This document shows, in pieces, positions 1-64,000 of a DNA stretch of 64,000 bases. Numbering within the stretch: the stretch's first letter is position 1; the number at the start of each line of letters is the position of its first letter. Location of the stretch: positions 375,259-439,258 of the forward strand of contig CAWFLT010000001.1 of the NCBI GenBank assembly GCA_963816795.1, in the 5' to 3' direction. Under the pieces are notes generated by a model. That model was not told the origin of the DNA and made no database searches. It saw only the letters and a list, made by a program, of their open reading frames with translations. The translations under genes and the position numbers were made by a program. This stretch comes from an uncultured Acidobacteriota bacterium (GTDB lineage: Bacteria > Acidobacteriota > Vicinamibacteria > Vicinamibacterales > SCN-69-37).

Positions 1-1289
1 TCGACCTCGCGTGAGGCAAGCGGCCGACGGTACGCGCTCTCACCAAGGCGCGCGACGATCGTCCGGGCGCACGGCCGCTCCTCGGTCGGAGTCGTCGGCC
101 GGCAGCTGAACACCTTGCGGCGGCTCGGCGTCTCGGAGACGCCGGTCGCGCGATACGGGCCGCGGATGATCACGTCGCGCAGGTGCGGCAGCGTCGTGAT
201 CGCGCTGCCTCCGGCGCCGCCGCCGGCGTACGACCAGTCGTGCGGGCGGATCAGGTCTTCGTACGGACCGTCGAACCGGCGCACGAACGCGGCGGCCACG
301 ACGTGCTGGCCCGCCTTGATCGGAATCGGTTCGGTATACATCGAGATCGCGCCGCGCCCGTCGGCCGCGCCCGACGGGAGCGTCTCGTAGCGGACGAGCG
401 CGACGCGCGCGCCGTCGATCGAGACGTCGATGTTTTCGAGCCGGGAATTGTCGCCGCCGGTGAGGGTGAGCTCGAACGTGTACTCCGCGTCGGCAGGAAA
501 CACGTGCTTGGTCACCAACCCGCCGCGCGTGCCGAACGGCGCGCCGGGCACGTGATCCCACGGGTGCTGCGACACGTAGCTGGTGTTGGTGTAGGTGCGA
601 TAGGCGACCGAGGCATTGCGATCGCCGACCGCCATGCGGCTGATGTCGGCCGCCGCGTTGAGATACGACTCGAGCAGCGTCGCCGACAGGCCCTGTTCGT
701 CGGCGATGTTGTCGAAATTCAGGCTCTTGGTGTCCTGCGGCAGCCACGCGCCGGCATCGACGTCGAGCGCGAGCAGATCGCGAACCGTGTTGGCGTATTC
801 CGGCCGGTTCAACCGCTGGAAGGTGCGCGTGCCGGGATTGGGCTTGGCCAGCGCGGCCGCGTCAGCCTTGGTCTCGAGCGTGGCAATCAGCGTGGAGTAG
901 GTTTCGGAATCCGGACGCTCGACACCTGGCGGCGGCATCATGCCGGCCTGCAGCTTCCGGATCATCTTTTCGACGGTTTCGAGATGGTCGGTGGCACGAC
1001 CGATGTCGAACTGCTCGAGGGTGAGGCTGCCCTTCTTCTCGGCGTCGTTGTGGCACTCGACGCAGAACGATTCGATCGCGAAGTTCAACGCGAGCGACGT
1101 CGCCTGCGCGCTCTTCGCGCCGCGCGGCGTCTGCGGAGCCGGCGGGGCGGGCGCATGCGAACTGACCGGTGCCGCCACGGCGCCGGTCGTGGGTTTGTTT
1201 GGGCCTGACGCGCGCTGGGCTGCCACAGTGCCGGCAGCCAACGCCGCCGAGACGACCGTCGCACCCATCGCCCACCCGAACTTCGTCAT
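1..1289 (-). CDS. Cytochrome-c-domain protein of the PSCyt/DUF1587/DUF1592 type (N-terminal part; 3' end beyond window start)
   Basis: Absent from the ORF track because it is open at the window edge. My translation from ATG 1289..1287 gives MTKFGWAMGATVVSAALAAG (signal), heme motif CVECH, then KMIRKLQAGMMPPPG, TFQRLNRPEYANTVRDLL, LLESYLNAAADISR. The frame stays open to base 1. The track ORFs 40..747(-) and 183..1208(+) are GC shadows of it. Confidence 0.7.
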   Translation of the reverse strand, partial: MTKFGWAMGATVVSAALAAGTVAAQRASGPNKPTTGAVAAPVSSHAPAPPAPQTPRGAKSAQATSLALNFAIESFCVECHNDAEKKGSLTLEQFDIGRATDHLETVEKMIRKLQAGMMPPPGVERPDSETYSTLIATLETKADAAALAKPNPGTRTFQRLNRPEYANTVRDLLALDVDAGAWLPQDTKSLNFDNIADEQGLSATLLESYLNAAADISRMAVGDRNASVAYRTYTNTSYVSQHPWDHVPGAPFGTRGGLVTKHVFPADAEYTFELTLTGGDNSRLENIDVSIDGARVALVRYETLPSGAADGRGAISMYTEPIPIKAGQHVVAAAFVRRFDGPYEDLIRPHDWSYAGGGAGGSAITTLPHLRDVIIRGPYRATGVSETPSRRKVFSCRPTTPTEERPCARTIVARLGESAYRRPLASREV

Positions 1290-1515
1290 CGTGCTCCGCT
1301 CCAAAACAGCAAGATGGCCAGTCCCCGGGGCGGCGCCCAAGGGACGGAACCTGGGTCGAACGGGATCAGCCAAACTATATCCGATCCTCATTGTCGGATA
1401 TCGGCCTAAGGGCAGGGGGAAATCTGCGCGAAAATGGCCCTTTTCCGGGACATTTCCCCGCGGCAAATGCCGGGCCTCGGCACCAGTGGAGTGGCGCTAT
1501 GCTGAGCCGCATCCG

Positions 1516-2589
1516 ATGGATCTGACCCGGCGCGATTTCCTCGGCGCGGTCGCCACCGGGACGGCGGCCACGGCACTGCCGCAGTCGGCCGCACCCCAAA
1601 CGAAGCACTGGGCGTGGATGCGCGGCGTCAAGGCGGCCGACGACGGGTGGCGGCGCCAGGTGGCGTCACTGCGCGCGGCCGGGATCGACGCGGTGCTGAT
1701 CACGGCGACGCCCGATCTCTATCGCCGGCTGATCGCGACAGCCGCCGATGAGGGCGTCGAGGTTCATGCGTGGCTGTTCACGATGATGCGCGGGGCCGAC
1801 ACGACCGCGCATCCGGAGTGGTACGCGGTGAGCCGGAGCGGGCGTTCGACCGCCGATCGTCCGCCGTACGTCGATTACTACAAGTTCATGTGCCCGTCGC
1901 GCGACGAGGTGCGCGAGCGCGTACGCGGCATCGTCGCCGAGTTGGCCGCGATCGATCGGCTCGGCAGCGTGCACCTCGATTACATCCGCTATCCGGACGT
2001 GATCCTGCCGGTGGCGCTGTGGCCGAAGTACAAGCTCGTGCAGGACAAGGAATACCCGGATTTCGACTTCTGTTATTGCGACGTCTGCCGGGCGCGATTC
2101 AAGCGGGAGCGCGGCCTCGATCCGCGCGACCTCGCCGATCCGCCGGCGCATGACGCGTGGGTGCAGTTTCGCTACGACACGATTACCGAAGTCGTCACCC
2201 TGCTCGCGGCCGAAGCGCGCCGCCACCGCCGGGCGATCACCGCGGCCGTTTTCCCGACGCCCGCGATCGCGCGCCGCCTCGTCCGACAGGACTGGACGCG
2301 GTGGCCGCTCGACGCCGTCATGCCGATGCTCTACCAGGGCTTCTACAACGAGGACCTCGCCTGGATCGAACGCAGCACGCGCGAAGGCGTCGTGGCGCTC
2401 GGCGGCCGCCTTCCTCTGTATGCCGGCTTGTACGTCCCCGACCTGCCGCCCGCGGATCTCGCGAGTGCGGCCTCGCGGGCGCTCGCCGGCGGCGCCGCCG
2501 GCATCAGCGTCTTCGAAGGCAACACGCTGACGCCGCAGCACTGGGCGGCGCTCGCGCCGGTGCTCAAGCAGCGCGCGTCGTGGCCGTGA
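1516..2589 (+). CDS. Tat-signal glycoside-hydrolase-like protein (GHL10/DUF187-type family 10 glycosylhydrolase)
   Basis: Internal ATG 1516 of track ORF 940..2589. MDLTRRDFLGAVATGTAATAL is a twin-arginine signal. HLDYIRYP and the surrounding TIM-barrel-like pattern are present. The stop overlaps the next start (GTGA). Confidence 0.75.
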   Translation: MDLTRRDFLGAVATGTAATALPQSAAPQTKHWAWMRGVKAADDGWRRQVASLRAAGIDAVLITATPDLYRRLIATAADEGVEVHAWLFTMMRGADTTAHPEWYAVSRSGRSTADRPPYVDYYKFMCPSRDEVRERVRGIVAELAAIDRLGSVHLDYIRYPDVILPVALWPKYKLVQDKEYPDFDFCYCDVCRARFKRERGLDPRDLADPPAHDAWVQFRYDTITEVVTLLAAEARRHRRAITAAVFPTPAIARRLVRQDWTRWPLDAVMPMLYQGFYNEDLAWIERSTREGVVALGGRLPLYAGLYVPDLPPADLASAASRALAGGAAGISVFEGNTLTPQHWAALAPVLKQRASWP

Positions 2590-3698
2590 CGGGCGCGCGA
2601 ATCGTCGCGCTCGTGACCGCCTGCGCGGGTGTCGCCGTCGCCTCCGCGTCGCAAGCGCCCGCCGCGCCTGACTTCGAGGCGCTGCCGTTCGCGCCGAAGC
2701 GCACGGTCGTCTATCGCGCCCCGGCCCCGCCGGCGATCGACGGCCGGCTCGACGATCCCGCCTGGCAGGCCGCCGCGTGGTCCGACCCGTTCGTCGACAT
2801 CGAAGGCGATCGCAAGCCGGCGCCGCGATGGCTGACGCGCGTCAAGATGCTGTGGGACGCCGACCACTTCTACGTCGCCGCCGACATGGAAGAACCGGAC
2901 CTCTGGGGCACGCTGACGACGCGCGACGCCGTCATCTTTCAGGATCCGGATTTCGAAGTGTTCATCGATCCGGACGGCGATACGCACCAGTACTACGAGC
3001 TCGAAGTGAACGTCCTCGGCACCGCATGGGACCTGCTGCTCGTGCGGCCGTACCGCGACGGCGGTCCGCCGATCGACGGCTGGGACATTGCCGGACTCGG
3101 CATCGGCGTGAACGCGCGCGGCACGATCAACCGGCCCGGCGACAAAGACGACGGCTGGTCGATCGAGATCGCGATGCCGTGGCGTGCGCTGCGCGAAGCG
3201 GCGCCAGGCCGGCGCCCGCCCGCCGCCGGCGATCAGTGGCGGGTGAACTTCTCACGCGTCGAATGGCTGGTGGACGTCGCGGACGGCCGGTATCGCAAGC
3301 GCGTGAATCCCGCGACCGGCAAGCCGTTCGCTGAGGACAACTGGGTCTGGAGCCCGCAGGGCGCGATCAACATGCACATGCCCGAGCGCTGGGGCGTCGT
3401 GCAGTTCTCGGATCAGGCACCCGGCGGGCCGGAGGAGCGCGTTCGCGACGACCCTGACGATCTCATGAAGTGGGCGCTGCGCCGCTTGTACTACCGGCAG
3501 CAGCGTTATCGCACGGCGCATGGAAAATACGCGACCCGGCTCGAGGATCTCGATGCGGCGAACCTTCGGGTCGACGGCCAGCCCCTCTCGCCGCAGATCG
3601 AGACGACGGCGTCGTCGTACGAGATCAGCGTAGCGAGCCGCGCCGGCGGCCGCGTGCGCCTGCGGCAGGACGGCCGCGTCTGGGTCGATCGCCGGTAG
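2586..3698 (+). CDS. Carbohydrate-binding family 9 (CBM9/DOMON-like) domain protein
   Basis: GTG 2586 overlaps the upstream TGA. Signal-like VALVTACAGVAVASA. Motifs DGRLDDPAWQ, WDADHFYVAADMEEPDLW, FEVFIDPDGDTHQYYELEVN, WSIEIAMPW. Confidence 0.7.
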   Translation: MTGARIVALVTACAGVAVASASQAPAAPDFEALPFAPKRTVVYRAPAPPAIDGRLDDPAWQAAAWSDPFVDIEGDRKPAPRWLTRVKMLWDADHFYVAADMEEPDLWGTLTTRDAVIFQDPDFEVFIDPDGDTHQYYELEVNVLGTAWDLLLVRPYRDGGPPIDGWDIAGLGIGVNARGTINRPGDKDDGWSIEIAMPWRALREAAPGRRPPAAGDQWRVNFSRVEWLVDVADGRYRKRVNPATGKPFAEDNWVWSPQGAINMHMPERWGVVQFSDQAPGGPEERVRDDPDDLMKWALRRLYYRQQRYRTAHGKYATRLEDLDAANLRVDGQPLSPQIETTASSYEISVASRAGGRVRLRQDGRVWVDRR

Positions 3699-3716
3699 AC
3701 GAGTCTAAAGCGCCGT

Positions 3717-4053
3717 CAATGGACAATCGACAATCGGCAACCTGCAATGGCAAACACATCGGCCATCGATAATGCCGATGGACAATGGGAAATCTCGCAA
3801 TCGATCCGGATCGCCAACCGACAATCGGGGCAACCAAATCGACCTGCAAATCGGCAATCGGCAATTGACCCGATGGGAAATTGACAAGGGACAATCGAGC
3901 GGCTCGATTGCCCCATTGTCCATCGGCACTTCGCGATTGCCCATCAAACTGAATTGTCCATTCGAAAAGATTTGCCATTACCCATTACCGATCGGGATTG
4001 TCGATTGCCGATGTGTTTGCCATTGCAGATTACCGATTGCTGATTGTCGATTA
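3717..4053. repeat. Family C element: ~335-bp imperfect palindrome built from CAATSG / CSATTG short units with ~45-bp terminal inverted repeats
   Basis: The left arm is rich in CAATGG/CAATCG and the right arm in CCATTG/CGATTG, centred near 3903. The reverse complement of 3717-3762 matches 4007-4053 (gccgatgtgtttgccattgcag..ccgattg..tcgatt). The right terminus is shared with 9107-9165. It lies between convergent genes. Confidence 0.8.
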
Positions 4054-4120
4054 GTCCAGAGACCCGCAAGGTGCCGTGCTCGAGCCGCACCTCGCACCAC
4101 GCACCTCGCACGGCAGCGTG

Positions 4121-4753
4121 TTAACCGTCCCCAACATCGTATTGCCGAAACGTGAGGTTGATCCGGCCGGCGAGGCCGAGCTCGACGGGCGCGGTATTCG
4201 GCAGGATTCGCGACACGCCGTGATACCGCAGCCGCGACGGCCCGCCGAATACGAAGGCGTCGCCGGATTCGAGCCACACCACGTCGACTGGATCACGGCG
4301 CCGCGTGCCGCCGATGAGGAAGCGCGCCGTGTCGCCGATCGAGATCGACACCACCGGCACGCCGGCCGCCAGTGACTGCTCTGCCTCGTCCTTGTCCTGG
4401 TGCAGCCCCATCCGGCCGTCCTCCGCGTAGTGATTCATGATGCAGATGTCAGGATCGATCGCCATGCCGGCGGCGGCCGCTGCATCGCGCGCCAGCGCGC
4501 GAAACGCTTCGGGCAGCTCCGGGACCGGCTGGCCATCGTGGTCGCTTCGCACCGGCTCGTAGCTGTACGTCTTCCCATTCCAGTGCCGGCCCAGACACAG
4601 CATGCGGACGTGCATCTTGCCGCCGCCGCGCACGACGGGCACGTAGGCGGGCACGGCTCCGTCGAGCAGCTGCACACACTGCGACGCCAGGTCGCGCTGG
4701 CGGACGATCGACAGCCACTTCGGCAGGTGGACCGCACCCGGGTGAATCTCCAC
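4121..4753 (-). CDS. alkB: Alpha-ketoglutarate-dependent dioxygenase AlkB (oxidative DNA/RNA demethylase)
   Basis: 210 aa with 2OG-Fe(II) motifs LHQDKDE (HxD), RYHGV (distal H) and RINLTFR, in an AlkB-like overall layout. Confidence 0.85.
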   Translation of the reverse strand: MEIHPGAVHLPKWLSIVRQRDLASQCVQLLDGAVPAYVPVVRGGGKMHVRMLCLGRHWNGKTYSYEPVRSDHDGQPVPELPEAFRALARDAAAAAGMAIDPDICIMNHYAEDGRMGLHQDKDEAEQSLAAGVPVVSISIGDTARFLIGGTRRRDPVDVVWLESGDAFVFGGPSRLRYHGVSRILPNTAPVELGLAGRINLTFRQYDVGDG

Positions 4754-4788
4754 ACGGGCACGTTACCACCCGGACACGGGCGCCGGCC

Positions 4789-6222
4789 TTGGGCAATAAT
4801 CCCGCCATGCGCCTACAGTCTTCTGTCGCTCTCGCCATGTTGGCCACCGGTGTGGTGCTGACTGCGCAAGCCCCTGCATCGCCCGACTGGACGCAGGCCG
4901 AAGTTGAAACGCTCCGCCACTTCCAGTCGCTGCTGCGGTTCGACACCAGCGACCCGCCCGGTAACGAGCTGCCCGCCGCTGACTACCTCAAGGCGGCCCT
5001 CGAGAAGGAAGGCATTCCGGTCCAGGTGGTCGCGCTCGAAGCCCACCGCCCCAGCATCATCGCGCGTCTGAAGGGCAACGGCCAGAAGCGGCCGCTGTTG
5101 CTGATGGCGCACACGGACGTCGTCAACGTCGATCCGAAGAAGTGGACGACGCCGCCTTTCGGCGCGACGCGCGACGGCGGCTACGTGTACGGGCGCGGCG
5201 CCGTGGACGACAAGGACAACGTCGCGGCGTCGCTGATGGTCATGCTGCTGCTCAAGCGGCTGAACGTCCCGCTCGATCGCGACGTCATCTTTCTCGCGGA
5301 ATCCGGTGAAGAAGGCAGCACACGCTTCGGCATCCAGTTCGTCGTCAATCAGCATTTCGCCGCAGTCGATGCCGAGTACTGTCTCGCCGAAGGTGGCAAC
5401 GGCACGCGGCGCGGCGGACAGACGCAGTTCGTCTCGGTACAGACGCTCGAAAAGATTCCTTACGCCGTCCAGCTCACGGCCCGCGGCGTCGCCGGCCACG
5501 GATCGGTGCCGCTCAAGACCAATCCGGTCGCGCACCTTTCGAAAGCGGTGGCGGCGATCGCCGATTGGAGTCCGCCGATTCGGCTGAACGAAACCACCAG
5601 CGCGTACTTCAAGCGGCTCGCCCAGATCTCCGCGCCGGATCTGGCCGCACGCTATCGCGACGTCCACGATCCGGCGAAGGCCGCGGCGGCCGACGCCTAC
5701 TTCCAGGAGCACGAACCGCGTCACGCCTCGATGCTCCGCACGTCGGTGTCGCCCAACATCGTCCAGGCGGGCTATCGCATCAACGTCATTCCGTCCGATG
5801 CGTCGGCCACGCTCGACGTCCGCGCGCTGCCGGGCGAAGACATGACCGCGTTTCTCGATCAGATCCGCAAAGTCGTGAACGATCCCACGGTCGAGGTCAG
5901 CCTCGGCCAGCGCGATACGCGGCCCGGCGGACCGGAAACGCGGCTGACCAGCGAAGCGTTCAAGACGATCGAGGCCGCCGTCATGCGCCACTACAAGGCA
6001 CCGACGCTGCCGACGATGAGCACGGGCGCCACCGACATGGCGTACCTGCGCAACAAGGGCATTCAATGTTTCGGCGTCGGCCCGGCGATCGATCTCGAAG
6101 ACGGGCCCAAAGGCTACGGGGCTCACAGCGATCAGGAACGGATACTCGAGAGCGAGTTGTACCGCTTCCTGCGCTTTTACTGGGACGTGGTCGTCGAACT
6201 GGCGGCGACGCGGCGATCGTGA
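4789..6222 (+). CDS. M20-family metallopeptidase (dipeptidase/carboxypeptidase-like), secreted
   Basis: LLMAHTDVVNVDPKKWTTPPFGATRDGGYVYGRGAVDDKDN and ESGEEG metal-site motifs. Signal peptide MRLQSSVALAMLATGVVLTAQA if ATG 4807 is the true start. Confidence 0.85.
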   Translation: MGNNPAMRLQSSVALAMLATGVVLTAQAPASPDWTQAEVETLRHFQSLLRFDTSDPPGNELPAADYLKAALEKEGIPVQVVALEAHRPSIIARLKGNGQKRPLLLMAHTDVVNVDPKKWTTPPFGATRDGGYVYGRGAVDDKDNVAASLMVMLLLKRLNVPLDRDVIFLAESGEEGSTRFGIQFVVNQHFAAVDAEYCLAEGGNGTRRGGQTQFVSVQTLEKIPYAVQLTARGVAGHGSVPLKTNPVAHLSKAVAAIADWSPPIRLNETTSAYFKRLAQISAPDLAARYRDVHDPAKAAAADAYFQEHEPRHASMLRTSVSPNIVQAGYRINVIPSDASATLDVRALPGEDMTAFLDQIRKVVNDPTVEVSLGQRDTRPGGPETRLTSEAFKTIEAAVMRHYKAPTLPTMSTGATDMAYLRNKGIQCFGVGPAIDLEDGPKGYGAHSDQERILESELYRFLRFYWDVVVELAATRRS

Positions 6223-7499
6223 TTAACGGCGTGGGGCCCCACCCCCACGCCTCGGGCCCGCGCCGGTAGAGCGGCGCGGGGTGTCTGCGTCGCTGACTGC
6301 GACACCGCGAAGCGCGGGAGCGCTGAGCGCCCGAGCCGCGGGGGTGGGGCCCCGCGGCCAAAAGCGGTACGCGACAGCAACACGCCCAGGGTGATGGCGT
6401 TGATCAGCGGCACCTGGATCCACCACGGCAGCGCCGCGTGCACCCACCAGACCTGCAGGGCCACGACCACCGGCAGGTGCACGATATAGACGAAGTACGA
6501 CGCATCGGCGACGTAGCGGCTGCGGCGTGACGGCCGATCGAAGCGCGCGACGAACAGCCCCGTCCACCCCGCCACTGACAGCGTCATCGTCAGGCTCGTG
6601 GCGAAGGATGCCGCCCAGCGCAGCACGTCGGCGTGTGCCGTCGCCCACGGCCCAGCCGTCACTCGCACGGCGGCCAGGCCCGCACCGACGAGACTCGCGA
6701 GTAATCCGAGCACAAGCAGCGACCGCCAGCGCTTCGCAGCGATCTGCAGCCAGGACGGGTGCCGAAACAGCCACCAGCCGAACGTGAACCAGAGACCGTA
6801 CACCGCCATCACGGGCCAGTTCGGGGCGAAGCTGCTGTCGGGTGTGTCGACGTCCAGGCCCTGCATCGTGGCGAGGATCGGCGTGAGCAGAATCGCGATG
6901 ACCACCGGAGCCGAGGCGACCGGTCATCGCCGATTCAAACAGCTGATCGACGCGTGCCAGTGCCGCACGGGCCGGTGCAGAGCGCGCGACGCGCGAGCCA
7001 TCCGACAGCCGAGCGCGAGCAGCGTGATCCAGAAGAGGTAATAGAGGAACCAGAGATGCGTCAGCCTCGTCTCGAGCACCGCCGATCCCAGCGCCAACGT
7101 GTACCACGGGAGCGAGTCGATGAGCGGCGGCAGTTCGAGCCAGCCGGTGGTGCGCCCCCCGGCGATCCAGAGCGCGCCCAGGACGAACTTCATCGGATAC
7201 AGCACGACGAAGAACACCAGCAGAATGCGGCGGAGGCGATCCCACACATAGGCGCGCGTGCCGCGGCGATCGACGACGAGCGCGCCGAAAAACCCCGCCA
7301 TCAGAAAGAAGATCTCGAGGCGGAAGCTGTGGAGGTAGTAGATGAGCCAGCCCAGCGTCGGCGACGGCTCGTCGGTCCCGACCGCCCAGGCACCGCCGGG
7401 CATCACGTAGGTCAGCGTGGAGTGCAGGAGGACGCCGAGCAGCAACGCCCACGCGCGCAGGGCGTCGAGGCCGTGCCACCGTTCGGACGCTGAGGTCAC
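6177..7499 (-). pseudogene. Acyltransferase-3 family membrane protein, interrupted, with its 3' end running through a repeat
   Basis: The N part (track 6924..7550) has WHGLDALRAWALLLGVLLH and HLWFLYYL; the C part (6177..6905) has hydrophobic helices. The two are in the same frame, separated by TGA at 6921-6923 (or by a compensating frameshift pair between ~7005 and ~6920). The likely start GTG 7499 overlaps the upstream TGA (GTGA). The last ~60 codons are encoded by Family A element 6228-6359 and overlap the M20 3' end. Confidence 0.65.
6228..6359. repeat. Family A element (complete hairpin form): two inverted GGGGCCCCACCCCC cores flanking a GGTGTC..GACACC centre
   Basis: Cores at 6233-6246 (+) and 6340-6353 (reverse complement). 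The arms pair over ~30 bp. The right half 6293-6355 is nearly identical to 10522-10584. It lies between convergent M20 and acyltransferase genes. Confidence 0.85.
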
Positions 7500-8248
7500 G
7501 GCCGGGTCAAGGTCGCCGCGAAACGCAGCCGCACGTAGTCCAACGTCCAACGACCGGCCGAGTCACGCAACGCCGGTGCGCAGCGCGCAGAGATCTCGTC
7601 GAGCAGCGTGGACCGATCGGCGGGAGGCACGCTGCCGAGGAACAGGCCGGCGAAGGTCTCGAGCCAGTCCGACAGGCTGCCCGGCAGCAGTGTCGGGCGA
7701 TCGAACAACTCCAGCGAGAGAATCTGCCACCCCAGCCGGTCGAAGATGTCGCGATACTCTTCGACGTCCGCGTAATACCAGGGATTCACGCGATCGAAAT
7801 CGACGCCGCGCGCCATCAGCGCGGCTCGCAGGGCCGCAATCACTACCGCGACATTGCCGCGACCGCCGCATTCGCCAACGAAGCGGCCGCCGGGCCGGAG
7901 CGCGCGCGTCACACCTCGCACGATTGGCTCGGGCGGCCCCATCCAGTGCAGCGCGGCGTTGGAAAACACGGCATCGAACTCGCCGACGAAGGGCAGCGCC
8001 CGCGCATTCACCACCCGCGCATCGACGCCGATCTCGCGCGCGGCCCGCACCATGTCCTCGCTCGCATCGACGCCGACGACCTCGCAGCCGAGATCCAGCA
8101 GGCGTTTGGTCAGCACGCCGTCGCCACAGCCAAGATCGAGGATGCGCTCGCCCGGTACCGGCGCCAGCAGCTCGACCACGGGCTGCCCGAGATCGCTCAC
8201 GAAGCGGGCCCGATCCGCGTACTGGCGCGCGTCCCAGGACTGCGTCAT
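7496..8248 (-). CDS. Class I SAM-dependent methyltransferase (Methyltransf_11/25-like)
   Basis: ILDLGCGDGVLT SAM-binding motif, DAVFSNAALHW, 250 aa intact. ATGA overlap with the upstream gene. Confidence 0.8.
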   Translation of the reverse strand: MTQSWDARQYADRARFVSDLGQPVVELLAPVPGERILDLGCGDGVLTKRLLDLGCEVVGVDASEDMVRAAREIGVDARVVNARALPFVGEFDAVFSNAALHWMGPPEPIVRGVTRALRPGGRFVGECGGRGNVAVVIAALRAALMARGVDFDRVNPWYYADVEEYRDIFDRLGWQILSLELFDRPTLLPGSLSDWLETFAGLFLGSVPPADRSTLLDEISARCAPALRDSAGRWTLDYVRLRFAATLTRP

Positions 8249-8935
8249 TGCTGAGCTTCACCCCCTTCATTCGCTTCATGTCTACCGATCAACAGCCGGT
8301 TTTTGGCAGTGATCTCTTCCGGGATCTTCATCGTCCAGATCTGATACCCCTGCGCCTTGAGCCGGATTGCGCGCGTCATGTCGATCGCCAGCGCGCCGTC
8401 TGCCCACCCGGAGAGATCGCCGGTGTCACAGGACGAGAGATCGTGACAGCACGGCAACACAGCAAGACTCGCGCGCGCCGCCGCCGCGCGTTCGATCACG
8501 CGATCGGTCAGCGCACCACAGGCGTGGCACGACACCACGAGATCGCCGGCGCCGAGTGGCGACGTCGTCGAGATCCATCGATTCGAAACGAACACGGCCG
8601 GCCAGACGAGGCCATGCGGCAATGAGCGCGTCGTGCAGCGTCGCCGCCGATGGCGGAATCACGCGGTCAACGACGACGGCGGTTGGCGAGGTGTCATCGA
8701 GGAGCAGCAGCGCGTGCGCCAACAGCCCGTGGCCGCCGGCGATATCGACAACCCGGCCGCCACGCACATGACGTCTGACCCGCTTGGCCATCTCCCAGGC
8801 TTCGTACAGTTCCTTGCGCGGCAGGCAGCCAACCTCGCAGATCGCACGCGCCAGACGGTCAAACAGCGTCGAGTTCGGGAAGCGGCCAAGATCGTGCCGC
8901 GTCAGGCGCGCACGGGATGACAGTGAGAAGGCCAA
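8245..8935 (-). pseudogene. Methyltransferase (Methyltransf_32-like, HACG/PCCH motifs) with one frameshift near 8565
   Basis: Track ORFs 8426..8935 (VVDIAGGHGLLAHALLL ... RVRFESMDLDDV) and 8245..8622 (SPLGAGDLVVSCHACGALTD ... LPCCHDL) join if one base is skipped at about 8565. The last codons run into a Family B array (8255-8290). Confidence 0.6.
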
Positions 8936-9165
8936 TTACCGATTACCCATTCCCCATCGCCATCCCATGCCGCCATTCCCCATCGCCATTCCCCATTTCC
9001 CATCGCCATTTCCCATTGCCCATTCCCATCGCCATTTCCCATTTCCCATCCGCACTTCCCATTGCCCATTTCACATTGCCATTGCCATTGCCAAATTGCC
9101 CATCAGGATTGCCGATTGCCGATGTGTTTGCCATTGCAGATTGCCGATTTCCCGATTGTCGATTA
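8936..9165. repeat. Family C half-element: ~230 bp of CCATTSC/CCCATYS short units ending in the conserved Family C terminus
   Basis: Tandem 6-7-nt units (cattcccc, catcgc, catttccc, cattgcc ...) in one orientation only. 9107-9165 matches 3996-4053 at roughly 55 of 60 positions. The terminal GATTA contains the DinB stop codon. Confidence 0.8.
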
Positions 9166-9633
9166 CCCCCCTTTCTTCAACACCCCAATCTGCCCCCCGT
9201 GGTACGCATGGTGCTGGGCGAGGCCGTGCAGCATCACTTCATGGCTCACGCCGGTGGCGAGCTCGCGGCTCTTCGCGCTTTGGGGCGGCGTGGTGAGCTG
9301 CTGAGGTGTCATGGCGCTGACCACCGCGACGAGCGCGGAGTGAGCGTCGAACAGCGTCTCAACGTCGCGCTGCCACGCCGCGGCGTCGTCCCCGGTCGGC
9401 GGCGGCCAGTCCCCGATCTCGGGCAACCCCGGCGGATGACCACCGAGCCGGCGCGTCACCTCCTGCGTCCACGCCGTCAAGTGACGAACGATCTCCCAGA
9501 TCGAATGGGCCGCGGGGATGGGCCGGCTGCGCGCCTGATCAGCCGTGACGTCTTTCAAGAGCGCCTGGATGGAATCGCCGTGCCACGGCTCGCCGGTGAT
9601 CGCCGCGGACAGCTCGTCGATGATGAGTTTCAT
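9163..9633 (-). CDS. DinB-family (DinB_2) metal-dependent protein
   Basis: Only the last 156 codons of track ORF 9163..10419 look real, from ATG 9633. Motifs WHGDSI, IWEIVRHLTAW, HHAYHGGQI (His triad pattern of DinB_2). Confidence 0.75.
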   Translation of the reverse strand: MKLIIDELSAAITGEPWHGDSIQALLKDVTADQARSRPIPAAHSIWEIVRHLTAWTQEVTRRLGGHPPGLPEIGDWPPPTGDDAAAWQRDVETLFDAHSALVAVVSAMTPQQLTTPPQSAKSRELATGVSHEVMLHGLAQHHAYHGGQIGVLKKGG

Positions 9634-9684
9634 GTGATCAACACTACATCGCCCGCTCCCCGCGAGCATCAAAGCTTGGTAGTA

Positions 9685-10029
9685 ATGGAAATCCGCCTTT
9701 CCCTCGAACCGCACGACCACCTTGTCGTCCACCTTCGTGAAGGAGAACAGGAGACGACGGTAAGCGTTCCGAAGTCGCGGCCAGGCGCCGAGACACTGCA
9801 CCGGGCTCTCGAGGCAGCGCTTTCCCAAGGTTACGGGGAGTGCTTCTGGCCCGGCGTCGAAGGCGGCCAGTTCTGGTGGATGTTCCGGCGAGACGCCGAG
9901 ACGCTCGAAGTGGTGGTGATGTGGAGCCGCGGCGGCGCCTCGGGCTGGGAGCACGTCTTCCGCGCCACCGACAGTGCGGCCTGGGTGGCAGACAGCCTGG
10001 CGACTGAGCTCGCCAAGCTCAGATCTTAA
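9685..10029 (+). CDS. Hypothetical protein (114 aa)
   Basis: Tail of track ORF 8917..10029 from ATG 9685. It has good GC3 and a protein-like sequence (GECFWPGVEGGQFWWMFRRDAETLEVVVMW). I recognise no family. The competing antisense frame is arginine-rich junk. Confidence 0.5.
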   Translation: MEIRLSLEPHDHLVVHLREGEQETTVSVPKSRPGAETLHRALEAALSQGYGECFWPGVEGGQFWWMFRRDAETLEVVVMWSRGGASGWEHVFRATDSAAWVADSLATELAKLRS

Positions 10030-10030
10030 A

Positions 10031-10262
10031 TCGCGTGGGGCCCCACCCCCACGCTTCGGACGCTCGGGTCGCTCGCTACGCTCGCGCCCTCGCGGTATCT
10101 GTCGTCGCTCTTCTCCGTGTCCTCGTTCTTGATTGCTCGCGGGGCCCCACCCCCGCTCGCGCGCCGCGGCCGGCCTCACTACGTTCGGCCCGCGGCGGTC
10201 AGCTTTCTTAGTTCTTCTCCGTGTCCTCCAGCTCTTCTCCGTGTCCTCGTTCTTCTCCCAAC
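10031..10262. repeat. Family A composite: core - CTCCGTG array - core - CTCCGTG array (forward orientation)
   Basis: Cores at 10037-10050 and 10141-10154. TTCTCCGTGTCCTC units at about 10110, 10215 and 10236. Confidence 0.85.
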
Positions 10263-10326
10263 CCGGAACCACTCGGCGCCGTCGAACGTATGAATCACGA
10301 GATTGACCCTGGCCGGGAGAGGGAAG

Positions 10327-10509
10327 ATGTCGTTTTTGAAACGTCTGCTCGGAAAATCCGAACCGCCCAAGACCCGCGTGCGCATCTGCGTCGAATGCGG
10401 AATGCCTATCGCGGAGCACAAAGAATGGTGCTCCATCCTGCGCGGCCAGATGGAGATGAACAGCCGCGCCGCCCAGACCGCCCCGCCAAAGGGCCAGCCT
10501 AGCAGCTAG
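10327..10509 (+). CDS. Small C2HC zinc-ribbon-like protein (60 aa)
   Basis: ATG 10327 is preceded by GGGAGAGGGAAG (SD-like). MSFLKRLLGK...CVECGMPIAEHKEWC. Locally lower GC. Bracketed by inverted Family A composites. Confidence 0.45.
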   Translation: MSFLKRLLGKSEPPKTRVRICVECGMPIAEHKEWCSILRGQMEMNSRAAQTAPPKGQPSS

Positions 10510-10514
10510 AGCTT

Positions 10515-10718
10515 GCGGGCCCTGACTGCGACACCGCGAAGCGCGCAGCGCTGAGCGCCCGAGCCGCGGGGGTGGGGCCCCGCGCGTGGCGTTCTAACGC
10601 TTGGCCACGCGCGCGGAGAGCACGGAGAAAGGGCCAGAGGGCACGGAGAAGAACAGTTGACACCCCGCGCCGGTGTATGGCGCGGGCCCGAGCCGCGGGG
10701 GTGGGGCCCCGCGGCCCT
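10515..10718. repeat. Family A composite in reverse orientation (inverted partner of 10031-10262)
   Basis: Cores (reverse complement) at 10568-10581 and 10697-10710. CACGGAGAA units at about 10619-10655. Its reverse complement has the same modular order as 10031-10262. Confidence 0.85.
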
Positions 10719-10787
10719 AAGCAAAGAAGCGCGCCGCGCCCTGAGCGAGGCCGTATTGCGGCCGAGTCGAAGGGTTCAGTCTCGTAC

Positions 10788-12134
10788 ATGCCCGACAAGT
10801 CCGAGCCCGAGGTCCTGACGGTCGCCGGTCGCGAGGTCCCGATCTCGAATCCGCGTAAGGTCCTCTTCCCGGACGCCGGTCTCACCAAGCTCGATCTGGC
10901 CACTTACTACATCGCGGTCGCCGATGGCGCGCTTCGGGCCGCGGGCGGGCGTCCGAACGTGCTCGTCCGCTATCCCAACGGCGTCAAGGCCGAGTTCTTC
11001 TACCAGAAGCGCGCCCCGGCCTCGCGACCCGATTGGATCGAGGTCGTCACGCTCAGCTTCCCGTCTGGCCGTACCGCCGAGGAAGTCGTGCCGCGCGACG
11101 CGGCCGCGCTCGCGTGGATGGCCAACCTCGCGTGCCTCGAGCTGCATCCCCATCCGGTGCGCGCCGACGACGTCGACCATCCGGACGAGCTGCGGGTCGA
11201 TCTCGATCCAGTGCCGGGCGTCGACTGGGACCAGATTCGCCAGGTCGCGCGGGTCGTCGAAGCGACGCTTGCGGACTTCGGGCTCGTCGGATGGCCGAAG
11301 ACGTCGGGATCCCGCGGCATGCACGTCAACGTCCGCATCAGGCGGGAGTGGACGTTCCATCAGGTCCGCCGCGCCGCACTGGCGCTCGCGCGCGAAGTGG
11401 AACGGCGGGCGCCGTCGCTGGCCACGAGCAAGTGGTGGAAGGAAGAACGCCACGGCGTCTTCATCGACTACAACCAGAACGCCAAGGATCGAACGGTCGC
11501 CGCGGCGTACTCCGTGCGCCCGACGCCTGACGCGCGCGTCTCGGCGCCGCTGACGTGGCCTGAGATCGACGAGTGCGTGCCCCAGGACTTCACGCTGTTA
11601 ACGATGCCGGAGCGGTTCGCCGCAGGCGGCGACCGCCATCAGGGCATCGACGAGGCCGCGGGATCGCTCGAAGCGCTGCTCGAGCTGTCGGCGCGCCACG
11701 AACGCGAAGGCCAGGGCGATGCCCCGTGGCCGCCGCAGTACAAGAAGCAGCCGGGCGAACCGGCGCGCGTGCAGCCGTCGCGGCGGCGAGTACCGAAGCA
11801 TCCGCTCGTCGAGATCGGCCGGGCGGAGAAGAAAGAGGATGCCCTGGCCGGCCTCGAGCGCTGGCGGACACGGCATCCGGAGGCAGCGGCCCATCTCGAA
11901 CCGGCCGACGTGCTCGTCGATGCGATGCGCGGCCGCTTTCACACCTGGACGCGGATCCGCGTCAATCTGCAGCACGTGCCGGAGGCGATCCGGCCCGCAC
12001 AGGAGGCGCTCGATCCGGACGCCGGTCCCGATATCGCCGCCGAGTGGGAAGCGGCGGTGAAGCGAAGTGAGAAGCGCGCTACGAATGGTCGCGCGACGTA
12101 CGAAAGACGCGCTCGAGCTCGTAGGCCGGAGTGA
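10788..12134 (+). CDS. LigD-polymerase-domain / Prim-PolC-like primase-polymerase with C-terminal extension
   Basis: ATG 10788 inside track ORF 10572..12134. Motifs ISNPRKVLFP, LVRYPNG, ELHPHP, DELRVDLDP, KTSGSRGMHV, FIDYNQN. A ~150-aa C-terminal tail resembles stand-alone mycobacterial Prim-PolC. Confidence 0.85.
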   Translation: MPDKSEPEVLTVAGREVPISNPRKVLFPDAGLTKLDLATYYIAVADGALRAAGGRPNVLVRYPNGVKAEFFYQKRAPASRPDWIEVVTLSFPSGRTAEEVVPRDAAALAWMANLACLELHPHPVRADDVDHPDELRVDLDPVPGVDWDQIRQVARVVEATLADFGLVGWPKTSGSRGMHVNVRIRREWTFHQVRRAALALAREVERRAPSLATSKWWKEERHGVFIDYNQNAKDRTVAAAYSVRPTPDARVSAPLTWPEIDECVPQDFTLLTMPERFAAGGDRHQGIDEAAGSLEALLELSARHEREGQGDAPWPPQYKKQPGEPARVQPSRRRVPKHPLVEIGRAEKKEDALAGLERWRTRHPEAAAHLEPADVLVDAMRGRFHTWTRIRVNLQHVPEAIRPAQEALDPDAGPDIAAEWEAAVKRSEKRATNGRATYERRARARRPE

Positions 12135-13164
12135 CCTCCAGCTGGTCGTAGCGGCAATCGGCCGGCGGCTTGTCCGGCCGCCATCGCAGGAAGGTCGCCG
12201 CGTGGCGAAAACGATCGCCCTGCATGTGGTCGTACTTCACTTCGCACACGCGCTCGATCCGCAGCGGCTCCCACGAGAGATCTTTGCCGGCACTCCAGCG
12301 GCTCTGTCCGCCGGGCATGCGGCCGGTGGCCTGGCTCATGGCATCGGCCCACTCGCGCCAGGGGTGGGCCTCGAGCGCGCGGTCGCGCAGCGGCGCCAGT
12401 TCAGCCACGAGCTCCTGCCGCCGCGCCATCGTGAACGACGAGGTGACGCCTACGTGCTGAAGGCGGCCGCGATCGTCATAGAGGCCGAGCAGCAGCGACC
12501 CGATCCTGTCCTGCCCGCTCTTGTGCCAGCGGAAGCCGGCCACCACGCAATCGGCCGTGCGCGCGTGCTTGATCTTGAACATCGCGCGCTTGCCCGGCTC
12601 GTAGGCGCCGTCAGCGGGCTTCGCGATGACCCCGTCGAGGCCAGCGCCTTCGAAGCGCGCCAACCAGTCAGCGGCAAGCTCGCGATCGCGCGTCACGGGC
12701 GTGAGATGGACGGGCGGGACGACCTCAGCAAACGCGCGCTCGAGCGCGGCACGGCGCTCTTGCTGGGGCAACGGCCGCAGATCGCGATCACCCAGCGCGA
12801 GCAGATCGAAGGCGACAAACGACGCCGGGATTTCTTTCGACAGCTTCGCGACCCGTGACGCCGCCGGATGGAGCCGCATCTGCAGAGCATCGAAATTCAG
12901 ACCGTCTCCGGTGACGATCACGATCTCGCCGTCAACGACGCATCGGTCCGGCAACTGCGCGATCAGGACCTCGTGCAGCTCGGGAAAGTAGCGATCGAGC
13001 GGCTTGAGGTCGCGGCTCTGGATGAAGAGCTCGGCGCCGTCGCGAAAGACAATGGCGCGAAAGCCATCCCACTTGGGCTCGAACAGGAAGTCGCCTTCGA
13101 CGGGGATCGCATCTGCGAGCTTGGCGAGCATCGGTTCGATCGGTGGCGGGAGGAGGAACGACAT
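12079..13164 (-). CDS. ATP-dependent DNA ligase (LigC-type, stand-alone)
   Basis: Adenylation motif EPKWDGFR (KxDG), plus GLDGVIAKP, MFKIKHARTADCVV and an OB-fold tail. The start is ATG 13164 (MSFLLPPPIEPMLAK) or 13221. The 3' end overlaps the convergent polymerase gene by 56 nt. Confidence 0.85.
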   Translation of the reverse strand: MSFLLPPPIEPMLAKLADAIPVEGDFLFEPKWDGFRAIVFRDGAELFIQSRDLKPLDRYFPELHEVLIAQLPDRCVVDGEIVIVTGDGLNFDALQMRLHPAASRVAKLSKEIPASFVAFDLLALGDRDLRPLPQQERRAALERAFAEVVPPVHLTPVTRDRELAADWLARFEGAGLDGVIAKPADGAYEPGKRAMFKIKHARTADCVVAGFRWHKSGQDRIGSLLLGLYDDRGRLQHVGVTSSFTMARRQELVAELAPLRDRALEAHPWREWADAMSQATGRMPGGQSRWSAGKDLSWEPLRIERVCEVKYDHMQGDRFRHAATFLRWRPDKPPADCRYDQLEVTPAYELERVFRTSRDHS

Positions 13165-13228
13165 AGAAGGCCCAGGGCCCAAAGGCGAGGGGCCCAGGTA
13201 AGAGCTTACTGTCTTCGCCAACCGCAGG

Positions 13229-13257
13229 GCGCCGGATAACGTCTGGTCATCCGGCGC
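13229..13257. promoter_or_regulatory. Perfect 9-bp inverted repeat (GCGCCGGAT-N11-ATCCGGCGC) in a divergent promoter region
   Basis: Seen directly, followed at once by TAGTATAGA (-10-like), 22 nt upstream of permease ATG 13280. Confidence 0.4.
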
Positions 13258-13279
13258 GTAGTATAGAGAACGGTTTCTT

Positions 13280-15794
13280 ATGATTCAGGACCTGAAGCAC
13301 GGGATTCGGATGCTCTTTCAGACCAAGGCCTGGACGGTCGTGGTGCTGCTCTCGCTGGCGATCGGCATTGGCGCGAACACGGCGCTGTTCAGCGCCGTGA
13401 ACGGCCTGCTCCTCCAGACCGTCGACGCGGCCAATCCCCAGTCGCTGGTCAAGCTCAAGTGGACCGGCGACAACAACATGGTCCGCAACTCGAGCGACTA
13501 CGGATACTCACTGCCGTTCGAAGGGGGCAACGTTCGCTCGACGTTTTCGGTGGCTGTCTTCGAGGAGCTTCGCAAAGCCAACCAGACGCTGACCGACATG
13601 TTCGCGTGTTTTCCGATTGGCGCCGTCAACGTCGTCATCAACGACGAAGCGGACCTTGCGTCGGCGACGGGAACGTTGGGGCCCTACTTTCACCTGCTCG
13701 GCGTGCCGGCCGCACTCGGGCGGACGCTGACGGGTGACGACGACAAACCGGGCGCGACGCCGGTGGCGGTGATCAGTCACGCCTTCTGGCGAAAGCGGTT
13801 CGGGTCCGATCCCAACGTCGTCGGCCGCAGCGTGACGATCAACAACCAGCCGTTCACCATCGTCGGCGTCACGCCGGCGTCGTTCAAAGGCATTCAGCGC
13901 CTTGGAGTGGACGCGCCGGACGTCACGTTGTCGATGTCGCTCGAGTCGCAGATGATGGTCGGCCAGTCACGGTTCACGCAGCCGACGAACTGGTACGTCC
14001 AGATCGTCGGGCGGCTCAAACCGGGAGTGACGGCCGATCAAGTGCGGGCGAATCTCGAGGGCGTCTTTCACTCGACCGCGCGGGCCGGCATGGACGCGTA
14101 CACGAACGCGCTGACGCCCGAGCAGCGCGCGCTCTCGACGAACCGCCGTGAGAAGTTCGCAGTCCCGCGTTTGCTCGTGTTGCCAGCGGCCGGTGGCATC
14201 TACGACTTCGACAACCAGGCGGCGCAGACCACCAGGATCCTCGCCTGGGTGGTCGGTGTGCTGCTGTTGCTCGTGTGCGCGAACGTCGCGACGCTGCTGC
14301 TGTCGCGGGCGACCGCCCGGCGAAAAGAGATCTCGATCCGTCTCTCCATGGGCGCGTCACGGCACCGGCTGATTCGACAACTGCTGACCGAGAGTCTGGT
14401 CCTTTCCGGGCTCGGCGGATTGCTCGGTATCGCCGTCGGCTACTGGAGCCGCCAGTTGCTGCCGTTCGGCCAGAACGTGCCGCTCGACTGGCGCGTCTTC
14501 GCGTTCGTCGGTGGGCTGAGCATGTTCACCGGCGTGTTGTTCGGCCTCGTCCCCGCATTCCGCACGACGCGGGTCGATCTGGCGAGCGCGATGAAGGAAG
14601 AAAGCCGAAGCGTCGCCGGCTCGAGATCACTGCTGAGCAAGAGCCTGCTCGTGCTCCAGGTGGCGCTTTCGCTGGTGCTGCTCATCGGTGCCGGCTTGTT
14701 TCTCAGGACGGTCAACAATCTCCGAGACGTCAACATCGGCTTCAATCCGAACAACCTGCTGATGTTCTCGCTGAACCCCGCACTGAACCGCTACGACATC
14801 GATCGGACGGCGCTGCTGATGACGCAGGTGCGCGATCAGCTCTCGGCGTCTTCCGGGCGTGCGCTCGGTCGCGCTGACACGAGTGCTTCTGCTCTCCGGC
14901 AGCCGCAGCACGTCGTCGATGAGCCTGCCCGGTGGCACGAAGGAAGACGTGCACATGATGTCGGTGTCGCCTGAATTCTTCGCGACGATGGAGATTCCGC
15001 TGCTGGCCGGTCGGCAGTTCGGCACGATCGACACCAAAGAATCGCCGAAGGTCGTGATCATCAACGAGGCGGCGGCGAGAAAGATGTTCGCGGATCAGTC
15101 CGCCGTCGGGCGCACGTTTGGCTCGGCGCCTGAGAACACCGGCGAGTACCAGATCGTCGGCGTGGTTCGCGACACCAAATACGCCAGCCTGCGCGAGCCG
15201 GCGCCGCCGACGGTGTATCAGCTCTACTCGCAATATCCGAACCGGGCGATGAACTACGTCGTGCGGACGGGCGGCGACCCGAGCGCCCTGATTGAACCGG
15301 CCCGCACAGCCGTACGACGCGTCGATCCAGCCGTCCCGGTGACGAACGTTGCGACCCAGACGGAACACATCGAGCGCCGCTTTCAGCAGGAGCGGCTGCT
15401 GGCCAACGCGATGACCCTGTTCGGCGGTCTGGCGCTGTTGCTCGCCTCGATCGGGTTGTTCGGACTGATGTCGTTCAACGTCTCGCGACGGACGAACGAG
15501 ATCGGCATCCGCATGGCGCTCGGCGCTCAGCGAGGCAGTGTCGTCTCGATGGTGCTCCGCGAGTCCTTGCTGCTCGTCGGCAGCGGCGTCGCCGCCGGCA
15601 TCGCGCTCGGCATTCTGCTGCCCAAGCTGCTGACGAAGTTCATCGCGCCGATCCTGTTCGGCCTGCCGCCCCTGGATCCCGCGTCCATGAGCATCGCGAT
15701 CGTGCTGATCTTGCTCGTATCTGCCCTCGCCAGCTACCTCCCGGCCCGGCGCGCCTCACGCGTCGATCCGATGGTGGCTTTGCATCGGCAGTAG
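13280..15794 (+). CDS. ADOP-family (MacB/FtsX-like duplicated) permease, one frameshift near 14849
   Basis: Track ORFs 13280..14974 and 14859..15794 join as ...QVRDQLSA|LPGVRSVALTRVLLLSG... if base ~14849 is skipped. N-terminus MIQDLKHGIRMLFQ, two FtsX-like 4-TM modules, C-terminus YLPARRASRVDPMVALHRQ. Confidence 0.8.
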
Positions 15795-15834
15795 AAGGCG
15801 AGGAAACGTAGCGCGGCTCGGGTTGTGAGCCGCG

Positions 15835-15995
15835 AGAGAAGGCACAGAGATGAGCTCGGCGCTCTTCTCCCCGTGCCCTCTAGTTTTAGGGGCGCGGGGC
15901 CCCACCCCCGCGCCTCGGGCCCGCGCCACACGGCGGCGCGGGGTGTCCGCTTTTGTTCTTCTCCGTGCTCTCTAGTTTTTCTCCGTGTCCTCGTC
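15835..15995. repeat. Family A element (one core plus CTCCGTG arrays)
   Basis: Core at 15896-15909, ...ggcgcggggtgtc, then TTCTCCGTGCTCTC and TTCTCCGTGTCCTC. Lies between convergent permease and VOC genes. Confidence 0.8.
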
Positions 15996-15998
15996 TTT

Positions 15999-16364
15999 TT
16001 ACGCCTTGGCCGTCTGCCACAACCCGAGCGCCGCGCCGGTCGGGTCGACGATGATGCTGTACCAGCCCATGCCGGGTACTTCGTCGACGTCCTTGACCAC
16101 GTGCGCGCCGAGCGACTTCGCCTTGGCCGTCGCGGCCTTCACGTCGTCCACGATCACGTAGGACAGCCAGGACGAGGGCGCTCCTGGCATTTGCTGCGGC
16201 ATCATTCCGCCGCCGGTCCCTTCACCGGGCTGAACCAGGGTGTAGGTCAGGCCAGGCCCCATCGGCATGTCTTCCAGCTTCCAGGAGAATAGCTCGCTGT
16301 AGAAGGTCTTGGCTTTCGCGATATCGGTCGTGTGGAGCTCAACGTGGACGAACGGGTTGGCCAT
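15999..16364 (-). CDS. VOC-family (glyoxalase/bleomycin-resistance fold) protein
   Basis: ATG 16364 with AAGGAG 8 nt upstream. MANPFVHVELHTTDIAKAKTFY ... GWYSIIVDPTGAALGLWQ. Confidence 0.75.
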   Translation of the reverse strand: MANPFVHVELHTTDIAKAKTFYSELFSWKLEDMPMGPGLTYTLVQPGEGTGGGMMPQQMPGAPSSWLSYVIVDDVKAATAKAKSLGAHVVKDVDEVPGMGWYSIIVDPTGAALGLWQTAKA

Positions 16365-16476
16365 GGATCGACTCCTTATGAGGGTGAAGAACGACAATGA
16401 TTACTTGATCGCGCGTCTTCGCGGGCGCGATTCGTCCCACTATTCGTCCCTGATCTGCACCAAAGCTCAACATGAC

Positions 16477-16611
16477 TCACGGTCGTAACGCCCGGATGAC
16501 ATCGACCCGGGCTGCCCGGGCGGCCGGCATCAGTGAGGCGAGCATAGCGGCCAGCCCCTTGGCGCGGGTCAGCGAACGAAGAGCGAATTTGAGGTCGGCG
16601 ATGAAGTTCAT
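16477..16611 (-). pseudogene. Relic ADOP permease: 44-codon fusion of a permease N-terminus to a permease C-terminus
   Basis: Below the track size cutoff. My translation is MNFIADLKFALRSLTRAKG|LAAMLASLMPAARAARVDVIRALRP*. The first 19 aa match ADOP N-termini (compare MREWLQDLRYGARMILKRPG) and the last 25 aa match the ADOP C-terminal signature (compare LPARRASRVDPMVAL). Confidence 0.6.
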
Positions 16612-16642
16612 GACTTCTGATTAAGAACGAGGCTCGAGACGT

Positions 16643-17317
16643 TTAACCTCGCGACACGACGGTACGCGCGGGACCATTGAATATGACGGCTCCGTCTGCC
16701 AACTCTACGACGTGATCGGCACGGTCGGCCACCTCCGACCATGTGTGGGTGACATAGATCGTCGGCACCGCGAGCTCCGTACGCATGCGATCGAGATAGG
16801 GCAGGATGGTGTCGCGGTGCGCGCGATCGATCGATGCGAGCGGCTCGTCCATCAGGAGGAGTCTTGGCTTGGCCAGGAGGGCGCGGCCGAGCGCCACGCG
16901 CTGTTTCTCGCCGCCCGACAGTCGCGATGGCCGTCTCGCCAGCAGAGCACCAAGATTCAGCAAGTCGATGACTTCAGCCGCATCGATGCCGCCAGCCGAC
17001 TGTCTGCTGAACCACCGTCCGAACATCAGGTTCTGGCGGACGGTCAGGTGCGGGAAGAGTCTCGGCTCCTGGAACACGTACCCGATCCCCCGCTGGTGGG
17101 CCGGTCGCCAGACGCCAGCCGTCGTGTCGGCGACCGCCTCACCGTCGATCCGCACGAGGGCGCGATCGGGCCGCAACACGCCAGCGATGACATTGAGAAT
17201 CGTCGTCTTGCCAGATCCGGATGGGCCGACGATCGCGGTCAAGCGCGAATCGAGCGACAGGGCGACGCCGATACGCAGGCCGCCGAAGTCATGATCGATT
17301 TCGACGACGAGGCTCAT
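16643..17317 (-). CDS. modC: Molybdate ABC transporter ATP-binding protein, short form without a C-terminal TOBE/MOP domain
   Basis: ATG 17317 inside track ORF 16643..17728. Walker A GPSGSGKTT, signature LSGGEKQR, Walker B LLLMDEP. 224 aa. ATGA overlap with modB. Confidence 0.8.
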   Translation of the reverse strand: MSLVVEIDHDFGGLRIGVALSLDSRLTAIVGPSGSGKTTILNVIAGVLRPDRALVRIDGEAVADTTAGVWRPAHQRGIGYVFQEPRLFPHLTVRQNLMFGRWFSRQSAGGIDAAEVIDLLNLGALLARRPSRLSGGEKQRVALGRALLAKPRLLLMDEPLASIDRAHRDTILPYLDRMRTELAVPTIYVTHTWSEVADRADHVVELADGAVIFNGPARTVVSRG

Positions 17318-18015
17318 GCTTGACCTCGCTTCGCGGAGCGGCTGAGCCACTCCGAGATCGCGAGCGCCGCAACGGAGATGGCGATCGAGAGCCAGGCCAG
17401 TCGCATCGCGACCGCGTCGCCGCCGGGCTTGTCGAGCTCGGTGAAGATCGCCAGCGCGAGCGTGCGCGTCTCTCCCGGGATGTTCGAGACGAACGTGATC
17501 GTCGCGCCGAACTCGCCGAGCGCTTTCGCGAAGCCGAGCGCCAGACCCGCGAGAACGCCCGGAATCGCGAGCGGCAGGGTGACGGTCGCGAAGGTCCAGG
17601 CCGGACTGGCGCCGAGCGTGGCCGCGGCCTCTTCCGTCTGACGATCGACGCTCTCGATGCCGAGCCGGATCGCCCGAACGACGAGCGGGAACGCCATCAC
17701 AGCGGCCGCAAGTGCCGCGCCGGTCCATCTGAACGAAAACTGCAGCCCCAACACCTGCTCGAGCCAGGCGCCGACCGGCCCACGGCGGCCGAAAATCCGC
17801 AGCAGAAAGTAGCCGGTCACGACCGGCGGGACGACCAGCGGTAGATGGACGAGCACGTTCAGCAGGGACCGTCCCCAGAAGCGCCCGCGGGCGAGGAGCC
17901 AGGCGACCGCGATCGCCGGCACCGCGCTGGCCAGCGTCGCGACCATCGCGACTTTCAGACTCAGCCAGACGATCTCGATCTCATCGGCGGTCCAGTCAGT
18001 CACGGCGGGGAACAA
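17314..18015 (-). CDS. modB: Molybdate ABC transporter permease
   Basis: 233 aa, six-TM MetI-like fold with the EAA loop region EEAAATLGASPW. Position between modA and modC. Confidence 0.85.
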   Translation of the reverse strand: MFPAVTDWTADEIEIVWLSLKVAMVATLASAVPAIAVAWLLARGRFWGRSLLNVLVHLPLVVPPVVTGYFLLRIFGRRGPVGAWLEQVLGLQFSFRWTGAALAAAVMAFPLVVRAIRLGIESVDRQTEEAAATLGASPAWTFATVTLPLAIPGVLAGLALGFAKALGEFGATITFVSNIPGETRTLALAIFTELDKPGGDAVAMRLAWLSIAISVAALAISEWLSRSAKRGQA

Positions 18016-18813
18016 GGAAGCCGTGTCGCTCGAACACGGCGCGTGCCTCTGCTGATTTCAGGAAATCGAGTACGGCCGCGGCGCCAGATGACGCGGTGGT
18101 GACGATGGCCGCCGGGTAAACGATGGGCGGATGGGAGGTCTCGGGAAACGTGTCGACGACGGCCACGCGCGGCTCGATCTGCGCGTCAGTCCGATAGACG
18201 ATGCCGAGCGGCGCTTCGCCGCGACTGACGAGCATCAGCGCGGCCCGAACGTTTTCGGCGGCAGCCACCTTGGCGGCGACGCTATCCCAGACACCCAATG
18301 CGGTCAATGCGGCGCGCGCGTACTTGCCGGCCGGCACCGCCGCGGGGTCGGCCAGGGCCAACCGATCTCGACCCAGCGCGGCCGCCAAGGGAAACCCCGG
18401 CGCGATCTTGAGCGCGGACGGACGATCCGTCGGCGCGATCAGGACCAGCCGATTGCCGAGGAGATTGATGCGACTCGCCGCGCTGAATCAGGCGCCGCTC
18501 GGAGACGTACTCCATCCACTCGAGGTCGGCCGAAATGAACAGGTCCGCGGGAGCCCCGTATTCAATCTGACGCGCCAGCGCCGAACTGGCCGCGTACGAT
18601 GCGCGCACCCGGCTGCCGGTCGCGCGCGCCGTCGCCGGCGCGAGCTCGTCGAGAGCCGTCTGGAGCGATGCGGCGGCGAAGATCAGCACGTCGCCGTCTG
18701 GGCGCTGCGGCACGGCGGCCGTCGCGACGGCCGTCAGGACCACCAGCGTCCCGAGGCCGAAAACAGCGGCTGCCGCGCAAAAGTCGGCTTAAAACGATCA
18801 TCCGAACGGTCAT
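17996..18813 (-). pseudogene. modA: Molybdate-binding periplasmic protein, frameshifted (about 18460 and probably about 18765)
   Basis: Track ORFs 18282..18743 ([17 protein letters not shown] ... [14 protein letters not shown]) and 17996..18388 ([17 protein letters not shown] ... APLGIVYRTDA). The missing piece [18 protein letters not shown] is read after skipping one base near 18460. A signal peptide (MIVLSR|[16 protein letters not shown]) needs another single-base skip at a T4 run. Confidence 0.7.
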
Positions 18814-18870
18814 TTTTGCACAAAACAGGCTCGTCGCGGCTCACCACCCGAGCCGCACTACGTACCTTCC

Positions 18871-18899
18871 TTGATTTAGTGTTCATTGTGCACTATATA
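18871..18899 (+). promoter_or_regulatory. Sigma70-like promoter TTGATT-N17-TATATA ending 6 nt before the PadR ATG (leaderless-type), with an imperfect palindrome in the spacer
   Basis: TTGATT 18871-18876, TATATA 18894-18899, ATG 18906. The spacer contains TAGTG-N9-CACTA (18877-18895). Confidence 0.5.
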
Positions 18900-18905
18900 G
18901 ACGCG

Positions 18906-19226
18906 ATGCCCGACTACCTCGGCGAGTTCGAGCAACTGATCCTGCTGGCGCTGGCGCGGCTCGGCGCCGACGCCTACGGGGTCACGATTCGGGACACGCT
19001 GGCCGAACGCGCAGGTCGCCAGGCGTCGTTCGGTGCCATCTACAGCACGCTGCGCCGCCTCGAACAGAAGGGCCTCGTGCAGTCGCGCTTCGGCGATCCG
19101 GAGGCCGTGCGCGGCGGACGCGCCAAGAAGTACGTGGCCCTCACGCCGCGCGGCAAGGCCGCGCTGCGCGAGGCGCACGCGGCGCTCCTGCGCATGGCGG
19201 ACGGCGTCGCGGGCTTGCCGCGCTGA
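18906..19226 (+). CDS. PadR-family transcriptional regulator
   Basis: ATG 18906 inside track ORF 18201..19226. EFEQLILLALARLGADAYGVTIRDTL ... IYSTLRRLEQKGLV winged helix. Sits 5 nt upstream of an ADOP permease. Confidence 0.85.
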   Translation: MPDYLGEFEQLILLALARLGADAYGVTIRDTLAERAGRQASFGAIYSTLRRLEQKGLVQSRFGDPEAVRGGRAKKYVALTPRGKAALREAHAALLRMADGVAGLPR

Positions 19227-19231
19227 CGACC

Positions 19232-21994
19232 ATGCGCGCCGCTCTGCATTGGCTGCTCCGCTTCTTCACCGCGAGCGGCGATCGCGCCGCCATCGTCGGT
19301 GATCTCGAAGAGGCGTATCGTCGGGACCGCGCACGGCGCGGCTGGCTGCGGGCGGAACTCTCGCAAATTAGAGAAGTCGCGGCCGCGATCGGCCACGCTG
19401 GAAAGGATCGCATGCGCTCCGATCAAGACTCTGGACCCGCGCGCGCCTCGATCATCCACCGGTTCTTCGTCGCCGCGGATGTGCGCTACGCCTTGCGCCG
19501 GTGGCGCCGCCGCCCGGGCTTTCCGATCGCGGCCATGGCCACGCTCGGCATCGGCATCGGCGCCACGACGGCGATCTTCTCGGTGATCGACGCCGTGCTG
19601 CTCGCACCGCCGCCGTGGACCGACCCCGATCGTCTCGTCTCGATTCATGCGGTGTTTCCCGACCGGCGCCAGAATCCGCTGGCGGCGGCGACGTGGAATC
19701 GCGGAATGGTCTCGTACCGGGCATGGGACGCGCTTCGGGAGCGGCCAGAGTTCGAGGATGTGGCAGTCTGGCGTCGTCGCGGTCTCGACACGACGTTTGG
19801 TGACGACCGGACCGAGATGGTGGAGAGCCTGGACGCGTCGTCGCGCTTCCTCCCGACGCTCGGCATCCCGTTGGCCCACGGCCGCACGTTCACCGCGGTG
19901 GAGGACACCCGGCCCACCGACAGCGTCATTGTCACCTACGAAGCGTGGCAACGACGGTTCGGCGGCCGGGCCGACATCATCGGGCAGACGGCGACAGTCG
20001 GCAGCGCGAGCTCAGGCGGCCGGAAAGTGGTGACGGTCGTCGGCGTAGTCTCGCGCGGGTTCAGCTTCGACGGCCGCCCGATCCCGGAGCTCCTGTTTCC
20101 GGTCGGCATTGCCTCGGAAACGGGTCACACGTATCCGAGCGACTCGCTGCGGGTCGTCGCGCGCCTCGCTCGCGGCGTCTCGCCCGAAGCAGGAGCGGGC
20201 GCAGCAGACACGATCGTTCGGGCGGTCGAAACCCGTGAGCTGACGACCGCGCGGATCGTGCCGCTCATCGAGGACCAGTGGAGCGGTGCGGGGCGGCCCC
20301 TCTGGGTGCTCTTCGGCGGCTCGGTCCTACTGCTCCTTGTGGCCTGCGCCAACGTCGCCGGCCTGCTTCTGAGTGAAGCGCGCGCACGGCGTCACGAGAT
20401 CGCCGTGCGAGCGGCGCTCGGCGGCACACGCGCGCGAGTCGTCCGACAACTGCTCGTCGAGCATCTGCTCCTGGCCATCGCCGGCACCGCAGTCGGGCTG
20501 GGCCTGGCGTACCTCGTCATGCAAACGTTCGTGGCGGTCGCACCGGCGGGCCTGCCGCGCGTGGAAACGATTGCGCTCGACCCGCGGATCGCGACGTTCG
20601 CCTTGGCGCTTGGCGGTCTGACACTGCTGTTGTTCGGCGTGGCACCCGCCCTCTCAGTCTCGAGGACACGCACGTCCGCGGTCCTGGCCGAAGGCGGCCG
20701 CGATGGCGCCGTGAGCCGCCTCGTCGGCCAGCGGTTCGTCGTCGCAAGCGCGATCGCATTGGCGCTGGTACTGCTCGTTGGCGCCAGTCTGCTCGGTGAA
20801 ACGCTGTACCGCCTGACGTCGCGATCGCTCGGCTTCGATCCAACATCGCTTGCGGTCGTGTCGTTCCGGCTGACGGGCCTGCCGCCGAGCCAACAGAAGC
20901 CGCTTCAGCCGGGCGACTACGAACGCATGACGCTGGCCGAGAAGGTCGCGCGAACCGATCAGTTCCTCAAGCACATGACCATGGGTTGGTGGCTGCACAT
21001 GGACGGCGCGATGGATCGCGTCGCCGCACTGCCGTCGGTGACCGCGGTGGGCGGCGCGTACTCAGTGCCCTTCACTGGCGGTCGCATCGCAGCGACGGTC
21101 CGGCGCGCCGATCAGCCGGCGAACGAGACCACCCGGGTCCGCTCGTTGTCGATCACCGCCGGCTACTTCGACGTCATGCGGATTCCGGTCGTGAATGGCC
21201 GCGCGCTTCAGGCCAGCGACCGAACTGGAGAGATTCGACGTCGCCCAGGCGTCGCGCCGACGCCGCGGCGGATCGTGATCTCGCGGGAGCTCGAGCGGCG
21301 CCTCTTCTCTGGCAGCGCCGTCGGCCAGCGAATCTTGCAGGCCGACTACGACCGCGATCTCCTACTCGACGTGGTCGGTGTGGTGGAAGACAGCCGCTGG
21401 CGCGGCTATGGCGACGATGACCTGGCGACCTTCTACACGATCGCCGAAGGTTCAGGCACGCTCAACACGCTGTTCGTCCGGACGGCGATGGCGCCGGAGG
21501 CGGTGCTACCGTCGATTCGCGCCACGCTCCGGGCCTACGATCCAAAGATCGTTGTCACCTCCACGACGACGATGTCTGCACTGGCCGATCAATCGATTGC
21601 CGAAGAACGGCTCCGGGCGGCACTCTCGGCGATCTTCGGCGGCGCCGCGCTGTTGCTCGCCGCCGTTGGCCTGTACAGTCTCGCCGCGAGACGGGTCGCC
21701 GACCGGCGGCGCGAGATCGGCGTGCGCGTCGCGCTCGGCGCCCGGCCGCGTGACGTCCGGCGGCTCGTGCTTCGCGACGCCCTGCTGACGGCCGCCGTCG
21801 GACTGGCGATCGGCGCGCCGCTCGCCTACATGGCGTCGCAGGTCACGCAGTCGATGCTCTTCGGCGTCACAGCGACTGCGCCGCGAGTGTTTCTCGCGGC
21901 CGGCGCGACGCTCGCCGCGGCCTCGATCATCGCCGCGCTCCTGCCAGCGCGACGCGCCGCCACCATCGATCCGATCCTGGTGCTCAAGGAATAA
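19232..21994 (+). CDS. ADOP-family permease with N-terminal permease-prefix domain (intact, 920 aa)
   Basis: Single uninterrupted ORF. Prefix LLRFFTASGDRAAIVGDLEEAY, then VRYALRRWRRRPGF, two FtsX-like modules, C-terminus LLPARRAATIDPILVLKE. Confidence 0.85.
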   Translation: MRAALHWLLRFFTASGDRAAIVGDLEEAYRRDRARRGWLRAELSQIREVAAAIGHAGKDRMRSDQDSGPARASIIHRFFVAADVRYALRRWRRRPGFPIAAMATLGIGIGATTAIFSVIDAVLLAPPPWTDPDRLVSIHAVFPDRRQNPLAAATWNRGMVSYRAWDALRERPEFEDVAVWRRRGLDTTFGDDRTEMVESLDASSRFLPTLGIPLAHGRTFTAVEDTRPTDSVIVTYEAWQRRFGGRADIIGQTATVGSASSGGRKVVTVVGVVSRGFSFDGRPIPELLFPVGIASETGHTYPSDSLRVVARLARGVSPEAGAGAADTIVRAVETRELTTARIVPLIEDQWSGAGRPLWVLFGGSVLLLLVACANVAGLLLSEARARRHEIAVRAALGGTRARVVRQLLVEHLLLAIAGTAVGLGLAYLVMQTFVAVAPAGLPRVETIALDPRIATFALALGGLTLLLFGVAPALSVSRTRTSAVLAEGGRDGAVSRLVGQRFVVASAIALALVLLVGASLLGETLYRLTSRSLGFDPTSLAVVSFRLTGLPPSQQKPLQPGDYERMTLAEKVARTDQFLKHMTMGWWLHMDGAMDRVAALPSVTAVGGAYSVPFTGGRIAATVRRADQPANETTRVRSLSITAGYFDVMRIPVVNGRALQASDRTGEIRRRPGVAPTPRRIVISRELERRLFSGSAVGQRILQADYDRDLLLDVVGVVEDSRWRGYGDDDLATFYTIAEGSGTLNTLFVRTAMAPEAVLPSIRATLRAYDPKIVVTSTTTMSALADQSIAEERLRAALSAIFGGAALLLAAVGLYSLAARRVADRRREIGVRVALGARPRDVRRLVLRDALLTAAVGLAIGAPLAYMASQVTQSMLFGVTATAPRVFLAAGATLAAASIIAALLPARRAATIDPILVLKE

Positions 21995-22042
21995 GGGCCG
22001 GCACGCCCGCGGCGCTCGAGTTCATGTATTGTCTGAACCTCG

Positions 22043-22990
22043 ATGCCCCGGTCGGACTGGAACCGCCGCGATGTCCTCAAGACGCTGTCATCGGTCGCGA
22101 TCGGGTTGGCGGAGGGCCGCCAATCTCTCGCAGCGGAGGCAGGACAAGTGAAGTGGTCGGCGGGCATCGCGCGCCCGAAGCTCGTGGCGCCGGCTGGCGC
22201 CACCGACTGTCACCACCATGTCTACGACGCGCGATTTCCTCCCGCACCGAATGCCGTGCTGCTGCCGCCCGACGCGTCGGTCGATGACTACCGTGCGCTC
22301 CAGCGACGCCTCGGCACCAGCCGCAGCGTGATCGTCCAGCCATCGACTTATGGCACTGACAATCGCTGCACGCTGGCGGCACTCGCCGCGCTCGGTCGAT
22401 CGTCCCGTGCAGTGGCCGTGGTCGACGATACGGTCGCGGACGCGGAGCTCAAACGGCTCGACGGGCTTGGCGTGCGCGGCATTCGTTTCAACCTCGCGCA
22501 AGCTGGCGCCACCACGCCGGCGATGATCGAACCACTGGCGAAGCGGATCGCCCCGTTCGGCTGGCACCTTCAACTGAACGCCCCCGCAGCGGTCCTCTTC
22601 GACCTGATGCCGATCTTCGAGCGCGTACCTGTTCCGCTCGTCTTCGATCACCTCGCGCACGTCCCGCCGGCCGACGGCGTGAACCATCCGCTCTACCAGA
22701 AAGTCCGCGGGCTTCTCGACCGCGGACGCACGTGGATCAAGCTGTCAGGTGTCTACATCGACTCCAAGTCCGGTCCGCCCACCTACTCGGACTCGAGCGC
22801 AATCGCCCGCGCCTACGTGGCGGCGGCACCCGAGCGGCTCGTCTGGGGGAGCGACTGGCCCCATCCGACCGAGCAGACGACGAAGCCCGACGACGCGGTG
22901 CTGTTCGATTTGCTCAACGACTGGGCCCCGGGTGCGGCCCTGCAACAGCGAATTCTCGTGTCCAACCCAGCCGCGCTGTACGGCTTCTGA
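22043..22990 (+). CDS. Amidohydrolase-2 family metal-dependent hydrolase with Tat-like signal
   Basis: NRRDVLKTLSSVAIGLA; metal ligands CHHHVYD, FDHLAH, GSDWPH. Confidence 0.8.
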   Translation: MPRSDWNRRDVLKTLSSVAIGLAEGRQSLAAEAGQVKWSAGIARPKLVAPAGATDCHHHVYDARFPPAPNAVLLPPDASVDDYRALQRRLGTSRSVIVQPSTYGTDNRCTLAALAALGRSSRAVAVVDDTVADAELKRLDGLGVRGIRFNLAQAGATTPAMIEPLAKRIAPFGWHLQLNAPAAVLFDLMPIFERVPVPLVFDHLAHVPPADGVNHPLYQKVRGLLDRGRTWIKLSGVYIDSKSGPPTYSDSSAIARAYVAAAPERLVWGSDWPHPTEQTTKPDDAVLFDLLNDWAPGAALQQRILVSNPAALYGF

Positions 22991-23002
22991 TTCCGAAAAG
23001 AA

Positions 23003-23029
23003 GGGCCGGCGCGTTTTCCGCGCCGGCCC
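23003..23029. terminator. GC-rich hairpin (11-bp perfect stem, 5-nt loop), probable bidirectional terminator
   Basis: GGGCCGGCGCG-ttttc-CGCGCCGGCCC. On the minus strand it is followed by TTCTTTTCGG. Lies between convergent genes. Confidence 0.55.
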
Positions 23030-23039
23030 GTGTGTAGCA

Positions 23040-23199
23040 GAGAGCTCTTCTCCGTGCCTTCGAACATTACAGGCGCGGGGCCCCACCCCCGCGCCTCGGG
23101 CGCTCGGCGCCGCCACGCGCGCGCGCCTCGCGGTGTCTCTAGCTCTTCTCCGTGCCCTCTAGCTCTTCCTCCGTGGCCTCACGCTTCTCCGAGCGCTCT
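23040..23199. repeat. Family A element (one core flanked by CTCCGTG arrays)
   Basis: CTCTTCTCCGTGCC, core 23077-23090, ...cgcggtgtc, then CTCTTCTCCGTGCCCTC and CTCTTCCTCCGTGGCCTC. Abuts the TonB-receptor stop codon. Confidence 0.8.
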
Positions 23200-26100
23200 T
23201 CAGAAGGAGAAGCGTACCTGCATCTGCACCGTGCGCGGGTCCTGGTAGACGGTCGCGACGCCGAACCCGGCGCCGCGCGGCCGCGACCGCGAGTCGATGA
23301 GGTTGCCGTTCTCGTCGTACGGCAGGTTCGTGATCGCCGTCCGGCTGTTCGGATTGGCGAGGTTCATCGTCGTGTTGCGGTTGGTGACGATCGCCTGATT
23401 CGGCGCGTTGAACATGTCGACGCGCACCTGGATGTTCTTGCCGCCGCCGAGGCGGATGTTGCGCGCGATCGACAGGTCGAGCTTGCTCTGGAAGCAGCCG
23501 CGCAGATAGCCGTTGCCGGACTCGAGACCGACGCTGCCCACCATCGGGCCCTCGAACGCGCCGGTGTTGAACTGCTCGTATGGATTGCTGCGGCAACCGC
23601 TATCCAGGTCGCCGACGACGAACACGCGGGCGCCGAAGTCTGGCGATCCGGTGAGGTTCATGGTTGCCGCCGCCGTTCTGGTAGTTCGCCGAGACGGTGT
23701 ACGCACTCCCGGTCGACGCGGTCCAGATGCCCGACAACTGCCAGTCGTTGATGATGAAGCCGACGACCCGCATGACGCCGCCGGTGGCGCGCAGATCCGG
23801 CAGGTCCCAGATGAAGTTGCCCTTCATCAGATGCGCGCGTGGATTGTTGCTGCCGAGCAGTTCTTCCGCTTGCGCCTGATCGGCGCGGACGCTGAACGTG
23901 CCGTCGTCGGCATGCTGCAGCCGCGGCGCCAGGTTCTGGCGATCGTAGAGACCGATGACGTCGTTGAAGCCGAACGAGAATGCCGTTGCGCAGCCGGCGC
24001 TGGAACGAAATCTGGATCGAGTGGTAGGTGCGGTGCAGATAGCCCTGATTCTGCGTGATCGCGCTGTAGCCGCGAATCGCGCGCATCAGATCCTGCGACA
24101 CGGCGGTGGCGCCGGGCGTCGTGCTCGGCGCCAGCGTGCGGTCCTGGTTCTTCTCGAGGAACGCCGCGCCGTAGTCCACCGCGTTGAGGTTGACCGGCTG
24201 CACGATGTTGTAGCCGCGCTGGCCGACGTACGAGACGTCGAGCGCGATCGCCCACGGCAACGCCATCTGCACGCCGGTGTTCCACTGGAACGACGACGGG
24301 AGCGGCGCGTCGACCTCGTAGACGCTCAGGAGGACGGCGGTCGTGGTCGTCGCCAGACCGCCGCTGCCGAGCGCCTGCAATTCACCGTAGCGGACGGTGA
24401 CGTTCTGTTGTGTCGGCGGATTCAGGATCTGGTCGAACACCGAGTTGCCGCTCGGCCGATCGAAGAACAGGCCGCCGCCGCCGCGCACGACGATTTTCTG
24501 CTGGCCGGTGAGGTCATACGCCGCGCCGAAGCGTGGCGCGTACCCCATCGTCGGGAAGTCGAACACGGTGTCGGGGATGCCCTGGCCGGAGAGGAACAGC
24601 CCGTTGGTGGTGTTGCCGGTGCCGGGGACGAGCGCGCCGATCGCCAGCGTGGTGTTCGGCCCCAGGAACTGCCCGGTCACCGGATCCATCGCCTGACGGT
24701 TCGCGCCCGAGCAGGGATAGACGTTGTTGGCGCAGCCCGGCACGTACATCCGCGGCGCCGCGCCGAGGGTCCACGCCTCCGGCAGGAAGTTACTCGACTG
24801 TCCGGTATTGTCGTACTGCGGCTGCTGGTGGACGAACCGCATGCCGTAGTCGAACGTCAGCCGGTTGGTGACCTTCCAGTTGTCCTGGATGAAGAACTCG
24901 GCGTTGTTGTAGATCCAGGTGCCCTCGATGAACTTCGACGCCTGCGCGAACGACTGAAAGATGCCGAGTGCGGCGTTGGAAAACGGGAACTGTGAATCGA
25001 GCGGGTTGTTGGCGTCGTTGTTGAAGTTCAGCGTCCCGAACGGCGCGCCCCGATTCTGCCGCTTCAGCGCGTGCTGATGGTAGTAGCCCGCCTTGATGGT
25101 GTGACGCCCGGCGAGCTTGGTCAGGTTGAACGCGTAGTCGTTGACCGACGAGTGATCGGCAAACCCGGGATAGCTGTTGTTGGGCGGCGCGTTCGGTCGA
25201 CCCGCCCGCCGAAGCCGAAATTGGGCGGCAACAGCATGCGCGTGCCGTCCCACGGCGCCGGATTGACCTGGTTCAACGCTTTGAACTGGTAGTAGCCCGG
25301 ATCGATCACGTTGGCGTCGGGGAACAGATACGGCAGGTCCGGCCAGGCCCGTGTTGGCGCGGCTGGCGACGTCGTTGACCGGAAAGCCCGCGGTGCAGAA
25401 GTTGGCGCCGCCGCCGTTCAGCGCGCAGCCGGCCTGGTCGTGCTGCGCGTGCCCGATGCTGGCCTCGAGGAACATCGTCGGCGTCAGGCTGTAGTTCGCC
25501 GTCACGGCCCACAGCGGCACCACCGGCTCGTTCATCTTCGTGTCGTTGAACCCGGGCAGCGATCCGATGCACCGCGACCTTCGGCTGTCCCCACGAGGCG
25601 TACTTGAACGACAGGCGCAGGGCCTGCGCCGCCTGGTAGTCGAGCTTCAGGACGGGCTGCTAGGACGTGATGCGCTGATTCGGCCGCGTGATCTCGAAGT
25701 TGTAGTTCTGCCCGGCCGGAATGTTGGTCAGGTTCGGCATCGGGTACCGCTTGAGGATGTTCAGGCCGATTTGATACAGGCGATCGGCGGGAATCTTGCC
25801 GAGCACGCCGCCGTCGGCGTAGCACGCGGTGCGATCGGCATTGCTGCAGACCCCGGCGATCCGGTAGTCGCGAATGAACGGCCACGGGTTGCCGTTGTTG
25901 TCCGTCGTCGCCGAGAAGTCGCCTTGCCGCTCGGCCGCGGTCGGGAAGCGGTGACGAATCACGTTGTTGCCCTGCTCGCGCGGCTGGAACTCCTGGGCGA
26001 AGAAGAAGAACAGCTTGTTCTGGCCGCCGGGCTTGCCCACCGGACCGCCGACCGAGAAGCCCCAGTCGCGCTGCTTCAGCGTCGTCTTCGGATCGTTGTT

Positions 26101-26902
26101 GAGGATGTTGGTCTTGGAGTTCGAGTACCAGTCGGAGTTGCGCTCGACGTCGTAGACCGATCCGCGGAAGCGATTGGTGCCGCTGCGGGTGACGGCCGTC
26201 ACCTGCAGGCCGCTCGACCGGCCGAACTCGGCCTGGTAGCTCGACGTGAGCACTTTCACCTGCGGAGATCGACTCGACGTTGACCGCGACCATCAGGCGG
26301 TTGCTGCCCGGCTCCATCGTGCCGACGCCGTCCATCATGAAGTTGTTCGAGCCGCCGCCGGTCGAGTCGGAATTACCGGCCCGGTTGCCGCCGTCGACGC
26401 CCGGCACCAGGTTGATGAACTCGGTGAAATTTCGCGTCGCCATCGGAAGATTGGTCACGGCATCGGTTTCGACCGTAAAAGACCGCTCGCCGGTGGCTGC
26501 CTGTATCAGCGGCGTTTCGCCGCGTACGTCAACCACCTCGGTGGTCCCGCCCACCTCGAGCGTGAGGGCGCCAAGCGTGGCGCGCGATCCGGGACTGAGC
26601 GTCAGCCCTGAGCGCTTCAGCGTCTTGAACGCCGGCATGCTGATCTCGATGGTGTAGATGTCGGGCCGGACGTTCGGAAACTGGAAATCGCCCGTCTCGT
26701 TCGTCACGACCGGCGCGGTCTTGGTGCCCTGTGACTCGCTCACGAGCACGACCGTCGCGCCCGGAATCGCTCCGCCTTGCTGATCGACCACCGTGCCGAC
26801 CATCGTGCCTGTCGTCACCTGGGCCGCAGCCGGCCAGGCGCTGATCAGTACCGCGGCCAGACATGCGGCCGCGCGAACAACCTTGCGTATTGTCATTACC
26901 AT
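23200..26902 (-). pseudogene. Oar-like TonB-dependent receptor (carboxypeptidase-regulatory-like domain + plug + barrel), heavily disrupted
   Basis: Homology runs through track ORFs 25532..26902, 25660..26259, 23658..25535, 25121..25309, 23600..23827 and 23200..23706. Frame changes at about 26262, 25568, 25335, 25195, 23985 and 23660, plus an in-frame TAG at 25660-25662. N-terminal signal; C-terminal ...QVRFSF. Confidence 0.8.
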
Positions 26903-27087
26903 CCCTCCGGCATCGATGAGACGCCAGATCTCTTCTGAGGAGACCTTCCCCGAGAACAGGAAAGGATAGCCTAGAACCGGCCGAACTCCACGCTGGCAGG
27001 GCCGGGACGGCTATCTCTGGTCAGCCCGACGAAAAAATGCGCAACCCCGGTCAAGCGGCGGCTGGCGCGGTCGCTTACGCTGAGCCA

Positions 27088-27988
27088 ATGAAGCCGGGAA
27101 CGCGTTCGTTCTACGCCGACGTGGTGCAGGCGGCGATTGCACACATCGCGGTCCGATCTCGAGGTGGCGGTCGATCTCACCGCGCTCGCGCGTGGCGCCT
27201 GCCTGTCGCCGTTTCACTTTCACCGGATCTTTCGCGGGATGGTGGGAGAGACGCCGCTCGAGCTGCGGCGGCGGCTCTGCCTCGAGCGGGCGGCGTGGCG
27301 GCTGGCGCGCGAGGACACGGGCGTGACGGCGATCGCGCTCGACGCCGGCTACGACACGCACGAGGCCTTCACGCGGGCCTTTCGCGCGCGATTCGGGACG
27401 TCGCCGTCGGGCTTCAGGCGTCGCACCTATCGCCGCTTCGAGCTGGCCACGCCGTGCGGCGTTCACTACATCCCAACCGGCGGAGTGGTGGCTTTCACGC
27501 CACGCAATTCAGGAGGAGAGAACATGACAGTCGACATCGAGGAGATGCCCACGCTGCGCGTCGCGGCGGTGCGTCACATCGGGCCCTACAACCACATCGG
27601 CCAGGCGTTCGAACGGCTCGGCGCCATTCTCGGCGGCGCCGGGCTGCTCGAGGGACCGCCGCCGATGATGCTCGCGATTTACTACGACGATCTCGAAAGT
27701 ACTCCGGTCGAAGACCTGCGCGCCGACGCCGGGATCGTCGTGCCGGCCGACCTCGAACTGCCGCCCGGACTCAGCGAAGTACAGGTCGCGGCCGGGCGCT
27801 ACGCTCGCACGCGTCACACGGGTCCCTACGAGCAACTCGGAGATGTCTGGGCACGGTTCATGGGGGAATGGCTGCCGGCAAGCAGCCATCGCGTCGCCAA
27901 CAGGCCGAGCTTCGAGGTCTATCGCAATACGCCGATGGACACACCGAAGGACCAACTCGTCACCGACATCTACGTGCCGGTCGAATAG
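27088..27988 (+). CDS. AraC-family regulator with GyrI-like effector domain, one frameshift near 27150
   Basis: MKPGTRSFYADVVQAAIAHI (frame of 27037 ORF) joins DLEVAVDLTALARGACLSPFHFHRIF (27137..27988) after a one-base skip. The HTH motifs are followed by a GyrI-like half (VAAVRHIGPY ... FEVYRNTP). Confidence 0.75.
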
Positions 27989-28014
27989 GGCCGGCCCGTA
28001 TCGAGTGGCCGGCC

Positions 28015-28067
28015 TTGACACCCAGCCAGCTAGGGAAATACACTCCGGCGTCCCCTAGCTGGCTTGG
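28015..28067 (+). promoter_or_regulatory. TTGACA box followed by a 15-bp inverted repeat that encloses a TACACT -10-like box, upstream of the second PadR
   Basis: TTGACA 28015-28020. CCCAGCCAGCTAGGG (28021-28035) pairs with CCCTAGCTGGCTTGGG (28052-28067, one bulge). TACACT 28039-28044. Confidence 0.45.
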
Positions 28068-28078
28068 GGAAATGGGCC

Positions 28079-28414
28079 ATGCCGAAGCACTCGAACGATC
28101 GTTTGCAGGGCACGCTCGACCTGGTCGTGCTGAAGACGCTGCAGGCGCGCGGCGCCATGCACGGATACGCGATCGCGAACCTCATCCTCCAGATCTCGAG
28201 CAGTGTGCTGCGCGTCGAGGAGGGATCGCTGTATCCGGCCCTCCATCGGATGACGCAGGCCGGTTGGCTCCGGGCCGAATGGGGCGCTTCTGAGAATGGC
28301 CGGCGCGCCCGCTACTACTCCATCACGCCGGCCGGACGTCGTCAGCTCGCGGAAGAAGAGAAGAACTGGGCTGCGCTCACGGGAGCGGTCAGCCAGGTGC
28401 TGAGGTTGGTGTGA
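28079..28414 (+). CDS. PadR-family transcriptional regulator
   Basis: MPKHSNDRLQGTLDLVVLKTLQARGAMHGYAIANLI ... SLYPALHRMTQAGWL. The stop overlaps the permease start (GTGATG). Confidence 0.85.
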   Translation: MPKHSNDRLQGTLDLVVLKTLQARGAMHGYAIANLILQISSSVLRVEEGSLYPALHRMTQAGWLRAEWGASENGRRARYYSITPAGRRQLAEEEKNWAALTGAVSQVLRLV

Positions 28415-31097
28415 TGGTGCGCCGACTCCTGAGTTGGATCGGCGACCGCCTGCGGCGTCGGGATCTCACCGCAGAGATCGACGAAGAGCTGCAGTTCCAT
28501 CTCGACGCACGGATCCGTGACAACCAGGCGGCTGGCATGTCGGACGCCGAGGCGCGCCGCGACGCCTTCCGGCGGTTTGGCAGTCGGGCCGCGCTACGCG
28601 AAGCCACGCGTGACGCCAATCTCTTCGTCCACGTCGAACGTCTCTGGCAGGATCTGCGGCACGGCGCGCGTATCTCCGCCAAGAATCCGGCGCTGACGGC
28701 GATTGCGATCATTTCGATCGCCTTCGGCACCGGCGCGAACGTCGCCATTTTCAGCATGGCCGATACGCTTCTGCTGCGGCCGCTGCCGGTGCCTCGGCCG
28801 AGCGACCTCGTCAGCATCGGTTCGCGCGTCCGAAACGGCCCTTTCTATCGCACGGCGACGTCGTACCCCGACTATCTCGACGTCCGCGATCGAACGCAGA
28901 GCTTCGACGGCGTCCTCGCCTTCGTCCATGAGACCGTCGGCTTGACGACGACGGTCGGCGAGCTGCCGCGCGTCCGCTTCGCGACCTTTGTCAGCACCAA
29001 TTTCTTCCCCGTCCTGACGATCGAGCCGCAGGTCGGACGCGGCTTCCTCGCGGACGAGGACGGGAAGGCGCGCCCTGACACGGTCGCGGTGCTGAGCGAC
29101 GCGTTCTGGCGCGGCCAGTTTGGCGCCGATCCGAACATCCTCGGCCGGACGATCCGCGTCAGCGGCGTCGAGGTCACGATCGTCGGCGTCGCGCCGGCCT
29201 CGTTCAGTGGACTCGATCGCTACCTGCCGGACGAGGTCTTCCTGCCGGTGACGATGCTGCCGCGCGTCGGAAACGTACCGACACCCGCAGTGCTCGACGC
29301 ACGCGACGCACGCGTCCTGGTCGCGAAGGGCCGCTTGCGGCCCGGCGTCACCCTCGACCAGGCCGACGCCGAACTGGCGGCGCTCGGGCGCGACCTCGAG
29401 CGACAGCATCCGGTAACGAATTCACACCAGACGCTCCTCGCGCAAACCGAGCTTGCCTATCAGGCGACGCTCCGGCCGCTCGATCTCTCGCTCGTCATCA
29501 TCTTGACGACGCTCTCGATCGCCGTGCTGTGCGTCGCCTGCGCCAACGTCGCAGGCCTCCTCGCGAGCCGCGGACCCGTACGGGCGCGTGAGATGGCGCT
29601 CCGGCTCGCCATCGGCGCCGGCCGTGGCCGGCTGGTGCGCCAACTGCTCACTGAGAGCCTGGGCATCGCGATCGCCGGCGGCGCCGGCGGCATCGCGGTC
29701 GGCTGGCTGGGCATCTCGCTCCTCCGGCAGATCCAGTACCCGACGGAGCTCGTCAAACACCCGCGTTTCGATCTCGATGAGCGGGCGCTCCTCGTCGCGA
29801 TCCTCGTCGCGATGGCGAGCGCCGTGCTCGTCGGGCTCGGGCCGGCGCTACAGACGACGCGCGTCGATCTGGTGTCCACCCTGAAGTCGACCGACCGCGG
29901 CCGCGCCGTCCGGTATCGGCCCGCCGGCCGCTCCATCCTCGTCGCGGTCCAGGTCGCGCTCTCGCTCGTGCTCGTCACGGTCTCCGTCTATGCCGTGCAG
30001 GCGTTCCGGCAGGAGCTCGACGCCGGTCCTGGCTTTCGCACGACGCAGATGACCAAGGCGACGATCAGCCCCAGCCGCGCCGGATACAAGGACGTCGATG
30101 CCGTGCGATTCCTGTCGCGCGTCGTCGACGAAGCGCGCGCTCTCCCCGGCGTGCGATCGGCGTCCGTGACGTCTGCGATGCCGCTCTTCTCGTTCGACTT
30201 CGCGATGGTGGCCCCCGAAGGCGAGACCGTCGTGGACGATCAGTCGCGTGTCCCCGACCTGGGCCAACAGCATCGACGACCGCTACTTCGAGACCATGGG
30301 GATTCCGCTGCTGGCCGGGCGGACGTTTGTCCGCACCGATGACGCCTCCGCGCCACTGGTGGCGATCGTCAACGACACGTTTGCGCGGCGGGCGTGGCCG
30401 GGGGCCGATCCGATCGGCAAACGCATCCAGCGGGTCGATGCCGGACGCGAACTGCATGAAATCGTCGGCGTCGTGACGACGTCGACGTATGGCATTCCCG
30501 GCGAGCTGCCGCAAGACGCCGTCTACTTCCCATTCCTCCAACAGCGGCCCGGCGAGATGGTGCTGCTGGTCCAGACCGCCGGCGAATCTGCCGCCGTGCT
30601 CGAGCCCGTGCGCGATCTCGTCCGGCGGTTGGACCGCGACGTGCCGCTCTCAGACGTTCAGACCATCGAAACCTTCTACGACACTCGTGTCACGACGTTC
30701 GGCACCCACATGGTCAGGCTCGTCGGCGGCATGGGCGTGATGGGCGTGCTGCTCACGATGGTGGGGCTGTACGGGCTCGTCTCGTACGCGGTCAGCCGGC
30801 GCACCCGTGAAATCGGCATCCGCATCGCGATCGGCGCGACGTCGGCCCGGATCGTCAGGATGATTCTGCGCCAGGGGATGGCGCCCGCGTGGGCGGGCCT
30901 CGCGGCCGGGTTGCTCCTGAGCGTCGCGCTCAGCCGTCTCATGTCCGGACTCGTGCCGTTCTTCGGTTATCGCGTCAGCGCCCAGACCTACTCCGTCGTC
31001 GTGCCCCTCCTCATCGCGATCTCGCTCGCCGCCTCGTTCACTGCCGGCGAGACGGGCGGCCGGCGTCGATCCGACGACCGCCCTCCGCGCCGAGTAG
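28411..31097 (+). CDS. ADOP-family permease with prefix domain, two frameshifts (about 30245 and 31040)
   Basis: Track ORFs 28411..30342 and 30248..31189 join at ...VVDDQSRV|SPTWANSIDDRYFETM. The canonical C-terminus SLPARRAAGVDPTTALRAE* (stop 31095-31097) is in the next +1 frame. Confidence 0.8.
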
Positions 31098-31185
31098 CGT
31101 CCGTCGTATTATCTGTCCGGCAATTACGCCAGGTCTCGAAGTCGCGCGGCACCGGCTCGAGCACGTTCGCTCAAGGAGAGTGTCC

Positions 31186-31579
31186 ATGAAGAATTCCATT
31201 CGTTCGCTTGTGCTGCTGACGGTGCTGCTCATCACAGCAGGATCGGTCCGCGCGGATTCAACCCCGATCATTCAAGGTGCGGTCTCTGGTCTCGAGATCT
31301 GTCAACTGACGAGCTGCGGGTCGGCCATCTTCATCGGTGTCTTCAACGGACAGGTCGGCTTCAACACCAAGGCGCTCGGCACCATCGCGGTCGCCGTCAA
31401 GCACGATGAGTTGCCGGACAGCGCAGGGCGAGTGCGCGGACATCACCGGGGGCGAGTGGGCCATGTGGGTGGGCCTGCGGCGCTTCGAGGGATCGACCAC
31501 CGGGGAGCTCTGCTTCAACCCCAACAACACTTTCTCGGTGACGGTGACGATGGACCTCGACTTCCGCGGGCTCAGGTGA
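31186..31579 (+). CDS. Small secreted hypothetical protein, one frameshift near 31420
   Basis: AAGGAGAG then ATG 31186. MKNSIRSLVLLTVLLITAGSVRA signal. It continues in the frame of track ORF 31337..31579 (AQGECADITGGEWAMWVGL...). Confidence 0.55.
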
Positions 31580-31684
31580 CGCGACATTCTACGGCACGCT
31601 GGATCACAACGTGTTTCCACCGACGATTAAGGGATTCATCACGCAACAGTGACCAAGAGCGTTCGAGGGTTCGACCGACGGAGA

Positions 31685-31775
31685 ACGCGGAGAAACGGGG
31701 CTCACGGAGATTGACCGGAAGGGTTGAACGACCTTTCTTGCTCCGTGGCTCCGTACGTCTCCGTGCTCCCCGTGT
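31685..31775. repeat. CTCCGTG-only inverted array (Family A-lite hairpin)
   Basis: ACGCGGAGAA and CTCACGGAGA on the left. CTCCGTG, GCTCCGT, TCTCCGTG and CTCCCCGTG on the right. Confidence 0.7.
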
Positions 31776-31818
31776 GAGATGTCTGTGCGTCGTGTGATTC
31801 GCGGAAGGGCCAGGTGAC

Positions 31819-32253
31819 GTGATGCGACGAGCTGCCTGGATCGTGATGCTGATGATCGTGACGGCCACGGCGGGCCACGCCCAGCGCGGGCGCGGTCCGC
31901 AGGGACCGCCGAACATCTCCGGCGCCTGGATGGGCACGTGGAGCGCCTACAACCCGACGCGCGCGTCCGCTCCCCCGCAGGAGCTCTGCGCCAAGCTCAG
32001 TGCCAACATTTCGCAGAAAGGCGACGCCTGGATCGCCGTCTTCGAAGGCGATTGCGGGCGTCCCTACAAGTATTCGATCACGATGGAAGGCCGATTGGTC
32101 GGCGGCGCCGTGCTCTTCAAAGGCACCGCCGATCTCGGCGCCAAAGACGGCGGCGTCTATGACTGGATCGGCCGCGCCATCGACAACGAGTTCGTCGGCT
32201 TCTTCACCAGCGCCACCTACACCGGCTTCTTCAACCTGGCCCGGCCGAAGTAG
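31819..32253 (+). CDS. Secreted hypothetical protein (144 aa)
   Basis: Intact ORF with signal MMRRAAWIVMLMIVTATAGHA. No family recognised. Confidence 0.6.
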   Translation: MMRRAAWIVMLMIVTATAGHAQRGRGPQGPPNISGAWMGTWSAYNPTRASAPPQELCAKLSANISQKGDAWIAVFEGDCGRPYKYSITMEGRLVGGAVLFKGTADLGAKDGGVYDWIGRAIDNEFVGFFTSATYTGFFNLARPK

Positions 32254-32922
32254 TCGCGCCGGGGGTCCGACCGGTCGGTGGCTCCCGCTACCCGTCGTCG
32301 GACCCGGCGCACCAGTCCAACCAGACCGGCCCCGAGCAGCACGAGCGATGCGGGCTCGGGCACGGCGGCGACCGTCACACCGGCAAAGGGCGGGAGACTG
32401 CTGAACGTCTGGACGTCGGCAAGACCGAGCGTCGGTGCTGTCGAGCTCGAGGATCAGGAGCTTGTTGCCCAGCGCCAGTCGTCGGGATCTCAAAGAGATC
32501 GCGCGCCCAGGATGGAAAAGGAAAACGCGTCGGGCGTCGGGTTCACGTTGATCGAGGAGAAGGCGACGTCGAACGTCAGCAGCGAGCCAGGCGTGAATGT
32601 CTGAAAGAACTCGTTGAAAAAGCTGCCAGGGCTGCTGGTGGTCAACGTCACACTGCTCGTGAGATCGCCGGAGACGCCGGTGGTCGTTACCGGTGCGCCC
32701 GTCGCCTGCCCACCTCCGAAGTTGAAGTTGCTGACTTCAACGGTATTGCCGGACGGGATGCCCCCAATCAGCTGAAAATCCAGCGAGAACGGTCCGAAGC
32801 GGGTGGCCGATGAGCGTGCTGGTGTTGACGACGACACTGAAGCTGAACGGCGCCGCAGTGGTCACCGATGGAACAGCAACCAGCGCCAGAACCGCGATGG
32901 CCGCAGCCAGAAACCTCTTCAT
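32217..32922 (-). pseudogene. PEP-CTERM sorting-domain protein, about 4 frameshifts
   Basis: GAGGAG then ATG 32922, MKRFLAAAIAVLALVAVPSVTTA. The body is in track ORF 32490..32837. The C-terminal VPEPASLVLLGAGLVGLVRRVRRR (PEP-CTERM) is reached only after single-base skips near 32810, 32495, 32445 and 32385. Confidence 0.65.
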
Positions 32923-32975
32923 GACAGGAGTCTCCTCAACGAAGAATCGAAACGCCGCGAAGTGTTGGCGCGGCT

Positions 32976-35900
32976 TCAACGCGCGGCGCCGGACAGCACG
33001 CGAGTCCCGTAGGTTATCGCGCCGTAACTCGGGTTGACGAACTGGAGGATCGCCGTGGCGACCTCACCAGGACTGAGCACGCCGTCGCTGCCGACGTTCA
33101 GGACGACGGTAGGACTGCCGGCAGGTAAGGCACAACCCGTCGGACCTGACGAACTCGCCAGCGTCGCCCCGGCACTGAGCCCGTCGAGGGCGACCGCCAC
33201 CTGACCGGCAACCGGCACGGTCACCGACGTTCTGGACCGTGAGCTGCTGAACAAATCGCCGAGTCGAGCGATCGAACACGAAGCCGCCCCGGGTGACGGA
33301 CACCAACGTGCTGACATCGACCGAACAGGGCGGAGGCGGCAGGCGGAAGTAGGCGACGGCCGGATCGTGATCGGAGAGCCGCTCGGGCCGCGTGCCGTCC
33401 TGGCGGAAGGTCTCCGGAAAGTCGGCGTTGGTGCGCGCCCATTCGAGACCGGCGACCAGGGGCAGCGTGTTGGACGTGACCAGCACATGGTCGAGCACCT
33501 GCGCGTTGCCATCGAACACGTACGAGTACCGCTGCTCTGCCGGCACCATGGTTCCCAGCGAAGTCAAGTTGGGATCGACCAGATCGACCGTCGAGAGAAC
33601 GACCTCACTGGCGGGCGCGGGGTCACCGAGGATCGTGCCGATCACGTCGACGATATCCGTCGCTGAACTCGAAGGCGTTGAAGTCGCCGACCGCGATGAC
33701 GCGCTCACTCGCTTGGAGCGACTGAATCAGGCTGGCGAGAGCCTCGGCCTGCGCGCGCCGTTGAGTCGCGCACGCGCGGTCCCGCTGCCGGATCGTCGAT
33801 GTCGTTGAGCGACCGCAGGTGATTGACGATCACCGTGATCGCCACGCTCTGAGGCGCGGCGCCAACCTCCGCGCGCAGGACGAGCGGCGGACGGTCATGG
33901 AGAATGTCGCTGCTGCCATCGCACGTCGACGAACCGGTCGGCCTTGCCGATCTGGGTGACCGACACCGACCGTCACGCGGCTCGATTTGACGAGGAAACC
34001 AACGTCGATCCCGCCCGGGTCGTTGCCTTCTTCCAGGTACGCGACGTAACCGGGATTGGCGAGGCCCGCGAGGCTGGCGTCGTCGTTCACCCTGGTCGCC
34101 AGGGCCTGGAGGGTCGCGAGGTTATCGACTTCCTGGACCGCGACGATGTCCGGAAGGCGCAGGACATTGCGGACGAGCAACGAGAACTTACCGAGGCGGC
34201 GGTCGAACGCCGCGGGCGTCAGCACGACGTCCCCGACACCCGGATCGTTTGTCGTGTCGAAAAAGCGCTGGAGATTTGCACTGGCGACCGTGAACTCGTC
34301 GGCAGCAGCCGCGCGCACCGCGACGGCAGCGAGGCTGCCCGTCACCGTCGGCACCGGCGCGGGATCCAGGCAAGATCGAGTAGGAGCGGAACGCGAAGTC
34401 GAGCACACCGACAAGGCCGCTCACCGTCGCCCCGCTCGGGACGTCAATCAGGGCCGCGCCCGGCTGACGACCGCTGTCGACGCGAAGCCGCTCGGGGTTG
34501 TTGTCGAATCGGGGCACACCGGCCGGCGATCCCGCCGGCAACGGATCGGGCAACGCGATGCCGGGCTCCCTGAACGGCCGCGCGATGCCCTGGACCACGC
34601 CGAAGAAGATGCCATCGGACGTCGAGGTGGCCGCGGCCTCCGCGATGCTTCCGCCGGTCGGTCCGCGACCACCGTCAGCTCGTCGACCCGCACGCGCATG
34701 CTCTCGAATCGCTCGAGCGCGTCGAGCGCGATGCCGGGGTTGACGATGCGCTGCCGTGAGCAGGACGGCGGCGGGCAGCGGGATTGCCAGCCGAGACCAG
34801 CGAAATCGTCGGCGCGGTGAGCTCGGTGATCGGTGCGACTGTTCGGGATCAGCGCTGGGGACGAACTCGGTCACGCGACCCGTGACTCGCACGAGGTTGC
34901 CGACGGCGGCGATCGCCGGAGGCGGTGCACCGGTGAACACGAACACGCCCTCAGACGATGCCGGATCCGCGTCGGCGACGACCGCCTGCAAGAAGAAGCC
35001 GTTCTCCGCGTCGCGCGCCGTGTTCAACCGGCGCGCCGTGACGACTGCCGTCGGTCTCGACCACCTGCCCGACGAGCGGCGACGTCGCTCCCGTGCCCTG
35101 GATCTCGGAAATCGTGACGACGAGAGGCGGGCCCATGGCCACGGTGAGCGCAATCGACGTGGCGCCGATTCGCAGACCCGCATCGGTGATGGTGACAGGC
35201 AACGTCTTCGAACCCGGGCTGGTCGCCGGCGCGACGGTCGTGGCGAGCGAGTAGACGAGATCGCCAGTCGTGACGTCGCCATTGGTCCCGTCATCGAACA
35301 ACGTGGCGCCAGAGACGCCGCCAATCGCGCTGAGATTGGCGAGCACCGACGAGATCGGCTGCGGCGGTGCGCCCTCGGTCACGGCGACCGTGAGGAGCAC
35401 GGCGCCGCCAGGCAATACGGACGCGGGGTCTGCCGTCCCGACTCCGCTCGGCCCGCCACCGCCACCGACGATGCACGCCGAGGCCAGATTCTGCGGGTCG
35501 CTTGGCATCAGGACTTGGAGATCGGCACTGTTGTTGTCGGTGTCGGTACCGGACCCCGCCAGCCCGCCGGGCCGGCGCTCGTAGCCGCGGTCGACGTTTG
35601 TGGCCAACTGGGCGAGTCGCGTCCCTTCGCCGAACGCCGACCCGGCGCTCATCCCGACCTGGTCGACGATCGAGTCGTCGGCCAGCGTCAGCGCGATGCC
35701 GCCGTCGTCGGTAATCCCGGTGCCGTAGGTCACGTTTCCCGGCACGGTCCCGCTGTAGCCGCTGGCCGCGCTGTTGGTCGCCAGAAAATGGCAGCCCGGC
35801 CCCAGCATCGTGCCGGCCGGCACGGTCGCGCGGGTGCTGACGGTCCCGCTCGAATTCGACCCGCGAATCTTCCACCCGCCGATGTTCACCGGCGCCGTCG

Positions 35901-36091
35901 AGACGTTGTAGAGCTCGACGAACTCGTCGTTTCCGCCGACCGGCCCGCGCGTCCTGAACTCGCTGATCACGACCGTCGTCGAGACGGCGCGTGCTCGCTC
36001 AGGGACCAGGGCGCTTGCCGTCACGAGGAGGGCGCAGACGAACGCCGGTGAGAAGGCGGCGCGACGAGGCGGATCGGAAGGCAGTGCTCAT
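32976..36091 (-). pseudogene. ExeM/NucH-family extracellular nuclease (lamin-tail domain + EEP nuclease domain), about 12 frameshifts
   Basis: LTD: VVISEFRTRGPVGGNDEFVELYNVS..GGWKI. Then ISEIQGTGATSPLVGQVV. EEP motifs: FTVASANLQRFFD, IVAVQEVDN, GDFNAFEFS, LSDHDP. Homology hops between the frames of track ORFs 34951..36024, 34188..35324, 34448..34699, 33830..34414, 33064..33708 and 32976..33512. Confidence 0.75.
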
Positions 36092-36233
36092 AGCGGCATC
36101 CTAACGTCGAGTTGTGACACCCCTCTAACTTTTGCGCCCCTCTTACGTAATACCGGAAGGACGCTCGCTGGTGCTGGTCCGGACCTGACCGGCAGTGTGC
36201 GGTGTCTATCTTCACATCGCTTCGGGAGATCCC

Positions 36234-38643
36234 ATGCGGGAATGGCTGCAGGACCTGCGCTACGGCGCCCGGATGATCCTCAAACGGCCGGGTACGTCGG
36301 CGATCGCCATCGTCGCGCTCGCGCTTGGCATCGGACTGACGACGACGATGTTCTCGATCGTGCAGGGCGTCATGCTGCGCGGGCTGCCGTTTCCTGAGAG
36401 CGAGCGCATCATCATTGTGTCGCGCGCGACGGTCCAGAATCCCGACCGGCGCGACAGCCCGCCACCGCACGATTTCACGGATTGGCGGGCCCAGCAAAAA
36501 TCATTCGAATCGCTCGCCGGGTACTCCAACACGAGTGTGACCCTCTCCGGCGACAGCGGCTTTCCGGAACGGTTGCGCGGCTCCCGGATGACGCCGAACA
36601 CGCTCGCCGTCCTCCGCGTCGCGCCGATCGTCGGCCGCGACTTCTCTGAGGCAGACGCGGCGCCCGGGGCGCCGCCGGTCGCTCTCATCGGTCACCGCCT
36701 CTGGCAGGGGCGCTTCAAGAGCGATCGCGGCGTCGCCGGCACGGCCATTCGCCTGAATGGCGTCATGACGACGATCGTCGGCGTGATGCCGGAAAAGTTC
36801 GGCTTCCCCGAAGCGGAACAGATCTGGCTGCCGACCGGCATCGAGCTTCCCGCCAAGCGCGGAGAAGGACGGTTCATGCGGGTGATCGGCCGCCTTCGTG
36901 ATGGCGTCACGCTCGAACACGCCAGGGCCGAGATGGACGGGATCGTCCGGCAACTGGCGGCGGCCCATCCGGAGAACAAAGACACGATCGCGAACGTGAC
37001 GCCGTTCATCGAGCAAGCCGTGCCGACGCGGATCAAGACGACGTTCTACACGATGCTGGGTGCGGTCCTCGGGGTGATGCTCATCGCTTGCGTCAACGTG
37101 ACCAACCTGCAACTGGCGCGTGCCGCCGAGCGGGCGAAGGAGTTTGCCATCCGCACCGCGCTTGGCTCGGGACGCTGGCGGATTCTGCGCCAATCGCTGG
37201 CCGAAGGGCTGGTGCTGTCGGCGATTGGCGCGGCGCTCGGTCTGGGCATTGCGCAATTCGGCGTCACGTACTTCATGGGCGCCATCGCCGAAACGCAGCC
37301 GCCCTTCTGGATCGACGTGCGCCTCGATCTGACGGTCCTCGCGTTTGTCACCGCCATCACCGTCGCGGCCGCGCTGGTCTCGAGCGTGGCGCCCGGCCTT
37401 CGCGTGTCGCGTGCGGACGCGACCTCAGCCCTGAAAGACGACACGCGCGGCGCGACGAGCCTGCGCATGGGCCGCTTCAGCCGCTGGCTCGTCGTCGTCG
37501 AAGTCGCCGTCTCCTGCATTCTGCTGGTGGTGTCGGGCCTGATGATTCGCAGCATCCTGACCACGAGCCGGCTCGACTACGGCTTCGCCACCCGCGATGT
37601 GTTTTTCGCGCAGGTGTCGTTCGATACGCGCACGCACGCTGACAATCCGGCCGTCCTTCGTGCACTCGAACAGTTCGAAGAAGGAATCAAGCGCGTGCCA
37701 GGCGTCCGACACGTCGCGTTCTCGACCGGCGTGCCGGGCACCGGCTTCTCGCCGCCGTTTCGGCTCGAAGGCCAGACGTACGCCAAGCCCGAAGACCGGC
37801 CGCGAGCGGCTCAGATCAACGCCACGCCCGCCTTTTTCGATGTGCTCGGGATCGCGGTCCGCCACGGCCGGCTGTTCACTCAGGCCGACACGGAAGGCGC
37901 GGATCGGGTCGCCGTCGTGGACGAAGCCTTCGTCGCTCGGCATCTTCGCCGGCGGCCCGGCGATCGGCAAGCGGGTGCAATTCGGTGACGACGGCAAGGC
38001 GCCGTGGATCACGATCGTCGGCGTGGTACCGAGTCTGGCGGAACAACGGAATCCGGGACAGGTCGTCGAATCGATCTATCTGCCATTGGCGCAAAACCCG
38101 AACCGTGGGGTCACGGTCCTGGCGCGCACGGGCAATGACCCGGTCGCCCTGACGTCCGGTATTCGCGGTGCACTCTCGGCCGTCAGTGCCGAAACGCCGC
38201 TGAACAATCCCAACTCGCTCGCGGGCGAGTTCTGGCGACAGGGCTGGGCGTTCCGGCTCTTCGGCGGTCTCTTCCTGACCTTCGGCGCGGCAGCGCTGAT
38301 TCTCGCCGCGGCGGGACTGTACGGCGTGATGTCGTTCACCGTCCGCCGGCGCACGCAGGAAATCGGCGTGCGGATGGCGCTCGGCGCGAGTCAGCGCGGC
38401 GTCTTGCGGATGGTGCTCTGGCAAGGTCTCTGGCGCGTCGCAGTCGGCGTCGCGATCGGCCTGTGGCCGGGCTGGTTTGTCGGCACGCAAATGCAGGCGC
38501 TGACCTCGAACGTCTCGCCCGCCGATCCCGTCGTCCACGTGACCACTGCGGTGACGTTGCTCATCTCTGGCGCGATCGCCAGCCTGGTTCCCGCGATGCG
38601 CGCGTCGTCGGTGGATCCGTTGACGGCGCTGAGGAGAGATTAG
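36234..38643 (+). CDS. ADOP-family permease (no adjacent PadR), one frameshift near 37935
   Basis: GGGAGA then ATG 36234, MREWLQDLRYGARMILKRPG. Track ORFs 36195..37988 and 37597..38643 join at ...VAVVDEAFVARH|(L)FAGGPAIGKRVQF. C-terminus LVPAMRASSVDPLTALRRD. Confidence 0.8.
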
Positions 38644-38891
38644 TCACGCAAGAAAAACGGGGACAACCAGTCGATTGCCCCCGTCGTAAATCCGATCGCC
38701 TTGATTTCTCCGTATCAGGCCTTATTTGTCGCCGCATAGCGCGACTTTGCCGAGCTCATCGACAGCTAGTTTCTGGACTGACTCGACTGGGGTTATGTCG
38801 AGTGACTCAGATCCGTGCACGATCGCGCGCGCGAGAAACGCGCAGCGGCCGCGTGTCGTAGGACAAGTCGTACACACTCGGAGGATCACAC

Positions 38892-39293
38892 GTGAAGAGT
38901 TATCGGATGTTTGCACTGACGATCGGCGCGACGATGGCGAGCGCCGTTTTGGTTACCGCGCAGCAGAATTCGCCTGGAACGGAATCGGGTACGAACCCAT
39001 CGGCACCCGCCAAGGTCACCTATGTCGGCTGCCTCTCGCCCGGCTCCGGCGAGAATTCATACCTGCTGACAAAGGGCAAGGAGAAGGGCGCCAAGGGGAA
39101 AGACAACCCGCGCGTCAACTTCAAGCTGGTCGCTGGAGAGAAGGTCAAGCTGGAGCCGCATGTGACGCACGAAGTCACGATCACCGGCACATTGTCCGAG
39201 GCGGTGGCGCCCGCGTCGTCCGGCGCATCGGGCGAAACGCTTCGCACGTTCACCGTCACGGCAGTCAAGACCGAATCGCCGTCCTGCGGCTGA
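38892..39293 (+). CDS. Small secreted hypothetical protein (133 aa)
   Basis: GGAGGA then GTG 38892. Signal MKSYRMFALTIGATMASAVLVTA. Locally lower GC. Confidence 0.6.
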   Translation: MKSYRMFALTIGATMASAVLVTAQQNSPGTESGTNPSAPAKVTYVGCLSPGSGENSYLLTKGKEKGAKGKDNPRVNFKLVAGEKVKLEPHVTHEVTITGTLSEAVAPASSGASGETLRTFTVTAVKTESPSCG

Positions 39294-39328
39294 CACCACT
39301 CACATCAGCGCCAGTCGTACGTGAATCG

Positions 39329-39359
39329 CGGGGTGGCCTCACGAGAGGGGGCCACCCCG
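39329..39359. terminator. Perfect 10-bp GC hairpin between convergent genes (bidirectional terminator candidate)
   Basis: CGGGGTGGCC-tcacgagaggg-GGCCACCCCG. Confidence 0.55.
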
Positions 39360-39374
39360 TGTCTCGCGTTTGCG

Positions 39375-40208
39375 TCAGCGTCTCTTGTCGGTCACCAGCG
39401 CGAGCGACTCGGCCGCCGCCAGGCGGTAGATACCCGGCGCGATCATGATCGCGTGACCTTCTGCCACGAGCGCGCGGTTGCCGCGCCCGGCGTCCGGCCG
39501 TGAGAGCCCGGTCACGCGCGCGAGCTCGCCGCGCACGGTGACACCCGCGCCGGCCAGAAAACAGCGGGCGATCTCGCGCAGCGCGACGTCCCGGCTGACG
39601 CGCCGCCGCAGCGCGTCGGGAAAGCGGCCCACGCCCAGGGTCCAGATGTACGTGAACTTCGGGTGATAGAGCACTTCGCTCGGCACCACGATCATCGCCG
39701 CTTGCAGCTCGTCCAGCGCTTTCGTGAACGCCTGACGATCGCGCACGCCAGATTCGTCGCGCAGGTCGGAGGTCCCCATCTCCCACTCGCGGCGCAGCAC
39801 GCGAAGGACGGCGCGTGCGTTCTTGCTCAGCCGCCGTGCCTCGTCCGATCGGCGCATGCCCCAGACGGCATGAAAGAACGGCACCATGCGCGGCGCGATG
39901 AACAGCGCTTTGCCGCGCGCGAGCTTCGCGTAGTAGACCTTGCCCCGCCGCACGACGTCGTCCTTCAGCGTCCACGCGAGTGACGCCTCGACGTCTTTCT
40001 GCACGTTGCGCGGCATGACCGCATCGCGGCGGCCGCACACGGCGATGTACAGCGAGGGGCCCGGCCGGCGGGCATCGGTGAGGCAGGCCGAGAATCCTAC
40101 CTGCTCGATGAAGTGTTCGGCGTCGATGACCGTGTCGACCTGGCGGGTGCCTTCCCGGCGCCAACGCTGGTCACGGTAGTCCTCGACCTCTTGAGGAAGC
40201 TCAGTCAC
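39375..40208 (-). CDS. Hypothetical protein, possibly a winged-helix DNA-binding / AlkZ-like repair-associated protein
   Basis: Intact 277-aa ORF. The C-terminal part ([29 protein letters not shown]) looks like a winged helix. Sits next to a DNA-alkylation-repair gene. The family assignment is unverified. Confidence 0.35.
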
Positions 40209-40220
40209 GAGAAGAGCCGG

Positions 40221-40907
40221 TCACGCGCGCCGCTTCTTGGTCAGATCACGCAGCGCGTCGTTGCCGATCCATCGCGCCGCCGGATCGGCCATCGCGCTCA
40301 ACCGCTTCGCGGTCGCCGTGGCCGCCGCGTGGAGCTTGGCGTTGCGCGTGCCGATGCGGCGCAGCGCCCAGCTGATGCCCTTCTTCACCAGGTGGCGATC
40401 GTCGGCCGCTTCCTGCTCGACGAGCCGCAGGCCCTTCACGAACTGCTCGTCACGCGCTGTCTTGTCGTGCCCGGCAAGACTGGCCAGCAGGGCGAAGCCG
40501 GCCCGCTTGACGAACTCGTCGCGCTGCACGCTCCACTTGGCGACTTTCGCCCAGGCGTGAGGCGTCTGATCGAACAGCTTGAAGCACAGCGTGTCGCAGA
40601 CGCCCCAGTTGTCGAACGCGCGGCACCATTGATCCATCTGTGCGGACGTCACTCGATCCGGCTCATCGACGAAGGCGGCCAACAGGCGCGCTTCGTACCA
40701 GCCGGTCTTCCACAACGCCGCGGCCAGCGCATGGCTGCGTCCGGTCCGTTTCGCGATGGCCTGGATGTTGGCGAGCGAGACGCCAATCGCTTTCGGCGCG
40801 GTGATGCCGAACCGGGTGAGGTTGTCGAGATCGCGCGTCGTGCGCTTCGCACGAAGCCAATCGAGTACGGTGTCGACCTCTGGCGGAGAGACGCGCTTCG
40901 CGGGCAT
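40221..40907 (-). CDS. DNA alkylation repair protein (AlkD/AlkC-like HEAT-repeat, PF08713-type)
   Basis: ATG 40907 (or 40934) inside track ORF 40221..41075. Motifs WKTGWYEARLLAAFV, FDNWGVCD, EFVKRAGFALLA, VKKGISWALR. Confidence 0.75.
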   Translation of the reverse strand: MPAKRVSPPEVDTVLDWLRAKRTTRDLDNLTRFGITAPKAIGVSLANIQAIAKRTGRSHALAAALWKTGWYEARLLAAFVDEPDRVTSAQMDQWCRAFDNWGVCDTLCFKLFDQTPHAWAKVAKWSVQRDEFVKRAGFALLASLAGHDKTARDEQFVKGLRLVEQEAADDRHLVKKGISWALRRIGTRNAKLHAAATATAKRLSAMADPAARWIGNDALRDLTKKRRA

Positions 40908-40941
40908 GCGTCTCAGTGTATGCCGGAGTAGCATCACGGAG

Positions 40942-41706
40942 ATGGGTGTCGTCCTGACGCCGATTGTCGAGCCGCAAACGATCGCGTTGAGCACGTTGCG
41001 CGATCGGACGCTGGCCGTGGACGGCAACGGTGAGCTGTACCAGTTCCTGGCGTTGATCAGGCTGCGCGACGGCACACCGCTGCAGGACGCGAACGGCCGG
41101 GTGACGTCTCACTTGTCGGGTCTGTTCTTCCGCACGACGCGGTTGATCGCGGAACACGGTCTCAAGCTCGCCTTCGTGTTCGACGGCGCTCCGCCTGCGC
41201 TCAAGGCCGCTGAGCTGGCACGACGCCGCGCGGTGAAGGCCACGTTCGAGCACGCGAGAGCGGAAGCGATCGCACGTGGCGATCTCGACCAGGCGTATGC
41301 CAAAGCCACGATGACCTCGCGGCTCACGCGCGAAATGGTCCAGGAGGCGCGCGAACTGCTCCGCCTCCTCGGCGTGCCGACACTTCAGGCGCCGTCAGAA
41401 GGCGAAGCGCAGGCCGCCCACATGGCGCGGACCGGTCGCGTCTGGGGATCGGCCAGCAAGGACTACGACACGCTGCTGTTCGGCGCCCCGAAACTGCTGC
41501 GGTTCCTGACGATTTCCGGGAAGGAGTTTCTGCCGAGCGTCGGAAAGTTTCGTCCGCTCGTTATGAAGGAAATGAAGGGATTGAAGTTCATGAAGAATTG
41601 GTTTTCGAAAGCCAAACCCTTCATGTGCTTCATCTCCTTCATTCCCTTCATGTCAAGGTTTTGGACACGCGTCAGAAGCGGAAACCGAAGCCAAACCTGG
41701 AGCTGA
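40942..41706 (+). pseudogene. Archaeal/eukaryotic-type flap endonuclease FEN-1 (XPG N+I domains), truncated after about 205 aa
   Basis: ATG 40942. Motifs MGVVLTPIV, LAVDGNGELYQFL, GRVTSHLSGLFFRT, FVFDGAPPALK, LQAPSEGEAQAAHMA, SKDYDTLLFGAPKLLRFLTISGK. These are near-colinear with Pyrococcus-type FEN-1 as I recall it. Homology stops at ...GKFRPL (~41556), the H3TH region (GTDYN) is absent, and the last ~45 codons are Family B repeat. Confidence 0.75.
41563..41652. repeat. Family B element: 90-bp imperfect hairpin of ATGAAGG-type units centred on TTCGAA
   Basis: The left arm 41563-41606 pairs with the right arm 41607-41652 at about 36 of 44 positions. Lies between convergent FEN-1 and OMP genes. 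Confidence 0.8.
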
Positions 41707-42304
41707 AGTTGTTGCTCGTGCACGACTCGCCCCAGCACGGCGGCGCGGAGCTCCGATGCCAGACCATCGTGTCGCCGATATCGAAGCGCAGGATCGTTCG
41801 CGGCGACGGATAGAACTCCAGGACGCCGCCGAGATCCAGCGCGAACTCCGTCCGGTACTCGGGCACCACCAGGAGCCGCGTCGAGATCAGCGCACAGACG
41901 TCACCGGCGCAGTCGACGCCCTGGTCCGAGAGCGACGTGAACCCGGGCCGGACCTTGCCGAACAGGCCAATCCGCTGGTTTCTGACCCCCATCTTCGGGC
42001 CAAAGAACGCCTCGGCCCGGCGGCGCCGATAGATCGTGCCCAATTCCGGCACGGAACTCATCACGGTGACGTCGTCGTTCGGAAACAGCGTGAACTCACT
42101 CTCGAGCGTCATCCAACGCAATGGATCGTAGGAGAACCGGCCGCCCAGCCCGGCGTTGGTGGCGGCGAAGTCGCTGAGGTGGATTGCCGAGAACTGGCCG
42201 CCGACTTCGAACTTGGGAGCGGAGGATTGCGCGAGCGCGGAACCCGCCGATCCAAGACTAATCAGGGCGGTGGCGAAGAACAGTGAACGGAATCGAACGG
42301 GCAT
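41672..42304 (-). CDS. Outer-membrane beta-barrel protein (OmpA-like/OmpW-like small barrel)
   Basis: Signal MPVRFRSLFFATALISLGSAGSALA, alternating beta-strand pattern, C-terminal ...RFGFGFRF. Confidence 0.7.
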   Translation of the reverse strand: MPVRFRSLFFATALISLGSAGSALAQSSAPKFEVGGQFSAIHLSDFAATNAGLGGRFSYDPLRWMTLESEFTLFPNDDVTVMSSVPELGTIYRRRRAEAFFGPKMGVRNQRIGLFGKVRPGFTSLSDQGVDCAGDVCALISTRLLVVPEYRTEFALDLGGVLEFYPSPRTILRFDIGDTMVWHRSSAPPCWGESCTSNNFSSRFGFGFRF

Positions 42305-42382
42305 TGAGCGAGCTCCTTACAGACTGGCGACGCGTGCGATCTGGCAATCGTACCGCGTTCAGTACTGCAAGCGTCATGCCTG

Positions 42383-43276
42383 TCAGGTTTTGGCTAGCCT
42401 CCGAAATATCCCCGCCGCGCGTGAGACCACGTAGCGGTCGGCATCCGGCGCCGTCACGCGGACGTCGACGTCGTGCCATCCATTGGCATCAACGCCGGAG
42501 ACGGTGTATCGCAGCACGTAGCTCTGCCGGAAGTCATTGAGGACGCGGCGGAGGGCGCTGACGGCGTCGTGAAACTGGCCCGGCGCGTGGACGGTGCCGC
42601 CGGTGGCTTCAGCCGCGTCCCGGAGCGATCGGATGGTCGGCGGGAAACTGTCGGGGCTGCCAGAAAGCACGAGATGCAGCGCGCAATCGGATCGGCGGGC
42701 GATGTCGGCGAGCGTCGAGGCGGTGACGACGCTCGAGGTGTCGACACCGTCGGAGAACGCGACGACAAGCTGGCGCCGGCCGGGCTCGGGACGGCGGACG
42801 AGCGCCAGGAGCAGCGCGTCGTGCAGCGCGGTGGTGCCGCTCGAGAGAAGACGGTTCATCGGCAGACGTTCACCGGCGGGCGTCAGCGGGAACACCTCGA
42901 CCACCTCGGTCGAGAAGGCGATCAGGCGCACTCGATCCCGGTCGCGCAGCATCTGCGCGACCGTTTCGGCGCTCGACTTGAAGCGCGCAATGGCTTCGGC
43001 CGTGCTCGAGCTCGCGTCAAGAACGAGCGTCAGGTCCACGGGCACCGATTCGAGCGACAGCGCCTCGATCTTCTGCGTGACGCCGTTGTCCGTGAGCGCG
43101 AAGTCCGACGTGCCGAGCGACGTGATCGGCGTGTTGCCGCGCCGGACCGCGACGGTGATCGAGACGGCGTCAGTCGACGCGCGGAACACCTGCTGAGCGG
43201 CCGGCCGATCGCCCGCCACGAGAACGACGAGCGCGATGGCCGCGCAGGAAACGAGCGCAGTGGAAACGCGAGTCAT
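42383..43276 (-). CDS. VWA-domain protein (VWFA-related acidobacterial domain type)
   Basis: ATG 43276 forms an ATGA overlap with the upstream gene. Signal, then DLTLVLDASSS (MIDAS-like). The canonical ending ...ARRGYFGG* is in the +1 frame from about 42424 (stop 42396..42394), suggesting one more single-base insertion. Confidence 0.75.
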   Translation of the reverse strand: MTRVSTALVSCAAIALVVLVAGDRPAAQQVFRASTDAVSITVAVRRGNTPITSLGTSDFALTDNGVTQKIEALSLESVPVDLTLVLDASSSTAEAIARFKSSAETVAQMLRDRDRVRLIAFSTEVVEVFPLTPAGERLPMNRLLSSGTTALHDALLLALVRRPEPGRRQLVVAFSDGVDTSSVVTASTLADIARRSDCALHLVLSGSPDSFPPTIRSLRDAAEATGGTVHAPGQFHDAVSALRRVLNDFRQSYVLRYTVSGVDANGWHDVDVRVTAPDADRYVVSRAAGIFRRLAKT

Positions 43277-44538
43277 CGCAGTGCCGCCCTCATCTGGTTG
43301 AAGTACTCCGGAAGCAGACGCTGATCGCCCAGGCGGTAGGCCCGCCACGGATCGGGAGCCGGCCCGCCCTCGAGGAAGAGATCCTCGGCGAGCGCGGCCG
43401 CTTCGGCGCGGGCGCCGGTCTGGAACAGCCGCGCGATGAGCAGTGACGTTGCCGAGTGCGCCCGGGGATACAGATTCAGCGCGGCACGATACGCGTCGAT
43501 CGCCTGTGCGGGCTCGGCCTGGCGTTCCTGGATCGTGCCGGTCACGAGATGCGCCAGATAGGTGACGTGCGGATCGCGGCTCAGGGTGACGGCGAGGGCG
43601 AGATGCTCGAGCGCCTGCTCGCGCTCCGCAAAGCGAAACTCGATGAGCGCGAGCCGGACGAGCGCCTCGGCAGCCACCGTTGGGTAGCCGACCAGCGCGC
43701 GGTATTGCTCCTTCAGGCGTTGGAGATCCGCGATCTGCGCCAGCGCACGGGCGGCCACTGGTTTCGCGCTTGGCAGCCGCCGTCCCGATCCGTCGGACGC
43801 CAGGACCTGGCCCGCGCGCAGGCTCTGGAGATAGGCCGGATCGATCTCGCCCGCCATCATCGCGAAGCGGTGATTCAGATCCCGTCCGGGCCCGCCGGCT
43901 TCCCAGGTGAGGGTTTCGGCCGCGATGGCTTCCGCCAGCATCAACCGTGGCTCGTCGGGAAATCGCGCCCGTGCGTGACGCAGATGCCCCTGTCGCCGTT
44001 CGTTCTCAGTCGGGTTGCGCGTGACCGGCATCGGCTTGCCCGAGGGCAGGTGCTGCCCGATGACGAGCGCCCAGTCTTCGGCCGTCTGCGCCACCGCCAC
44101 CGCCGCGAGATGCCAGATCCGCTCGCCCGACCACGCGCTCGACCCGGCACCGACGTGCCCACAGCCCCACGCGAGCAGCGCCGGGGCGTAGGCCCAATCG
44201 GGCGTGCCGGCCCACTGACGCACGACGTCCAGGGCGAACGTCGCCGCCAAGGCACTGCGATTCGTCTGGGCGCCGCCCTCGGCGATCCAGTCCCGGACGT
44301 CGTCTCGAAACGCGCGGACAGCGGCGGCCTTGTTGGGCTGAAACGCAAACGTGCGGGCGCTTCGATCGTCGCCGTCCGCATACCGGGTGAGCATCTGCGC
44401 CGCCGGCGATGACCGCAGGCGGGCGGGCGCGTCTGGAAGCGTCTGCACGGCGACCGCGCCGCGGCCGCACACCAGCATCACCAGGCTGCTCGTAGCGACC
44501 CATCGGATTGCCGTGCTCGCACCCGCTCGGTGACTCAT
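43273..44538 (-). CDS. Secreted hypothetical protein with a C-terminal TPR-like helical region
   Basis: Intact 421-aa ORF, translationally coupled to the VWA gene. The helical-repeat-like C-terminus (AIDAYRAALNLYPRAHSA) is only weakly diagnostic. Confidence 0.5.
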   Translation of the reverse strand: MSHRAGASTAIRWVATSSLVMLVCGRGAVAVQTLPDAPARLRSSPAAQMLTRYADGDDRSARTFAFQPNKAAAVRAFRDDVRDWIAEGGAQTNRSALAATFALDVVRQWAGTPDWAYAPALLAWGCGHVGAGSSAWSGERIWHLAAVAVAQTAEDWALVIGQHLPSGKPMPVTRNPTENERRQGHLRHARARFPDEPRLMLAEAIAAETLTWEAGGPGRDLNHRFAMMAGEIDPAYLQSLRAGQVLASDGSGRRLPSAKPVAARALAQIADLQRLKEQYRALVGYPTVAAEALVRLALIEFRFAEREQALEHLALAVTLSRDPHVTYLAHLVTGTIQERQAEPAQAIDAYRAALNLYPRAHSATSLLIARLFQTGARAEAAALAEDLFLEGGPAPDPWRAYRLGDQRLLPEYFNQMRAALR

Positions 44539-44637
44539 CCTGTGCCTCTTGGTGCATGAGACGGCAAATCGTCCGATCTGACCGATGAGGTTTCGATGGG
44601 GTTTTGATGGGGCGGACGGCCCTCTTTACAATGAATC

Positions 44638-45102
44638 GTGCCCGCTCGAGAGTGTTACCACTGCAAGCAGCTGATCGCCGAAGGCGAGCCGCACGACTGC
44701 TGGACGACGACGGAAGCCGCGCTGACGCGAGATCTCTCGGAGGACCTGCGGGAGGCCTGGGAGCGGCTGCGCGCAACGGCCGAGAAGTTTGGCGAGCAGC
44801 GCATCTACGCGTCGCACCACTCGATCATGTTCTCGCGGGCGTCTTGCTACTTTTTCGTGCGGCCGAAGCGGAAGTTTCTCGAGGTCTGTGTCTTCCTCGG
44901 GCGCCCCGTGAAATCGGCGCTGGTCCATCGCGTCGATCCGGCGTCGAAATCGAAGATCGTGCACACGTTCCGAATCACGCATCGCGACCAGGTGGAGCCG
45001 CCGTTCACTGAGTGGCTGCGGGAGGCGTACGATTTACCGGCAAAACTGGCGACCGGTCAGGCGAGAAAGCGCCAGCTCGGCGTCGGAAAACATCCACCAT
45101 GA
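44638..45102 (+). CDS. DUF5655-like protein
   Basis: Intact 154-aa ORF (GTG start). IYASHHSIMFSRASCYFFVRPKRKFLEVCVFLGR resembles DUF5655. Its stop codon lies in the first unit of a Family B array. Confidence 0.5.
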   Translation: MPARECYHCKQLIAEGEPHDCWTTTEAALTRDLSEDLREAWERLRATAEKFGEQRIYASHHSIMFSRASCYFFVRPKRKFLEVCVFLGRPVKSALVHRVDPASKSKIVHTFRITHRDQVEPPFTEWLREAYDLPAKLATGQARKRQLGVGKHPP

Positions 45103-45818
45103 AGACGTGAAGGCCTGAAGAACAACTAGGGAAACCCTTGCGATCACACGCGCGAGCGCGCGTCAGGGGGGATAAAGCGTTTCAAGGGATCGTGCTGCAT
45201 TTCCAGCCAGGAACGCCCTTCATTCACGACTCGGTCGCTGTCGCCTGGACGACAGCACAATGCTCGTGACGCCCTGCACCAGACGCTGGACGTTGAAGTT
45301 GATGATCAGCGCCTGCGGGACGTCCAGTAACTTGAGGTACGTCAGTGCCTGGGCGCGGTGTATGGGCAGGACCTTCGCAATCGCCTTCAGCTCGACGAGC
45401 AACTCGCCTTCGATCAGGTAGTCAACGCGGTACCCCCAATCGAGCTTGATCCCCTTGTACCGCAATGGCAGCGAGGCTTCGCGAACGAAGCTGAACTCAG
45501 ACACGCTCAACTCATGGGCGAAGCACTGATCGTACGTCGACTCCAACAAGCCCGGGCCAAGTTGGCGATGGACCTCAATCGCACACCCAATCACCTTCCG
45601 AGCCAGGGGCGTCTCGTAGTACGACATGCAGCCGTCCGTGCAAGCAGCCTGCCAGCGTGGTCGCGCCAGAATTTCAAGAGTTCCTGATGGGAGTTGCAGT
45701 TTCTGCAATGCCCGGCGATCTTCTTGACGTGCTTGACCTCCGGACGCGCCGTTGCCCGTGTGATCTTTGAGGGTTTCGCCAACCCTTCTTCACGGTCTTC
45801 ACGTCTTCATGGTGAAGG
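45099..45818. mobile_element. Candidate MITE-like cassette: GxxExxY gene bounded by ~25-nt imperfect terminal inverted repeats of Family B units
   Basis: Left is ATGAAGACGTGAAGGCCTGAAGAAC (45099-45123). The reverse complement of 45786-45810 is ATGAAGACGTGAAGACCGTGAAGAA, with the first 14 nt identical. Lower-GC interior. Inserted between convergent genes. Confidence 0.35.
45220..45627 (-). CDS. GxxExxY protein (PDDEXK_3 nuclease-fold family)
   Basis: ATG 45627 inside track ORF 45220..45708. Motifs GPGLLESTY (GxxExxY), DYLIEGELLVELKA, LIINFNV. Confidence 0.8.
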   Translation of the reverse strand: MSYYETPLARKVIGCAIEVHRQLGPGLLESTYDQCFAHELSVSEFSFVREASLPLRYKGIKLDWGYRVDYLIEGELLVELKAIAKVLPIHRAQALTYLKLLDVPQALIINFNVQRLVQGVTSIVLSSRRQRPSRE

Positions 45819-45826
45819 TTTTTCGA

Positions 45827-46945
45827 CTACCGCTTGAACGTGATCTTCTGTACTCGCCAGTTGGTCATCTCGCCGACGAGCAACTCGGAGTCGTTGCGGC
45901 AGTCGATGGAATTGGCGAGCCCGAACTGCTTGGGCAGTTTGCCGGCCGCGCCGAACCGGCCGACCACTTTCCCGTCGAGCTGCACTTTGTAGATCTCCGC
46001 GTCCTCCATCCCGTCGTCATCGCCGGCGTGCGAGATGTAGAGGTACTGCGTCGTGCCGCGGGTCAGGCACATCGTGAGGGGCGTGCCGACGCCGCCGAAC
46101 TCGGATTTGAACGTGCCGGACAGATCGAAGACCTGGATGCGCTTGTTGCCGCGGTCCGCGACGTAGAGATTGTCTCGCGCGTCGATCGCCAGGGCCTTGA
46201 CGCCGTTGAACTGGCCGGGGCCGGAGCCGGTCGAGCCCCAGTGCGCGATGAAGCGCCCGTCCTTGTCGAACTTCGCGACTCGATTGTTGTTGCCGATGCC
46301 GTCGGCGACGTAGATGTTGCCGGCGCGATCCCAGGCGACGTCGGCCGGTCGATTGAAGCTCGAGCCCGGTGTTCCAGACCCGGCGCCTGGTGCCGGAGCC
46401 GCTGGCGGGGGCGGTGGCGGCGGCTGAGCCGCGCCCGCTGCTGGAGGAGCGCCGGCCGCGCCGCCGCGCGCCCCGGGCGGCTGCGCCGGCCGGACGCCGA
46501 TCGCTTCCGGTTTGCGGCCGAGCACGAGGGCGATGCGTCCGTCGGGATCGAACTTGACCACTTGATTCGCCGCGGCGTCGATCGTCCACACGTTGTCCTG
46601 CGGATCGATACGCAGTCCGATCGCGGCGTTGAACCCGTAGACGTCCTGGCCGAGCTCGCGGACGAACTTGCCGGACGGATCGAACTGGAAGAGTCGCGAT
46701 CCGCCGCGGGCGAACGTGCGGTTGTCGCCGACGGTCGCGTACGGGTGGCCGGTTCGCGTGTAGACGAAAATCTGACCCTTCGAATTCGCCCCGACGCCGG
46801 CAACTTCGCCGACGTAGATGTCGTTGGGCGTTTTCAGCACATCGACGTCGGTGTCAAACGGCAGGACGGGCGGCGCCGTTTGTGCGGCGAGGCTGCCGAC
46901 GATCGCCATCGCAAGAACCGGAAGCGCGCGGACAAGTCGTGACAT
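45827..46945 (-). CDS. NHL-repeat beta-propeller protein (secreted)
   Basis: Intact. Signal; repeated NRPADVAWDRAGNIYVADGIGNNRV / FNGVKALAIDARDNLYVADRGNKRIQVF units. Carries a 45-aa P/A/G-rich insert. Confidence 0.8.
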   Translation of the reverse strand: MSRLVRALPVLAMAIVGSLAAQTAPPVLPFDTDVDVLKTPNDIYVGEVAGVGANSKGQIFVYTRTGHPYATVGDNRTFARGGSRLFQFDPSGKFVRELGQDVYGFNAAIGLRIDPQDNVWTIDAAANQVVKFDPDGRIALVLGRKPEAIGVRPAQPPGARGGAAGAPPAAGAAQPPPPPPPAAPAPGAGSGTPGSSFNRPADVAWDRAGNIYVADGIGNNNRVAKFDKDGRFIAHWGSTGSGPGQFNGVKALAIDARDNLYVADRGNKRIQVFDLSGTFKSEFGGVGTPLTMCLTRGTTQYLYISHAGDDDGMEDAEIYKVQLDGKVVGRFGAAGKLPKQFGLANSIDCRNDSELLVGEMTNWRVQKITFKR

Positions 46946-46957
46946 GGTGCGCTCCCC

Positions 46958-48040
46958 TCAGCGGGCGGCCGGCGCAAGCGACGCGCCGGGCTTCAGCAGA
47001 ATCTTCTGCGACCGCCAGTTGTTGATCTCGGCGGTGTAGATCACATTCGGGTCGCGGCAATCCATTTGATGGGTGGTGGCGAACTCCCCCACCGCCTTGC
47101 CGCCGCGACCGAACTTCCCGAGGATCGTGCCGTCCAGCTCCATCTTGTACACCTCCCCGGTGAACTCGGCCGACGCGGCCGGTGCGCTATCCGGCCACGA
47201 GTTGGACACGAAGAGGTACTGCTTGCCGGGATTCTTCGGCCCGGGGCCGCCCGACACACAGACGCCCCATGGATTGCCGACGTTGGAGTAGTTGGCCTTC
47301 CAGTTCAGGTCGTTGTCGAGCACCTGCACGCGAGCGTTGCCGCGATCGCCGACGTAGACGTTGCCCTGAAAGTCGGTCGCGATCGAGTGCGGCGTGTTGA
47401 ACTGGAGCTGGCCGTTGCCGCGCGTCCCGACCGCCTTGACGAAGCGGCCGTCACGGTCGTACTTCACGACGCGGGCATCGAAGTAGCCGTCGGACACGAA
47501 GATATTGCCCTGCTGATCGAATGCGACGTCGGTCTGCCGGCCGAAGCGATACTTCGCGTTGCGTCCATGAAAGGCGCCGGCCCCCGGCATGTTCGACAGC
47601 ATCGCGACGGGATCCTCCCGGCGGCCGATGGTCATCAACACCTTGCCCGCCGGGCTGAACTTGATCAGCATGTCGGTGCCCTCGTCCACCGCCCAGACGT
47701 TGTCTTGCGCGTCGACGCGCACCGAGTGCGCGAAGGCGAAACCGTAATTGTTGCGGCCGATCTCGCGGACGAACATCCCTTGCGGCGAGTACTCGAACAG
47801 TCGCGTCTCGTTCGCGCGGTGGTAGATGTAAATCGCGCCCTTCGAGCTGGTCGCGATCCCCATGTTCTCGCCGGTGTAGATGCCTGGCGGATTCTTGAAG
47901 AAATTGGGGACGGCTTCGTGCGGAATCACTGGTACGTTGGTCGCGGTCGCACGCGTCTGGGCGGCGATGCCTTCAGGCGGACGCAGAACCACCGCCGCGA
48001 TCGCGATCGCGGCGAGCGAAGTCAAGACGCGTCGGTTCAT
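46958..48040 (-). CDS. NHL-repeat beta-propeller protein (paralog)
   Basis: ATG 48040 inside track ORF 46958..48142. Signal MNRRVLTSLAAIAIAAVVL. FNTPHSIATDFQGNVYVGDRGNARVQVL units. No low-complexity insert. Confidence 0.8.
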   Translation of the reverse strand: MNRRVLTSLAAIAIAAVVLRPPEGIAAQTRATATNVPVIPHEAVPNFFKNPPGIYTGENMGIATSSKGAIYIYHRANETRLFEYSPQGMFVREIGRNNYGFAFAHSVRVDAQDNVWAVDEGTDMLIKFSPAGKVLMTIGRREDPVAMLSNMPGAGAFHGRNAKYRFGRQTDVAFDQQGNIFVSDGYFDARVVKYDRDGRFVKAVGTRGNGQLQFNTPHSIATDFQGNVYVGDRGNARVQVLDNDLNWKANYSNVGNPWGVCVSGGPGPKNPGKQYLFVSNSWPDSAPAASAEFTGEVYKMELDGTILGKFGRGGKAVGEFATTHQMDCRDPNVIYTAEINNWRSQKILLKPGASLAPAAR

Positions 48041-48168
48041 GGAGGGGCTCCGCGGGCAATCTAGCACGAAGGGCATGACGCCTGGCTGGGAAGATCGGCG
48101 CAACGGGCGCCAAACCGTGGCATCATGCGCGCACCGTCCCATTGACGGTCTGACCTCTGGAGCAGGAC

Positions 48169-49441
48169 ATGAGCAAACGACACTCGTCGATGTTCTCCGT
48201 CACGGCGTTCGCACTGGTTTCGGTCCTCGTCGCGTCGGCGCAGCAGCAGCCGCCACCGCCGGCGCCACCAGCCCAGGCCGCACCGGCACCAGGGGGACGC
48301 GGCGGGCCCCAGACGCCGCCGGTCGTGTCGCCGGAGGTCCTCGCCGATCGCCGGATCACGTTCCGTCTCTCGGCGCCGCAGGCGCAGAACGTGCGCCTGA
48401 GCGGCGGCGACATTCCGGGCCTCGGTCAGAACAACGTGCTGACCAAAGGCGAGAACGGCGTGTGGGAGCTCACCGTCGGCCCGGTGGTCCCCGGGCGCGT
48501 ATCGGTACACGTTCAATGTGGATGGCGTCACCGTGCTCAATCCGCGGAGCCCGATCACGAGCGAGTCCAACACCAACGTGTGGAGCATGGTCTACGTGCC
48601 GGGCTCGGACACGATGGACACGCGTGATGTGCCGCACGGCGCAGTCGCGATGATCCCGTATTACTCGACGGCACTGAAGCGCGACCGGCGCATGCACGTC
48701 TACACGCCCCCGGGCTACCAGGCCGGGCGCGATCGCTATCCGGTCTTCTACCTGCTGCACGGCGCGAGCGATTCCGACGCCGCCTGGTCCACCGTCGGGC
48801 GCGCCGGATTCATCCTCGACAACCTCATCGCCACGAAGAAAGTGAAGCCGATGATCGTCGTCATGCCGGCGGGCCACACCAATCCGCCCGCGGCCGGACG
48901 AGGCGCCGCTGCAGGAGGCACGCCGGTGCCGAATGCGACCGAAGAGTTCGTCTCGGATTTCCTGACTGACGTCCTGCCCTACATCGAGAAGAACTATCGC
49001 GTGATCGCCGAACGGAACAGCCGCGCGATCGCCGGTCTGTCGATGGGCGGCAATCAGACGCTGCAGATCGCCGTGCCGCAGCTCGACAAGTTCGCGTACG
49101 TCGGCGTCTTCAGCTCAGGTCTGCTCGGTGGTGGTGGCGGACGCGGCGCGGCGCCAGCAGCGGCCGCCGGCGCGGCCCCCGCGGCGCCACCGCCACCGTT
49201 TGGCGCGGCGTTCGAAGAGCGCTACGGCACCATGCTCGGCAACGCGGCGTTGCGCAAGGGCCTCAAGGTCTTCTGGTTCGCGACCGGCAAGGACGACGGC
49301 TTGATCACGACGACGCGATCGACGGTCGAGCTGTTCAAGAAGCACGGCTTCTCGCCGGTGTTCAAGGAAACGGCCGGCGGCCACACGTGGCTCAACTGGC
49401 GCGACTACCTGATCGAGTTCGCGCCGATGCTGTTCCAGTAG
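48169..49441 (+). CDS. Secreted esterase (putative esterase/CE1-like alpha/beta hydrolase with N-terminal Ig-like/CBM48-like domain), one frameshift near 48492
   Basis: Track ORFs 48169..48627 and 48518..49441 join at ...ELTVGPVVPG|(A)YRYTFNVDGV. YPVFYLLHGASDSD, and GLSMGG as the nucleophile elbow. Confidence 0.75.
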
Positions 49442-49473
49442 GTGTCTGAAAGAGCTTCAACCACAAGACCTCA

Positions 49474-49735
49474 ACGTGAAGGTCGTGAAGAAGGGCAAAC
49501 TTTGGGTTTGCTGGCCGCGTCAACCGACGCATTCAGACTTCTGGCCGCGTCCCAGAGCGGTCTCGAGCGACCGAAGCACGTGAAGCTCTCCCGCTGAATA
49601 GCTCACGCGCGGCTGTGGGGTTGCCTGTACAAGTCCTTCATCCCCGAATCAGCGCCAGTAGCTGACGGAGGGTTGCGCCTCTTGCCGAACCGTCTTCAGT
49701 CCTTCACGACTTCACGGTAAATGTTTTTCACGGGT
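49474..49735. repeat. Family B inverted arrays flanking a ~190-bp ORF-less interior (empty-cassette-like)
   Basis: Left is CGTGAAGGTCGTGAAGAAGG (49474-49498). The reverse complement of the right array (49692-49735) is CGTGAAGTCGTGAAGGACTGAAGACGG. Confidence 0.6.
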
Positions 49736-49812
49736 GTCGAGAATCGCGACTCGGCTCCGACCTGCTTGTGAAAACACGGGAGAACGACTTCTCCCCAAAT
49801 CAGGAGCCGTCC

Positions 49813-50271
49813 ATGCCGACCATCACGCCGTTTCTCTGGTTCGACACCCAGGCCGAAGAGGCCATGACCTTCTACGCCTCGGTGTTCAAGCACGCCGAGG
49901 TCATCACCGTCAACCGCGCGCAGGGCCGCGTCATTTCCGTCGACTTCGAGCTCGAGGGCCAGCGGTTCATGGCCCTCAACGCCGGCCCCGACTTCAAGTT
50001 CAACGAGGCGGTGTCGTTCTTCGTCAGTTGTGAGACGCAGCCGGAGATCGACAACTACTGGGACAAGCTCACCGCCGATGGCGGCGCGCCCGGCCGGTGC
50101 GGCTGGCTCAAGGACAAGTTCGGCCTCTCGTGGCAGATCGTGCCCAGGAAAATGGGGCAGCTACTCGGCGGCGGCGGAGATCCGGAGCGCGCCGGCCGCG
50201 TGGTGCAGGCGATGCTGCAGATGAACAAGCTCGACCTGCACCGGCTGCAGCAGGCCTACGACGGCGAGTGA
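49813..50271 (+). CDS. VOC/PhnB-like protein (3-demethylubiquinone-9 3-methyltransferase-domain family)
   Basis: CAGGAG then ATG 49813. MPTITPFLWFDTQAEEAMTFYASVF ... KDKFGLSWQIVP. Confidence 0.8.
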   Translation: MPTITPFLWFDTQAEEAMTFYASVFKHAEVITVNRAQGRVISVDFELEGQRFMALNAGPDFKFNEAVSFFVSCETQPEIDNYWDKLTADGGAPGRCGWLKDKFGLSWQIVPRKMGQLLGGGGDPERAGRVVQAMLQMNKLDLHRLQQAYDGE

Positions 50272-50640
50272 GCCAGCCTGCGCGCCGCCAGGAACTGCAG
50301 CGTCGCGAACGCCTCGACGACGATCGCGACCGCAACGACGAGCAGACGCGCGAGGGACGTGAACTCGCTCCAGAAGACGAGCAACGCGATCGCGCTTCCG
50401 GCAACCCACAGGCCGTCCGCGACGGTAAACGCCATCAGCGTGCGCGCCTCGACGCGATGTTGCCGCGCGGCCACGGCAAGCGCCGCGGCATACGCCAGCA
50501 GGCCGATCGCGATCACATCGAAGAGGACCGGGGACGCGGCACCGAAGAGCCGGTACAACGACTCCGCGAGTGGCCAGCATCCCGAGGCCGCACGCGGCCG
50601 TGGAGAGAGCATTGAGCTGAAGAAGACGGTGCGACGTCAT
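50256..50640 (-). CDS. Small 4-TM membrane protein, one frameshift near 50565
   Basis: AAGGAG then ATG 50640 (MTSHRLLQLNALSTAACGLGMLA) joins track ORF 50256..50612 (LAESLYRLFGAASPVLFDVIAIG...) after a one-base skip. Confidence 0.55.
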
Positions 50641-50706
50641 GGGTTCACACTCCTTTTGACCAGTCAGGTCTGCGAGGAGAATCGCCCGGCGACGCCACGC
50701 GCCGCA

Positions 50707-50723
50707 ATTACCTCGCAGGTAAT
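50707..50723. promoter_or_regulatory. Perfect palindrome ATTACCT-CGC-AGGTAAT in the divergent region upstream of the MmyB-like regulator
   Basis: Seen directly. A TAGTAT box at 50747-50752 lies 6 nt before ATG 50759. Confidence 0.4.
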
Positions 50724-50758
50724 CGCCGCGCCATCGACCATCGACGTAGTATGGATTC

Positions 50759-51589
50759 ATGCCGTCAACAGCGACGACACCGGCCGCTCCGCCTGTCAGC
50801 GCGGTCGGCCACCTCCTGCGCCAGTGGAGGGCCGCGCGTGGGATGAGTCAGCTCGACCTGGCGATGCACGCCGGGTTCTCGGCGCGGCACGTGAGCTTCA
50901 TCGAAACCGGCCGTTCGCAACCGAGTCGTCAAGCCCTCCTCGTCCTCGCTGAGTCGCTCGATGTGCCGCTGCGCGAGAGAAACCGTCTGCTCGAGGCCGG
51001 CGGGTTTGCGCACCTCTACCGCGAAACGGCGTTCGCGGCCGAGGAGATGCGGCACATCCGCGAGGTGCTTCAATTCATCCTCGACAGGCACAAGCCGTAT
51101 GCCGCGGTCGTCCTGGATCGCTACTCGAACTGCCTGCTCGGCAACGGCGCCTCGGATCGGTTGCTCGCGGCCGTGGTGGACGCCGATCTGATCACCGAGC
51201 ACGCCAACCATCTGCGGCTGGCGTTTCATCCTCGCGGGGCGCGGCGATACGTCGTCAATTGGGACGACGTCGGGCGCCATCTCCTGGACCGGGCGGAGCG
51301 GGAATTGGGTCACGCGCCGGACGACGCGGTGGCCTCGGCGTTGCTCGCAGAGTTGCGCGAGTACGCCGGGCCGTTGCTCGGACAGCGACCGCCAGCCCGT
51401 CTCGGCGCAAACGATCTGCTGCTGCCGGTTCATGTCAGGAAGGACGGCGTCGAGCTGCGCCTCTTCAGCACGATCATGACGCTCGGCACGCCGCAGGACG
51501 TCACCTTGCAGGAGCTGCGGATCGAGACGTTCTTTCCAGCGGATGCCGAATCTGAACTGACCTGGCGGCGCCTGATGGGAGAGCTGTAA
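50759..51589 (+). CDS. XRE-type HTH regulator with MmyB-like C-terminal domain
   Basis: LLRQWRAARGMSQLDLAMHAGFSARHVSFIETGRSQPS, then the MmyB-like region (PYAAVVLDRYSN ... ELRIETFFPAD). Confidence 0.8.
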   Translation: MPSTATTPAAPPVSAVGHLLRQWRAARGMSQLDLAMHAGFSARHVSFIETGRSQPSRQALLVLAESLDVPLRERNRLLEAGGFAHLYRETAFAAEEMRHIREVLQFILDRHKPYAAVVLDRYSNCLLGNGASDRLLAAVVDADLITEHANHLRLAFHPRGARRYVVNWDDVGRHLLDRAERELGHAPDDAVASALLAELREYAGPLLGQRPPARLGANDLLLPVHVRKDGVELRLFSTIMTLGTPQDVTLQELRIETFFPADAESELTWRRLMGEL

Positions 51590-52734
51590 TGAACGCCGTG
51601 CCGAAGGACGTGACGAAGCTGGATCCCTGGACGGTCGTCGACCCGCTAGGTGACGCGCTTGGGTTCCTGCGGATGAGCGGCGTGTTCTATTGCCGCTCCG
51701 AGTTCACGGCGCCGTGGGCGCTCGCGCTGCCGCCAGTCGAGCGCTGCATGATCCTCCACGTCGTGACCGAGGGCGAGTGCTGGGTGAACGTGGACGGTGC
51801 CGACCCGTGTCTCCTGCAAACCGGAACGCTCGCGCTGGTGCCGCACGGCGAGGGCCATCGGCTGGGGAGTGGAGCCGGGGGTCGCGCTGTCGGCCTGTTT
51901 GACGCGCCCCGCGAATCTGTCAGCGAACGCTACGAGATCCTTCGGCTCGGCGGCGGTGGCCACGCGACGTCGATGCTCTGCGCGCTGGTCCGGGTCGATC
52001 ATCCGGCCGCGCTGGATCTGATCAGGTATCTGCCGAAGGTGATCAGTCTCAACGTCACGAGCTCGCCACACGCGGAGTGGCTCCAGAGCACCATCCGGCT
52101 CGTCGCGGCCGAAGCGCGCGAGATCACGGCGGGTGGCGAAGCCGTCATCACGCGGTTGGCAGACATCCTCGTGCTCGAAGCCATCCGATCCTGGGTGACC
52201 CGGCATCCCGAGGAGCGCGCCGGGTGGCTGGGGGCCCTGCGTGACAGGCAGATTGGTCACGCGCTGTCCTTGATTCAACGCGATCCGATGCGAAGCTGGT
52301 CGGTCGAGTCGTTGGCAAACGCGATCGGGATGTCACGCTCGGCGTTTTCGGCGCGGTTCACCGAGCTCGTCGGCGAGCCAGTCATGCACTACGTGACCCA
52401 ATGGAAGATGCATGCGGCGGCGCAGTTGCTCCGGAACGACGGGACGCGCCTCGGCGAGCTCGCGAGTCAGTTCGGGTACTCCACGGAGGCCGCGTTCAGC
52501 CGCGCGTTCAAACGCGTGACGGGCGTGTCGCCCGGCTCCGTCAAGCGGCACGATGCGGCGGAGCGAGGACGAAAAGTAATGTTCGATGGACGCTCTGGAA
52601 TGGTCTCTGCCTCGCGCGGCGCGCATAGTGAGTCTACCGGCCGTCGCACGCGGCCGGCAGGAGACCTCGGACATGAACCACAGAACAACGTTGGTGCTTG
52701 GCGGAACGGGAAAGACAGGCCGGCGCGTCGCTGA
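51589..52734 (+). CDS. AraC-family regulator with cupin-type sensor domain
   Basis: TAATG junction with the upstream gene. Cupin part ILHVVTEGECWV ... VPHGEGHRL. HTH part SRSAFSARFTELVGEPVMHYVTQWKM. The tail after ...SPGSVKRHDAAERGRK looks like read-through past an out-of-frame TAA (about 52579). Confidence 0.75.
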   Translation: MNAVPKDVTKLDPWTVVDPLGDALGFLRMSGVFYCRSEFTAPWALALPPVERCMILHVVTEGECWVNVDGADPCLLQTGTLALVPHGEGHRLGSGAGGRAVGLFDAPRESVSERYEILRLGGGGHATSMLCALVRVDHPAALDLIRYLPKVISLNVTSSPHAEWLQSTIRLVAAEAREITAGGEAVITRLADILVLEAIRSWVTRHPEERAGWLGALRDRQIGHALSLIQRDPMRSWSVESLANAIGMSRSAFSARFTELVGEPVMHYVTQWKMHAAAQLLRNDGTRLGELASQFGYSTEAAFSRAFKRVTGVSPGSVKRHDAAERGRKVMFDGRSGMVSASRGAHSESTGRRTRPAGDLGHEPQNNVGAWRNGKDRPARR

Positions 52735-53533
52735 CCGCCTCGAGACGATGGGGTGGCCGGTGCGGATCGGCTCGCGATCGGCAGAACGGCCTTTCGACTG
52801 GGACCGCCCGGCCACCTGGCCGGAAGCGCTCGACGGCATCGGTGCCGCGTACGTCTCGTACTTCCCCGATGTCGCGGTTCCCGGCACCGCCAAGGTGATC
52901 CGGTCCTTCACCGACGCCGCGTTGGCGAGCGGCGTCCGTCGCCTGGTATTGCTCTCCGGCCGAGGTGAAGCCGAGGCGCAGGCGTGCGAACAGGTCGTTC
53001 AGGCGTCCGGCGCCGCGTGGACGGTGATCCGATCGAGCTGGTTCAACCAGAACTTCAGCGAGGGCCATTTTCTGGAGCCGATACTCGACGGGCGTCTCGC
53101 GCTGCCGGCCGGCCCGGTCGGCGAGCCGTTCGTGGACGCCGACGATATCGCGGACGTCGCCGTTGCGGCACTCACCGACGACCGCCATCTCGGCCAGCTC
53201 TATGAGCTGACAGGTCCCCGGCTGTGGACGTTCGCCGAGGCGATCGCCGAGATCGCGCGCGTCACCGGACGCGACTTGAGCTTCGTCGAAATCAGCAGCG
53301 GCGAGTACGCGGCGTTACTCGGCGCCGCGGGCGTACCGACCGAGTTCGTCACGTTGATCACCTATCTCTTCACGGAGGTGCTCGACGGACGCAATTCGTC
53401 AGTGCAGGACGGCGTGCCGCGGGCGCTCAATCGTCCTGCGCGCGACTTCAGTGACTACGTCCGCGGCTCGGCCGCGACCGGCATCTGGGGATACGGCTTG
53501 AAGGCCGCCAGACTGTTGTCAGCTCGGCCGTGA
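52673..53533 (+). CDS. NmrA-like / atypical SDR NAD(P)-binding protein
   Basis: AGGAG then ATG 52673. TLVLGGTGKTGRRV Rossmann motif. 286 aa. Confidence 0.8.
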   Translation: MNHRTTLVLGGTGKTGRRVADRLETMGWPVRIGSRSAERPFDWDRPATWPEALDGIGAAYVSYFPDVAVPGTAKVIRSFTDAALASGVRRLVLLSGRGEAEAQACEQVVQASGAAWTVIRSSWFNQNFSEGHFLEPILDGRLALPAGPVGEPFVDADDIADVAVAALTDDRHLGQLYELTGPRLWTFAEAIAEIARVTGRDLSFVEISSGEYAALLGAAGVPTEFVTLITYLFTEVLDGRNSSVQDGVPRALNRPARDFSDYVRGSAATGIWGYGLKAARLLSARP

Positions 53534-53552
53534 GACAATTCGGCAAAGCCAC

Positions 53553-54578
53553 ATGCGACTTGGCGCGCTCACGCTCATCGCCGCGGCCGTCGCGATTGGC
53601 GGACTGCAGCAGGCTTCGCCCAGTACGAACGTGTCCGGCCGCTGGCGGCTTGTGGACCCAACCACGGCGTCGCCGGCAGTCGCCAGCGAGTTCCTTGTCA
53701 CTCTGACGGAATCGAACTGGCTAACGATCGAGCGCCGGTTTCCGTCGAGCGTCAGCGTGTCTCGCTATCCGGTCTCCGGCCGAGGGATCTCGTCCGCGAT
53801 GACGAGTCCGTCTGCGGCTGGAACTCGAGCGCCGCGTCCGGCACCAGTCGAAGCGGTGTGGACCGGCGCAGCGTTTCTGATCCGGACCGGTACTGCCGGC
53901 GCCGCTCCGAGGGCGACGGATCACGAGGAACTGTGGTCGATTGAGGGTGACCGCTTACACGTGGACAACGCCGATCGCGTCTTCGGCGGTCCAGCCAGAA
54001 CCTCGCGCATCACCTATCAACGCGTCCCGCTTCCCAACTCCGTCGACGCCGACCAGAACCTCCTCGAGAACGGGAACGCGACTGAGAGCGGTGCGTACTG
54101 GCTGATTACCAGCGACGCAGCCGTCGAGCCGTGCGACGGCGATCCTTGCTTCCGGCTGCGAAAACCAGGCGGCGTTCAGCAGACGGTATTGCTCCCGGCC
54201 AGTGCGGTCGGCAAGTACCTGGTAGCGGTCGGCTCGGCGGCGAGCGAACGCGTGAATTCGGATGGCGTGATTACCGGCTTACCGTCTCTCTACGGCCTCA
54301 TCGGCATCAGCGATGGCACTCGCTTTGTCGGTTATCTCACAGGGCAGAACATGCTGGCACGCCCTCCGGCACCAGGTGTGTGGGCCAAGATGTCCGGAGT
54401 GTTCCGTGTACCGGAACGCGCAGCGCGGATCAGCTTTCAACTCCATCAAGCCGAGGCTCGTGGCACGCCACCCAACGGGTCTGCCGTTCGGTTCGACAAT
54501 CTTGGTCTCTACCTGTTTCCGTCCGAAGCGGAAGCGCAGTCGTTCGCGGCCAAGTGGCAGGGACGCGGGAACCAGTAG
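53553..54578 (+). CDS. Secreted hypothetical protein (341 aa), C-terminal beta-sandwich-like region
   Basis: Intact ORF with signal MRLGALTLIAAAVAIGGL. No family recognised. Confidence 0.55.
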   Translation: MRLGALTLIAAAVAIGGLQQASPSTNVSGRWRLVDPTTASPAVASEFLVTLTESNWLTIERRFPSSVSVSRYPVSGRGISSAMTSPSAAGTRAPRPAPVEAVWTGAAFLIRTGTAGAAPRATDHEELWSIEGDRLHVDNADRVFGGPARTSRITYQRVPLPNSVDADQNLLENGNATESGAYWLITSDAAVEPCDGDPCFRLRKPGGVQQTVLLPASAVGKYLVAVGSAASERVNSDGVITGLPSLYGLIGISDGTRFVGYLTGQNMLARPPAPGVWAKMSGVFRVPERAARISFQLHQAEARGTPPNGSAVRFDNLGLYLFPSEAEAQSFAAKWQGRGNQ

Positions 54579-54606
54579 CAATCTTACGGTCGCTAAGAGT
54601 CACTAG

Positions 54607-54633
54607 CCTCCGTGCGGCTCCGTGTGCCCCGTG
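54607..54633. repeat. CYCCGTG tandem array (3 units)
   Basis: CCTCCGTG CGGCTCCGTG TGCCCCGTG between convergent genes. Confidence 0.65.
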
Positions 54634-54664
54634 TTCTGTCGCGAAGCTCTTGATCGTGACTCCC

Positions 54665-55156
54665 TTACTGCAATCCCCCACGCACTGACGTAATCCGCTG
54701 CGTGTTGAAGCCGAGCCAGTGCATGCGGCCGTCGTAGCGCGCGTGCTCGACCTTGATGCAGCGGTCCATGACGACAGAGAGGCCGCCCGCCTCGGCGATG
54801 CGCGCGCCTTCCTCGTTGATCACGGTGAACTGACACCAGAGCGCCTTCGCGCCGATGGCCACCGCCTCCTTCGCGATGCCCGGCAGCGCGTCCGGCGCGC
54901 GGAAGACATTGACGACGTCAACCGGCACCGGCACGTCGGCGAGGCTGGCGAAGCTCTTCTCGCCGAGCACTTCCGTCTCGCGCGGATTGACCGGAATGAC
55001 CCGATATCCATGGCGCTGCAGATAGAAGCCGACGAAGTGGCTGGCGCGCAGGCGGGTTGACGACAGACCGACGACGGCGATGGTCCTGGCGCTGTGGAGG
55101 ACACGCTGGATGGTCAGCGGATCCTGATAGCGAGTCAAATCGAACGACGGCGTCAT
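54665..55156 (-). CDS. CoA-binding domain protein
   Basis: IAVVGLSSTRLRASHFVGFYLQRHGYRVIPVNP. ATGA overlap with metY. Confidence 0.8.
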   Translation of the reverse strand: MTPSFDLTRYQDPLTIQRVLHSARTIAVVGLSSTRLRASHFVGFYLQRHGYRVIPVNPRETEVLGEKSFASLADVPVPVDVVNVFRAPDALPGIAKEAVAIGAKALWCQFTVINEEGARIAEAGGLSVVMDRCIKVEHARYDGRMHWLGFNTQRITSVRGGLQ

Positions 55157-56475
55157 CGCGTCGCCGCCTTGCTGCTCGGCGCCGCGCCCGTTCGCGCAAA
55201 GCCCTGGTCGAGATCCCAGATCAGGTCGTCAACGGCTTCGATGCCGACCGACAGCCGGATCGTGCCGGGACCGACGCCGGCGGCGCGGAGCTCCTCTTCG
55301 GAGAGCTGGCGGTGCGTCGTGCTGGCCGGGTGAATGATCAGGCTCTTCGAGTCGCCGACGTTCGCCAGGTGTGACCAGAGCGTCACGCCGCGGATGAAGT
55401 CCTGTCCGGCGGCACGGCCGCCGTGACAGTCGAACGAGAACACCGCGCCCGCACCGCGCGGAAGGTACTTGTCGACCAGCGGGCGATAGCGGCTCGTGGA
55501 CAGGCCGGGATACGTCACTTTTGACGCGAGCGGATGCGTCTCGAGGTAGCGCGCGACCGTGGCGGCATTCTCGACGTGCCGAGCCATCCTCAGCGACAGC
55601 GTCTCGAGCCCCTGGAGAAAGAGGAACGCGTTGAACGGACTCATCGCCGCGCCAAGGTCGCGCAGCGTCTCGGCCCGCAGCTTCATCAGATAACCATACG
55701 TCCCGAAGGTCTCGTGAAATTGCAGGCCGTGGTACGCCGGCGATGGATTCGCCACCACCGGAAACCGGCCGTTCGACCAGTTGAACTGCCCCGAGTCCAC
55801 GACGACGCCGCCGATGCTGGTGCCGTGGCCGCCGATGAACTTCGTCGCCGAGTGCAGCACGATGTCCGCGCCCCACTCGATCGGGCGGCAGAGATACGGC
55901 GTCGCGAACGTGTTGTCGATGATCAACGGAATCTCATGCGCGTGCGCGATCGCCGCCACGGCCTCGATGTCGAGCACGTTGCCGGCCGGGTTGCCGATCG
56001 TCTCGCCGTAGAAGGCTTTGGTGTTGTCGCGAACGGCGCCCTTCCAGGCGTCCAGATCGTCGGGATCGACCCACGTGAGGTCGACCGACATCTTGCGCAG
56101 GAGGTGCTTCAACTGGTTCACCGTCCCGCCGTACAGCGCTGACGACGAGACGACGTGGTCGCCGGGTGAAAGCAGGGTGAAGAGCGCTGCCGCCTGCGCC
56201 GCGATCCCGCTGGCAAAGGCGACGCCGCCGCAGCCGCCTTCGAGGTTGGCCATGCGCTCTTCGAACACCGCCACCGTCGGGTTCATGATCCGCGAGTAGG
56301 TGTTCCCGTACTCCTGCAGGTTGAAGTACGCCGCCGCCGATTCGGGATCTTCGAAGACGTAGCTCGTCGTCTGATAAATCGGCACCGCGCGGGCGCCGGT
56401 ATTCGGATCAGGACGCTGCCCGGCGTGCACCTGACGCGTCTCGAAGCCAAAATTGCGGGACTCTTCCATCGACAC
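55153..56475 (-). CDS. metY: O-acetylhomoserine aminocarboxypropyltransferase / sulfhydrylase
   Basis: 440 aa, intact. PLP-lysine motif [12 protein letters not shown]-terminal [10 protein letters not shown]. Confidence 0.9.
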
Positions 56476-56569
56476 ACTCTCCTCATGGAGGGGCCGGCTT
56501 CCGCCTTCGCTGAAGCTACGGCGGACAGGTCAGCCGGCCCGCTTGCAGGCGGGCTCAAGCCCGCCCCTC

Positions 56570-57769
56570 CTAACGCGCAAGAAAATCCCGGATCATCGGC
56601 GTCTGACGCGCCTCCTCCAGCAGGAAGCAGTCGTGTCCGTACGGCGCGTCGATGACGTACAACTCGACGTTCTTGCCGTGTGCCCGAAGCGCGGCCGCGA
56701 TTTCCTCGGAGCCCGACGGCGGATAGAGCCAGTCCGAGCTGAACGCGATGAGCAGCGTTCGCGCCGTCACGGTGCGAAGCGCGTCGGCAAGCCGGCCGCC
56801 GCCGTACTGGCGCGCGAGGTCGAAGTACGAGAGCGCCCGTGACGTGTAGAGATACGTATTCGCGTCGAAGCGCTTCACGAACGTCTCGGCCTGGTGGCGC
56901 AGGTAACTCTCGATCTCGAACTCCGCGTCGTTCAGGCGGTACTTGATGTCGCCGCCGTCCTGGAGCCGCCGGCCAAACTTGTCGTTGAGCGATAGCGCCG
57001 ACAGATAGGTGATGTGGCCAACCATCCGCGCGATGCCCATGCCCGCCGTTGGCGCCCGGCCCGTCCCGTAGTAGTGCCCGCCCTGCCAGTCAGGATCGGC
57101 CGTGATCGCGTTGCGCGCGATGGCGTTCCAGGCCACACCCTGTGGCAGGAGCGCGTGGGTGCTCGCGATCGGAATGATCGCGTCCACCTGGTCGGCGTAC
57201 GTCACCGCCCATTCGAGCGCCTGCATCCCCCCGAGCGAGCCGCCGGCGACGGCGGCGAGACGCGGGATGCCGAGTACATCCAGAAAGGCGCGCTCCGCCC
57301 GTACCATGTCCGCGACGGTGATGACTGGAAAGTCCGATCCGTACGCCCGGCCGGTCGCCGGGTCGATGGACGACGGCCCCGTCGTGCCGCGGCATCCTCC
57401 CAGCAGATTCGTGCTGACGACGAAGAACTCGTCGGTGTCGAAGGCCTTGCCGGGACCGACCATGCCGTCCCACCAGCCGAGGCCGCCGCTCTTGCCGGCA
57501 TCGCGCTCCTCGGCGCGAAACCCGTCTCGCGTGCTCGCCACAACTGGCCTGGCCGCGAAGCCGGCGGCGTGCGCGTCCCCGCTGAGCGCGTGGCACACCA
57601 GGATGACGTTGTCGCGTGCCGGCGAGAGCCGGCCGTAGGTCTCGTACGCGATGCGAACCGGCTGCAGATTCCGGCCGCAGTCGAGCGGCAGGGGCTGAGG
57701 AAGGTCGAGGAACTGCGTCTCGACCGTGCCGACAGAGCCGGCGGCGGCCTTCGGCGTTGACGTCGCCAT
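56570..57769 (-). CDS. metX: Homoserine O-acetyltransferase
   Basis: ATG 57769 inside track ORF 56570..58114. NVILVCHALSGDAHAAG, GGSLGGMQALEW (nucleophile), SDWLYPP. Confidence 0.9.
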   Translation of the reverse strand: MATSTPKAAAGSVGTVETQFLDLPQPLPLDCGRNLQPVRIAYETYGRLSPARDNVILVCHALSGDAHAAGFAARPVVASTRDGFRAEERDAGKSGGLGWWDGMVGPGKAFDTDEFFVVSTNLLGGCRGTTGPSSIDPATGRAYGSDFPVITVADMVRAERAFLDVLGIPRLAAVAGGSLGGMQALEWAVTYADQVDAIIPIASTHALLPQGVAWNAIARNAITADPDWQGGHYYGTGRAPTAGMGIARMVGHITYLSALSLNDKFGRRLQDGGDIKYRLNDAEFEIESYLRHQAETFVKRFDANTYLYTSRALSYFDLARQYGGGRLADALRTVTARTLLIAFSSDWLYPPSGSEEIAAALRAHGKNVELYVIDAPYGHDCFLLEEARQTPMIRDFLAR

Positions 57770-57901
57770 GCGAGCGATCATATGCCGCCGATGTATGATC
57801 CGGAACTTCCCCGGCAGATGTCCGCGGCCTGCCGCGCCGTAGCTCGGCACTCTCAGGCGAGCGAAGGCTGGCGATTGTCCGCTCAGCAAAGGGAGCTCAG
57901 C

Positions 57902-58462
57902 ATGGCGAAGTCGAATGTGAACAACGGGGTCAACGTGGATGCGCTGCTCGCGGCGCGTGAGGCGCTGAAGGGCGCCCCGCAGGCCGCGAAGTTCATGTGG
58001 CGCGCCTCGTGTAAGTGGCAGAACGGCACGCACAGCCAGACCAAGATCAACGGGTTCCACGGGCTCGGCGAAGAACAGAAGCACAAGACCGAGTTCTCGT
58101 TCGAGGCCGATCACCCGGAGATCTTCGCCTCGGAGGATCTCGGCGCGACGCCGATCGAGTTCGTGCTGGTCGGGCTCGCGAGCTGCCTGACGGCGGGCGT
58201 CGCGGCCGTGGCGCAGAATCGAGGCATTCAGTTGCGCTCGGTCGAAGCCAAGCTCCAGGGGTCGATGGACATCCAGGGCATCCTCGGCATCGACAGCGAC
58301 GTCCGCAATGGCTACGACGACATCAAAGTGACGTTCAATATCGATGCGGACGCGTCCAAGCAGGATATCGAGGCGATCGTCGCGCAGTCACAGAAGCGCT
58401 CGGCGGTCTACGACGTCATCACCAATCCGACGAACGTGACCGTCGAAGTCGCCAAAATCTAG
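57902..58462 (+). CDS. OsmC-family peroxiredoxin-like protein
   Basis: AGGGAG then ATG 57902. LVGLASCLTAG and the OsmC fold pattern. Confidence 0.8.
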   Translation: MAKSNVNNGVNVDALLAAREALKGAPQAAKFMWRASCKWQNGTHSQTKINGFHGLGEEQKHKTEFSFEADHPEIFASEDLGATPIEFVLVGLASCLTAGVAAVAQNRGIQLRSVEAKLQGSMDIQGILGIDSDVRNGYDDIKVTFNIDADASKQDIEAIVAQSQKRSAVYDVITNPTNVTVEVAKI

Positions 58463-58498
58463 AGGCGCGGGCTCGACCGCGAGGCTGACCCATCGAAC

Positions 58499-59739
58499 GT
58501 GTCACGACGGTCGTCGTCGGTGCCGGCCACGCCGGCCTGGCGGTGAGCCGCTGCCTGAGCTCGCCGCGGTCGATCGATCACGTCGTCCTCGAACGCGGCG
58601 AGGTCGCCAACTCCTGGCGCCGCGAGCGCTGGGACTCGCTGCGTCTGCTCACGCCCAACTGGCAGAGCCGGCTGCCCGGCTTCCGTTACGACGGCGCGGA
58701 TCCCGACGGCTTCATGACGATGGCCGAGGTGATCGCGTTCATCTCGCGCTTCGCGGTCGTCGCGGCGGCGCCAGTCCGGACGAATACGGCCGTCACGTCG
58801 ATCGCCCGAACAGACAGCGGCTATCGGGTCGTCACCGATCACGGCGAGATCGGCTGCCGCGCCGTGGTGCTGGCGAGCGGCGCCTGCAATGTTCAGAACG
58901 TCCCGGCCCTTCGGCCGTCGATCCCGGCCTCGATCGAGTGCGTCAGCGCGTTGAGCTATCGCCATCCGGATCAGCTCCCTGCAGGCGGAGTCTTGATCGT
59001 CGGCGCGTCTGCCACCGGCGCCCAGCTTGCCGACGAGATCCAGCGGTCGGGCCGGCCGGTGACGCTGTCGGTCGGCGAGCACGTGCGCCTGCCGCGGACC
59101 TACCGCGGCCGCGACGTGCTGTGGTGGATGGAGGCTTCCGGCGTCTGGAACCAGCGGTACGACGAGATCGACGATCTCACGCGGGCGCGGAAGTTGCCGT
59201 CGCCGCAACTGGTGGGAACACCAGAGCGGGTGACGCTTGACCTCAATACGTTGAGCGCCGCCGGCGTCACGCTCGTCGGACGCCTGGCCGCCGTTCGCGA
59301 CGGCCAGGCGCTGTTCTCAGGCGGGCTGCGCAATCAGTTCGCGCTTGCCGATCTCAAAATGGAGCGGCTGCTCGACACGTTCGATGACTGGGCGCTCGCG
59401 CATCCGGATCGTGTTGACGTCGGCCCGCCCGAGCGCTTCGAGCCGACGCGGATGCCGATCTCGTCGCCACTCAGTCTCGACCTCAAGCGCGGCGCCATCC
59501 GGTCCGTGATCTGGGCGACCGGATTCCGACCGGATTACCGCTGGCTCGACGTGCCGGTCCTCGATCACAAAGGCCACTTGCGACACGACGGCGGCGTCGT
59601 CGATGCGCCCGGGCTGTATGCGATTGGTCTGCCGGTGCTGCGACGCCGCAAATCGACGTTCATTCACGGCGCCGAGGACGACGCGCGGGATCTCATCGAC
59701 CATCTCGCCGGATATCTGGACGAGACCACACGACATTGA
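58499..59739 (+). CDS. FAD/NAD(P)-binding flavin monooxygenase-like oxidoreductase, start region disturbed
   Basis: VVVGAGHAGLAV (GxGxxG) lies upstream of the track start 58543, in the same frame, with no in-frame start after the TGA at 58486. The nearest GTG (58499) is out of frame. Second dinucleotide motif VGASATGAQLA, and ATGFRPD. Confidence 0.7.
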
Positions 59740-59927
59740 CGTTGCGAAAAACAGGAATCTCAGTATGATTTGCGCGCCGTGTCCAGTTTGTCCGGGTGCG
59801 GTGTTTGTATTCTCGTACGGGTCTGTCGGCTGGCTCGCTCCCCAGTTTGCCGTCCGACGTGAACGACTAGTACGCCTGCCGTAGTCTGCGCGCAGGCCGA
59901 CTTCCGGGGAGCATTTCTGGAGGCGGC

Positions 59928-62900
59928 ATGCGGCGTCTGGCGCTGGTACTTCTCTCTGCGGTCCTGCTGACCGTTCTGGCCGTGCCTGCGTTCGCGCAGA
60001 CGACCATTTCCGGTCAGGTCACGAGCAGCGGTACGGGAATCGCGGGGGTCAGCGTCATCGCGTTTCCCATCGCGGGTGGAAGCGGGCCGGCCACGGTCAC
60101 AGACGCCAACGGCAATTACACGATACCGGGGCTCACTCCAGGGACTTCCTACCGGGTCATCACGGCGAACCTGCTCGGGTACGTGGACGAGCAGTACAAC
60201 AACGTCCAGTGCATCCCAGGCGGGTGTTCCCCTGGGCTCTCCCACTCGCCACAAGCGGCGGGTGCCACCGGCATCAATTTCGATCTCACCGTCGGGGGAC
60301 GGATCTCGGGAACGGTCACGGGAGGCGGCAGCCCGCTCGCCTCGGTCCTGGTGAACGTGCGCAACGCGCAAGGGCTCACCGTGTCGACGACCAATACGAA
60401 CGCGGCGGGTCAGTATCAGTTTCCGGCCTTGCCGATTCCGGTCAGCTACTCCGTTCACGTCGCCGACGTCGGCTTCTACATGAGACAGCAGACGAGCCTG
60501 TTCACCCTCACCGGCGACCAGCCGGGAACGAACTTCAACCTGGTGCAGGGCGGCAGGATCTCAGGCGTCGTCACCAGCGCATCGACCGGCGCGCCGTTGA
60601 GCGGTATCAGCCTGATTGTGTACGACGCCAATGGCACGCTGGTCGGGGGCGTGGGAGGGGTGACGTCGGGCACAGGTACTTTTGCCACGGCTCTGCTCGC
60701 GCCCGGCTCGTACTACCTGCAGGCTCAAAACTTTCAGGGCTTCATCGACAAGGTCTGGCAGAACCTGCCGTGCACGCCCAACTGCGTCGTGACGCAGGGC
60801 AGCAACATCGTCGTCACGGCCGGCCAGACGAACGCCAACACGAACTTCGCGCTCGACCTGCAGTCGCGGATCACGGGAACGGTCACGAATGCCGCCACGG
60901 GCGGCGCGCTACTCGGCGTCGCCGTGCAGGTCTTCAATTCCGCCGGGACGCTGGTCACGACCGCGTTCCCGACGAGCAACGGCGGGGCCTACGCCACCGG
61001 CCACCTCGCGCCGGGAACTTATTACGTCCGGACACAGAACAGCCTGGGCTTCCTCGATAGGGGCTGGCAGAACTTGCCGTGCACGCCGAGTTGCGTCGTG
61101 ACGCAGGGGAACCAGCTGACGATCGTCGCCGGCCAGGCGATCGAAAACATCAACTTCGCGCTCACACTCGCCGGCAGGATCACGGGCACGATCAGAGATG
61201 CGGGCACCGGTGTTGGCATCGGCGGCGTCACCGTGCAGGTCTTCAACGCTGCCGGGACGCAGGTCACGTCGATCAACACCAGCACGCAGGCGGCCACGCT
61301 GGGGACCTACACGACCGCGGCGCTCGCCGACGGCTCGTACTTCGTCCGGACGACGAACAACCTCGGGTACATCAACCAGCTGCACAGCGGCCAGCCATGC
61401 GCGCCAAACTGCACGGTCACGACGGGCACACCGGTCGCGGTCACAGCGCCTAACCTCGCGACCGTCGACTTCAACCTCACGGTCGGGGCGCGGATCTCCG
61501 GCACGGTCACCGACGACAACGGCGGTGCACCGATCGGCGGGGTGACGGTCCAGCTGTTCAACTCGAGCGGCGTATCGGTGATCGGCTCGGGCACGGTGGC
61601 CAGCGGCACGTATAACCTCAGCGGTCTGGCGCCAGGCACGTACTACCTGAGGACGTTCAACACGCTCGGGTATCTCGATGAGGCGTACAACAACATCGTG
61701 TGCCTGTCGTGCCAGTTGACAACGACGGGTGTACCCATCGTGCTCACGAGCGGCGAGCAGCGCGTGATTCCGATCGGCCTCGCCAGGGGCGCTCAAGTCA
61801 CCGGGCGAGTGACCGATGCCGGCGGCACCGGCCTTGGCCAGGTCACCATCACGGTCTTCGATGTTACTGGCCGCCAGCTCGTCGTCACGACGACGAGTAG
61901 CGCCGCGAGTACGCTCGGCAACTACGCGACGTCCGGGGTGCCCGAAGGCGCGGTCTTCGTGCGCGCCGTCCCTCCGGCAGGCACGCCCTACATCGCCGAA
62001 GTGTTCGACAATCTCCCCTGCATGCCGTGCCGCGTGATCGACGGTACGCCCATCCCGGTCACGACGGGCATCGTGACGCCGAACATCAACTTCGCGCTTG
62101 AAGCAGGCGGACGCATTTCCGGCAGCGTGACCGACGACGGGACCGGAGCGCCGATCACAGGAATCGCCGTCGACGTCATCACCAGCAGCGGCGGGACCCT
62201 GCTCACCGCGACGACCAATGCCGCTGGCGCCTACACGACGCCGGGTCTGCCGGCCGGCTCGTACTTCGCGCGCACGCGGGTGTTGTCGACGACACCCGCG
62301 CAGTCGCTGGGCTATATCAGCGTCGTCTTCGATGACATCGCGTGTTCGGGGTGCAACCCGGTGACGGGGACGCCGATTCCCGTCACTCCGGGTCAAATCG
62401 CGGGCAACATCAACTTCGCACTCGATCAAGGGGGCCGGGTCGCCGGCCGCGTGCGGGACGCGGCCATGCAGGGCCTGGCCGGTATCGTGGTCCGCGTCTA
62501 CAGCTCGGGCGGACTGCAGGCGTCGGCGACGGCCACGAGTGCGAACGGCGAATACCTCCTGCCGGACGGCCTCGCGGCAGGGACCTACTACGTGCGGACC
62601 GACAACGCCCTCTACGTCGATGCGCTGTACAACGGGCTGCTGTGCACTCCCGGCTGCACGCCGACGAGCGGGACCGGCATCGCGGTGTCGACGGGCGTGA
62701 CGGGGGGCGTGGATTTCACGCTCGAGCCCGCGGGCCGCATCGCCGGCACGATTACCGACGCGCAGGGTCAGCCCTTGAGCGGGATTACCGCGAGCGTTCT
62801 CAATCAGGCTGGCGTGACTGTCGCGAGCGGTCTCACCGACGCGAGTGGCGCCTACCTGACCGACGGCCTCGTTCCGGGTGACTACTACGTCCGGACGATC

Positions 62901-64000
62901 AATAGCGTCGGGCTCATCAATGAGGTGCACAAACTCCCTGCCGCCGAGCCCTGTCTCGGCTGCGACCCGCAGATCTCCGGGACGGCGATCACCGTCGCGG
63001 CGGGCGCGACCACCGGCGGCATCGACTTCTCGCTCGACGCAGGAGCACGCGTCTCGGGTACTGTGACGGCCTCGGGCGGCGCGCCTCTCGCCGGCGTGAT
63101 CGTCGATCTCTACGTCGGTCAGGCGACGAAGCCGGCCACGGGCGGCACGACGAACGCGCTCGGCGTGTATGTCACTCGCGCGGGTCTGCCCGCGGGCACC
63201 GTCATCGCTCGCACCGGCAATTCACTCGGGTACGCGAACCAGCAGAACGATCAGGTCGTCGTCAATCCGCCGTCGACGACAGCGAACATTGATTTCACGC
63301 TGAGCCCCGACCTTGACACGGACGGCGATGGCATCTTGAGCAGCATCGACACCTCGCCGGCCTCTTCTCCGACACGTTCTCCGACGCTGCGTGGGGGGGG
63401 ACCACGTCAGGCACGATTGTCATGCGGAGCGGGTGGACCCTCGCCCTCTCCGACACGAGCCCGGGCGGCGTCCTCGCGAGTCTTTCGGGCGCGGGATCGG
63501 GAGCGGCCGTCATGGAGACCTGCGCCGTCAGCGGGGCCGAGGAAGTCCGGCTCGACGCTGCGGGCGAGGCCGTCAGCCTCCAGTGTGCGGACGGCACCGG
63601 CAGCACCACGGTCCGGGCCATCGCCGCGTTCCCGTTCGTCGAGCTCCGGAAAACGGTCGGCGGCGTGACGACGATCGTCCAGCTGGCGCCCGGGCAGATC
63701 GCCACGCTGGGCAGCCCGGTCGTCGCCGATCCGGCAAACCTCGAGCCGGTTCAGGTGAGGATCCTCGATCAGACCGGCGTCGAGATCGGAACGTTTGCGC
63801 TCGATCCTGGCGAATCAGCGGAGGCGACGCAATCGGCGGCCGGCATCGTCACCGTGACGGTCTTCAGCGGGGTGGTCACGGCCACGGTCGCGGGCGAAAC
63901 CGCCACGATCGGGATCGGCCAATCCCACGGGTTCAATATCTGCACGCCGCTCGCGATCGAGCAGCTCACCGCGAGTCCCAACAGTCTGCGGCCGCCAAAC
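59928..64000 (+). CDS. Giant secreted repeat protein: 11 tandem ~100-aa carboxypeptidase-regulatory-like modules, then a DTDGDG calcium-binding-like motif and a further domain (3' end beyond the window); one frameshift near 63350
   Basis: GGAGG then ATG 59928, signal MRRLALVLLSAVLLTVLAVPAFA. Module pattern: GRISGTVT..G.PL.GV.V.V....G......T...G.Y....L..G.YYVRT.N..G(Y/F).D..(Y/W)....C.P.C....G..I.V..G....NINFAL. After about 63350 the high-GC3 frame shifts (FSDTFSDAAWGGTTSGTIVMRSGW...) and stays open to base 64000. Confidence 0.75.

Follow-up and report, generated by a model that had tools for sequence, protein, structure and literature searches.

The window, by which we mean the whole 64-kb stretch of DNA that was analyzed, contains a gene for a 60-aa protein with a promoter-like motif and a Shine–Dalgarno (SD)-like sequence of its own; the gene is situated between two clusters of a dispersed hairpin repeat, designated Family A (Table 1). 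Neighbours of the small gene are DinB_2, a 114-aa hypothetical gene (hyp114), the gene of the LigD primase-polymerase (PrimPol) and a DNA ligase gene. The 114-aa hypothetical gene had no Pfam or NCBIfam match; it was also called in the syntenic contigs L206 and L205.

A preliminary description of this DNA had placed inverted Family A composites around the ORF. We found the repeats where it had put them, with the same order of modules on the two sides and in opposite orientation; the ORF and the SD-like GGGAGAGGGAAG in front of it were recovered as well, the ORF proving to be a conserved gene.

Table 1. Features of the small-gene locus, in order of position in the window
Feature	Position	Strand	Evidence
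Upstream 114-aa hypothetical gene (hyp114); left repeat cluster in its 3′ region	9685..10029	+	ORF list
Family A core hairpin 1, GCGTGGGG-CCCCAC-CCCCACGC, compensatory T/A stem variant	10033..10054	+	Core matches, fold
Left element 1, second GC hairpin module (weaker), GCTCGGGTCGCTCGCTACGCTCGCGCCCTCGCGG	10058..10098	+	Fold
CTCCGTG unit 1, in a ~29-nt segment missing from L001	10107..10130	+	Repeat and sibling comparison
Family A core hairpin 2, absent in L205	10138..10157	+	Core match, fold
Strong GC hairpin followed by T-rich tract TCAGCTTTCTTAGTTCTTCT	10162..10197	+	Fold
Tandem CTCCGTG units 2 and 3, 20-nt period	10210..10258	+	Repeat search, TRF
ECF-type promoter-like motif, CAACCCGGAACC-N9-CGTCGAACGTAT	10259..10291	+	Conserved in homologous upstream regions
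Shine–Dalgarno-like GGGAGAGGGAAG	10315..10326	+	Same-place GGAGG-like tracts in homologous loci
Gene of the 60-aa protein, predicted CCHC zinc knuckle	10327..10509	+	Homologs, alignment, codon entropy, AF2 model, profile search
Right inner Family A element: second-hairpin module 10527–10556, core hairpin 10565–10584	10515..10586	-	Core match, fold
Additional GC hairpin (10 bp) separating the right cores, not present in L001 or L205	10581..10613	.	Inverted repeat, fold
Two inverted CTCCGTG units, CACGGAGAA on the + strand, absent in L001 and L205	10616..10654	-	Unit matches
Right outer Family A element: hairpin 10664–10686, core 10695–10712, T-rich end module (CCCTAAGCAAAGAAG on +)	10659..10730	-	Core match, fold
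LigD primase-polymerase gene, downstream neighbour	10788..12134	+	Pfam PF21686, E = 3.9e-87

The small gene and its product

A database search with the 60-aa product gave 1,123 homologs; among the matches listed (120) identity was 69–98% and length 52–77 aa. When GTDB was scanned with one genome per species, the small gene was found in 310 species genomes, nearly all of them labelled Vicinamibacterales or Acidobacteriota MAGs. Alignment of 27 members fixed the start codon at ATG 10327; the residues C21, C24, H31 and C35 and the ligand spacing CX2CX6HX3C were invariant in it, and the segment MS(F/L)LKRLLGKSEPPKxRVRVCVECGMPVAEHKEWCSILRGQ was mostly so. Over 83 loci, codon positions 1, 2 and 3 had mean entropies of 0.48, 0.33 and 1.22 bits, respectively; such a concentration of variation at third positions indicates purifying selection on the 60-aa protein. 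The doubt raised in the preliminary description, that the ORF could turn out to have no homologs and poor coding statistics, is removed by the number of homologs and by the third-position variation. The family is compact: clustered at 50% identity, an exhaustive profile search yielded only 159 representatives, nearly all of them small. Judged from these comparisons, ORF 10327–10509 is a genuine gene under purifying selection, with a predicted zinc-binding product.

The small gene was correctly described as lower in GC (0.61 versus 0.67); the cause is amino-acid composition. The drop comes from codon positions 1 and 2, while GC3 (0.79) is neighbour-like, and the GC content of the coding sequence was below that of its own locus in all 84 homologous loci. 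Foreign origin of the gene, which low GC might suggest, was considered and rejected, since GC3 is host-like and the offset is explained by composition of the protein.

The product had also been called zinc-ribbon-like. What stands of this label is zinc binding, the CCHC pattern being invariant; the ribbon was rejected, as Zn_ribbon_3 scored 13.1 bits against a cut-off of 27, and the AF2 model (mean pLDDT 75) has one knuckle, a short helix 28–31 and a helix 36–51, without a second beta-hairpin. Zinc knuckles of the Pfam family zf-CCHC have the spacing CX2CX4HX4C; a retroviral-type zf-CCHC was rejected given the spacing CX2CX6HX3C seen here and no match to zf-CCHC in Pfam. Against Pfam as a whole there was no match at threshold (the best E-values, 0.04–0.09, belonged to zf_C2H2_13, Zn_ribbon_3 and DUF2116); NCBIfam gave no match, a sequence profile gave none in PDB, and a Foldseek search of PDB with the AF2 model gave no structural match (best E = 1.7). 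The protein is similar to zf-CCHC and to the DUF2116 treble clef in the order Cys-Cys-His-Cys within 15 residues, in the tiny size of the domain and in the helix that comes after the knuckle; on the other hand, its spacing is CX2CX6HX3C, and DUF2116, Zn_ribbon_3 and zf_C2H2_13 all stayed below their cut-offs. We describe the 60-aa protein as a predicted CCHC knuckle of treble-clef-like layout, not a classical zinc ribbon. The family, as seen in profile comparisons, is a new, well-conserved family of small CCHC zinc proteins with no relative in Pfam, NCBIfam or PDB.

Of the candidate multi-domain relatives, P0239 and P0247 proved to be repetitive junk; P0210, P0235, P0173 and P0249 appear to result from read-through or frameshifts. 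P0265, a protein with CCHC knuckles in tandem, is genuine but only distantly similar.

In many small-gene loci (e.g. L034, L016, L042) we saw a strong hairpin directly 3′ of the stop codon, indicating that the small gene normally is a self-contained unit. In the window the right inner Family A element occupies the place that the terminator hairpin has in other loci. A functional link of the small gene to NHEJ through its LigD neighbour was rejected; the adjacency is limited to the closest relatives, being observed only in L001 and L003/L005 among 84 loci and, in addition, in the strain contigs L205–L207. All-against-all clustering of neighbouring ORFs in search of a conserved neighbourhood revealed lineage-level synteny only. 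The large clusters of neighbour ORFs were antisense or low-complexity artefacts.

A promoter-like motif upstream of the small gene

Upstream of the small gene we observed the motif CCAACCnnGAACC-N9-CGTCnAACGTA at 10259–10289 (shortened form, CAACCnnGAACC-N9-CGTCnAACGT). The logo of 63 distinct upstream regions, gcCAACc.tGAACC.....cc.cCGTC.AACGTATc, stretches the 3′ edge to 10291. Of 84 homologous loci, 64 have the motif, always with the N9 spacing; the other 20 are without it under the pattern used. In most loci it ends 20–40 nt before the ATG, with the SD sequence in between. The strict core GAAC[CG]-N9-CGTCNAACGT had 61 matches in 1.39 Mb of fetched sequence, 60 of them located directly upstream of the small gene. 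In the 64-kb window there is one perfect match to the motif; the sole other match has three mismatches.

In promoters of ECF sigma factors the −35 region typically contains AAC and the −10 region CGT(C/A) (PMC5758882). Both at 10259–10291 and in the 63 homologous regions the motif contains CAAC-N17-CGTC and GAAC-N17-CGTA, in registers 7 nt apart, with AAC of the −35 region and CGT of the −10 region at the distance characteristic of ECF promoters (∼16–17 nt). Since AAC-N17-CGT occurs twice, we read the motif as one or two overlapping putative ECF-type promoters. The likeness to ECF (group 4) promoters, e.g. those of sigma W/X/M/V of B. subtilis (PMC5758882), lies in AAC upstream, CGT(C/A) downstream, ∼17 nt between them and a short leader to SD and ATG; the difference is that here the pattern is doubled, with a 7-nt offset, and that in the sampled DNA it is confined to one gene. 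A sigma-70 promoter scan found nothing, and no ECF sigma gene was seen among the ten mid-size window ORFs that were checked. In the most likely reading, a dedicated or small-regulon ECF sigma factor would switch the small gene on under some stress, and the 60-aa protein might then act as a small zinc-knuckle binding factor.

One could argue that the motif serves not as an ECF promoter but as the operator of a dedicated transcription factor, or as some other DNA or RNA element. Its being essentially confined to the small gene in 1.39 Mb would fit a dedicated repressor or activator site; besides, there are conserved blocks within the would-be spacer (GAACC) and past the would-be −10 element (AACGTAT), which is unusual for a single promoter. 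However, two overlapping ECF-type promoters with the 7-nt offset account for every conserved block, the distance to the ATG (20–40 nt in most loci, with the SD between) suits a promoter, and the motif is not palindromic; the operator explanation thus appears to us rather unlikely.

Family A repeats in the window and in soil metagenomes

The core 14-mer of Family A, GGGGCCCCACCCCC, flanks the small gene at 10037 and 10141 (+) and at 10568 and 10697 (−); further copies start at 6233 (+), 6340 (−), 15896 (+) and 23077 (+). These eight matches, against none expected in shuffles, are located at five intergenic sites in 64 kb, with the copy at 6.3 kb being overlapped by the tail of an ORF. Units of the TTCTCCGTGTCCTC type occur at 10111, 10215 and 10235 (+) and at 10616 and 10637 (−), as well as in the copies at 15.9 and 23.1 kb (12 matches in the window versus 0.63 expected); TRF detected a 20-nt period at 10210–10258. 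On both sides of the small gene the modules follow in the order of core, second GC hairpin and units, in opposite orientations. The core folds into a GC stem of 8–11 bp with a CCCCAC loop, after which comes a second, variable GC hairpin; core variants CGTGGGG...CCCCACG keep the stem by compensatory change. The excess of matches together with the folds indicates that the hairpin repeat of Family A is genuine, modular and dispersed.

The CGTGGGG...CCCCACG variant seen in core hairpin 1 is also present at 6233 and is common in metagenomes, and the second-hairpin module of the left element also follows cores in the metagenome contigs L094, L178 and L196. The hairpin at 10162–10197 together with TCAGCTTTCTTAGTTCTTCT may be considered a candidate terminator for the upstream 114-aa gene; it was not flagged by a strict terminator scan, which gave two minus-strand sites, at chance level. 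In an Rfam search of 5.5–24 kb at E ≤ 1 the only match was sRNA P34 at 13228–13404, again at chance level.

The two arms had been thought to form one large inverted repeat of ∼230 bp. The inverted order of modules was confirmed; yet the stretches that the left and right arms share amount only to 34 nt at 85% identity and 19 nt of exact match. The right outer part, 10647–10720, has its best match at 15886–15959 (88% over 74 nt), while the right inner part, 10547–10584, is identical to 6319–6356 (100% over 38 nt). The left arm as originally drawn, to 10262, overlaps the conserved promoter motif of the gene, which starts at 10259.

The core CGYGGGGCCCCACCCCCRCG was also found in at least 120 stretches of JGI soil metagenome contigs. 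The GC content of the core-bearing contigs is 60–71%, and some of them encode proteins 60–79% identical to proteins of Vicinamibacterales loci. In 83 unique metagenome instances the core is preceded on the 5′ side by a T-rich tract (−15 to −7) plus A/T-T-T and followed on the 3′ side by CCCTG; neither a GTAG nor a CGTC tag appeared in the position matrix of these instances. The T-rich side abuts the start of an opposite-strand gene in 71 of the 95 informative left flanks, the ATG usually being 10–25 nt from the core, and for co-directional gene pairs there is an orientation bias of 26 to 7. By N-terminal sequence, genes at the T-rich side include SerC-like, RplK-like and AtpC-like ones. A literature search found no paper with the core sequence and, on Vicinamibacter repeats, nothing specific.

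BOX elements of Streptococcus pneumoniae have the modular structure boxA-boxB(n)-boxC. Family A resembles them as a modular composite with variable internal tandem units and a strain-dependent number of modules; it differs in its unrelated sequence, the high-GC host, the 20-nt units and the short GC hairpin core. The likeness to REPs and BIMEs is closer in detail. REPs are imperfect palindromes of 20–40 bp that form a stem-loop, in high copy number and extragenic. In agreement with this, Family A consists of GC-rich imperfect palindromes of 20–24 bp with many extragenic copies, often arranged as inverted dimers (6233/6340) or clusters, with compensatory stem variants, quick gain and loss between strains and plausible roles as RNA hairpins. 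The REP literature describes GTAG- and CGTC-tagged superfamilies with the unpaired tag at one end (Di Nocera et al. 2013, PMC3733652) and places classical REPs mainly downstream of coding regions (PMC3733652). Compared with REPs as described there, Family A carries no GTAG or CGTC tag but is flanked 5′ by a T-rich tract with (A/T)(A/T)TT and 3′ by CCCTG, has a second hairpin and pyrimidine-rich tandem units of 20 nt, and in metagenomes is located mostly at gene starts instead of downstream of coding regions. We characterize Family A, on the strength of its sequence and predicted folds, as a REP/BIME-like family of dispersed hairpins that is lineage-specific and abundant in soil metagenomes.

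Sibling loci and the nature of the inverted arrangement

Identical or near-identical 60-aa proteins are encoded in the contigs L001, L002 and L205–L207, in which the two arms were compared (Table 2).

Table 2. State of the left and right arms in the window and in contigs with the same or nearly the same 60-aa protein
Locus	Left arm	Right arm
Window and L206	Two cores	Two cores
L001	29-nt unit missing	Middle segment replaced
L205	One core	Single hybrid core, from collapse of two
L207	None	Complete, LigD downstream
L002	None, upstream gene as in L207	Contig ends inside inner element

The left arm is present only where the 114-aa gene is the upstream neighbour. In L207 and L002 a metallo-beta-lactamase gene ends ∼15–20 nt before TTTTTCTCCCAACCC, and homology of this type of locus to the window starts at the promoter edge, 10248. 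The right inner element was kept in L001, L206, L207 and L002 (up to the end of the contig), and it is degenerate in L205. In L003/L005 (87% identity) the gap between the small gene and LigD PrimPol is ∼35 nt from stop to start and contains no Family A, an empty right-hand site; in L004 the small gene stands between unrelated neighbours, with no repeats. The arrangement of ORF plus repeats was sought at other loci: of the 84 small-gene loci just two contain a Family A core, L001 (98% protein identity) and L042, the latter with a single one. Of the empty sites that the preliminary description had suggested looking for, the repeat-free L003 is an example; none was found that lacks the whole unit, the relatives being either without one arm only (L207, L002) or without repeats while the gene is kept (L003, L004 and most loci).

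We consider it probable that the locus is a chromosomal gene with its own promoter, next to which Family A clusters were inserted independently, and not a cassette. Both intergenic spacers around the small gene would have been colonized separately in the lineage of the window by Family A copies, each made of one or more T/C-rich 20-nt units, a core hairpin of 20–24 bp and a second GC hairpin. The left cluster would go with the 3′ end of hyp114; the right one would occupy the spacer that separates the small gene from LigD, with its T-rich end turned towards the LigD start. With opposite orientation the two clusters would mimic an inverted repeat that has no character of a unit, and the arms would gain, lose and recombine modules independently among strains. 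The small gene would be transcribed independently and encode a zinc protein of 55–60 residues, in which an N-terminal tail, MS(F/L)LKRLLGK, is followed by a CxxC-x6-H-x3-C knuckle and by a helix at the C-terminus; its family is conserved across Vicinamibacterales. Opposite orientation of two clusters is in itself a one-in-two outcome.

The competing idea of a composite mobile cassette, in which the inverted Family A composites would serve as terminal inverted repeats mobilizing the enclosed gene, draws on the inverted arms with their equal module order and on an upstream neighbour that varies among close relatives (hyp114 in the window, the metallo-beta-lactamase gene in L002 and L207). Yet the arms resemble other copies in the window more than they resemble each other, and they vary independently in the siblings; the small gene, carried by 310 species genomes, is without the repeats in almost all fetched homologous loci; and L207 and L002, in which the upstream neighbour has changed, are simply without the left arm, while the right arm and LigD stay (L207). 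No transposase gene was called in the syntenic loci, and of the ORFs between the arms only the 60-aa gene shows coding signal. No target-site duplication was seen: the sequences just outside the arms, GATCTTAAAT and CTAAGCAAAG, form no direct repeat. Given the independent arms, the gene occurring elsewhere without repeats, and neither transposase nor target duplication, we reject the cassette, which we hold to be extremely improbable. The inverted geometry could also be thought of as an insulating or regulatory stem-loop: in read-through RNA from the upstream gene the arms would pair into a long duplex around the small gene, and either cleavage of this duplex by RNase III or its blocking of translation would insulate the gene from transcription that comes from upstream. 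In the MFE fold of 10025–10730 (−361 kcal/mol, z = −5.4 versus shuffles) core 2 and the unit array on the left do pair with the unit array and the outer core on the right. On the other hand, almost the entire left arm is located upstream of the promoter at 10259–10291, and a normal transcript would thus be without one of the partners; each core is a stable local hairpin; and pairing partners are missing in L001, L205, L207 and L002, which have the same or nearly the same protein. We therefore regard a conserved regulatory role of the inverted geometry as unlikely, and the insulator in particular as very unlikely; given the fold, a structural role in read-through transcripts of this one strain is conceivable. 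Termination or 3′-end stabilization of transcripts of the upstream gene and of the small gene would be a likely incidental effect of the hairpins, and it is plausible that the right inner core serves as terminator or 3′ stabilizer of the latter.

The right composite could, alternatively, belong to expression of LigD, as a 5′ leader with a stabilizing hairpin and a purine-rich tract for ribosome loading. The location of the T-rich side of metagenome cores at a gene start (71 of 95 flanks), as well as the co-directional bias of 26 to 7, speaks for such a leader, and with respect to the LigD ATG the right outer core is oriented like most metagenome cores. But the spacing here is 75 nt (core 10695–10712, ATG 10788) rather than 10–25 nt, L003 has the same gene pair without the element, and the bias may reflect preference of insertion for A/T-rich ribosome-binding regions and not function; we find the LigD leader unlikely. 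The T-rich end of the right outer element points towards the LigD start, as in the majority of metagenome copies. A broader, joint reading, which we offer only tentatively and regard as less likely than not, would combine a Vicinamibacterales-wide stress module, in which a dedicated double ECF-type promoter would drive the 55–60-aa CCHC protein, with Family A as a mobile 5′-leader or ribosome-loading module; the latter would be laid out in the direction of the gene as hairpin, purine-rich tract and ATG, and would not be a mere 3′ hairpin.

The independent-insertion reading that we prefer carries a practical consequence: where inverted clusters of a dispersed repeat surround a short gene, sibling genomes should be checked before a cassette is proposed. 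Within strains of identical coding sequence, Family A shows a fast turnover of intergenic regions, with modules gained, lost and recombined, and with its bias to start codons it may lend itself to work on the effects of mobile hairpins on translation initiation. Few uncultured soil bacteria are as abundant as Vicinamibacterales, and to our knowledge almost nothing is known about gene regulation in them. A small protein present in >300 species, together with a near-invariant putative ECF-type promoter, would offer a testable entry to one of the stress responses of this order; the promoter sequence could be used to trace the cognate sigma factor and further members of the regulon.

Family A repeats and adjacent coding sequence

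Of the 95 informative flanks in the soil metagenome contigs (L085–L204), 71 had an opposite-strand start codon next to the T-rich side of the core of Family A, the dispersed hairpin repeat; the distance between core and start codon was usually 10–25 nt. Read in the direction of the gene, the order at Family A sites is hairpin, CTAA, purine-rich tract, ATG; examples of the genes downstream are SerC-, RplK- and AtpC-like. Within tandem gene pairs of these contigs Family A showed an orientation bias of 26 versus 7.

The acyltransferase (Acyl_transf_3) ORF of the window reads through two Family A copies before reaching its stop, and the corresponding gene call in L001, a locus with an identical or near-identical small protein, stops short of the repeats. 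Therefore, Family A repeats may have added a C-terminal tail to the acyltransferase in the window strain.

Coordinates of features in the window and in other loci
Feature	Location	Strand or remark
Core and T-rich end of Family A right outer element	window 10695-10730	relative to ATG at 10788
Acyl_transf_3 ORF	window 6223-7479	(-)
Family A copies in this ORF	window 6230-6356	
MacB/FtsX-type ABC permease genes	window 13280-15794, 19232-21994, 28411-31189, 36195-38643	
1,246-aa ORF	window 59928-63668	(+)
PD-(D/E)XK_3 gene	window 45223-45708	(-)
Inverted-repeat arms around it	window 45082-45115 with 45794-45827	
TCTTCACGG 9-mers	window 45787-45813	
GATTGCC/CCATTCCCCATCG arrays	window 8942-9168, 3718-4052	
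Inverted copy pairs of this family	3718-3793 with 3977-4052; 3732-3786 with 9095-9149	
Conserved downstream gene of subclade	L023, L041, L065, L073, L074, L076, L078	~+200 to +1250 from small-gene start
Metallo-beta-lactamase-fold gene	L002 2-817; L207 ~2160-2835	
Metallo-beta-lactamase-fold gene	L043, L076, L023 and others	~3 kb upstream of small gene
Tandem arrays near small gene	L003 5700-5940; L004 5860-5930	
Tandem arrays near small gene	L047, L052, L056	upstream of 5001
Tandem arrays	L028, L072, L044	3' of small gene

Repeats tied to other genes of the window

Several MacB/FtsX-type ABC permease paralogs have conserved DNA blocks in common (families D1, D5, D13–D15 and D20); homologous permease genes in L001 are annotated MacB_PCD/FtsX. 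Direct-repeat families D2, D3, D7 and D11 correspond to ∼10 internal repeats that recur every ∼310 nt in the 1,246-aa ORF, whose product is probably a tandem-domain surface protein. A PDDEXK_3 nuclease-family gene is flanked by a 34-nt inverted repeat (88% complementary, 678 nt between arms), with 9-mers TCTTCACGG close by.

Genes around the small gene, and intergenic arrays

In one subclade of loci with homologs of the small gene (60-aa zinc-knuckle protein), a conserved gene begins 40–80 nt 3' of it. By inspection, this downstream gene encodes a protein with a DPLLxF motif at the N terminus and a PEGA-like domain (YVGTLSIDAxPGGEVFVNR...) at the C terminus, together with a coiled coil and a single transmembrane helix. 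The ECF-type promoter-like motif was absent, under the search pattern used, from several of these loci. On the 5' side, a metallo-beta-lactamase-fold gene (HAHYDHAGG motif) immediately adjoins the small gene in L002 and L207, and lies ∼3 kb upstream in 12 other loci. Among close relatives, the DNA 5' of the small gene is a hotspot of rearrangement.

Intergenic arrays of 7–13-nt units in the window (GATTGCC, CCATTCCCCATCG; GC ∼0.53) constitute another repeat family, some copies of which are mutually inverted. Other Vicinamibacterales carry short oligonucleotide tandem arrays of their own beside the small gene or its promoter, with units such as GAAGTAC, CCTTTGTGT, CTTCTGC, TGGGGGCT, GGGGATC and TTACCCGA. 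Across Vicinamibacterales, intergenic DNA thus seems generally to contain microsatellite-like arrays that are specific to each species.

Follow-up and report, generated by a model that had tools for sequence, protein, structure and literature searches.

The stretch of DNA analysed here, referred to as the window, comprises 64,000 nucleotides of an uncultured soil bacterium of the Acidobacteriota (Vicinamibacterales), and it is a true bacterial chromosome, as a preliminary description of the locus had taken it to be. Its source is a metagenome-assembled contig. The open reading frame (ORF) noticed in that description is present at 40942-41706 on the plus strand, encodes 254 amino acids and is annotated as a CDS in the source record. 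It begins as an archaeal-type flap endonuclease-1 (FEN-1) gene, runs into a palindromic repeat and ends inside a convergent gene. The features of the locus, together with a relative of the repeat located 3.5 kb away, are the following.

39375-40208, minus strand: AlkZ-related gene, 277 aa, adjoining the AlkD-like gene (Pfam PF24741, E = 2.4e-26)
40221-40907, minus strand: DNA_alkylation gene (AlkC/AlkD-like HEAT-repeat glycosylase family), 228 aa (Pfam PF08713, E = 8.6e-24)
40942-41562, plus strand: remnant of the archaeal-type FEN-1 gene, codons 1-207 (Pfam, TIGR03674, identity to the full-length proteins P0001 and P0125)
41534-41560, no strand: native 27-nt near-palindrome in the FEN-1 coding sequence, CGAGCGTCGGAAAGTTTCGTCCGCTCG (inverted-repeat search; also in intact alleles)
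41563-41651, no strand: palindromic repeat element (structure, absence from the sister-strain contigs L001, L082 and L203, membership of a repeat family)
41563-41706, plus strand: non-homologous tail of the ORF, residues 208-254 and stop codon (translation, no FEN homology after V207)
41652-41671, no strand: leftover native spacer, from the former FEN-1 stop to the stop of the outer-membrane-protein gene (homologous to the L082 and L203 spacers)
41672-42304, minus strand: convergent beta-barrel outer-membrane-protein gene, 210 aa (Pfam OMP_b-brl, E = 5.8e-05, below the gathering score)
45095-45814, minus strand: cargo-bearing relative of the hairpin (inverted arms flanking a GxxExxY / PDDEXK_3 gene)

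Codons 1-207 span the N domain and the helical arch and run halfway through the I domain. In Pfam, XPG_N (PF00752) matched residues 6-100 (E = 1.1e-13, profile positions 7-99 of 101) and XPG_I (PF00867) matched residues 144-194 (E = 5e-17, profile positions 1-50 of 89); the complete XPG I domain, whole in the orthologue P0001, is absent. The NCBIfam model for archaeal FEN-1 (TIGR03674, fen_arch) aligned over profile positions 1-200 of 338 with 244.5 bits, which lies below the equivalog cut-off of 351.95 bits because the C-terminal 40% is missing, and the full-length sister-strain protein P0001 reached 392.1 bits, above the cut-off. No match to 5_3_exonuc_N (PF02739) or to any Pol I or ExoIX-type model was obtained from Pfam and NCBIfam at E <= 0.01. 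The earlier assignment to the archaeal/eukaryotic XPG type, and not to the bacterial Pol I/ExoIX type, is thus borne out, and all the motifs quoted for it are present.

According to the alignment of homologues, six of the seven catalytic carboxylates are kept (D27, D81, E153, E155, D174 and D176), and the seventh, D237 in GTDFN, falls within the deleted part. Also missing are the H3TH GIGPKKA helix pair, which corresponds to predicted helices 224-234 and 247-257 of P0001, and a C-terminal PIP box. In human FEN1 the metal-binding residues are D34, D86, E158, E160, D179, D181 and D233, and the active site of FEN-like enzymes requires residues from the H3TH region (PMC5499597).

Over its 207 amino acids the remnant is 100% identical to both P0001 and P0125. 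The last FEN-1-homologous residue is V207 (GTT, 41560-41562), which directly abuts the hairpin base at 41563, and no FEN homology was detected beyond it in the ORF; the gene is therefore cut exactly at the repeat hairpin, as first described, and the end of homology placed 7 nt upstream of the hairpin in that description has to be moved. The tail is encoded by the hairpin (MKEMKGLKFMKN...FMCFISFIPFM) and then by the antisense of the 3' end of the outer-membrane-protein gene, which the truncated ORF overlaps by 35 nt. The proposal that the H3TH region and the C-terminus had been lost and replaced by repeat-encoded residues is upheld.

The hairpin is about 88-90 nt long and consists of two 33-nt arms (41563-41595 and 41619-41651), 82% complementary, separated by a 23-nt loop, which forms a small palindrome of its own. 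Each arm is made of four 9-nt units (A/T)TGAAGNNN. As RNA it folds at -46.4 kcal/mol (z = -5.7; none of 200 shuffles folded as well), and its G+C content is 0.49 against 0.66-0.69 around it. No Rfam family was found for it, with only two sub-threshold matches to miRNA models. It has no T-tract and is not a canonical intrinsic terminator, and a scan of 40600-42000 found no promoter or terminator.

Three sister-strain contigs, L001 (~96% nucleotide identity to the window), L082 (~94-96%) and L203 (98.4%), carry an intact 331-aa FEN-1 gene in the same gene order (AlkZ-related, AlkD-like, FEN, outer-membrane protein, VWA), the outer-membrane-protein gene being syntenic in all of them, and the hairpin is absent from their FEN-1 locus. 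In residues 1-207, two of the three strains are identical to the window copy and the third differs at one residue. Compared with the closest relative, L203, the window has lost 387 nt, namely codons 208-331, the stop codon and 12 nt of spacer, in a clean swap of L203 positions 10622-11008 for window positions 41563-41652, with the right junction ambiguous by a few nt (about 41647-41655). The lost part carries D237, the H3TH DNA-binding motif and the conserved C-terminal ...[RGK]LF tail. The native near-palindrome at 41534-41560 stops 2 nt short of the left breakpoint and may have been a structural hot spot for the deletion.

The remnant itself shows no decay of its own. It is free of frameshifts and internal stops, and no change of amino acid is peculiar to it; its four window-unique substitutions are all synonymous, and against L203 there are 11 synonymous and no non-synonymous differences. 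Since only synonymous changes are present, the break is recent. The absence of non-synonymous changes is what a very recent event would leave, and it does not tell recency from continued selection. Of the marks of a unitary pseudogene, truncation relative to intact orthologues at the same locus in close relatives is evident, and relaxed constraint in the remaining part, visible as non-synonymous changes or frameshifts, is not.

The best explanation, to which we give a probability of about 0.85, is that the locus is a recently inactivated copy, a pseudogene, of an archaeal-type FEN-1 gene. The preliminary description had left the choice between a decayed gene and a naturally minimal nuclease of N and I domains; the former is favoured because the gene is intact in the closest relatives and a repeat replaces the rest of it, and the relatives encode proteins of ~331 aa with H3TH, including the three sister strains at 94-98%. 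Missing from the 254-aa ORF are D237, the H3TH/K+ site, seven helices and one strand of the beta core; it ends in a hydrophobic repeat-encoded tail, and its product is expected to fold poorly and to have no catalytic activity. AF2, given one and the same shallow alignment for both proteins, yielded a pLDDT of 68.6 and a pTM of 0.69 for the full-length protein and 46.7 and 0.42 for the truncated one, in which pLDDT was below 50 across residues 174-254.

It could be argued that the 207-residue N+I core, together with the tail that the repeat encodes, works as a minimal nuclease in its own right, or that selection keeps the fragment for a regulatory or dominant-negative role. An undecayed remnant and an ORF open for 254 codons would be equally expected if the fragment were still useful, and six of seven carboxylates and the helical arch are kept, together with the purely synonymous pattern of substitution in codons 1-207. 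However, four synonymous changes are too few to demonstrate ongoing selection and are equally expected if the deletion is recent; D237 and H3TH, which belong to the active site and DNA-binding surface of the superfamily (PMC5499597), are gone; and the truncated protein models poorly. Moreover, the 254-aa form is known from one record only, P0124, which is the window itself, and all other homologues are full length with H3TH. No conserved short form without H3TH was found among the homologues, of which 115 of the best 120 have at least 320 aa, with G[TSG]DFN (D237) kept in 114 and G[IV]GPKKA (H3TH) in 113 of these 120. A library of 50%-identity representatives yielded many matches of 170-280 aa; the seven short representatives that were read as candidate natural short forms proved to be contig-end fragments or frameshifts. 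A working fragment is accordingly judged improbable.

About as improbable is an artefact of metagenome assembly or consensus, with the gene intact in the real organism. The truncated allele is unique and stems from a metagenome-assembled genome (MAG), and palindromes and strain mixtures are hard for assemblers, but on either side of the clean junctions the sequence stays collinear with the sister strains at 98%. The inserted DNA belongs to a repeat family with independent copies at window positions 8256-8282 and 45095-45814 and in unrelated metagenomes, and it is no local fold-back copy; further hairpin presence/absence differences between the same strains occur within the window, and an assembler that drops 387 nt would not make up a 90-nt palindrome typical of the family. 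A split gene, with the C-terminal half moved elsewhere in the genome and both halves working together, is very improbable, as tblastn and blastn searches for the missing half (residues 208-331, 376-nt segment) found no trace of it in the 64-kb window, the sister strains at 98% identity carry one contiguous gene, and the deleted DNA was replaced by a repeat with no rearrangement junction.

The intact orthologues of this pseudogene align end to end (residues 1-323) with archaeal FEN-1 (TIGR03674; PF00752 and PF00867; PDB 3ORY, 1MC8, 1B43 and 1RXV), pass the equivalog cut-off and retain all seven carboxylates and H3TH, whereas the window copy is collinear for residues 1-207 and lacks residues 208-331. 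The best-matching solved structures are archaeal FEN-1s (E about 1e-90), with human FEN1 at 1e-53. What sets the bacterial clade apart from archaeal FEN-1 is its host, Vicinamibacterales-like Acidobacteriota, a length shorter by ~10 aa and the lack of the C-terminal PCNA-binding QxxLxxWF box; intact bacterial orthologues end in a conserved ...P-x-[RGK]-L-F (...PPPRLF), and archaeal sequences in the same alignment end in QxSLxxWF. The bacterial 5' nucleases (Pol I N-terminal domain, ExoIX/Xni and FenA/YpcP; PF02739) have in common with this enzyme the PIN-like fold of the FEN superfamily and the presumed cellular task of clearing away 5' flaps and RNA primers (PMC5499597), but they constitute a separate family, none of whose models matches the window ORF. 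The full-length orthologue gave marginal matches to Pol I and 5'-3' exonuclease models, confined to the H3TH part, at 20-23 bits (cut-offs 305-720).

The nearest archaeal relatives are found in Bathyarchaeia (51-56% identity). Copies in two MAGs labelled Acidiferrales and Methylomirabilota were considered as further bacterial carriers; they nest inside Bathyarchaeia and keep PIP-like tails, and bacterial carriers were counted without them. The FEN-1 family is an old archaeal acquisition that has spread through Vicinamibacterales-like Acidobacteriota and lost its PCNA-binding box. The horizontal acquisition proposed at first therefore stands as an old event common to the whole acidobacterial lineage, and a recent gain by this strain is rejected because the G+C content of the remnant is native to its surroundings and MAGs throughout the Vicinamibacterales-like group carry orthologues with 65-85% identity. 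In a 2017 census of the PIN superfamily, XPG-type FEN-1 counted 2 bacterial against 363 archaeal sequences (PMC5499597). Nothing relevant on FEN-1 in Acidobacteria or Vicinamibacterales was found in the searchable literature.

The AlkD-like gene is divergent from FEN-1, as noted in the preliminary description, with start codons 34 nt apart, and it is also called as 228 aa in L001 and L203. A conserved operon-like pairing of the two genes was considered and rejected; it was seen only in L001, L082 and L203 and was missing within 3 kb on either side in 11 other acidobacterial loci. Given this restriction to the three sister strains, no functional link between AlkD and FEN is claimed.

A history consistent with the pseudogene reading can be sketched. 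An ancestor of the Vicinamibacterales-like Acidobacteriota gained FEN-1 from an archaeon, the nearest surviving relatives being in Bathyarchaeia, and the gene was then passed on vertically under purifying selection. By family membership, the intact enzyme is presumably a 5'-flap endonuclease in lagging-strand or long-patch repair synthesis. More recently, a cargo-less hairpin of CATGAAG units probably inserted itself into the short spacer that separates FEN-1 from the convergent outer-membrane-protein gene, and a deletion would have run from the native palindrome at 41534-41560 to the left tip of the new hairpin, either in the same event as the insertion or later, in which case it may have been stimulated by the hairpin. 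The order of events, with the deletion after the insertion or together with it, is inferred; at its left tip the hairpin is without the (G/A)CC flank usual in the family, and its right junction is ambiguous. In other relatives, TGAAG arrays near FEN-1 were found at none of 81 loci, and hence no relative with an intact gene and a spacer hairpin was encountered among them.

The CATGAAG-unit palindromic repeat family to which the hairpin is assigned was defined in the present analysis. Its arms are tandem 9-nt CATGAAGNN units with an invariant CATGAAG core, and the strict definition, at least three TGAAG-core units per inverted arm at 9-nt spacing, is satisfied by 31 copies in 23 of 120 metagenome loci. 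The window hairpin has four units per arm (41564-41595 and 41619-41650). It lacks the end flanks typical of the family, ACC-ATGAAG ... CTTCAT-GGT (ACCA stands at both ends in 30 of the 31 metagenome copies), and is bordered by GTTA on the left and, in reverse complement, GACA on the right; the latter is a minor variant seen too at window positions 8256-8282 and in L115, and the left end of the hairpin looks clipped. Several copies are followed at their right end by the motif AGGTTTT(T)[C/G]G. As 17 of 21 copies are not spanned by a long ORF, the family is normally intergenic, a spacer between genes being the usual position of these hairpins. Conservation of the hairpin as an RNA stem was examined and rejected: the four spacer positions between TGAAG cores agree across arms at only 44%, two of them being a near-constant CA and the 2-nt truly variable positions being essentially non-complementary between arms, so selection for a perfect helix is unsupported. 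The conserved feature is the repeated 7-mer. The family is widespread and apparently undescribed, with no description of the repeat sequence in the searchable literature.

Longer copies of the family carry a gene for a GxxExxY (PDDEXK_3) nuclease, lying exactly between the arms at eight metagenome loci and in the window. In the window element, the arms CACCATGAAGACGTGAAGGCCTGAAGAAC (45095-45123) and CTTCTTCACGGTCTTCACGTCTTCATGGTG (45785-45814) enclose a GxxExxY gene at about 45220-45627 on the minus strand; the sister strains lack this element, which replaced resident DNA, including the last codons of the upstream DUF5655 gene. From the strain polymorphism and the position of the cargo gene between the arms, the GxxExxY protein is a candidate for catalysing mobility. 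The searchable literature held nothing relevant on GxxExxY/PDDEXK_3 function.

Like the small non-autonomous REP/BIME, Correia/NEMIS, RUP and MITE-type elements that truncate genes, the hairpin is a short, A+T-richer, strongly folding palindrome of strain-variable presence and usually intergenic position, and here it abuts a disrupted gene. It differs from them in arms built of tandem 9-nt units with an invariant CATGAAG core, in 2-nt variable positions that are not kept complementary between arms, in the absence of a visible target-site duplication, and in autonomous-looking relatives that carry a GxxExxY / PDDEXK_3 gene and no known transposase. A likeness to ORF-bearing stem-loop insertions is also apparent. 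The 23S rRNA intervening sequences of Coxiella and Leptospira (PMC4990558) likewise carry an uncharacterised small ORF, placed in the loop of a long stem of terminal inverted repeats, and behave as selfish elements, while the elements described here lie outside rRNA and carry a PD-(D/E)XK-fold protein as cargo.

A broader reading is put forward only tentatively, as a possibility with the odds against it. The hairpin cutting FEN-1 might be a cargo-less member of an undescribed, phylum-spanning class of mobile palindromic cassettes, with CATGAAGNN arrays at their ends and an autonomous form bearing the GxxExxY / PDDEXK_3 nuclease, that turn over between strains by replacing resident DNA. The intact gene, in turn, might be an archaeal FEN-1 domesticated by a whole bacterial order, in which a conserved x-L-F peptide at the C-terminus has taken the place of the PCNA box and could serve for docking to the sliding clamp of bacteria.

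Taken alone, the truncated gene is most likely an unremarkable pseudogene of recent origin, and the event supplies a case, dated and resolved to the base, in which a palindromic repeat has taken out part of a gene. The link between the very large orphan GxxExxY / PDDEXK_3 family and a specific repeat architecture offers a testable handle on that function. As for the enzyme, XPG-type FEN-1 was almost unknown in bacteria; here it is fixed and conserved in a large lineage of soil acidobacteria and passed on vertically within it, and the lost PCNA box and the gained conserved C-terminal tail amount to a natural experiment in the cross-domain transfer of a replication/repair nuclease. Its loss in the window strain suggests that the cell can do without the enzyme, at least for a short time.

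The FEN-1 locus comprises the features below, for which the neighbouring genes were assigned with Pfam.

40942-41706, plus strand: FEN-1 ORF, 254 aa.
40221-40907, divergent to FEN-1: DNA_alkylation gene of the AlkD/AlkC type.
Further FEN-1 neighbours: an AlkZ-related gene, a convergent gene for a beta-barrel outer-membrane protein and a gene for a VWA protein.
41563-41595 and 41619-41651: arms of a palindrome, 33 nt each and 82% complementary, around a 23-nt loop.

Pfam profiles recognized XPG_N at ORF residues 6-100 (E = 1.1e-13) and XPG_I at residues 144-194 (E = 5e-17), the latter covering only positions 1-50 of 89, while residues 1-201 aligned with positions 1-200 of the 338 in TIGR03674, the archaeal FEN-1 equivalog of NCBIfam, with a score of 244.5 bits, below the cut-off of 351.95 bits. 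The preliminary description of an archaeal FEN-1 cut at a repeat hairpin is borne out by these matches and by the palindrome starting directly after codon 207 (GTT, 41560-41562), the last homologous one, with the correction that homology reaches the hairpin itself instead of ending 7 nt short of it. The protein is also not of the Pol I/ExoIX type, as had been stated, since no such model in Pfam or NCBIfam matched the ORF and, among solved structures, archaeal FEN-1s match best (E about 1e-90; human FEN1 1e-53). Because its full-length alleles pass the equivalog threshold, the remnant can be traced to a genuine archaeal FEN-1. The window copy has no complete I domain, no seventh carboxylate and no H3TH motif and scores below the cut-off; lacking these four defining FEN-1 features, it should be classed as a FEN-1 pseudogene. 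Its exact 254-aa product occurs in a single database record, evidently that of the window's source. The genomic context is bacterial, the corresponding region of a 98%-identical sister contig also holding MacB/FtsX and PEP-CTERM genes, and the G+C of the remnant is the same as that of its surroundings. The suggested pairing with an AlkD-like gene holds insofar as a divergent DNA_alkylation gene adjoins, but pairing with AlkD/AlkZ genes is limited to the closest strains and provides no basis for a dedicated repair module.

Three collinear sister-strain contigs from other assemblies (L001, L082 and L203) carry an intact 331-aa FEN-1 gene at the same locus, with nucleotide identities to the window of about 96%, about 94-96% and, around the gene, 98.4%, respectively. 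Residues 1-207 of the window are identical to those of the sister-strain proteins P0001 and P0125, with one residue differing in P0002. Cleanly replacing 387 nt of L203 (10622-11008; codons 208-331, the stop codon and a 12-nt spacer), the window has the 90 nt of the hairpin (41563-41652). Immediately after the hairpin come 18-20 nt of native spacer (TCAAGGTTTTGGACACG...) that L082 and L203 share, so that the right junction can be placed to within a few nucleotides. The C-terminal half was not found elsewhere in the 64-kb window, and FEN-1 is broken in the window strain only.

An alignment of 12 orthologues revealed seven invariant acidic residues (D27, D81, E153, E155, D174, D176 and D237) that are the counterparts of the seven FEN-family carboxylates, which in human FEN1 are D34, D86, E158, E160, D179, D181 and D233 (PMC5499597). 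Both D237 (GTDFN) and the H3TH motif (GIGPKKA) lie beyond residue 207, and residues of the H3TH region help to form the active site and bind duplex DNA (PMC5499597). In the full-length AF2 model (pLDDT 68.6, pTM 0.69; shallow alignment), one beta-strand (209-212) and seven helices follow the break, whereas the truncated ORF modelled from the same shallow alignment reached 46.7 and 0.42, with residues 174-254 below 50, a weak but consistent indication of a destabilised fold. Among the 120 best matches, 115 are at least 320 aa long, 114 carry G[TSG]DFN and 113 carry G[IV]GPKKA, showing strong constraint on the C-terminal half across the family. The idea of a naturally minimal N+I-domain nuclease was not sustained, as no common conserved short form without H3TH was found among these matches or the short entries read in the 50%-representative library, the latter being contig-end fragments or frameshifts. 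P0101, a 231-aa protein of the acidobacterial FEN-1 clade, ends at residue 208 (...FRPLTP), the position of the window's breakpoint, which may reflect a contig that stops at a repeat, or coincidence. Copies with frameshifted C-terminal tails in or near the clade (L010, L011, P0126, P0129 and P0146) may represent long-read errors or further independent inactivations.

Comparison of the window with L001 and L203 indicates that CATGAAG/GTGAAG-type elements turn over fast. For instance, a 281-nt palindromic element of GTGAAG-type units directly after the esterase stop codon (49442-49722) is absent from L203 and represented only by its right part in L001, giving three allelic states. As for the hairpin in FEN-1, its right tip (CTTCATGTC) is complete for the local variant, being found at 8256-8282 too, its left tip is without the expected flank, and a native palindrome of 27 nt in the FEN-1 coding sequence (41534-41560) ends 2 nt before the left breakpoint. 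Because of these three features, insertion followed by hairpin-associated deletion is favoured: the element would have inserted into the short convergent spacer, and the deletion would then have extended backwards into FEN-1. Insertion and deletion in a single event may also account for the break; no relative with both an intact FEN-1 and the hairpin was found among 81 FEN-1 loci of relatives. Most local copies are followed on the right by the sequence (A/G)GGTTTT(T)[C/G]G (41651, 45812, 49715, 8283+; L204 610-800). For the sites after 41651 and 49715, sister strains in which the element is missing show the same T-run, so the sequence may be favoured as a target rather than belong to the element.

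Within codons 1-207, 11 sites distinguish the window from L203 and 12 distinguish it from L001; every one of these differences is synonymous, as are the four changes unique to the window lineage. If synonymous changes make up between about a quarter and a third of random ones, as is assumed here, the probability that all four are synonymous is about 0.5-1%, so purifying selection acted during most of the lineage's separate history. This leaves a very recent deletion or a fragment on which selection continues, and recency is preferred because of the lost D237 and H3TH, the poor model and the constrained C-terminal half. These losses and the intact sister alleles uphold decay, the other alternative offered earlier, and the truncation is a recent, largely ordinary gene inactivation by a repeat.

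The palindrome has a G+C of 0.49 against a background of 0.66-0.69 and no match in Rfam, and its folding energy is -46.4 kcal/mol for RNA (z = -5.7) and -24.8 kcal/mol for DNA (z = -5.4). Its arms consist of tandem 9-nt units with a TGAAG core. Scanning of metagenome contigs gave at least 120 loci matching the exact pattern CTTCATNNNCTTCATNNNCTTCATG, and 23 of 120 contain 31 elements with at least three perfectly spaced units in both arms, flanked by ACC-ATGAAG ... CTTCAT-GGT in all except one (30/31). The host contigs range from 38% to 67% G+C, from which we infer that the family spans distant taxa. Loops vary from 8 to about 770 nt, and arm-to-arm agreement at the inter-core spacer positions is only 44% with the near-constant CA counted in, so what is conserved is the repeated 7-mer rather than a perfect stem. 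The copies are mostly intergenic (17 of 21 examined had no spanning ORF of at least 120 codons). At 8256-8282, three units (CTTCACCCC CTTCATTCG CTTCATGTC) form a single arm that lacks a partner; it occupies the final codons of a minus-strand ORF of 125 codons and lies shortly before the start codon of the following gene.

A GxxExxY gene is enclosed in the loop at 8 of the 120 metagenome loci, which are unrelated to the window, and in one window element.

45095-45814: GxxExxY/PDDEXK_3 element with CATGAAG/GTGAAG-unit inverted arms (45095-45123 and 45785-45814), gene at about 45220-45627, minus strand.

The loop genes match TIGR04256 (126 bits) and Pfam PDDEXK_3 (E = 1e-34 to 1e-43), for which PMC3424549 gives 'function unknown, multiple transfers'. 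Their start codon is often within the arm, and the protein therefore begins MKxMKxMK. A short copy at locus L167 keeps the first 43 codons of a GxxExxY gene, which suggests that cargo-less hairpins are deletion derivatives. The window element is absent in L001 and L203, where a G+C-rich hairpin is present instead, and it also replaces the last codons of the upstream DUF5655 gene, whose protein has 154 aa in the window versus 169 and 166 aa in sister strains and a changed C-terminal tail. At loci L105, L134 and L185, tandem CATGAAG-unit hairpins every about 110 or about 170 nt adjoin a GxxExxY gene, with up to seven left arms at L134. The searchable literature gave nothing relevant on the CATGAAG-unit repeat or on GxxExxY/PDDEXK_3 function, and the linkage of these genes with the palindromes merits follow-up.

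Other palindromic repeats occur in the window. Hairpins of a second kind, with CACGGAG/CTCCGTG units, at 31645-31812, 10210-10258 and 23137-23199 share the loop GGAAGGGTT...CCTTTCT, and the first differs from the same-site copy in L203. Long palindromes and arrays of heptamer-like units (GACAATC/GATTGCC, CCATTCC, ATTACCC) at 3717-4060 and 8935-9168 have GCCGATGTGTTTGCCATTGCAGATT in common, the ends of the former being exact reverse complements over at least 22 nt. A G+C-rich inverted repeat of another family with 56-nt arms (6230-6356) has relatives at L001 6019-6189 and L203 14418-14611, where the window bears the GxxExxY element.

The FEN-1 gene itself is native to the acidobacterial lineage. 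Among 5.8 billion proteins searched, hundreds with 331 aa are 78-90% identical, and some of these bear the name 'flap endonuclease-1 [Vicinamibacterales bacterium]'. When GTDB was scanned with one genome for each species, Acidobacteriota/Vicinamibacterales MAGs proved to have full-length copies (65-81% identity), the contigs reaching 2.6 Mb in length, and Bathyarchaeia came next at 51-56%. In a neighbour-joining tree, the acidobacterial FEN-1s form one clade, sister to a Bathyarchaeia-rich group, the donor assignment being provisional because this is a distance tree of a similarity-biased sample. Horizontal acquisition, as previously proposed, agrees with this sister group but is not strain-specific, given the G+C and the acidobacterial clade. 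Copies in an Acidiferrales MAG (L019) and a Methylomirabilota MAG (L022) nest inside Bathyarchaeia and keep PIP-like tails; they could be mis-binned archaeal contigs or independent transfers. For the XPG_I family, a census of 2017 counted only 2 bacterial versus 363 archaeal members (PMC5499597), and a literature search gave no paper on FEN-1 in the Vicinamibacterales/Acidobacteria lineage. Archaeal FEN-1 has a PCNA-binding QxxLxxWF box at the C-terminus, whereas about 100 of 115 bacterial orthologues (P0001-P0120) end there in ...P-[PA]-x-[RGK]-L-F-COOH, a region deleted in the window. Speculatively, this x-L-F tail may recall bacterial beta-clamp-binding peptides. The domestication of an archaeal FEN-1 across a whole order, in which the PIP box was lost and a conserved x-L-F C-terminus was gained, merits follow-up.

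Follow-up and report, generated by a model that had tools for sequence, protein, structure and literature searches.

The dispersed repeats known as REP and REPIN, together with the RAYT genes that accompany them, have been described in several works (Bertels & Rainey 2011, PMC3116915; PMC3337134; PMC5581495), and the 23S rRNA intervening sequences, with their S23p / 23S_rRNA_IVP reading frames, are known for example from Coxiella (PMC4990558). In the case of the GxxExxY / PDDEXK_3 proteins, the function is listed as unknown and many horizontal transfers have been noted (PMC3424549). The family is large, with 16,430 clusters at 50% identity in our survey library, and a search of the literature found neither an experimental study of these proteins nor, as far as the literature is searchable, a description of the end architecture reported below. 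The present work deals with one GxxExxY gene and its surroundings in a 64-kb stretch of DNA, the whole of which is referred to as the window. A near-identical relative that lacks the unit and the presence of the same design across phyla point to a widespread selfish DNA element.

The unit and its arms

A sequence-only reading of this DNA had noticed that the gene is bounded by inverted repeats of some 25 nt and had suggested a single-gene mobile cassette. This suggestion is supported, the unit being missing at the corresponding junction of a relative and the architecture recurring at other GxxExxY genes. The quoted repeats were recovered where they had been placed, and their 14 identical nt, ATGAAGACGTGAAG, occur exactly at 45099-45112 on the forward strand and at 45797-45810 on the reverse strand. 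Their length had been underestimated: the outer arms (45082-45115 and 45794-45827) form terminal inverted repeats, of the kind looked for in MITEs and insertion sequences, of 34 nt at 88% complementarity, and continue more weakly inwards through one pair at 45116-45138/45770-45792 (74%) and another at 45142-45170/45737-45765 (79%), the overall inverted repeat extending over 45082-45827 and the imperfect complementarity running on for about 90 nt per side. When the two 350-nt flanks of the gene were compared, the best inverted-repeat score was 35.5, while 850 random controls of the same geometry gave a 99th percentile of 13.8 and a maximum of 21. With up to two mismatches allowed, ATGAAGACGTGAAG was matched three times, against 0.26 expected from shuffles.

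Table 1. Positions of the features of the unit, its neighbours and the gene-less repeats within the window
Feature	Position	Strand	Remarks
DUF5655 gene	44638-45102	+	convergent neighbour of the unit
Whole inserted unit	45075-45827	-	left arm, GxxExxY gene, promoter-like region, right arm
Left arm	45082-45123	+	GTCGGAAAACATCCACC then CATGAAG, CGTGAAG, CCTGAAG (period 8, 8)
Left arm, imperfect inner continuation	45124-45214	+	pairs I3, I2, I4; 74-79% complementary; 3' untranslated side of the gene
GxxExxY / PDDEXK_3 gene	45220-45627	-	135 aa from ATG (MSYYE...); profile matches
Promoter-like motif	45639-45654	-	TGGCAGGCTGCTTGCA; sigma-54 -24/-12 likeness; ends 11 nt upstream of start codon
Palindrome	45694-45708	-	TTGCAGAAACTGCAA; upstream of promoter-like motif
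Right arm, imperfect inner continuation	45737-45785	+	inverted-repeat pairs I2, I3
Right arm	45786-45827	+	reverse complement: GTCGAAAAACCTTCACC then CATGAAG, CGTGAAG, CGTGAAG (period 8, 9)
NHL-repeat gene	45827-46945	-	convergent neighbour of the unit
Solo hairpin H	41563-41668		four ATGAAG units, 23-nt loop, four CTTCAT units; without gene
Element E	49442-49745		left arm, ~190 nt interior without ORF, right arm
Single arm, window's heptamer variant	8256-8280		CTTCAC, CTTCAT, CTTCAT

The position of the unit between two convergent host genes and its lower GC content (about 0.58-0.60, against 0.64-0.70 in most of the surrounding window) were both confirmed, as was the origin of the DUF5655 stop codon in the left repeat. 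In fact, the left arm is the source of the final codons as well as of the stop (45100-45102) of this gene, and the right arm adjoins the stop codon of the NHL gene.

The promoter-like motif TGGCAGGCTGCTTGCA is the single match of TGGY-N7-TTGCA in the window (0.42 expected), and TGG...TTGCA is shared without variation by each of the five cassettes from the clade of the window. From this likeness we infer a sigma-54-like promoter. The palindrome TTGCAGAAACTGCAA, which is also found in L123, L124 and L128, may be an activator or operator site, to judge by its sequence and place. The cassettes of the window's clade appear to have gained long inner repeats, the sigma-54-like promoter and the upstream palindrome, which suggests a tightly controlled expression. 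A consensus search of 44900-46000 found neither a sigma-70 promoter nor an intrinsic terminator, and no Rfam family, rRNA included, reached its curated threshold in the window, relaxed searches returning generic hairpin (microRNA precursor) noise alone.

The GxxExxY protein

The window holds one GxxExxY copy, the product of which matches PF13366 (PDDEXK_3; E 1.4e-34, 119.4 bits against a cut-off of 22), its sole Pfam match, as well as TIGR04256 (GxxExxY; E 9.5e-37, 125.9 bits against a cut-off of 35). The motif reads GLLESTY at residues 26-32 (G26-L-L-E29-S-T-Y32) and, together with E29, D69, E79 and K81, is invariant among 38 homologues; these four residues are taken as the putative catalytic ones. 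An AlphaFold model (pLDDT 89.7) has an alpha-beta-beta-beta-alpha-beta core, and the fold search gave weak matches, every one a PD-(D/E)XK-type nuclease. No transposase is encoded within the unit according to the ORF list and Pfam, and this includes the HUH tyrosine transposases of the IS200/IS605 kind, the Pfam search giving PDDEXK_3 alone. A sequence search of the PDB returned neither a solved structure nor a relative of the protein, and neither the GxxExxY and NHL proteins nor P0001 and P0002 had an exact match on record. When collections were scanned with the single protein, no relative was found among the representative genomes and one distant locus was found among the metagenomes.

Filled and empty junctions

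The contig L212 of a relative is collinear with positions 40945-49970 of the window at 93-98% nucleotide identity, and this collinearity is interrupted at three sites only, each with the RTGAAG units that had been called Family B. At the DUF5655-NHL junction, the blastn alignment stops at 45074 and restarts at 45825, the junction measuring 750 nt in the window and 169 nt in L212. Family B arrays might also have stood at this place in a genome without the gene, as had been considered in the sequence-only reading; in L212 they do not, the 169 nt being ordinary sequence with neither gene nor arrays. Therefore, gene and arms came together. Moreover, the filled state is derived, as DUF5655 homologues retain a longer, basic C-terminal tail that has been lost from the window's copy. 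The comparison shows that gene and arms are one unit in inheritance and transfer, and that this unit was inserted in the window's lineage after its split from a relative of about 96% identity.

The empty junction also bears on an alternative which we regard as unlikely, namely that the hairpin arrays are independent palindromic repeats maintained by the host, with for example a transcript-end or structural role, and that GxxExxY is a passenger whose protein is inactive on them. In this alternative the gene would land in or beside the arrays as recombination hot spots or as a preferred target. Against it, the gene-less junction of L212 has no arrays.

A target-site duplication, another mark of mobility that had been proposed for checking, was not seen at the window's junction when the filled and empty states were compared, and host DNA was lost instead, the insertion having gone with the loss of the 169 nt of adjacent sequence. 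No such duplication was found at 35 canonical cassettes either.

The 64-kb window has four repeat sites, namely the arms of the cassette, the solo hairpin H, the element E and the single arm at 8256, all built from common units; two of the three gene-less sites differ between the window and L212. Hairpin H (DNA fold of -24.8 kcal/mol, z -5.5) is missing from L212, and the site measures 106 nt in the window against 376 nt in the relative, where these 376 nt are the 3' end of an XPG/FEN-like gene. At the E site the window has 240 nt (49442-49681) in place of 5 nt, L212 retaining the right arm alone. An inverted pair at 49474-49735, which had been read as an empty or decayed version of the cassette, does exist within E, but no decayed gene could be recognized, the interior having no similarity to the GxxExxY protein, and this origin was discarded. 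The elements have altered host genes in the window: the DUF5655 protein is without its tail and the XPG/FEN-like gene is shorter by about 125 codons. General illegitimate recombination at unstable palindromes, and not a reaction encoded by the element, may lie behind the two replacement-type junctions of the window.

The same architecture across phyla

The flanks of other GxxExxY genes, which had been suggested as a further check, proved to be of the same design. Among 89 genes from many phyla, 63 have within 250 nt an array made of TTCACC and three C-R-Y-R-R-A-G heptamers, spaced at 8-9 nt and facing inwards; the left arm of the window agrees with this consensus, the RTGAAG units being its local variant of the heptamer. 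The median distance of the consensus arms from the gene is 16 nt on the start-codon side and 11 nt on the stop side. By the strict detector about 29% of the 89 genes have no array, many of them showing two-unit or variant arrays by eye. All four closer relatives for which DNA could be retrieved (61-80% protein identity, in other gene contexts) are flanked on either side by RTGAAG or ATGGAG arrays. The inverted-repeat score between the flanks reaches at least 16 in 37 of 80 GxxExxY genes and in 5 of 407 other ORFs of the same loci (Mann-Whitney p 4e-16 for the scores of the two sets).

The cassette family occurs in many bacterial phyla, in one archaeon and on two viral contigs, whose two GxxExxY loci both have arrays, a number too small for an independent test. 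The pattern RTGAAGNNNRTGAAGNNNRTGAAG matched at least 120 viral contigs, most of these matches being assumed to be unrelated 9-nt tandem repeats. The contig L002 was rejected as a second context of the cassette: its two parts meet at the conserved GPGLLES motif, and this hybrid may have arisen as a chimera during assembly.

Solo hairpins are common across the surveyed loci, and among 56 arrays situated more than 400 nt from the gene, 28 carry the unit of the local cassette, against 8.7 expected. A terminator role was discarded as a general explanation, given that in most phyla a T-run precedes the hairpin and an A-run follows it, which is opposite to the order found in a terminator. The genes are co-oriented with the upstream gene in 69% of cases, which was judged to be near what ordinary operon structure gives and was not taken as a special signal.

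These data are relevant to the view of the arrays as repeats independent of the gene. In its favour, solo hairpins and single arms are common far from GxxExxY genes, some of them beside ordinary genes; the gene of L125 lies between two complete hairpin elements of 250 nt, and not inside one; and the window's H is situated between convergent genes. Nevertheless, arrays reach 2.33 per kb in the neighbourhood of the gene, which is 24 times the density in the rest of its loci (0.095 per kb), shuffled sequence giving 0.015, and the arrays vary together with the protein, as described in the next section.

Covariation of arms and protein

The protein clusters track the heptamer variant across phyla, and not the taxonomy of the host, which counts against a mere passenger. 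Protein pairs with the same variant are more similar than those with different ones, the observed difference being reached in 0 of 2000 permutations. In particular, residue 122 is Ser in 9/9 proteins with T at heptamer position 3 and Arg in 55 of the 56 scored-array proteins with C at this position, and residue 105 is Gln or His with T and hydrophobic with C. The two groups with T at position 3 form one clade in 0 of 100 bootstrap trees. The covariation, also at odds with independent repeats, is based on two protein groups and a 115-column phylogeny of weak resolution. From it we infer that the arrays are bound or cut by the GxxExxY protein.

When the arms of one cassette are compared with each other, the heptamer cores are 95.6% identical and the spacer bases 50%, the spacer length being mirrored in 71/71 cases; the mismatches have no G-U bias on either strand (46 vs 42), and unit-by-unit register matching is weak. 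In sequence, the arms look more like protein-binding sites than like a plain stem. A second alternative, modelled on the ORF-containing intervening sequences of 23S rRNA and in our opinion quite improbable, is that the arms act mainly in RNA, a read-through transcript forming a long stem around the ORF and mobility coming from elsewhere; through RNase III processing or by masking the start codon, the stem could make the insertion harmless to the host. An RNA fold of the whole unit (z -8.4) does pair the arms across about 90 nt, the 5' array of compact cassettes stops close to the start codon (median 16 nt) or even runs into it, with no room for a promoter inside, and L161 has a 23S_rRNA_IVP gene with inverted short-unit arrays on its flanks, analogous in general design. 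However, an RNA stem does not account for the lack of G-U bias on the sense strand, nor for the conservation of cores and spacing while spacer bases are not kept complementary, nor for the weak register matching. Pairing alone needs no heptamer motif conserved across phyla, solo hairpins have no cargo, and 17 of the 89 genes diverge from their upstream neighbour and are therefore out of reach of read-through transcription.

Proposed explanation

We consider it probable that the locus is a single-gene cassette whose PD-(D/E)XK nuclease is likely to bind its own terminal arrays, the solo hairpins being non-autonomous partners. The GxxExxY protein, of about 125 aa, would bind the heptamers at three sites per arm, and its nuclease activity at the hairpin or duplex arms would start breaks or recombination which, in turn, would move or maintain the cassette and, in trans, the solo hairpins. 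The logic would be that of REP/REPIN and RAYT, with a restriction-endonuclease-fold enzyme instead of the tyrosine (HUH) transposase. We know of no precedent for a stand-alone PD-(D/E)XK protein moving DNA.

A more far-reaching reading, which can only be put forward tentatively, is that the GxxExxY proteins are the enzymes of a class of mobile or selfish prokaryotic DNA that has so far gone unrecognised. In this case, a minimal PD-(D/E)XK nuclease would recognise the three heptamers of both inverted arms and drive the spread and upkeep of its own cassette of about 450 bp without target duplication, as well as those of hundreds of gene-less hairpins per genome in many phyla, and the 23S_rRNA_IVP (four-helix-bundle) cassettes with other short-unit arrays would represent a sister system.

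Paralogues of the protein within one genome are divergent, and one site, among genes for shikimate kinase, metallophosphatase, GxxExxY and cytochrome c maturation, has been kept between proteins 71% and 66% identical to the query; these facts imply that the cassette moves rarely. The only clear recent multiplication was found in the deltaproteobacterial MAG CAVTRY01, with four copies 98.6-99.7% identical, three of them complete, each bounded by 25-nt terminal repeats (GGGTGCCTCCCTGAAA...) and by target duplications of 9 bp. These copies are what would be expected if the unit were a non-autonomous, MITE-like element moved by a conventional transposase in trans, with GxxExxY as cargo, an explanation to which, for the family, we attach very little probability. 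In fact, the CAVTRY01 terminal repeats have no relation to the degenerate heptamer arrays, outside of which they lie, so these other outer repeats and their duplications point to an unrelated transposase acting in trans in that genome; canonical cassettes, the window's included, have no target duplication, and a single host transposase would not explain a heptamer design conserved across distant phyla.

If the cassette reading with a nuclease acting on its own arrays is true, the GxxExxY / PDDEXK_3 family gains a concrete hypothesis, that of a repeat-binding nuclease of a selfish element, and a class of short periodic repeats in intergenic regions and gene ends of many phyla is explained. The heptamer repeats probably give rise to spurious ORFs and N-terminal extensions in annotation. 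Furthermore, this would be a second, independent REP/RAYT-like arrangement on another enzyme fold, bearing on the evolution of long-lived intragenomic replicators, and a protein of about 125 aa whose specificity apparently switches with two residues would be of interest for the engineering of DNA recognition.

Comparison with known systems

Like MITEs and insertion sequences, the unit is small, has terminal inverted repeats and derivatives without the gene, and is present in one strain but absent from another. However, it encodes no DDE or other known transposase, and the junctions in the window have no target-site duplication and show a loss of adjacent DNA. Free-standing homing endonuclease genes resemble it in that a small nuclease gene is the sole cargo, inserted without duplication in replacement of local sequence and spread widely by horizontal transfer, but the unit has no conserved host-gene target, intron or intein, and the GxxExxY gene has repeated end motifs of its own, with gene-less copies scattered in the genome.

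As in an integron cassette, one ORF, as a rule lacking a promoter, goes with an imperfectly palindromic site able to fold into a hairpin (attC in the integron). In contrast, the unit has arms on both sides instead of one attC, these arms end in TTCACC / GGTGAA with no attC-type ends seen by eye, and the units are solitary and dispersed singly instead of forming arrays next to an integrase.

The STRR heptanucleotide tandem repeats of cyanobacteria were reportedly described by Mazel and co-workers in 1990. They too are made of short units (about 7 nt) repeated in tandem between genes, with no function assigned, and are described as longer tandem runs; we know of no report in which STRRs form inverted pairs of triple arrays on the two sides of a GxxExxY gene. 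The STRRs are also mentioned in PMC2670836.

Concerning the intervening sequences of 23S rRNA, which are regarded as selfish elements, the likeness lies in an ORF of about 120-130 aa enclosed by complementary arms able to form a long stem. The differences are the position, between the DUF5655 and NHL genes and not in helix 25 or 45 of 23S rRNA, the protein family, and the conserved periodic motif of the window's arms.

With the REP/REPIN-RAYT systems, finally, the elements share short palindromic repeats dispersed in intergenic DNA, inverted-repeat doublets that form hairpins, one associated gene placed between inverted copies of the dispersed repeat, as is found in the unit, a largely stable gene alongside repeats that vary and are apparently numerous, and the ability of several repeat and gene families to share one genome. 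They differ in the enzyme, which has the PD-(D/E)XK fold here and is an IS200/IS605-type HUH tyrosine transposase there, and in the repeat, triple 7-nt arrays at 8-9 nt spacing as opposed to a single palindrome of 20-40 nt with a GTAG/CGTC tag. In addition, unlike RAYT, the GxxExxY family spans many phyla, often with several paralogues per genome.

A near relative with the site unoccupied

The GxxExxY (PDDEXK_3) gene and its arms make up one unit of insertion and horizontal transfer, and hairpins of the same heptamer variant, with no gene inside, are scattered and vary from strain to strain. L212, a near-identical metagenomic contig reached through a DUF5655 homologue of 94% identity, is collinear with positions 40945-49970 of the window at 93-98% nucleotide identity. 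The alignment is interrupted at exactly three places, every one a Family B site (RTGAAG units, the local variant of the heptamer C-R-Y-R-R-A-G): the cassette (G), the hairpin H and the element E. The sequence-only reading had proposed a possible single-gene mobile cassette and a comparison of DUF5655-NHL junctions in relatives; an empty junction, with neither gene nor arrays, does exist in L212. The filled state is the derived one, since other DUF5655 homologues and L212 keep a longer, basic C-terminal tail, while the window's protein stops early, its final residues being encoded by the arm. No target-site duplication was seen in this filled/empty comparison. Both junctions of H, and the left one of G, have ancestral host sequence similar to the outer motif of the element, which could reflect either target preference or microhomology joining. 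An XPG/FEN-like ORF runs on through hairpin H, overlapping the end of the convergent gene; it appears truncated and re-tailed by H, because in L212 this place is taken by 376 nt of normal 3' coding sequence.

Coordinates of features in the window and in compared loci
Feature	Position	Strand	Description
Left arm	45082-45115		34 nt; arms 88% complementary
Right arm	45794-45827		34 nt
GxxExxY ORF	45220-45627	-	most plausible start ATG at 45627 (MSYYE...); 135 aa
DUF5655 gene	44638-45102	+	converges on unit
NHL-repeat gene	45827-46945	-	converges on unit
TGG-N9-TTGCA	45639-45654	-	single match in window
Palindrome TTGCAGAAACTGCAA	45694-45708	-	upstream of TGG-N9-TTGCA
Site G against L212	45075-45824		750 nt; L212 169 nt: normal DUF5655 tail and GC-rich intergenic stretch
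H, compact hairpin	41563-41668		106 nt: four units, 23-nt loop, four units; DNA fold -24.8 kcal/mol, z -5.5; L212 376 nt: 3' end of XPG/FEN-like gene
E, 300-nt element	49442-49745		no ORF in interior
Site E against L212	49442-49681		240 nt; L212 5 nt; right arm common to both
Single arm	8256-8280		same units as cassette
CRCGGAG solo hairpin	31670-31790		CGACGGAG, CGCGGAG, CACGGAG ... then four CTCCGTG units
CRCGGAG single arm	54600-54640
XPG/FEN-like ORF	40756-41706		runs through H
Two periodic arrays	9006-9164
Other inverted short-unit array pairs	L179:3156-3270, L179:6305-6411, L184:2844-3057, L169:4762-4835, L193:801-868, L196:2430-2639		intergenic

Structure of the cassette

Both repeat sequences singled out by the sequence-only reading were recovered. 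The 14-mer ATGAAGACGTGAAG has two exact occurrences, one per strand (45099 and 45810), and with up to two mismatches gives three matches against 0.26 expected from shuffles. The inverted repeat put at ~25 nt is present but longer, its arms measuring 34 nt, and weaker complementarity (74-79%) continues inward as far as ~45170 and ~45737. The best inverted-repeat score of the gene's two 350-nt flanks was 35.5, against a 99th percentile of 13.8 in random controls of the same geometry, and in a fold of the whole unit the arms pair over ~90 nt (z -8.4). Other features that had been described were also confirmed: the two host genes face each other across the unit, GC falls to ~0.58-0.60 inside, and the DUF5655 stop codon lies within the left arm. 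The right arm, in turn, adjoins the NHL stop codon, and no other GxxExxY gene is present in the window.

From the outside inward, both arms read GTCGRAAAAC, a TTCACC-like hexamer (ATCCACC in the left arm, CTTCACC in the right) and three heptamers (CATGAAG / CGTGAAG / C(C/G)TGAAG) at a spacing of 8-9 nt. The same units make up H, E and a single arm, and the pair at 49474-49735 formerly noted as lacking an ORF belongs to E, which is indeed ORF-free inside. The sites of a second variant, CRCGGAG, suggest a second, matching GxxExxY gene or type elsewhere in the genome.

The ORF matches PF13366 (E 1.4e-34) and TIGR04256 (E 9.5e-37), and residues E29, D69, E79 and K81 are invariant in 38 homologues. 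The structure model is confident (pLDDT 89.7), and its closest solved folds, all weak matches, are PD-(D/E)XK-type nucleases (Bax1, Cas4, lambda exonuclease, tRNA-splicing endonuclease, I-Bth0305I). The motif TGG-N9-TTGCA stands 11-14 nt before the start codon in 5/5 cassettes of the window's clade, 4/5 of which also hold the palindrome. This motif fits the sigma-54 -24/-12 consensus; it is a putative sigma-54-like promoter, and its spacing to the start suggests a nearly leaderless mRNA. In compact cassettes of other phyla there is no room for a promoter, and the 5' array often overlaps the ORF start. In the CACAGAG subfamily (L155, L156, L179, L182, L205) the 5' array follows an ATG in frame (ATGAACCACAGAGG...), ~30 nt before the gene start or overlapping it, with predicted N-termini such as MNHRGTETQRD; it may be translated, or be the source of wrong start-codon calls in annotation. 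The GxxExxY family comprises 16,430 clusters at 50% identity, and the single survey listing PF13366 calls its function unknown, with multiple transfers between divisions (PMC3424549).

Distribution and movement

Homologues of 61-80% identity lie in unrelated gene contexts. The neighbours are an ABC transporter with a response regulator in L124, a TonB-dependent receptor with a TPR protein in L125 and, in L128, a metallophosphatase with cytochrome c maturation genes. The repeat flanks anticipated for other GxxExxY copies are found in all these relatives, as RTGAAG or ATGGAG arrays on both sides of the gene, together with outer motifs of the GAC-AAAA type, likewise on both sides. At L125 the gene has a complete 250-nt hairpin element on either side, the two copies being in direct orientation. 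The L128-type context is common to proteins 71% and 66% identical to the query, and therefore a cassette can stay long at one site. The JGI contig L002 (1-1210) is near-identical to the window from the GPGLLES motif onwards, across the left arm and into DUF5655. Upstream of this motif the encoded GxxExxY N-terminus is a different one, and it immediately follows an ORF which by eye resembles an arginyl-tRNA synthetase 3' end. The contig is a paralogue recombinant, or else an assembly chimera, with the joint at the conserved motif.

In the MAG CAVTRY01, a ~570-bp GxxExxY unit is present at different sites in four copies of 98.6-99.7% identity (L157:4870-5450, L192 and two in L178). Three of these copies are complete: they end in terminal repeats of 25 nt (GGGTGCCTCCCTGAAACGGGGGC) and are flanked by target duplications of 9 bp (GGATCCGAG, GCCGGCTAC, CTAGCCCCA). 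As these repeats lie outside degenerate heptamer arrays, the cassette seems to ride a conventional non-autonomous transposon, and the unit looks like a MITE with the GxxExxY gene as cargo. At canonical cassettes no target duplication was seen, so the window's unit was not placed by standard staggered-cut transposition. That an unrelated transposase moves the unit in trans is an unlikely rival explanation: the copies of CAVTRY01, with their duplications, speak for it, and the canonical ones speak against it.

An alignment-based scan of species-representative genomes gave 80 loci, mostly from MAGs, at 45-59% identity (the best 80 of more than 589). These best 80 came from Planctomycetota, Verrucomicrobiota, Acidobacteriota, Chloroflexota, several proteobacterial classes, Bacteroidota, Cyanobacteria, Omnitrophota, Nitrospinota, Gemmatimonadota and other groups, and one Methanothrix MAG. 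All flanking inverted repeats of the surveyed genes follow one design, TTCACC and then three C-R-Y-R-R-A-G heptamers with 8-9 nt spacing, in the variants CACAGAG (22 genes), CACGAAG (11), CACGGAG (9), CGCAGAG (6), CATGAAG (5) and others with fewer genes each. The typical cassette is compact at 420-480 bp, with median gaps of 16 nt between array and start codon and 11 nt between stop codon and array, and that of the window is an expanded form of this design.

With a degenerate detector, 63/89 GxxExxY genes had at least one array within 250 nt, and in 30 the arrangement was exactly one upstream array, purine-rich, and one downstream array, pyrimidine-rich; by eye, many genes scored as lacking an array have two-unit or variant ones. 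Array density was 2.33 per kb beside the gene, 0.095 elsewhere in the same loci and 0.015 in shuffled sequence. Moreover, a flank inverted-repeat score of at least 16 was reached by 37/80 GxxExxY genes against 5/407 other ORFs of the same loci (Mann-Whitney p 4e-16). Gene-less hairpins (array, 6-190 nt interior, inverted array) are common in surveyed loci, and a rival, less probable reading takes such hairpins for independent repeats and the gene for their passenger; the enrichment at the gene speaks against it. Arrays more than 400 nt from the gene carry the local cassette's unit in 28/56 cases, against 8.7 expected.

Side observations include long tandem runs of complete CACAGAG-type hairpins, with a period of ~122 nt, on both sides of a GxxExxY gene in L154:170-1740 (a contig assigned to a Propionicimonas MAG), and two adjacent cassettes, differing in heptamer variants or sequences, in each of L137 and L175. 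Several proteins of ~275 aa with two GxxExxY stretches (among hits P0243-P0251) may be either tandem cassettes called as a single ORF or genuine fusions.

Arms and protein

Within one cassette, heptamer cores are 95.6% identical from arm to arm, and spacer bases only 50% (unrelated cassettes: 37%). The arms mirror each other in spacer length in 71/71 comparisons. Matching by array position is only slightly better, with unit mismatches of 6.7% at the same position and 9.6% across positions. This pattern is as expected for fixed-spacing arrays of putative protein-binding sites. A stem kept by base-pair covariation was also considered; the arms can pair, though the pattern of cores, spacers and mismatches does not match it. 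This pairing speaks for the less probable rival view that the stem acts mainly at the RNA level; against that view speak the transition mismatches, which showed no G-U bias on the sense strand (46 vs 42).

Protein clusters follow the heptamer variant and not host taxonomy, that of CACGAAG covering Planctomycetota, Desulfobacterales, Chromatiales, Hydrogenedentota and Sumerlaeota. Identity is 57.5% in same-variant pairs against 54.2% in different-variant pairs, a difference reached in 0/2000 permutations. In a covariation based on two protein groups and a short alignment, residue 122 is Ser in 9/9 proteins with T at heptamer position 3 (the window's clade and copies from Methylococcaceae, Caldilineaceae, Planctomycetota and Verrucomicrobiales) and Arg in 55/56 scored-array proteins with C there, and residue 105 is Gln or His with T and hydrophobic with C. 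With columns 122 and 105 removed, the two T groups formed one clade in 0/100 neighbour-joining bootstrap trees, which suggests that the change occurred twice. By general protein-DNA recognition rules, loss of Arg and gain of Gln with G:C -> A:T would fit a prediction of direct base readout.

Proposed mechanism and known systems

Every functional statement on the cassette is computational. Taken as a whole, a REP/RAYT-like partnership of cassette and cognate repeats is the fairly probable reading, its catalytic step being held with less confidence. As the covariation suggests, the protein would bind the heptamers, three per arm; more speculatively, nuclease activity on hairpin or duplex arms might make breaks, which host repair might turn into new copies, with no duplication and, in some cases, at the cost of neighbouring DNA.

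No Rfam family matches the unit, and no description of these ends was found in full-text literature, searched also with literal array sequences; coverage was incomplete and an earlier description is possible. At L161:1021-1490, between fliE-like and fliF-like flagellar genes, lies a 23S_rRNA_IVP gene (four-helix-bundle; PF05635, E 5e-34) flanked by inverted arrays of 7-nt period (CTAGGGG/CTAGAGG upstream, CTAGCCT downstream), the design being that of the GxxExxY cassette, a small gene between inverted arrays, with different cargo and unit. Another gene of this kind has its end at L161:~187, with GACCCCC-type repeats after it. Many more inverted pairs of arrays with short units (period 6-9 nt, e.g. 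GGGAACG/CGTTCCC, GCTATCG/CGATAGC, GATAAC/GTTATC) could represent additional families of this general type.

Features are shared with several known systems. Unlike MITEs, the cassette shows no duplication and encodes no transposase; unlike homing endonuclease genes, it has no conserved target; it does not lie in rRNA, as ORF-bearing 23S intervening sequences do (PMC4990558); and by eye it shows neither the attC site nor the array of cassettes of integrons. Although the HUH tyrosine transposase that defines REP/REPIN-RAYT systems is absent from the cassette, the logic is the same (PMC3116915, PMC3337134, PMC5581495).
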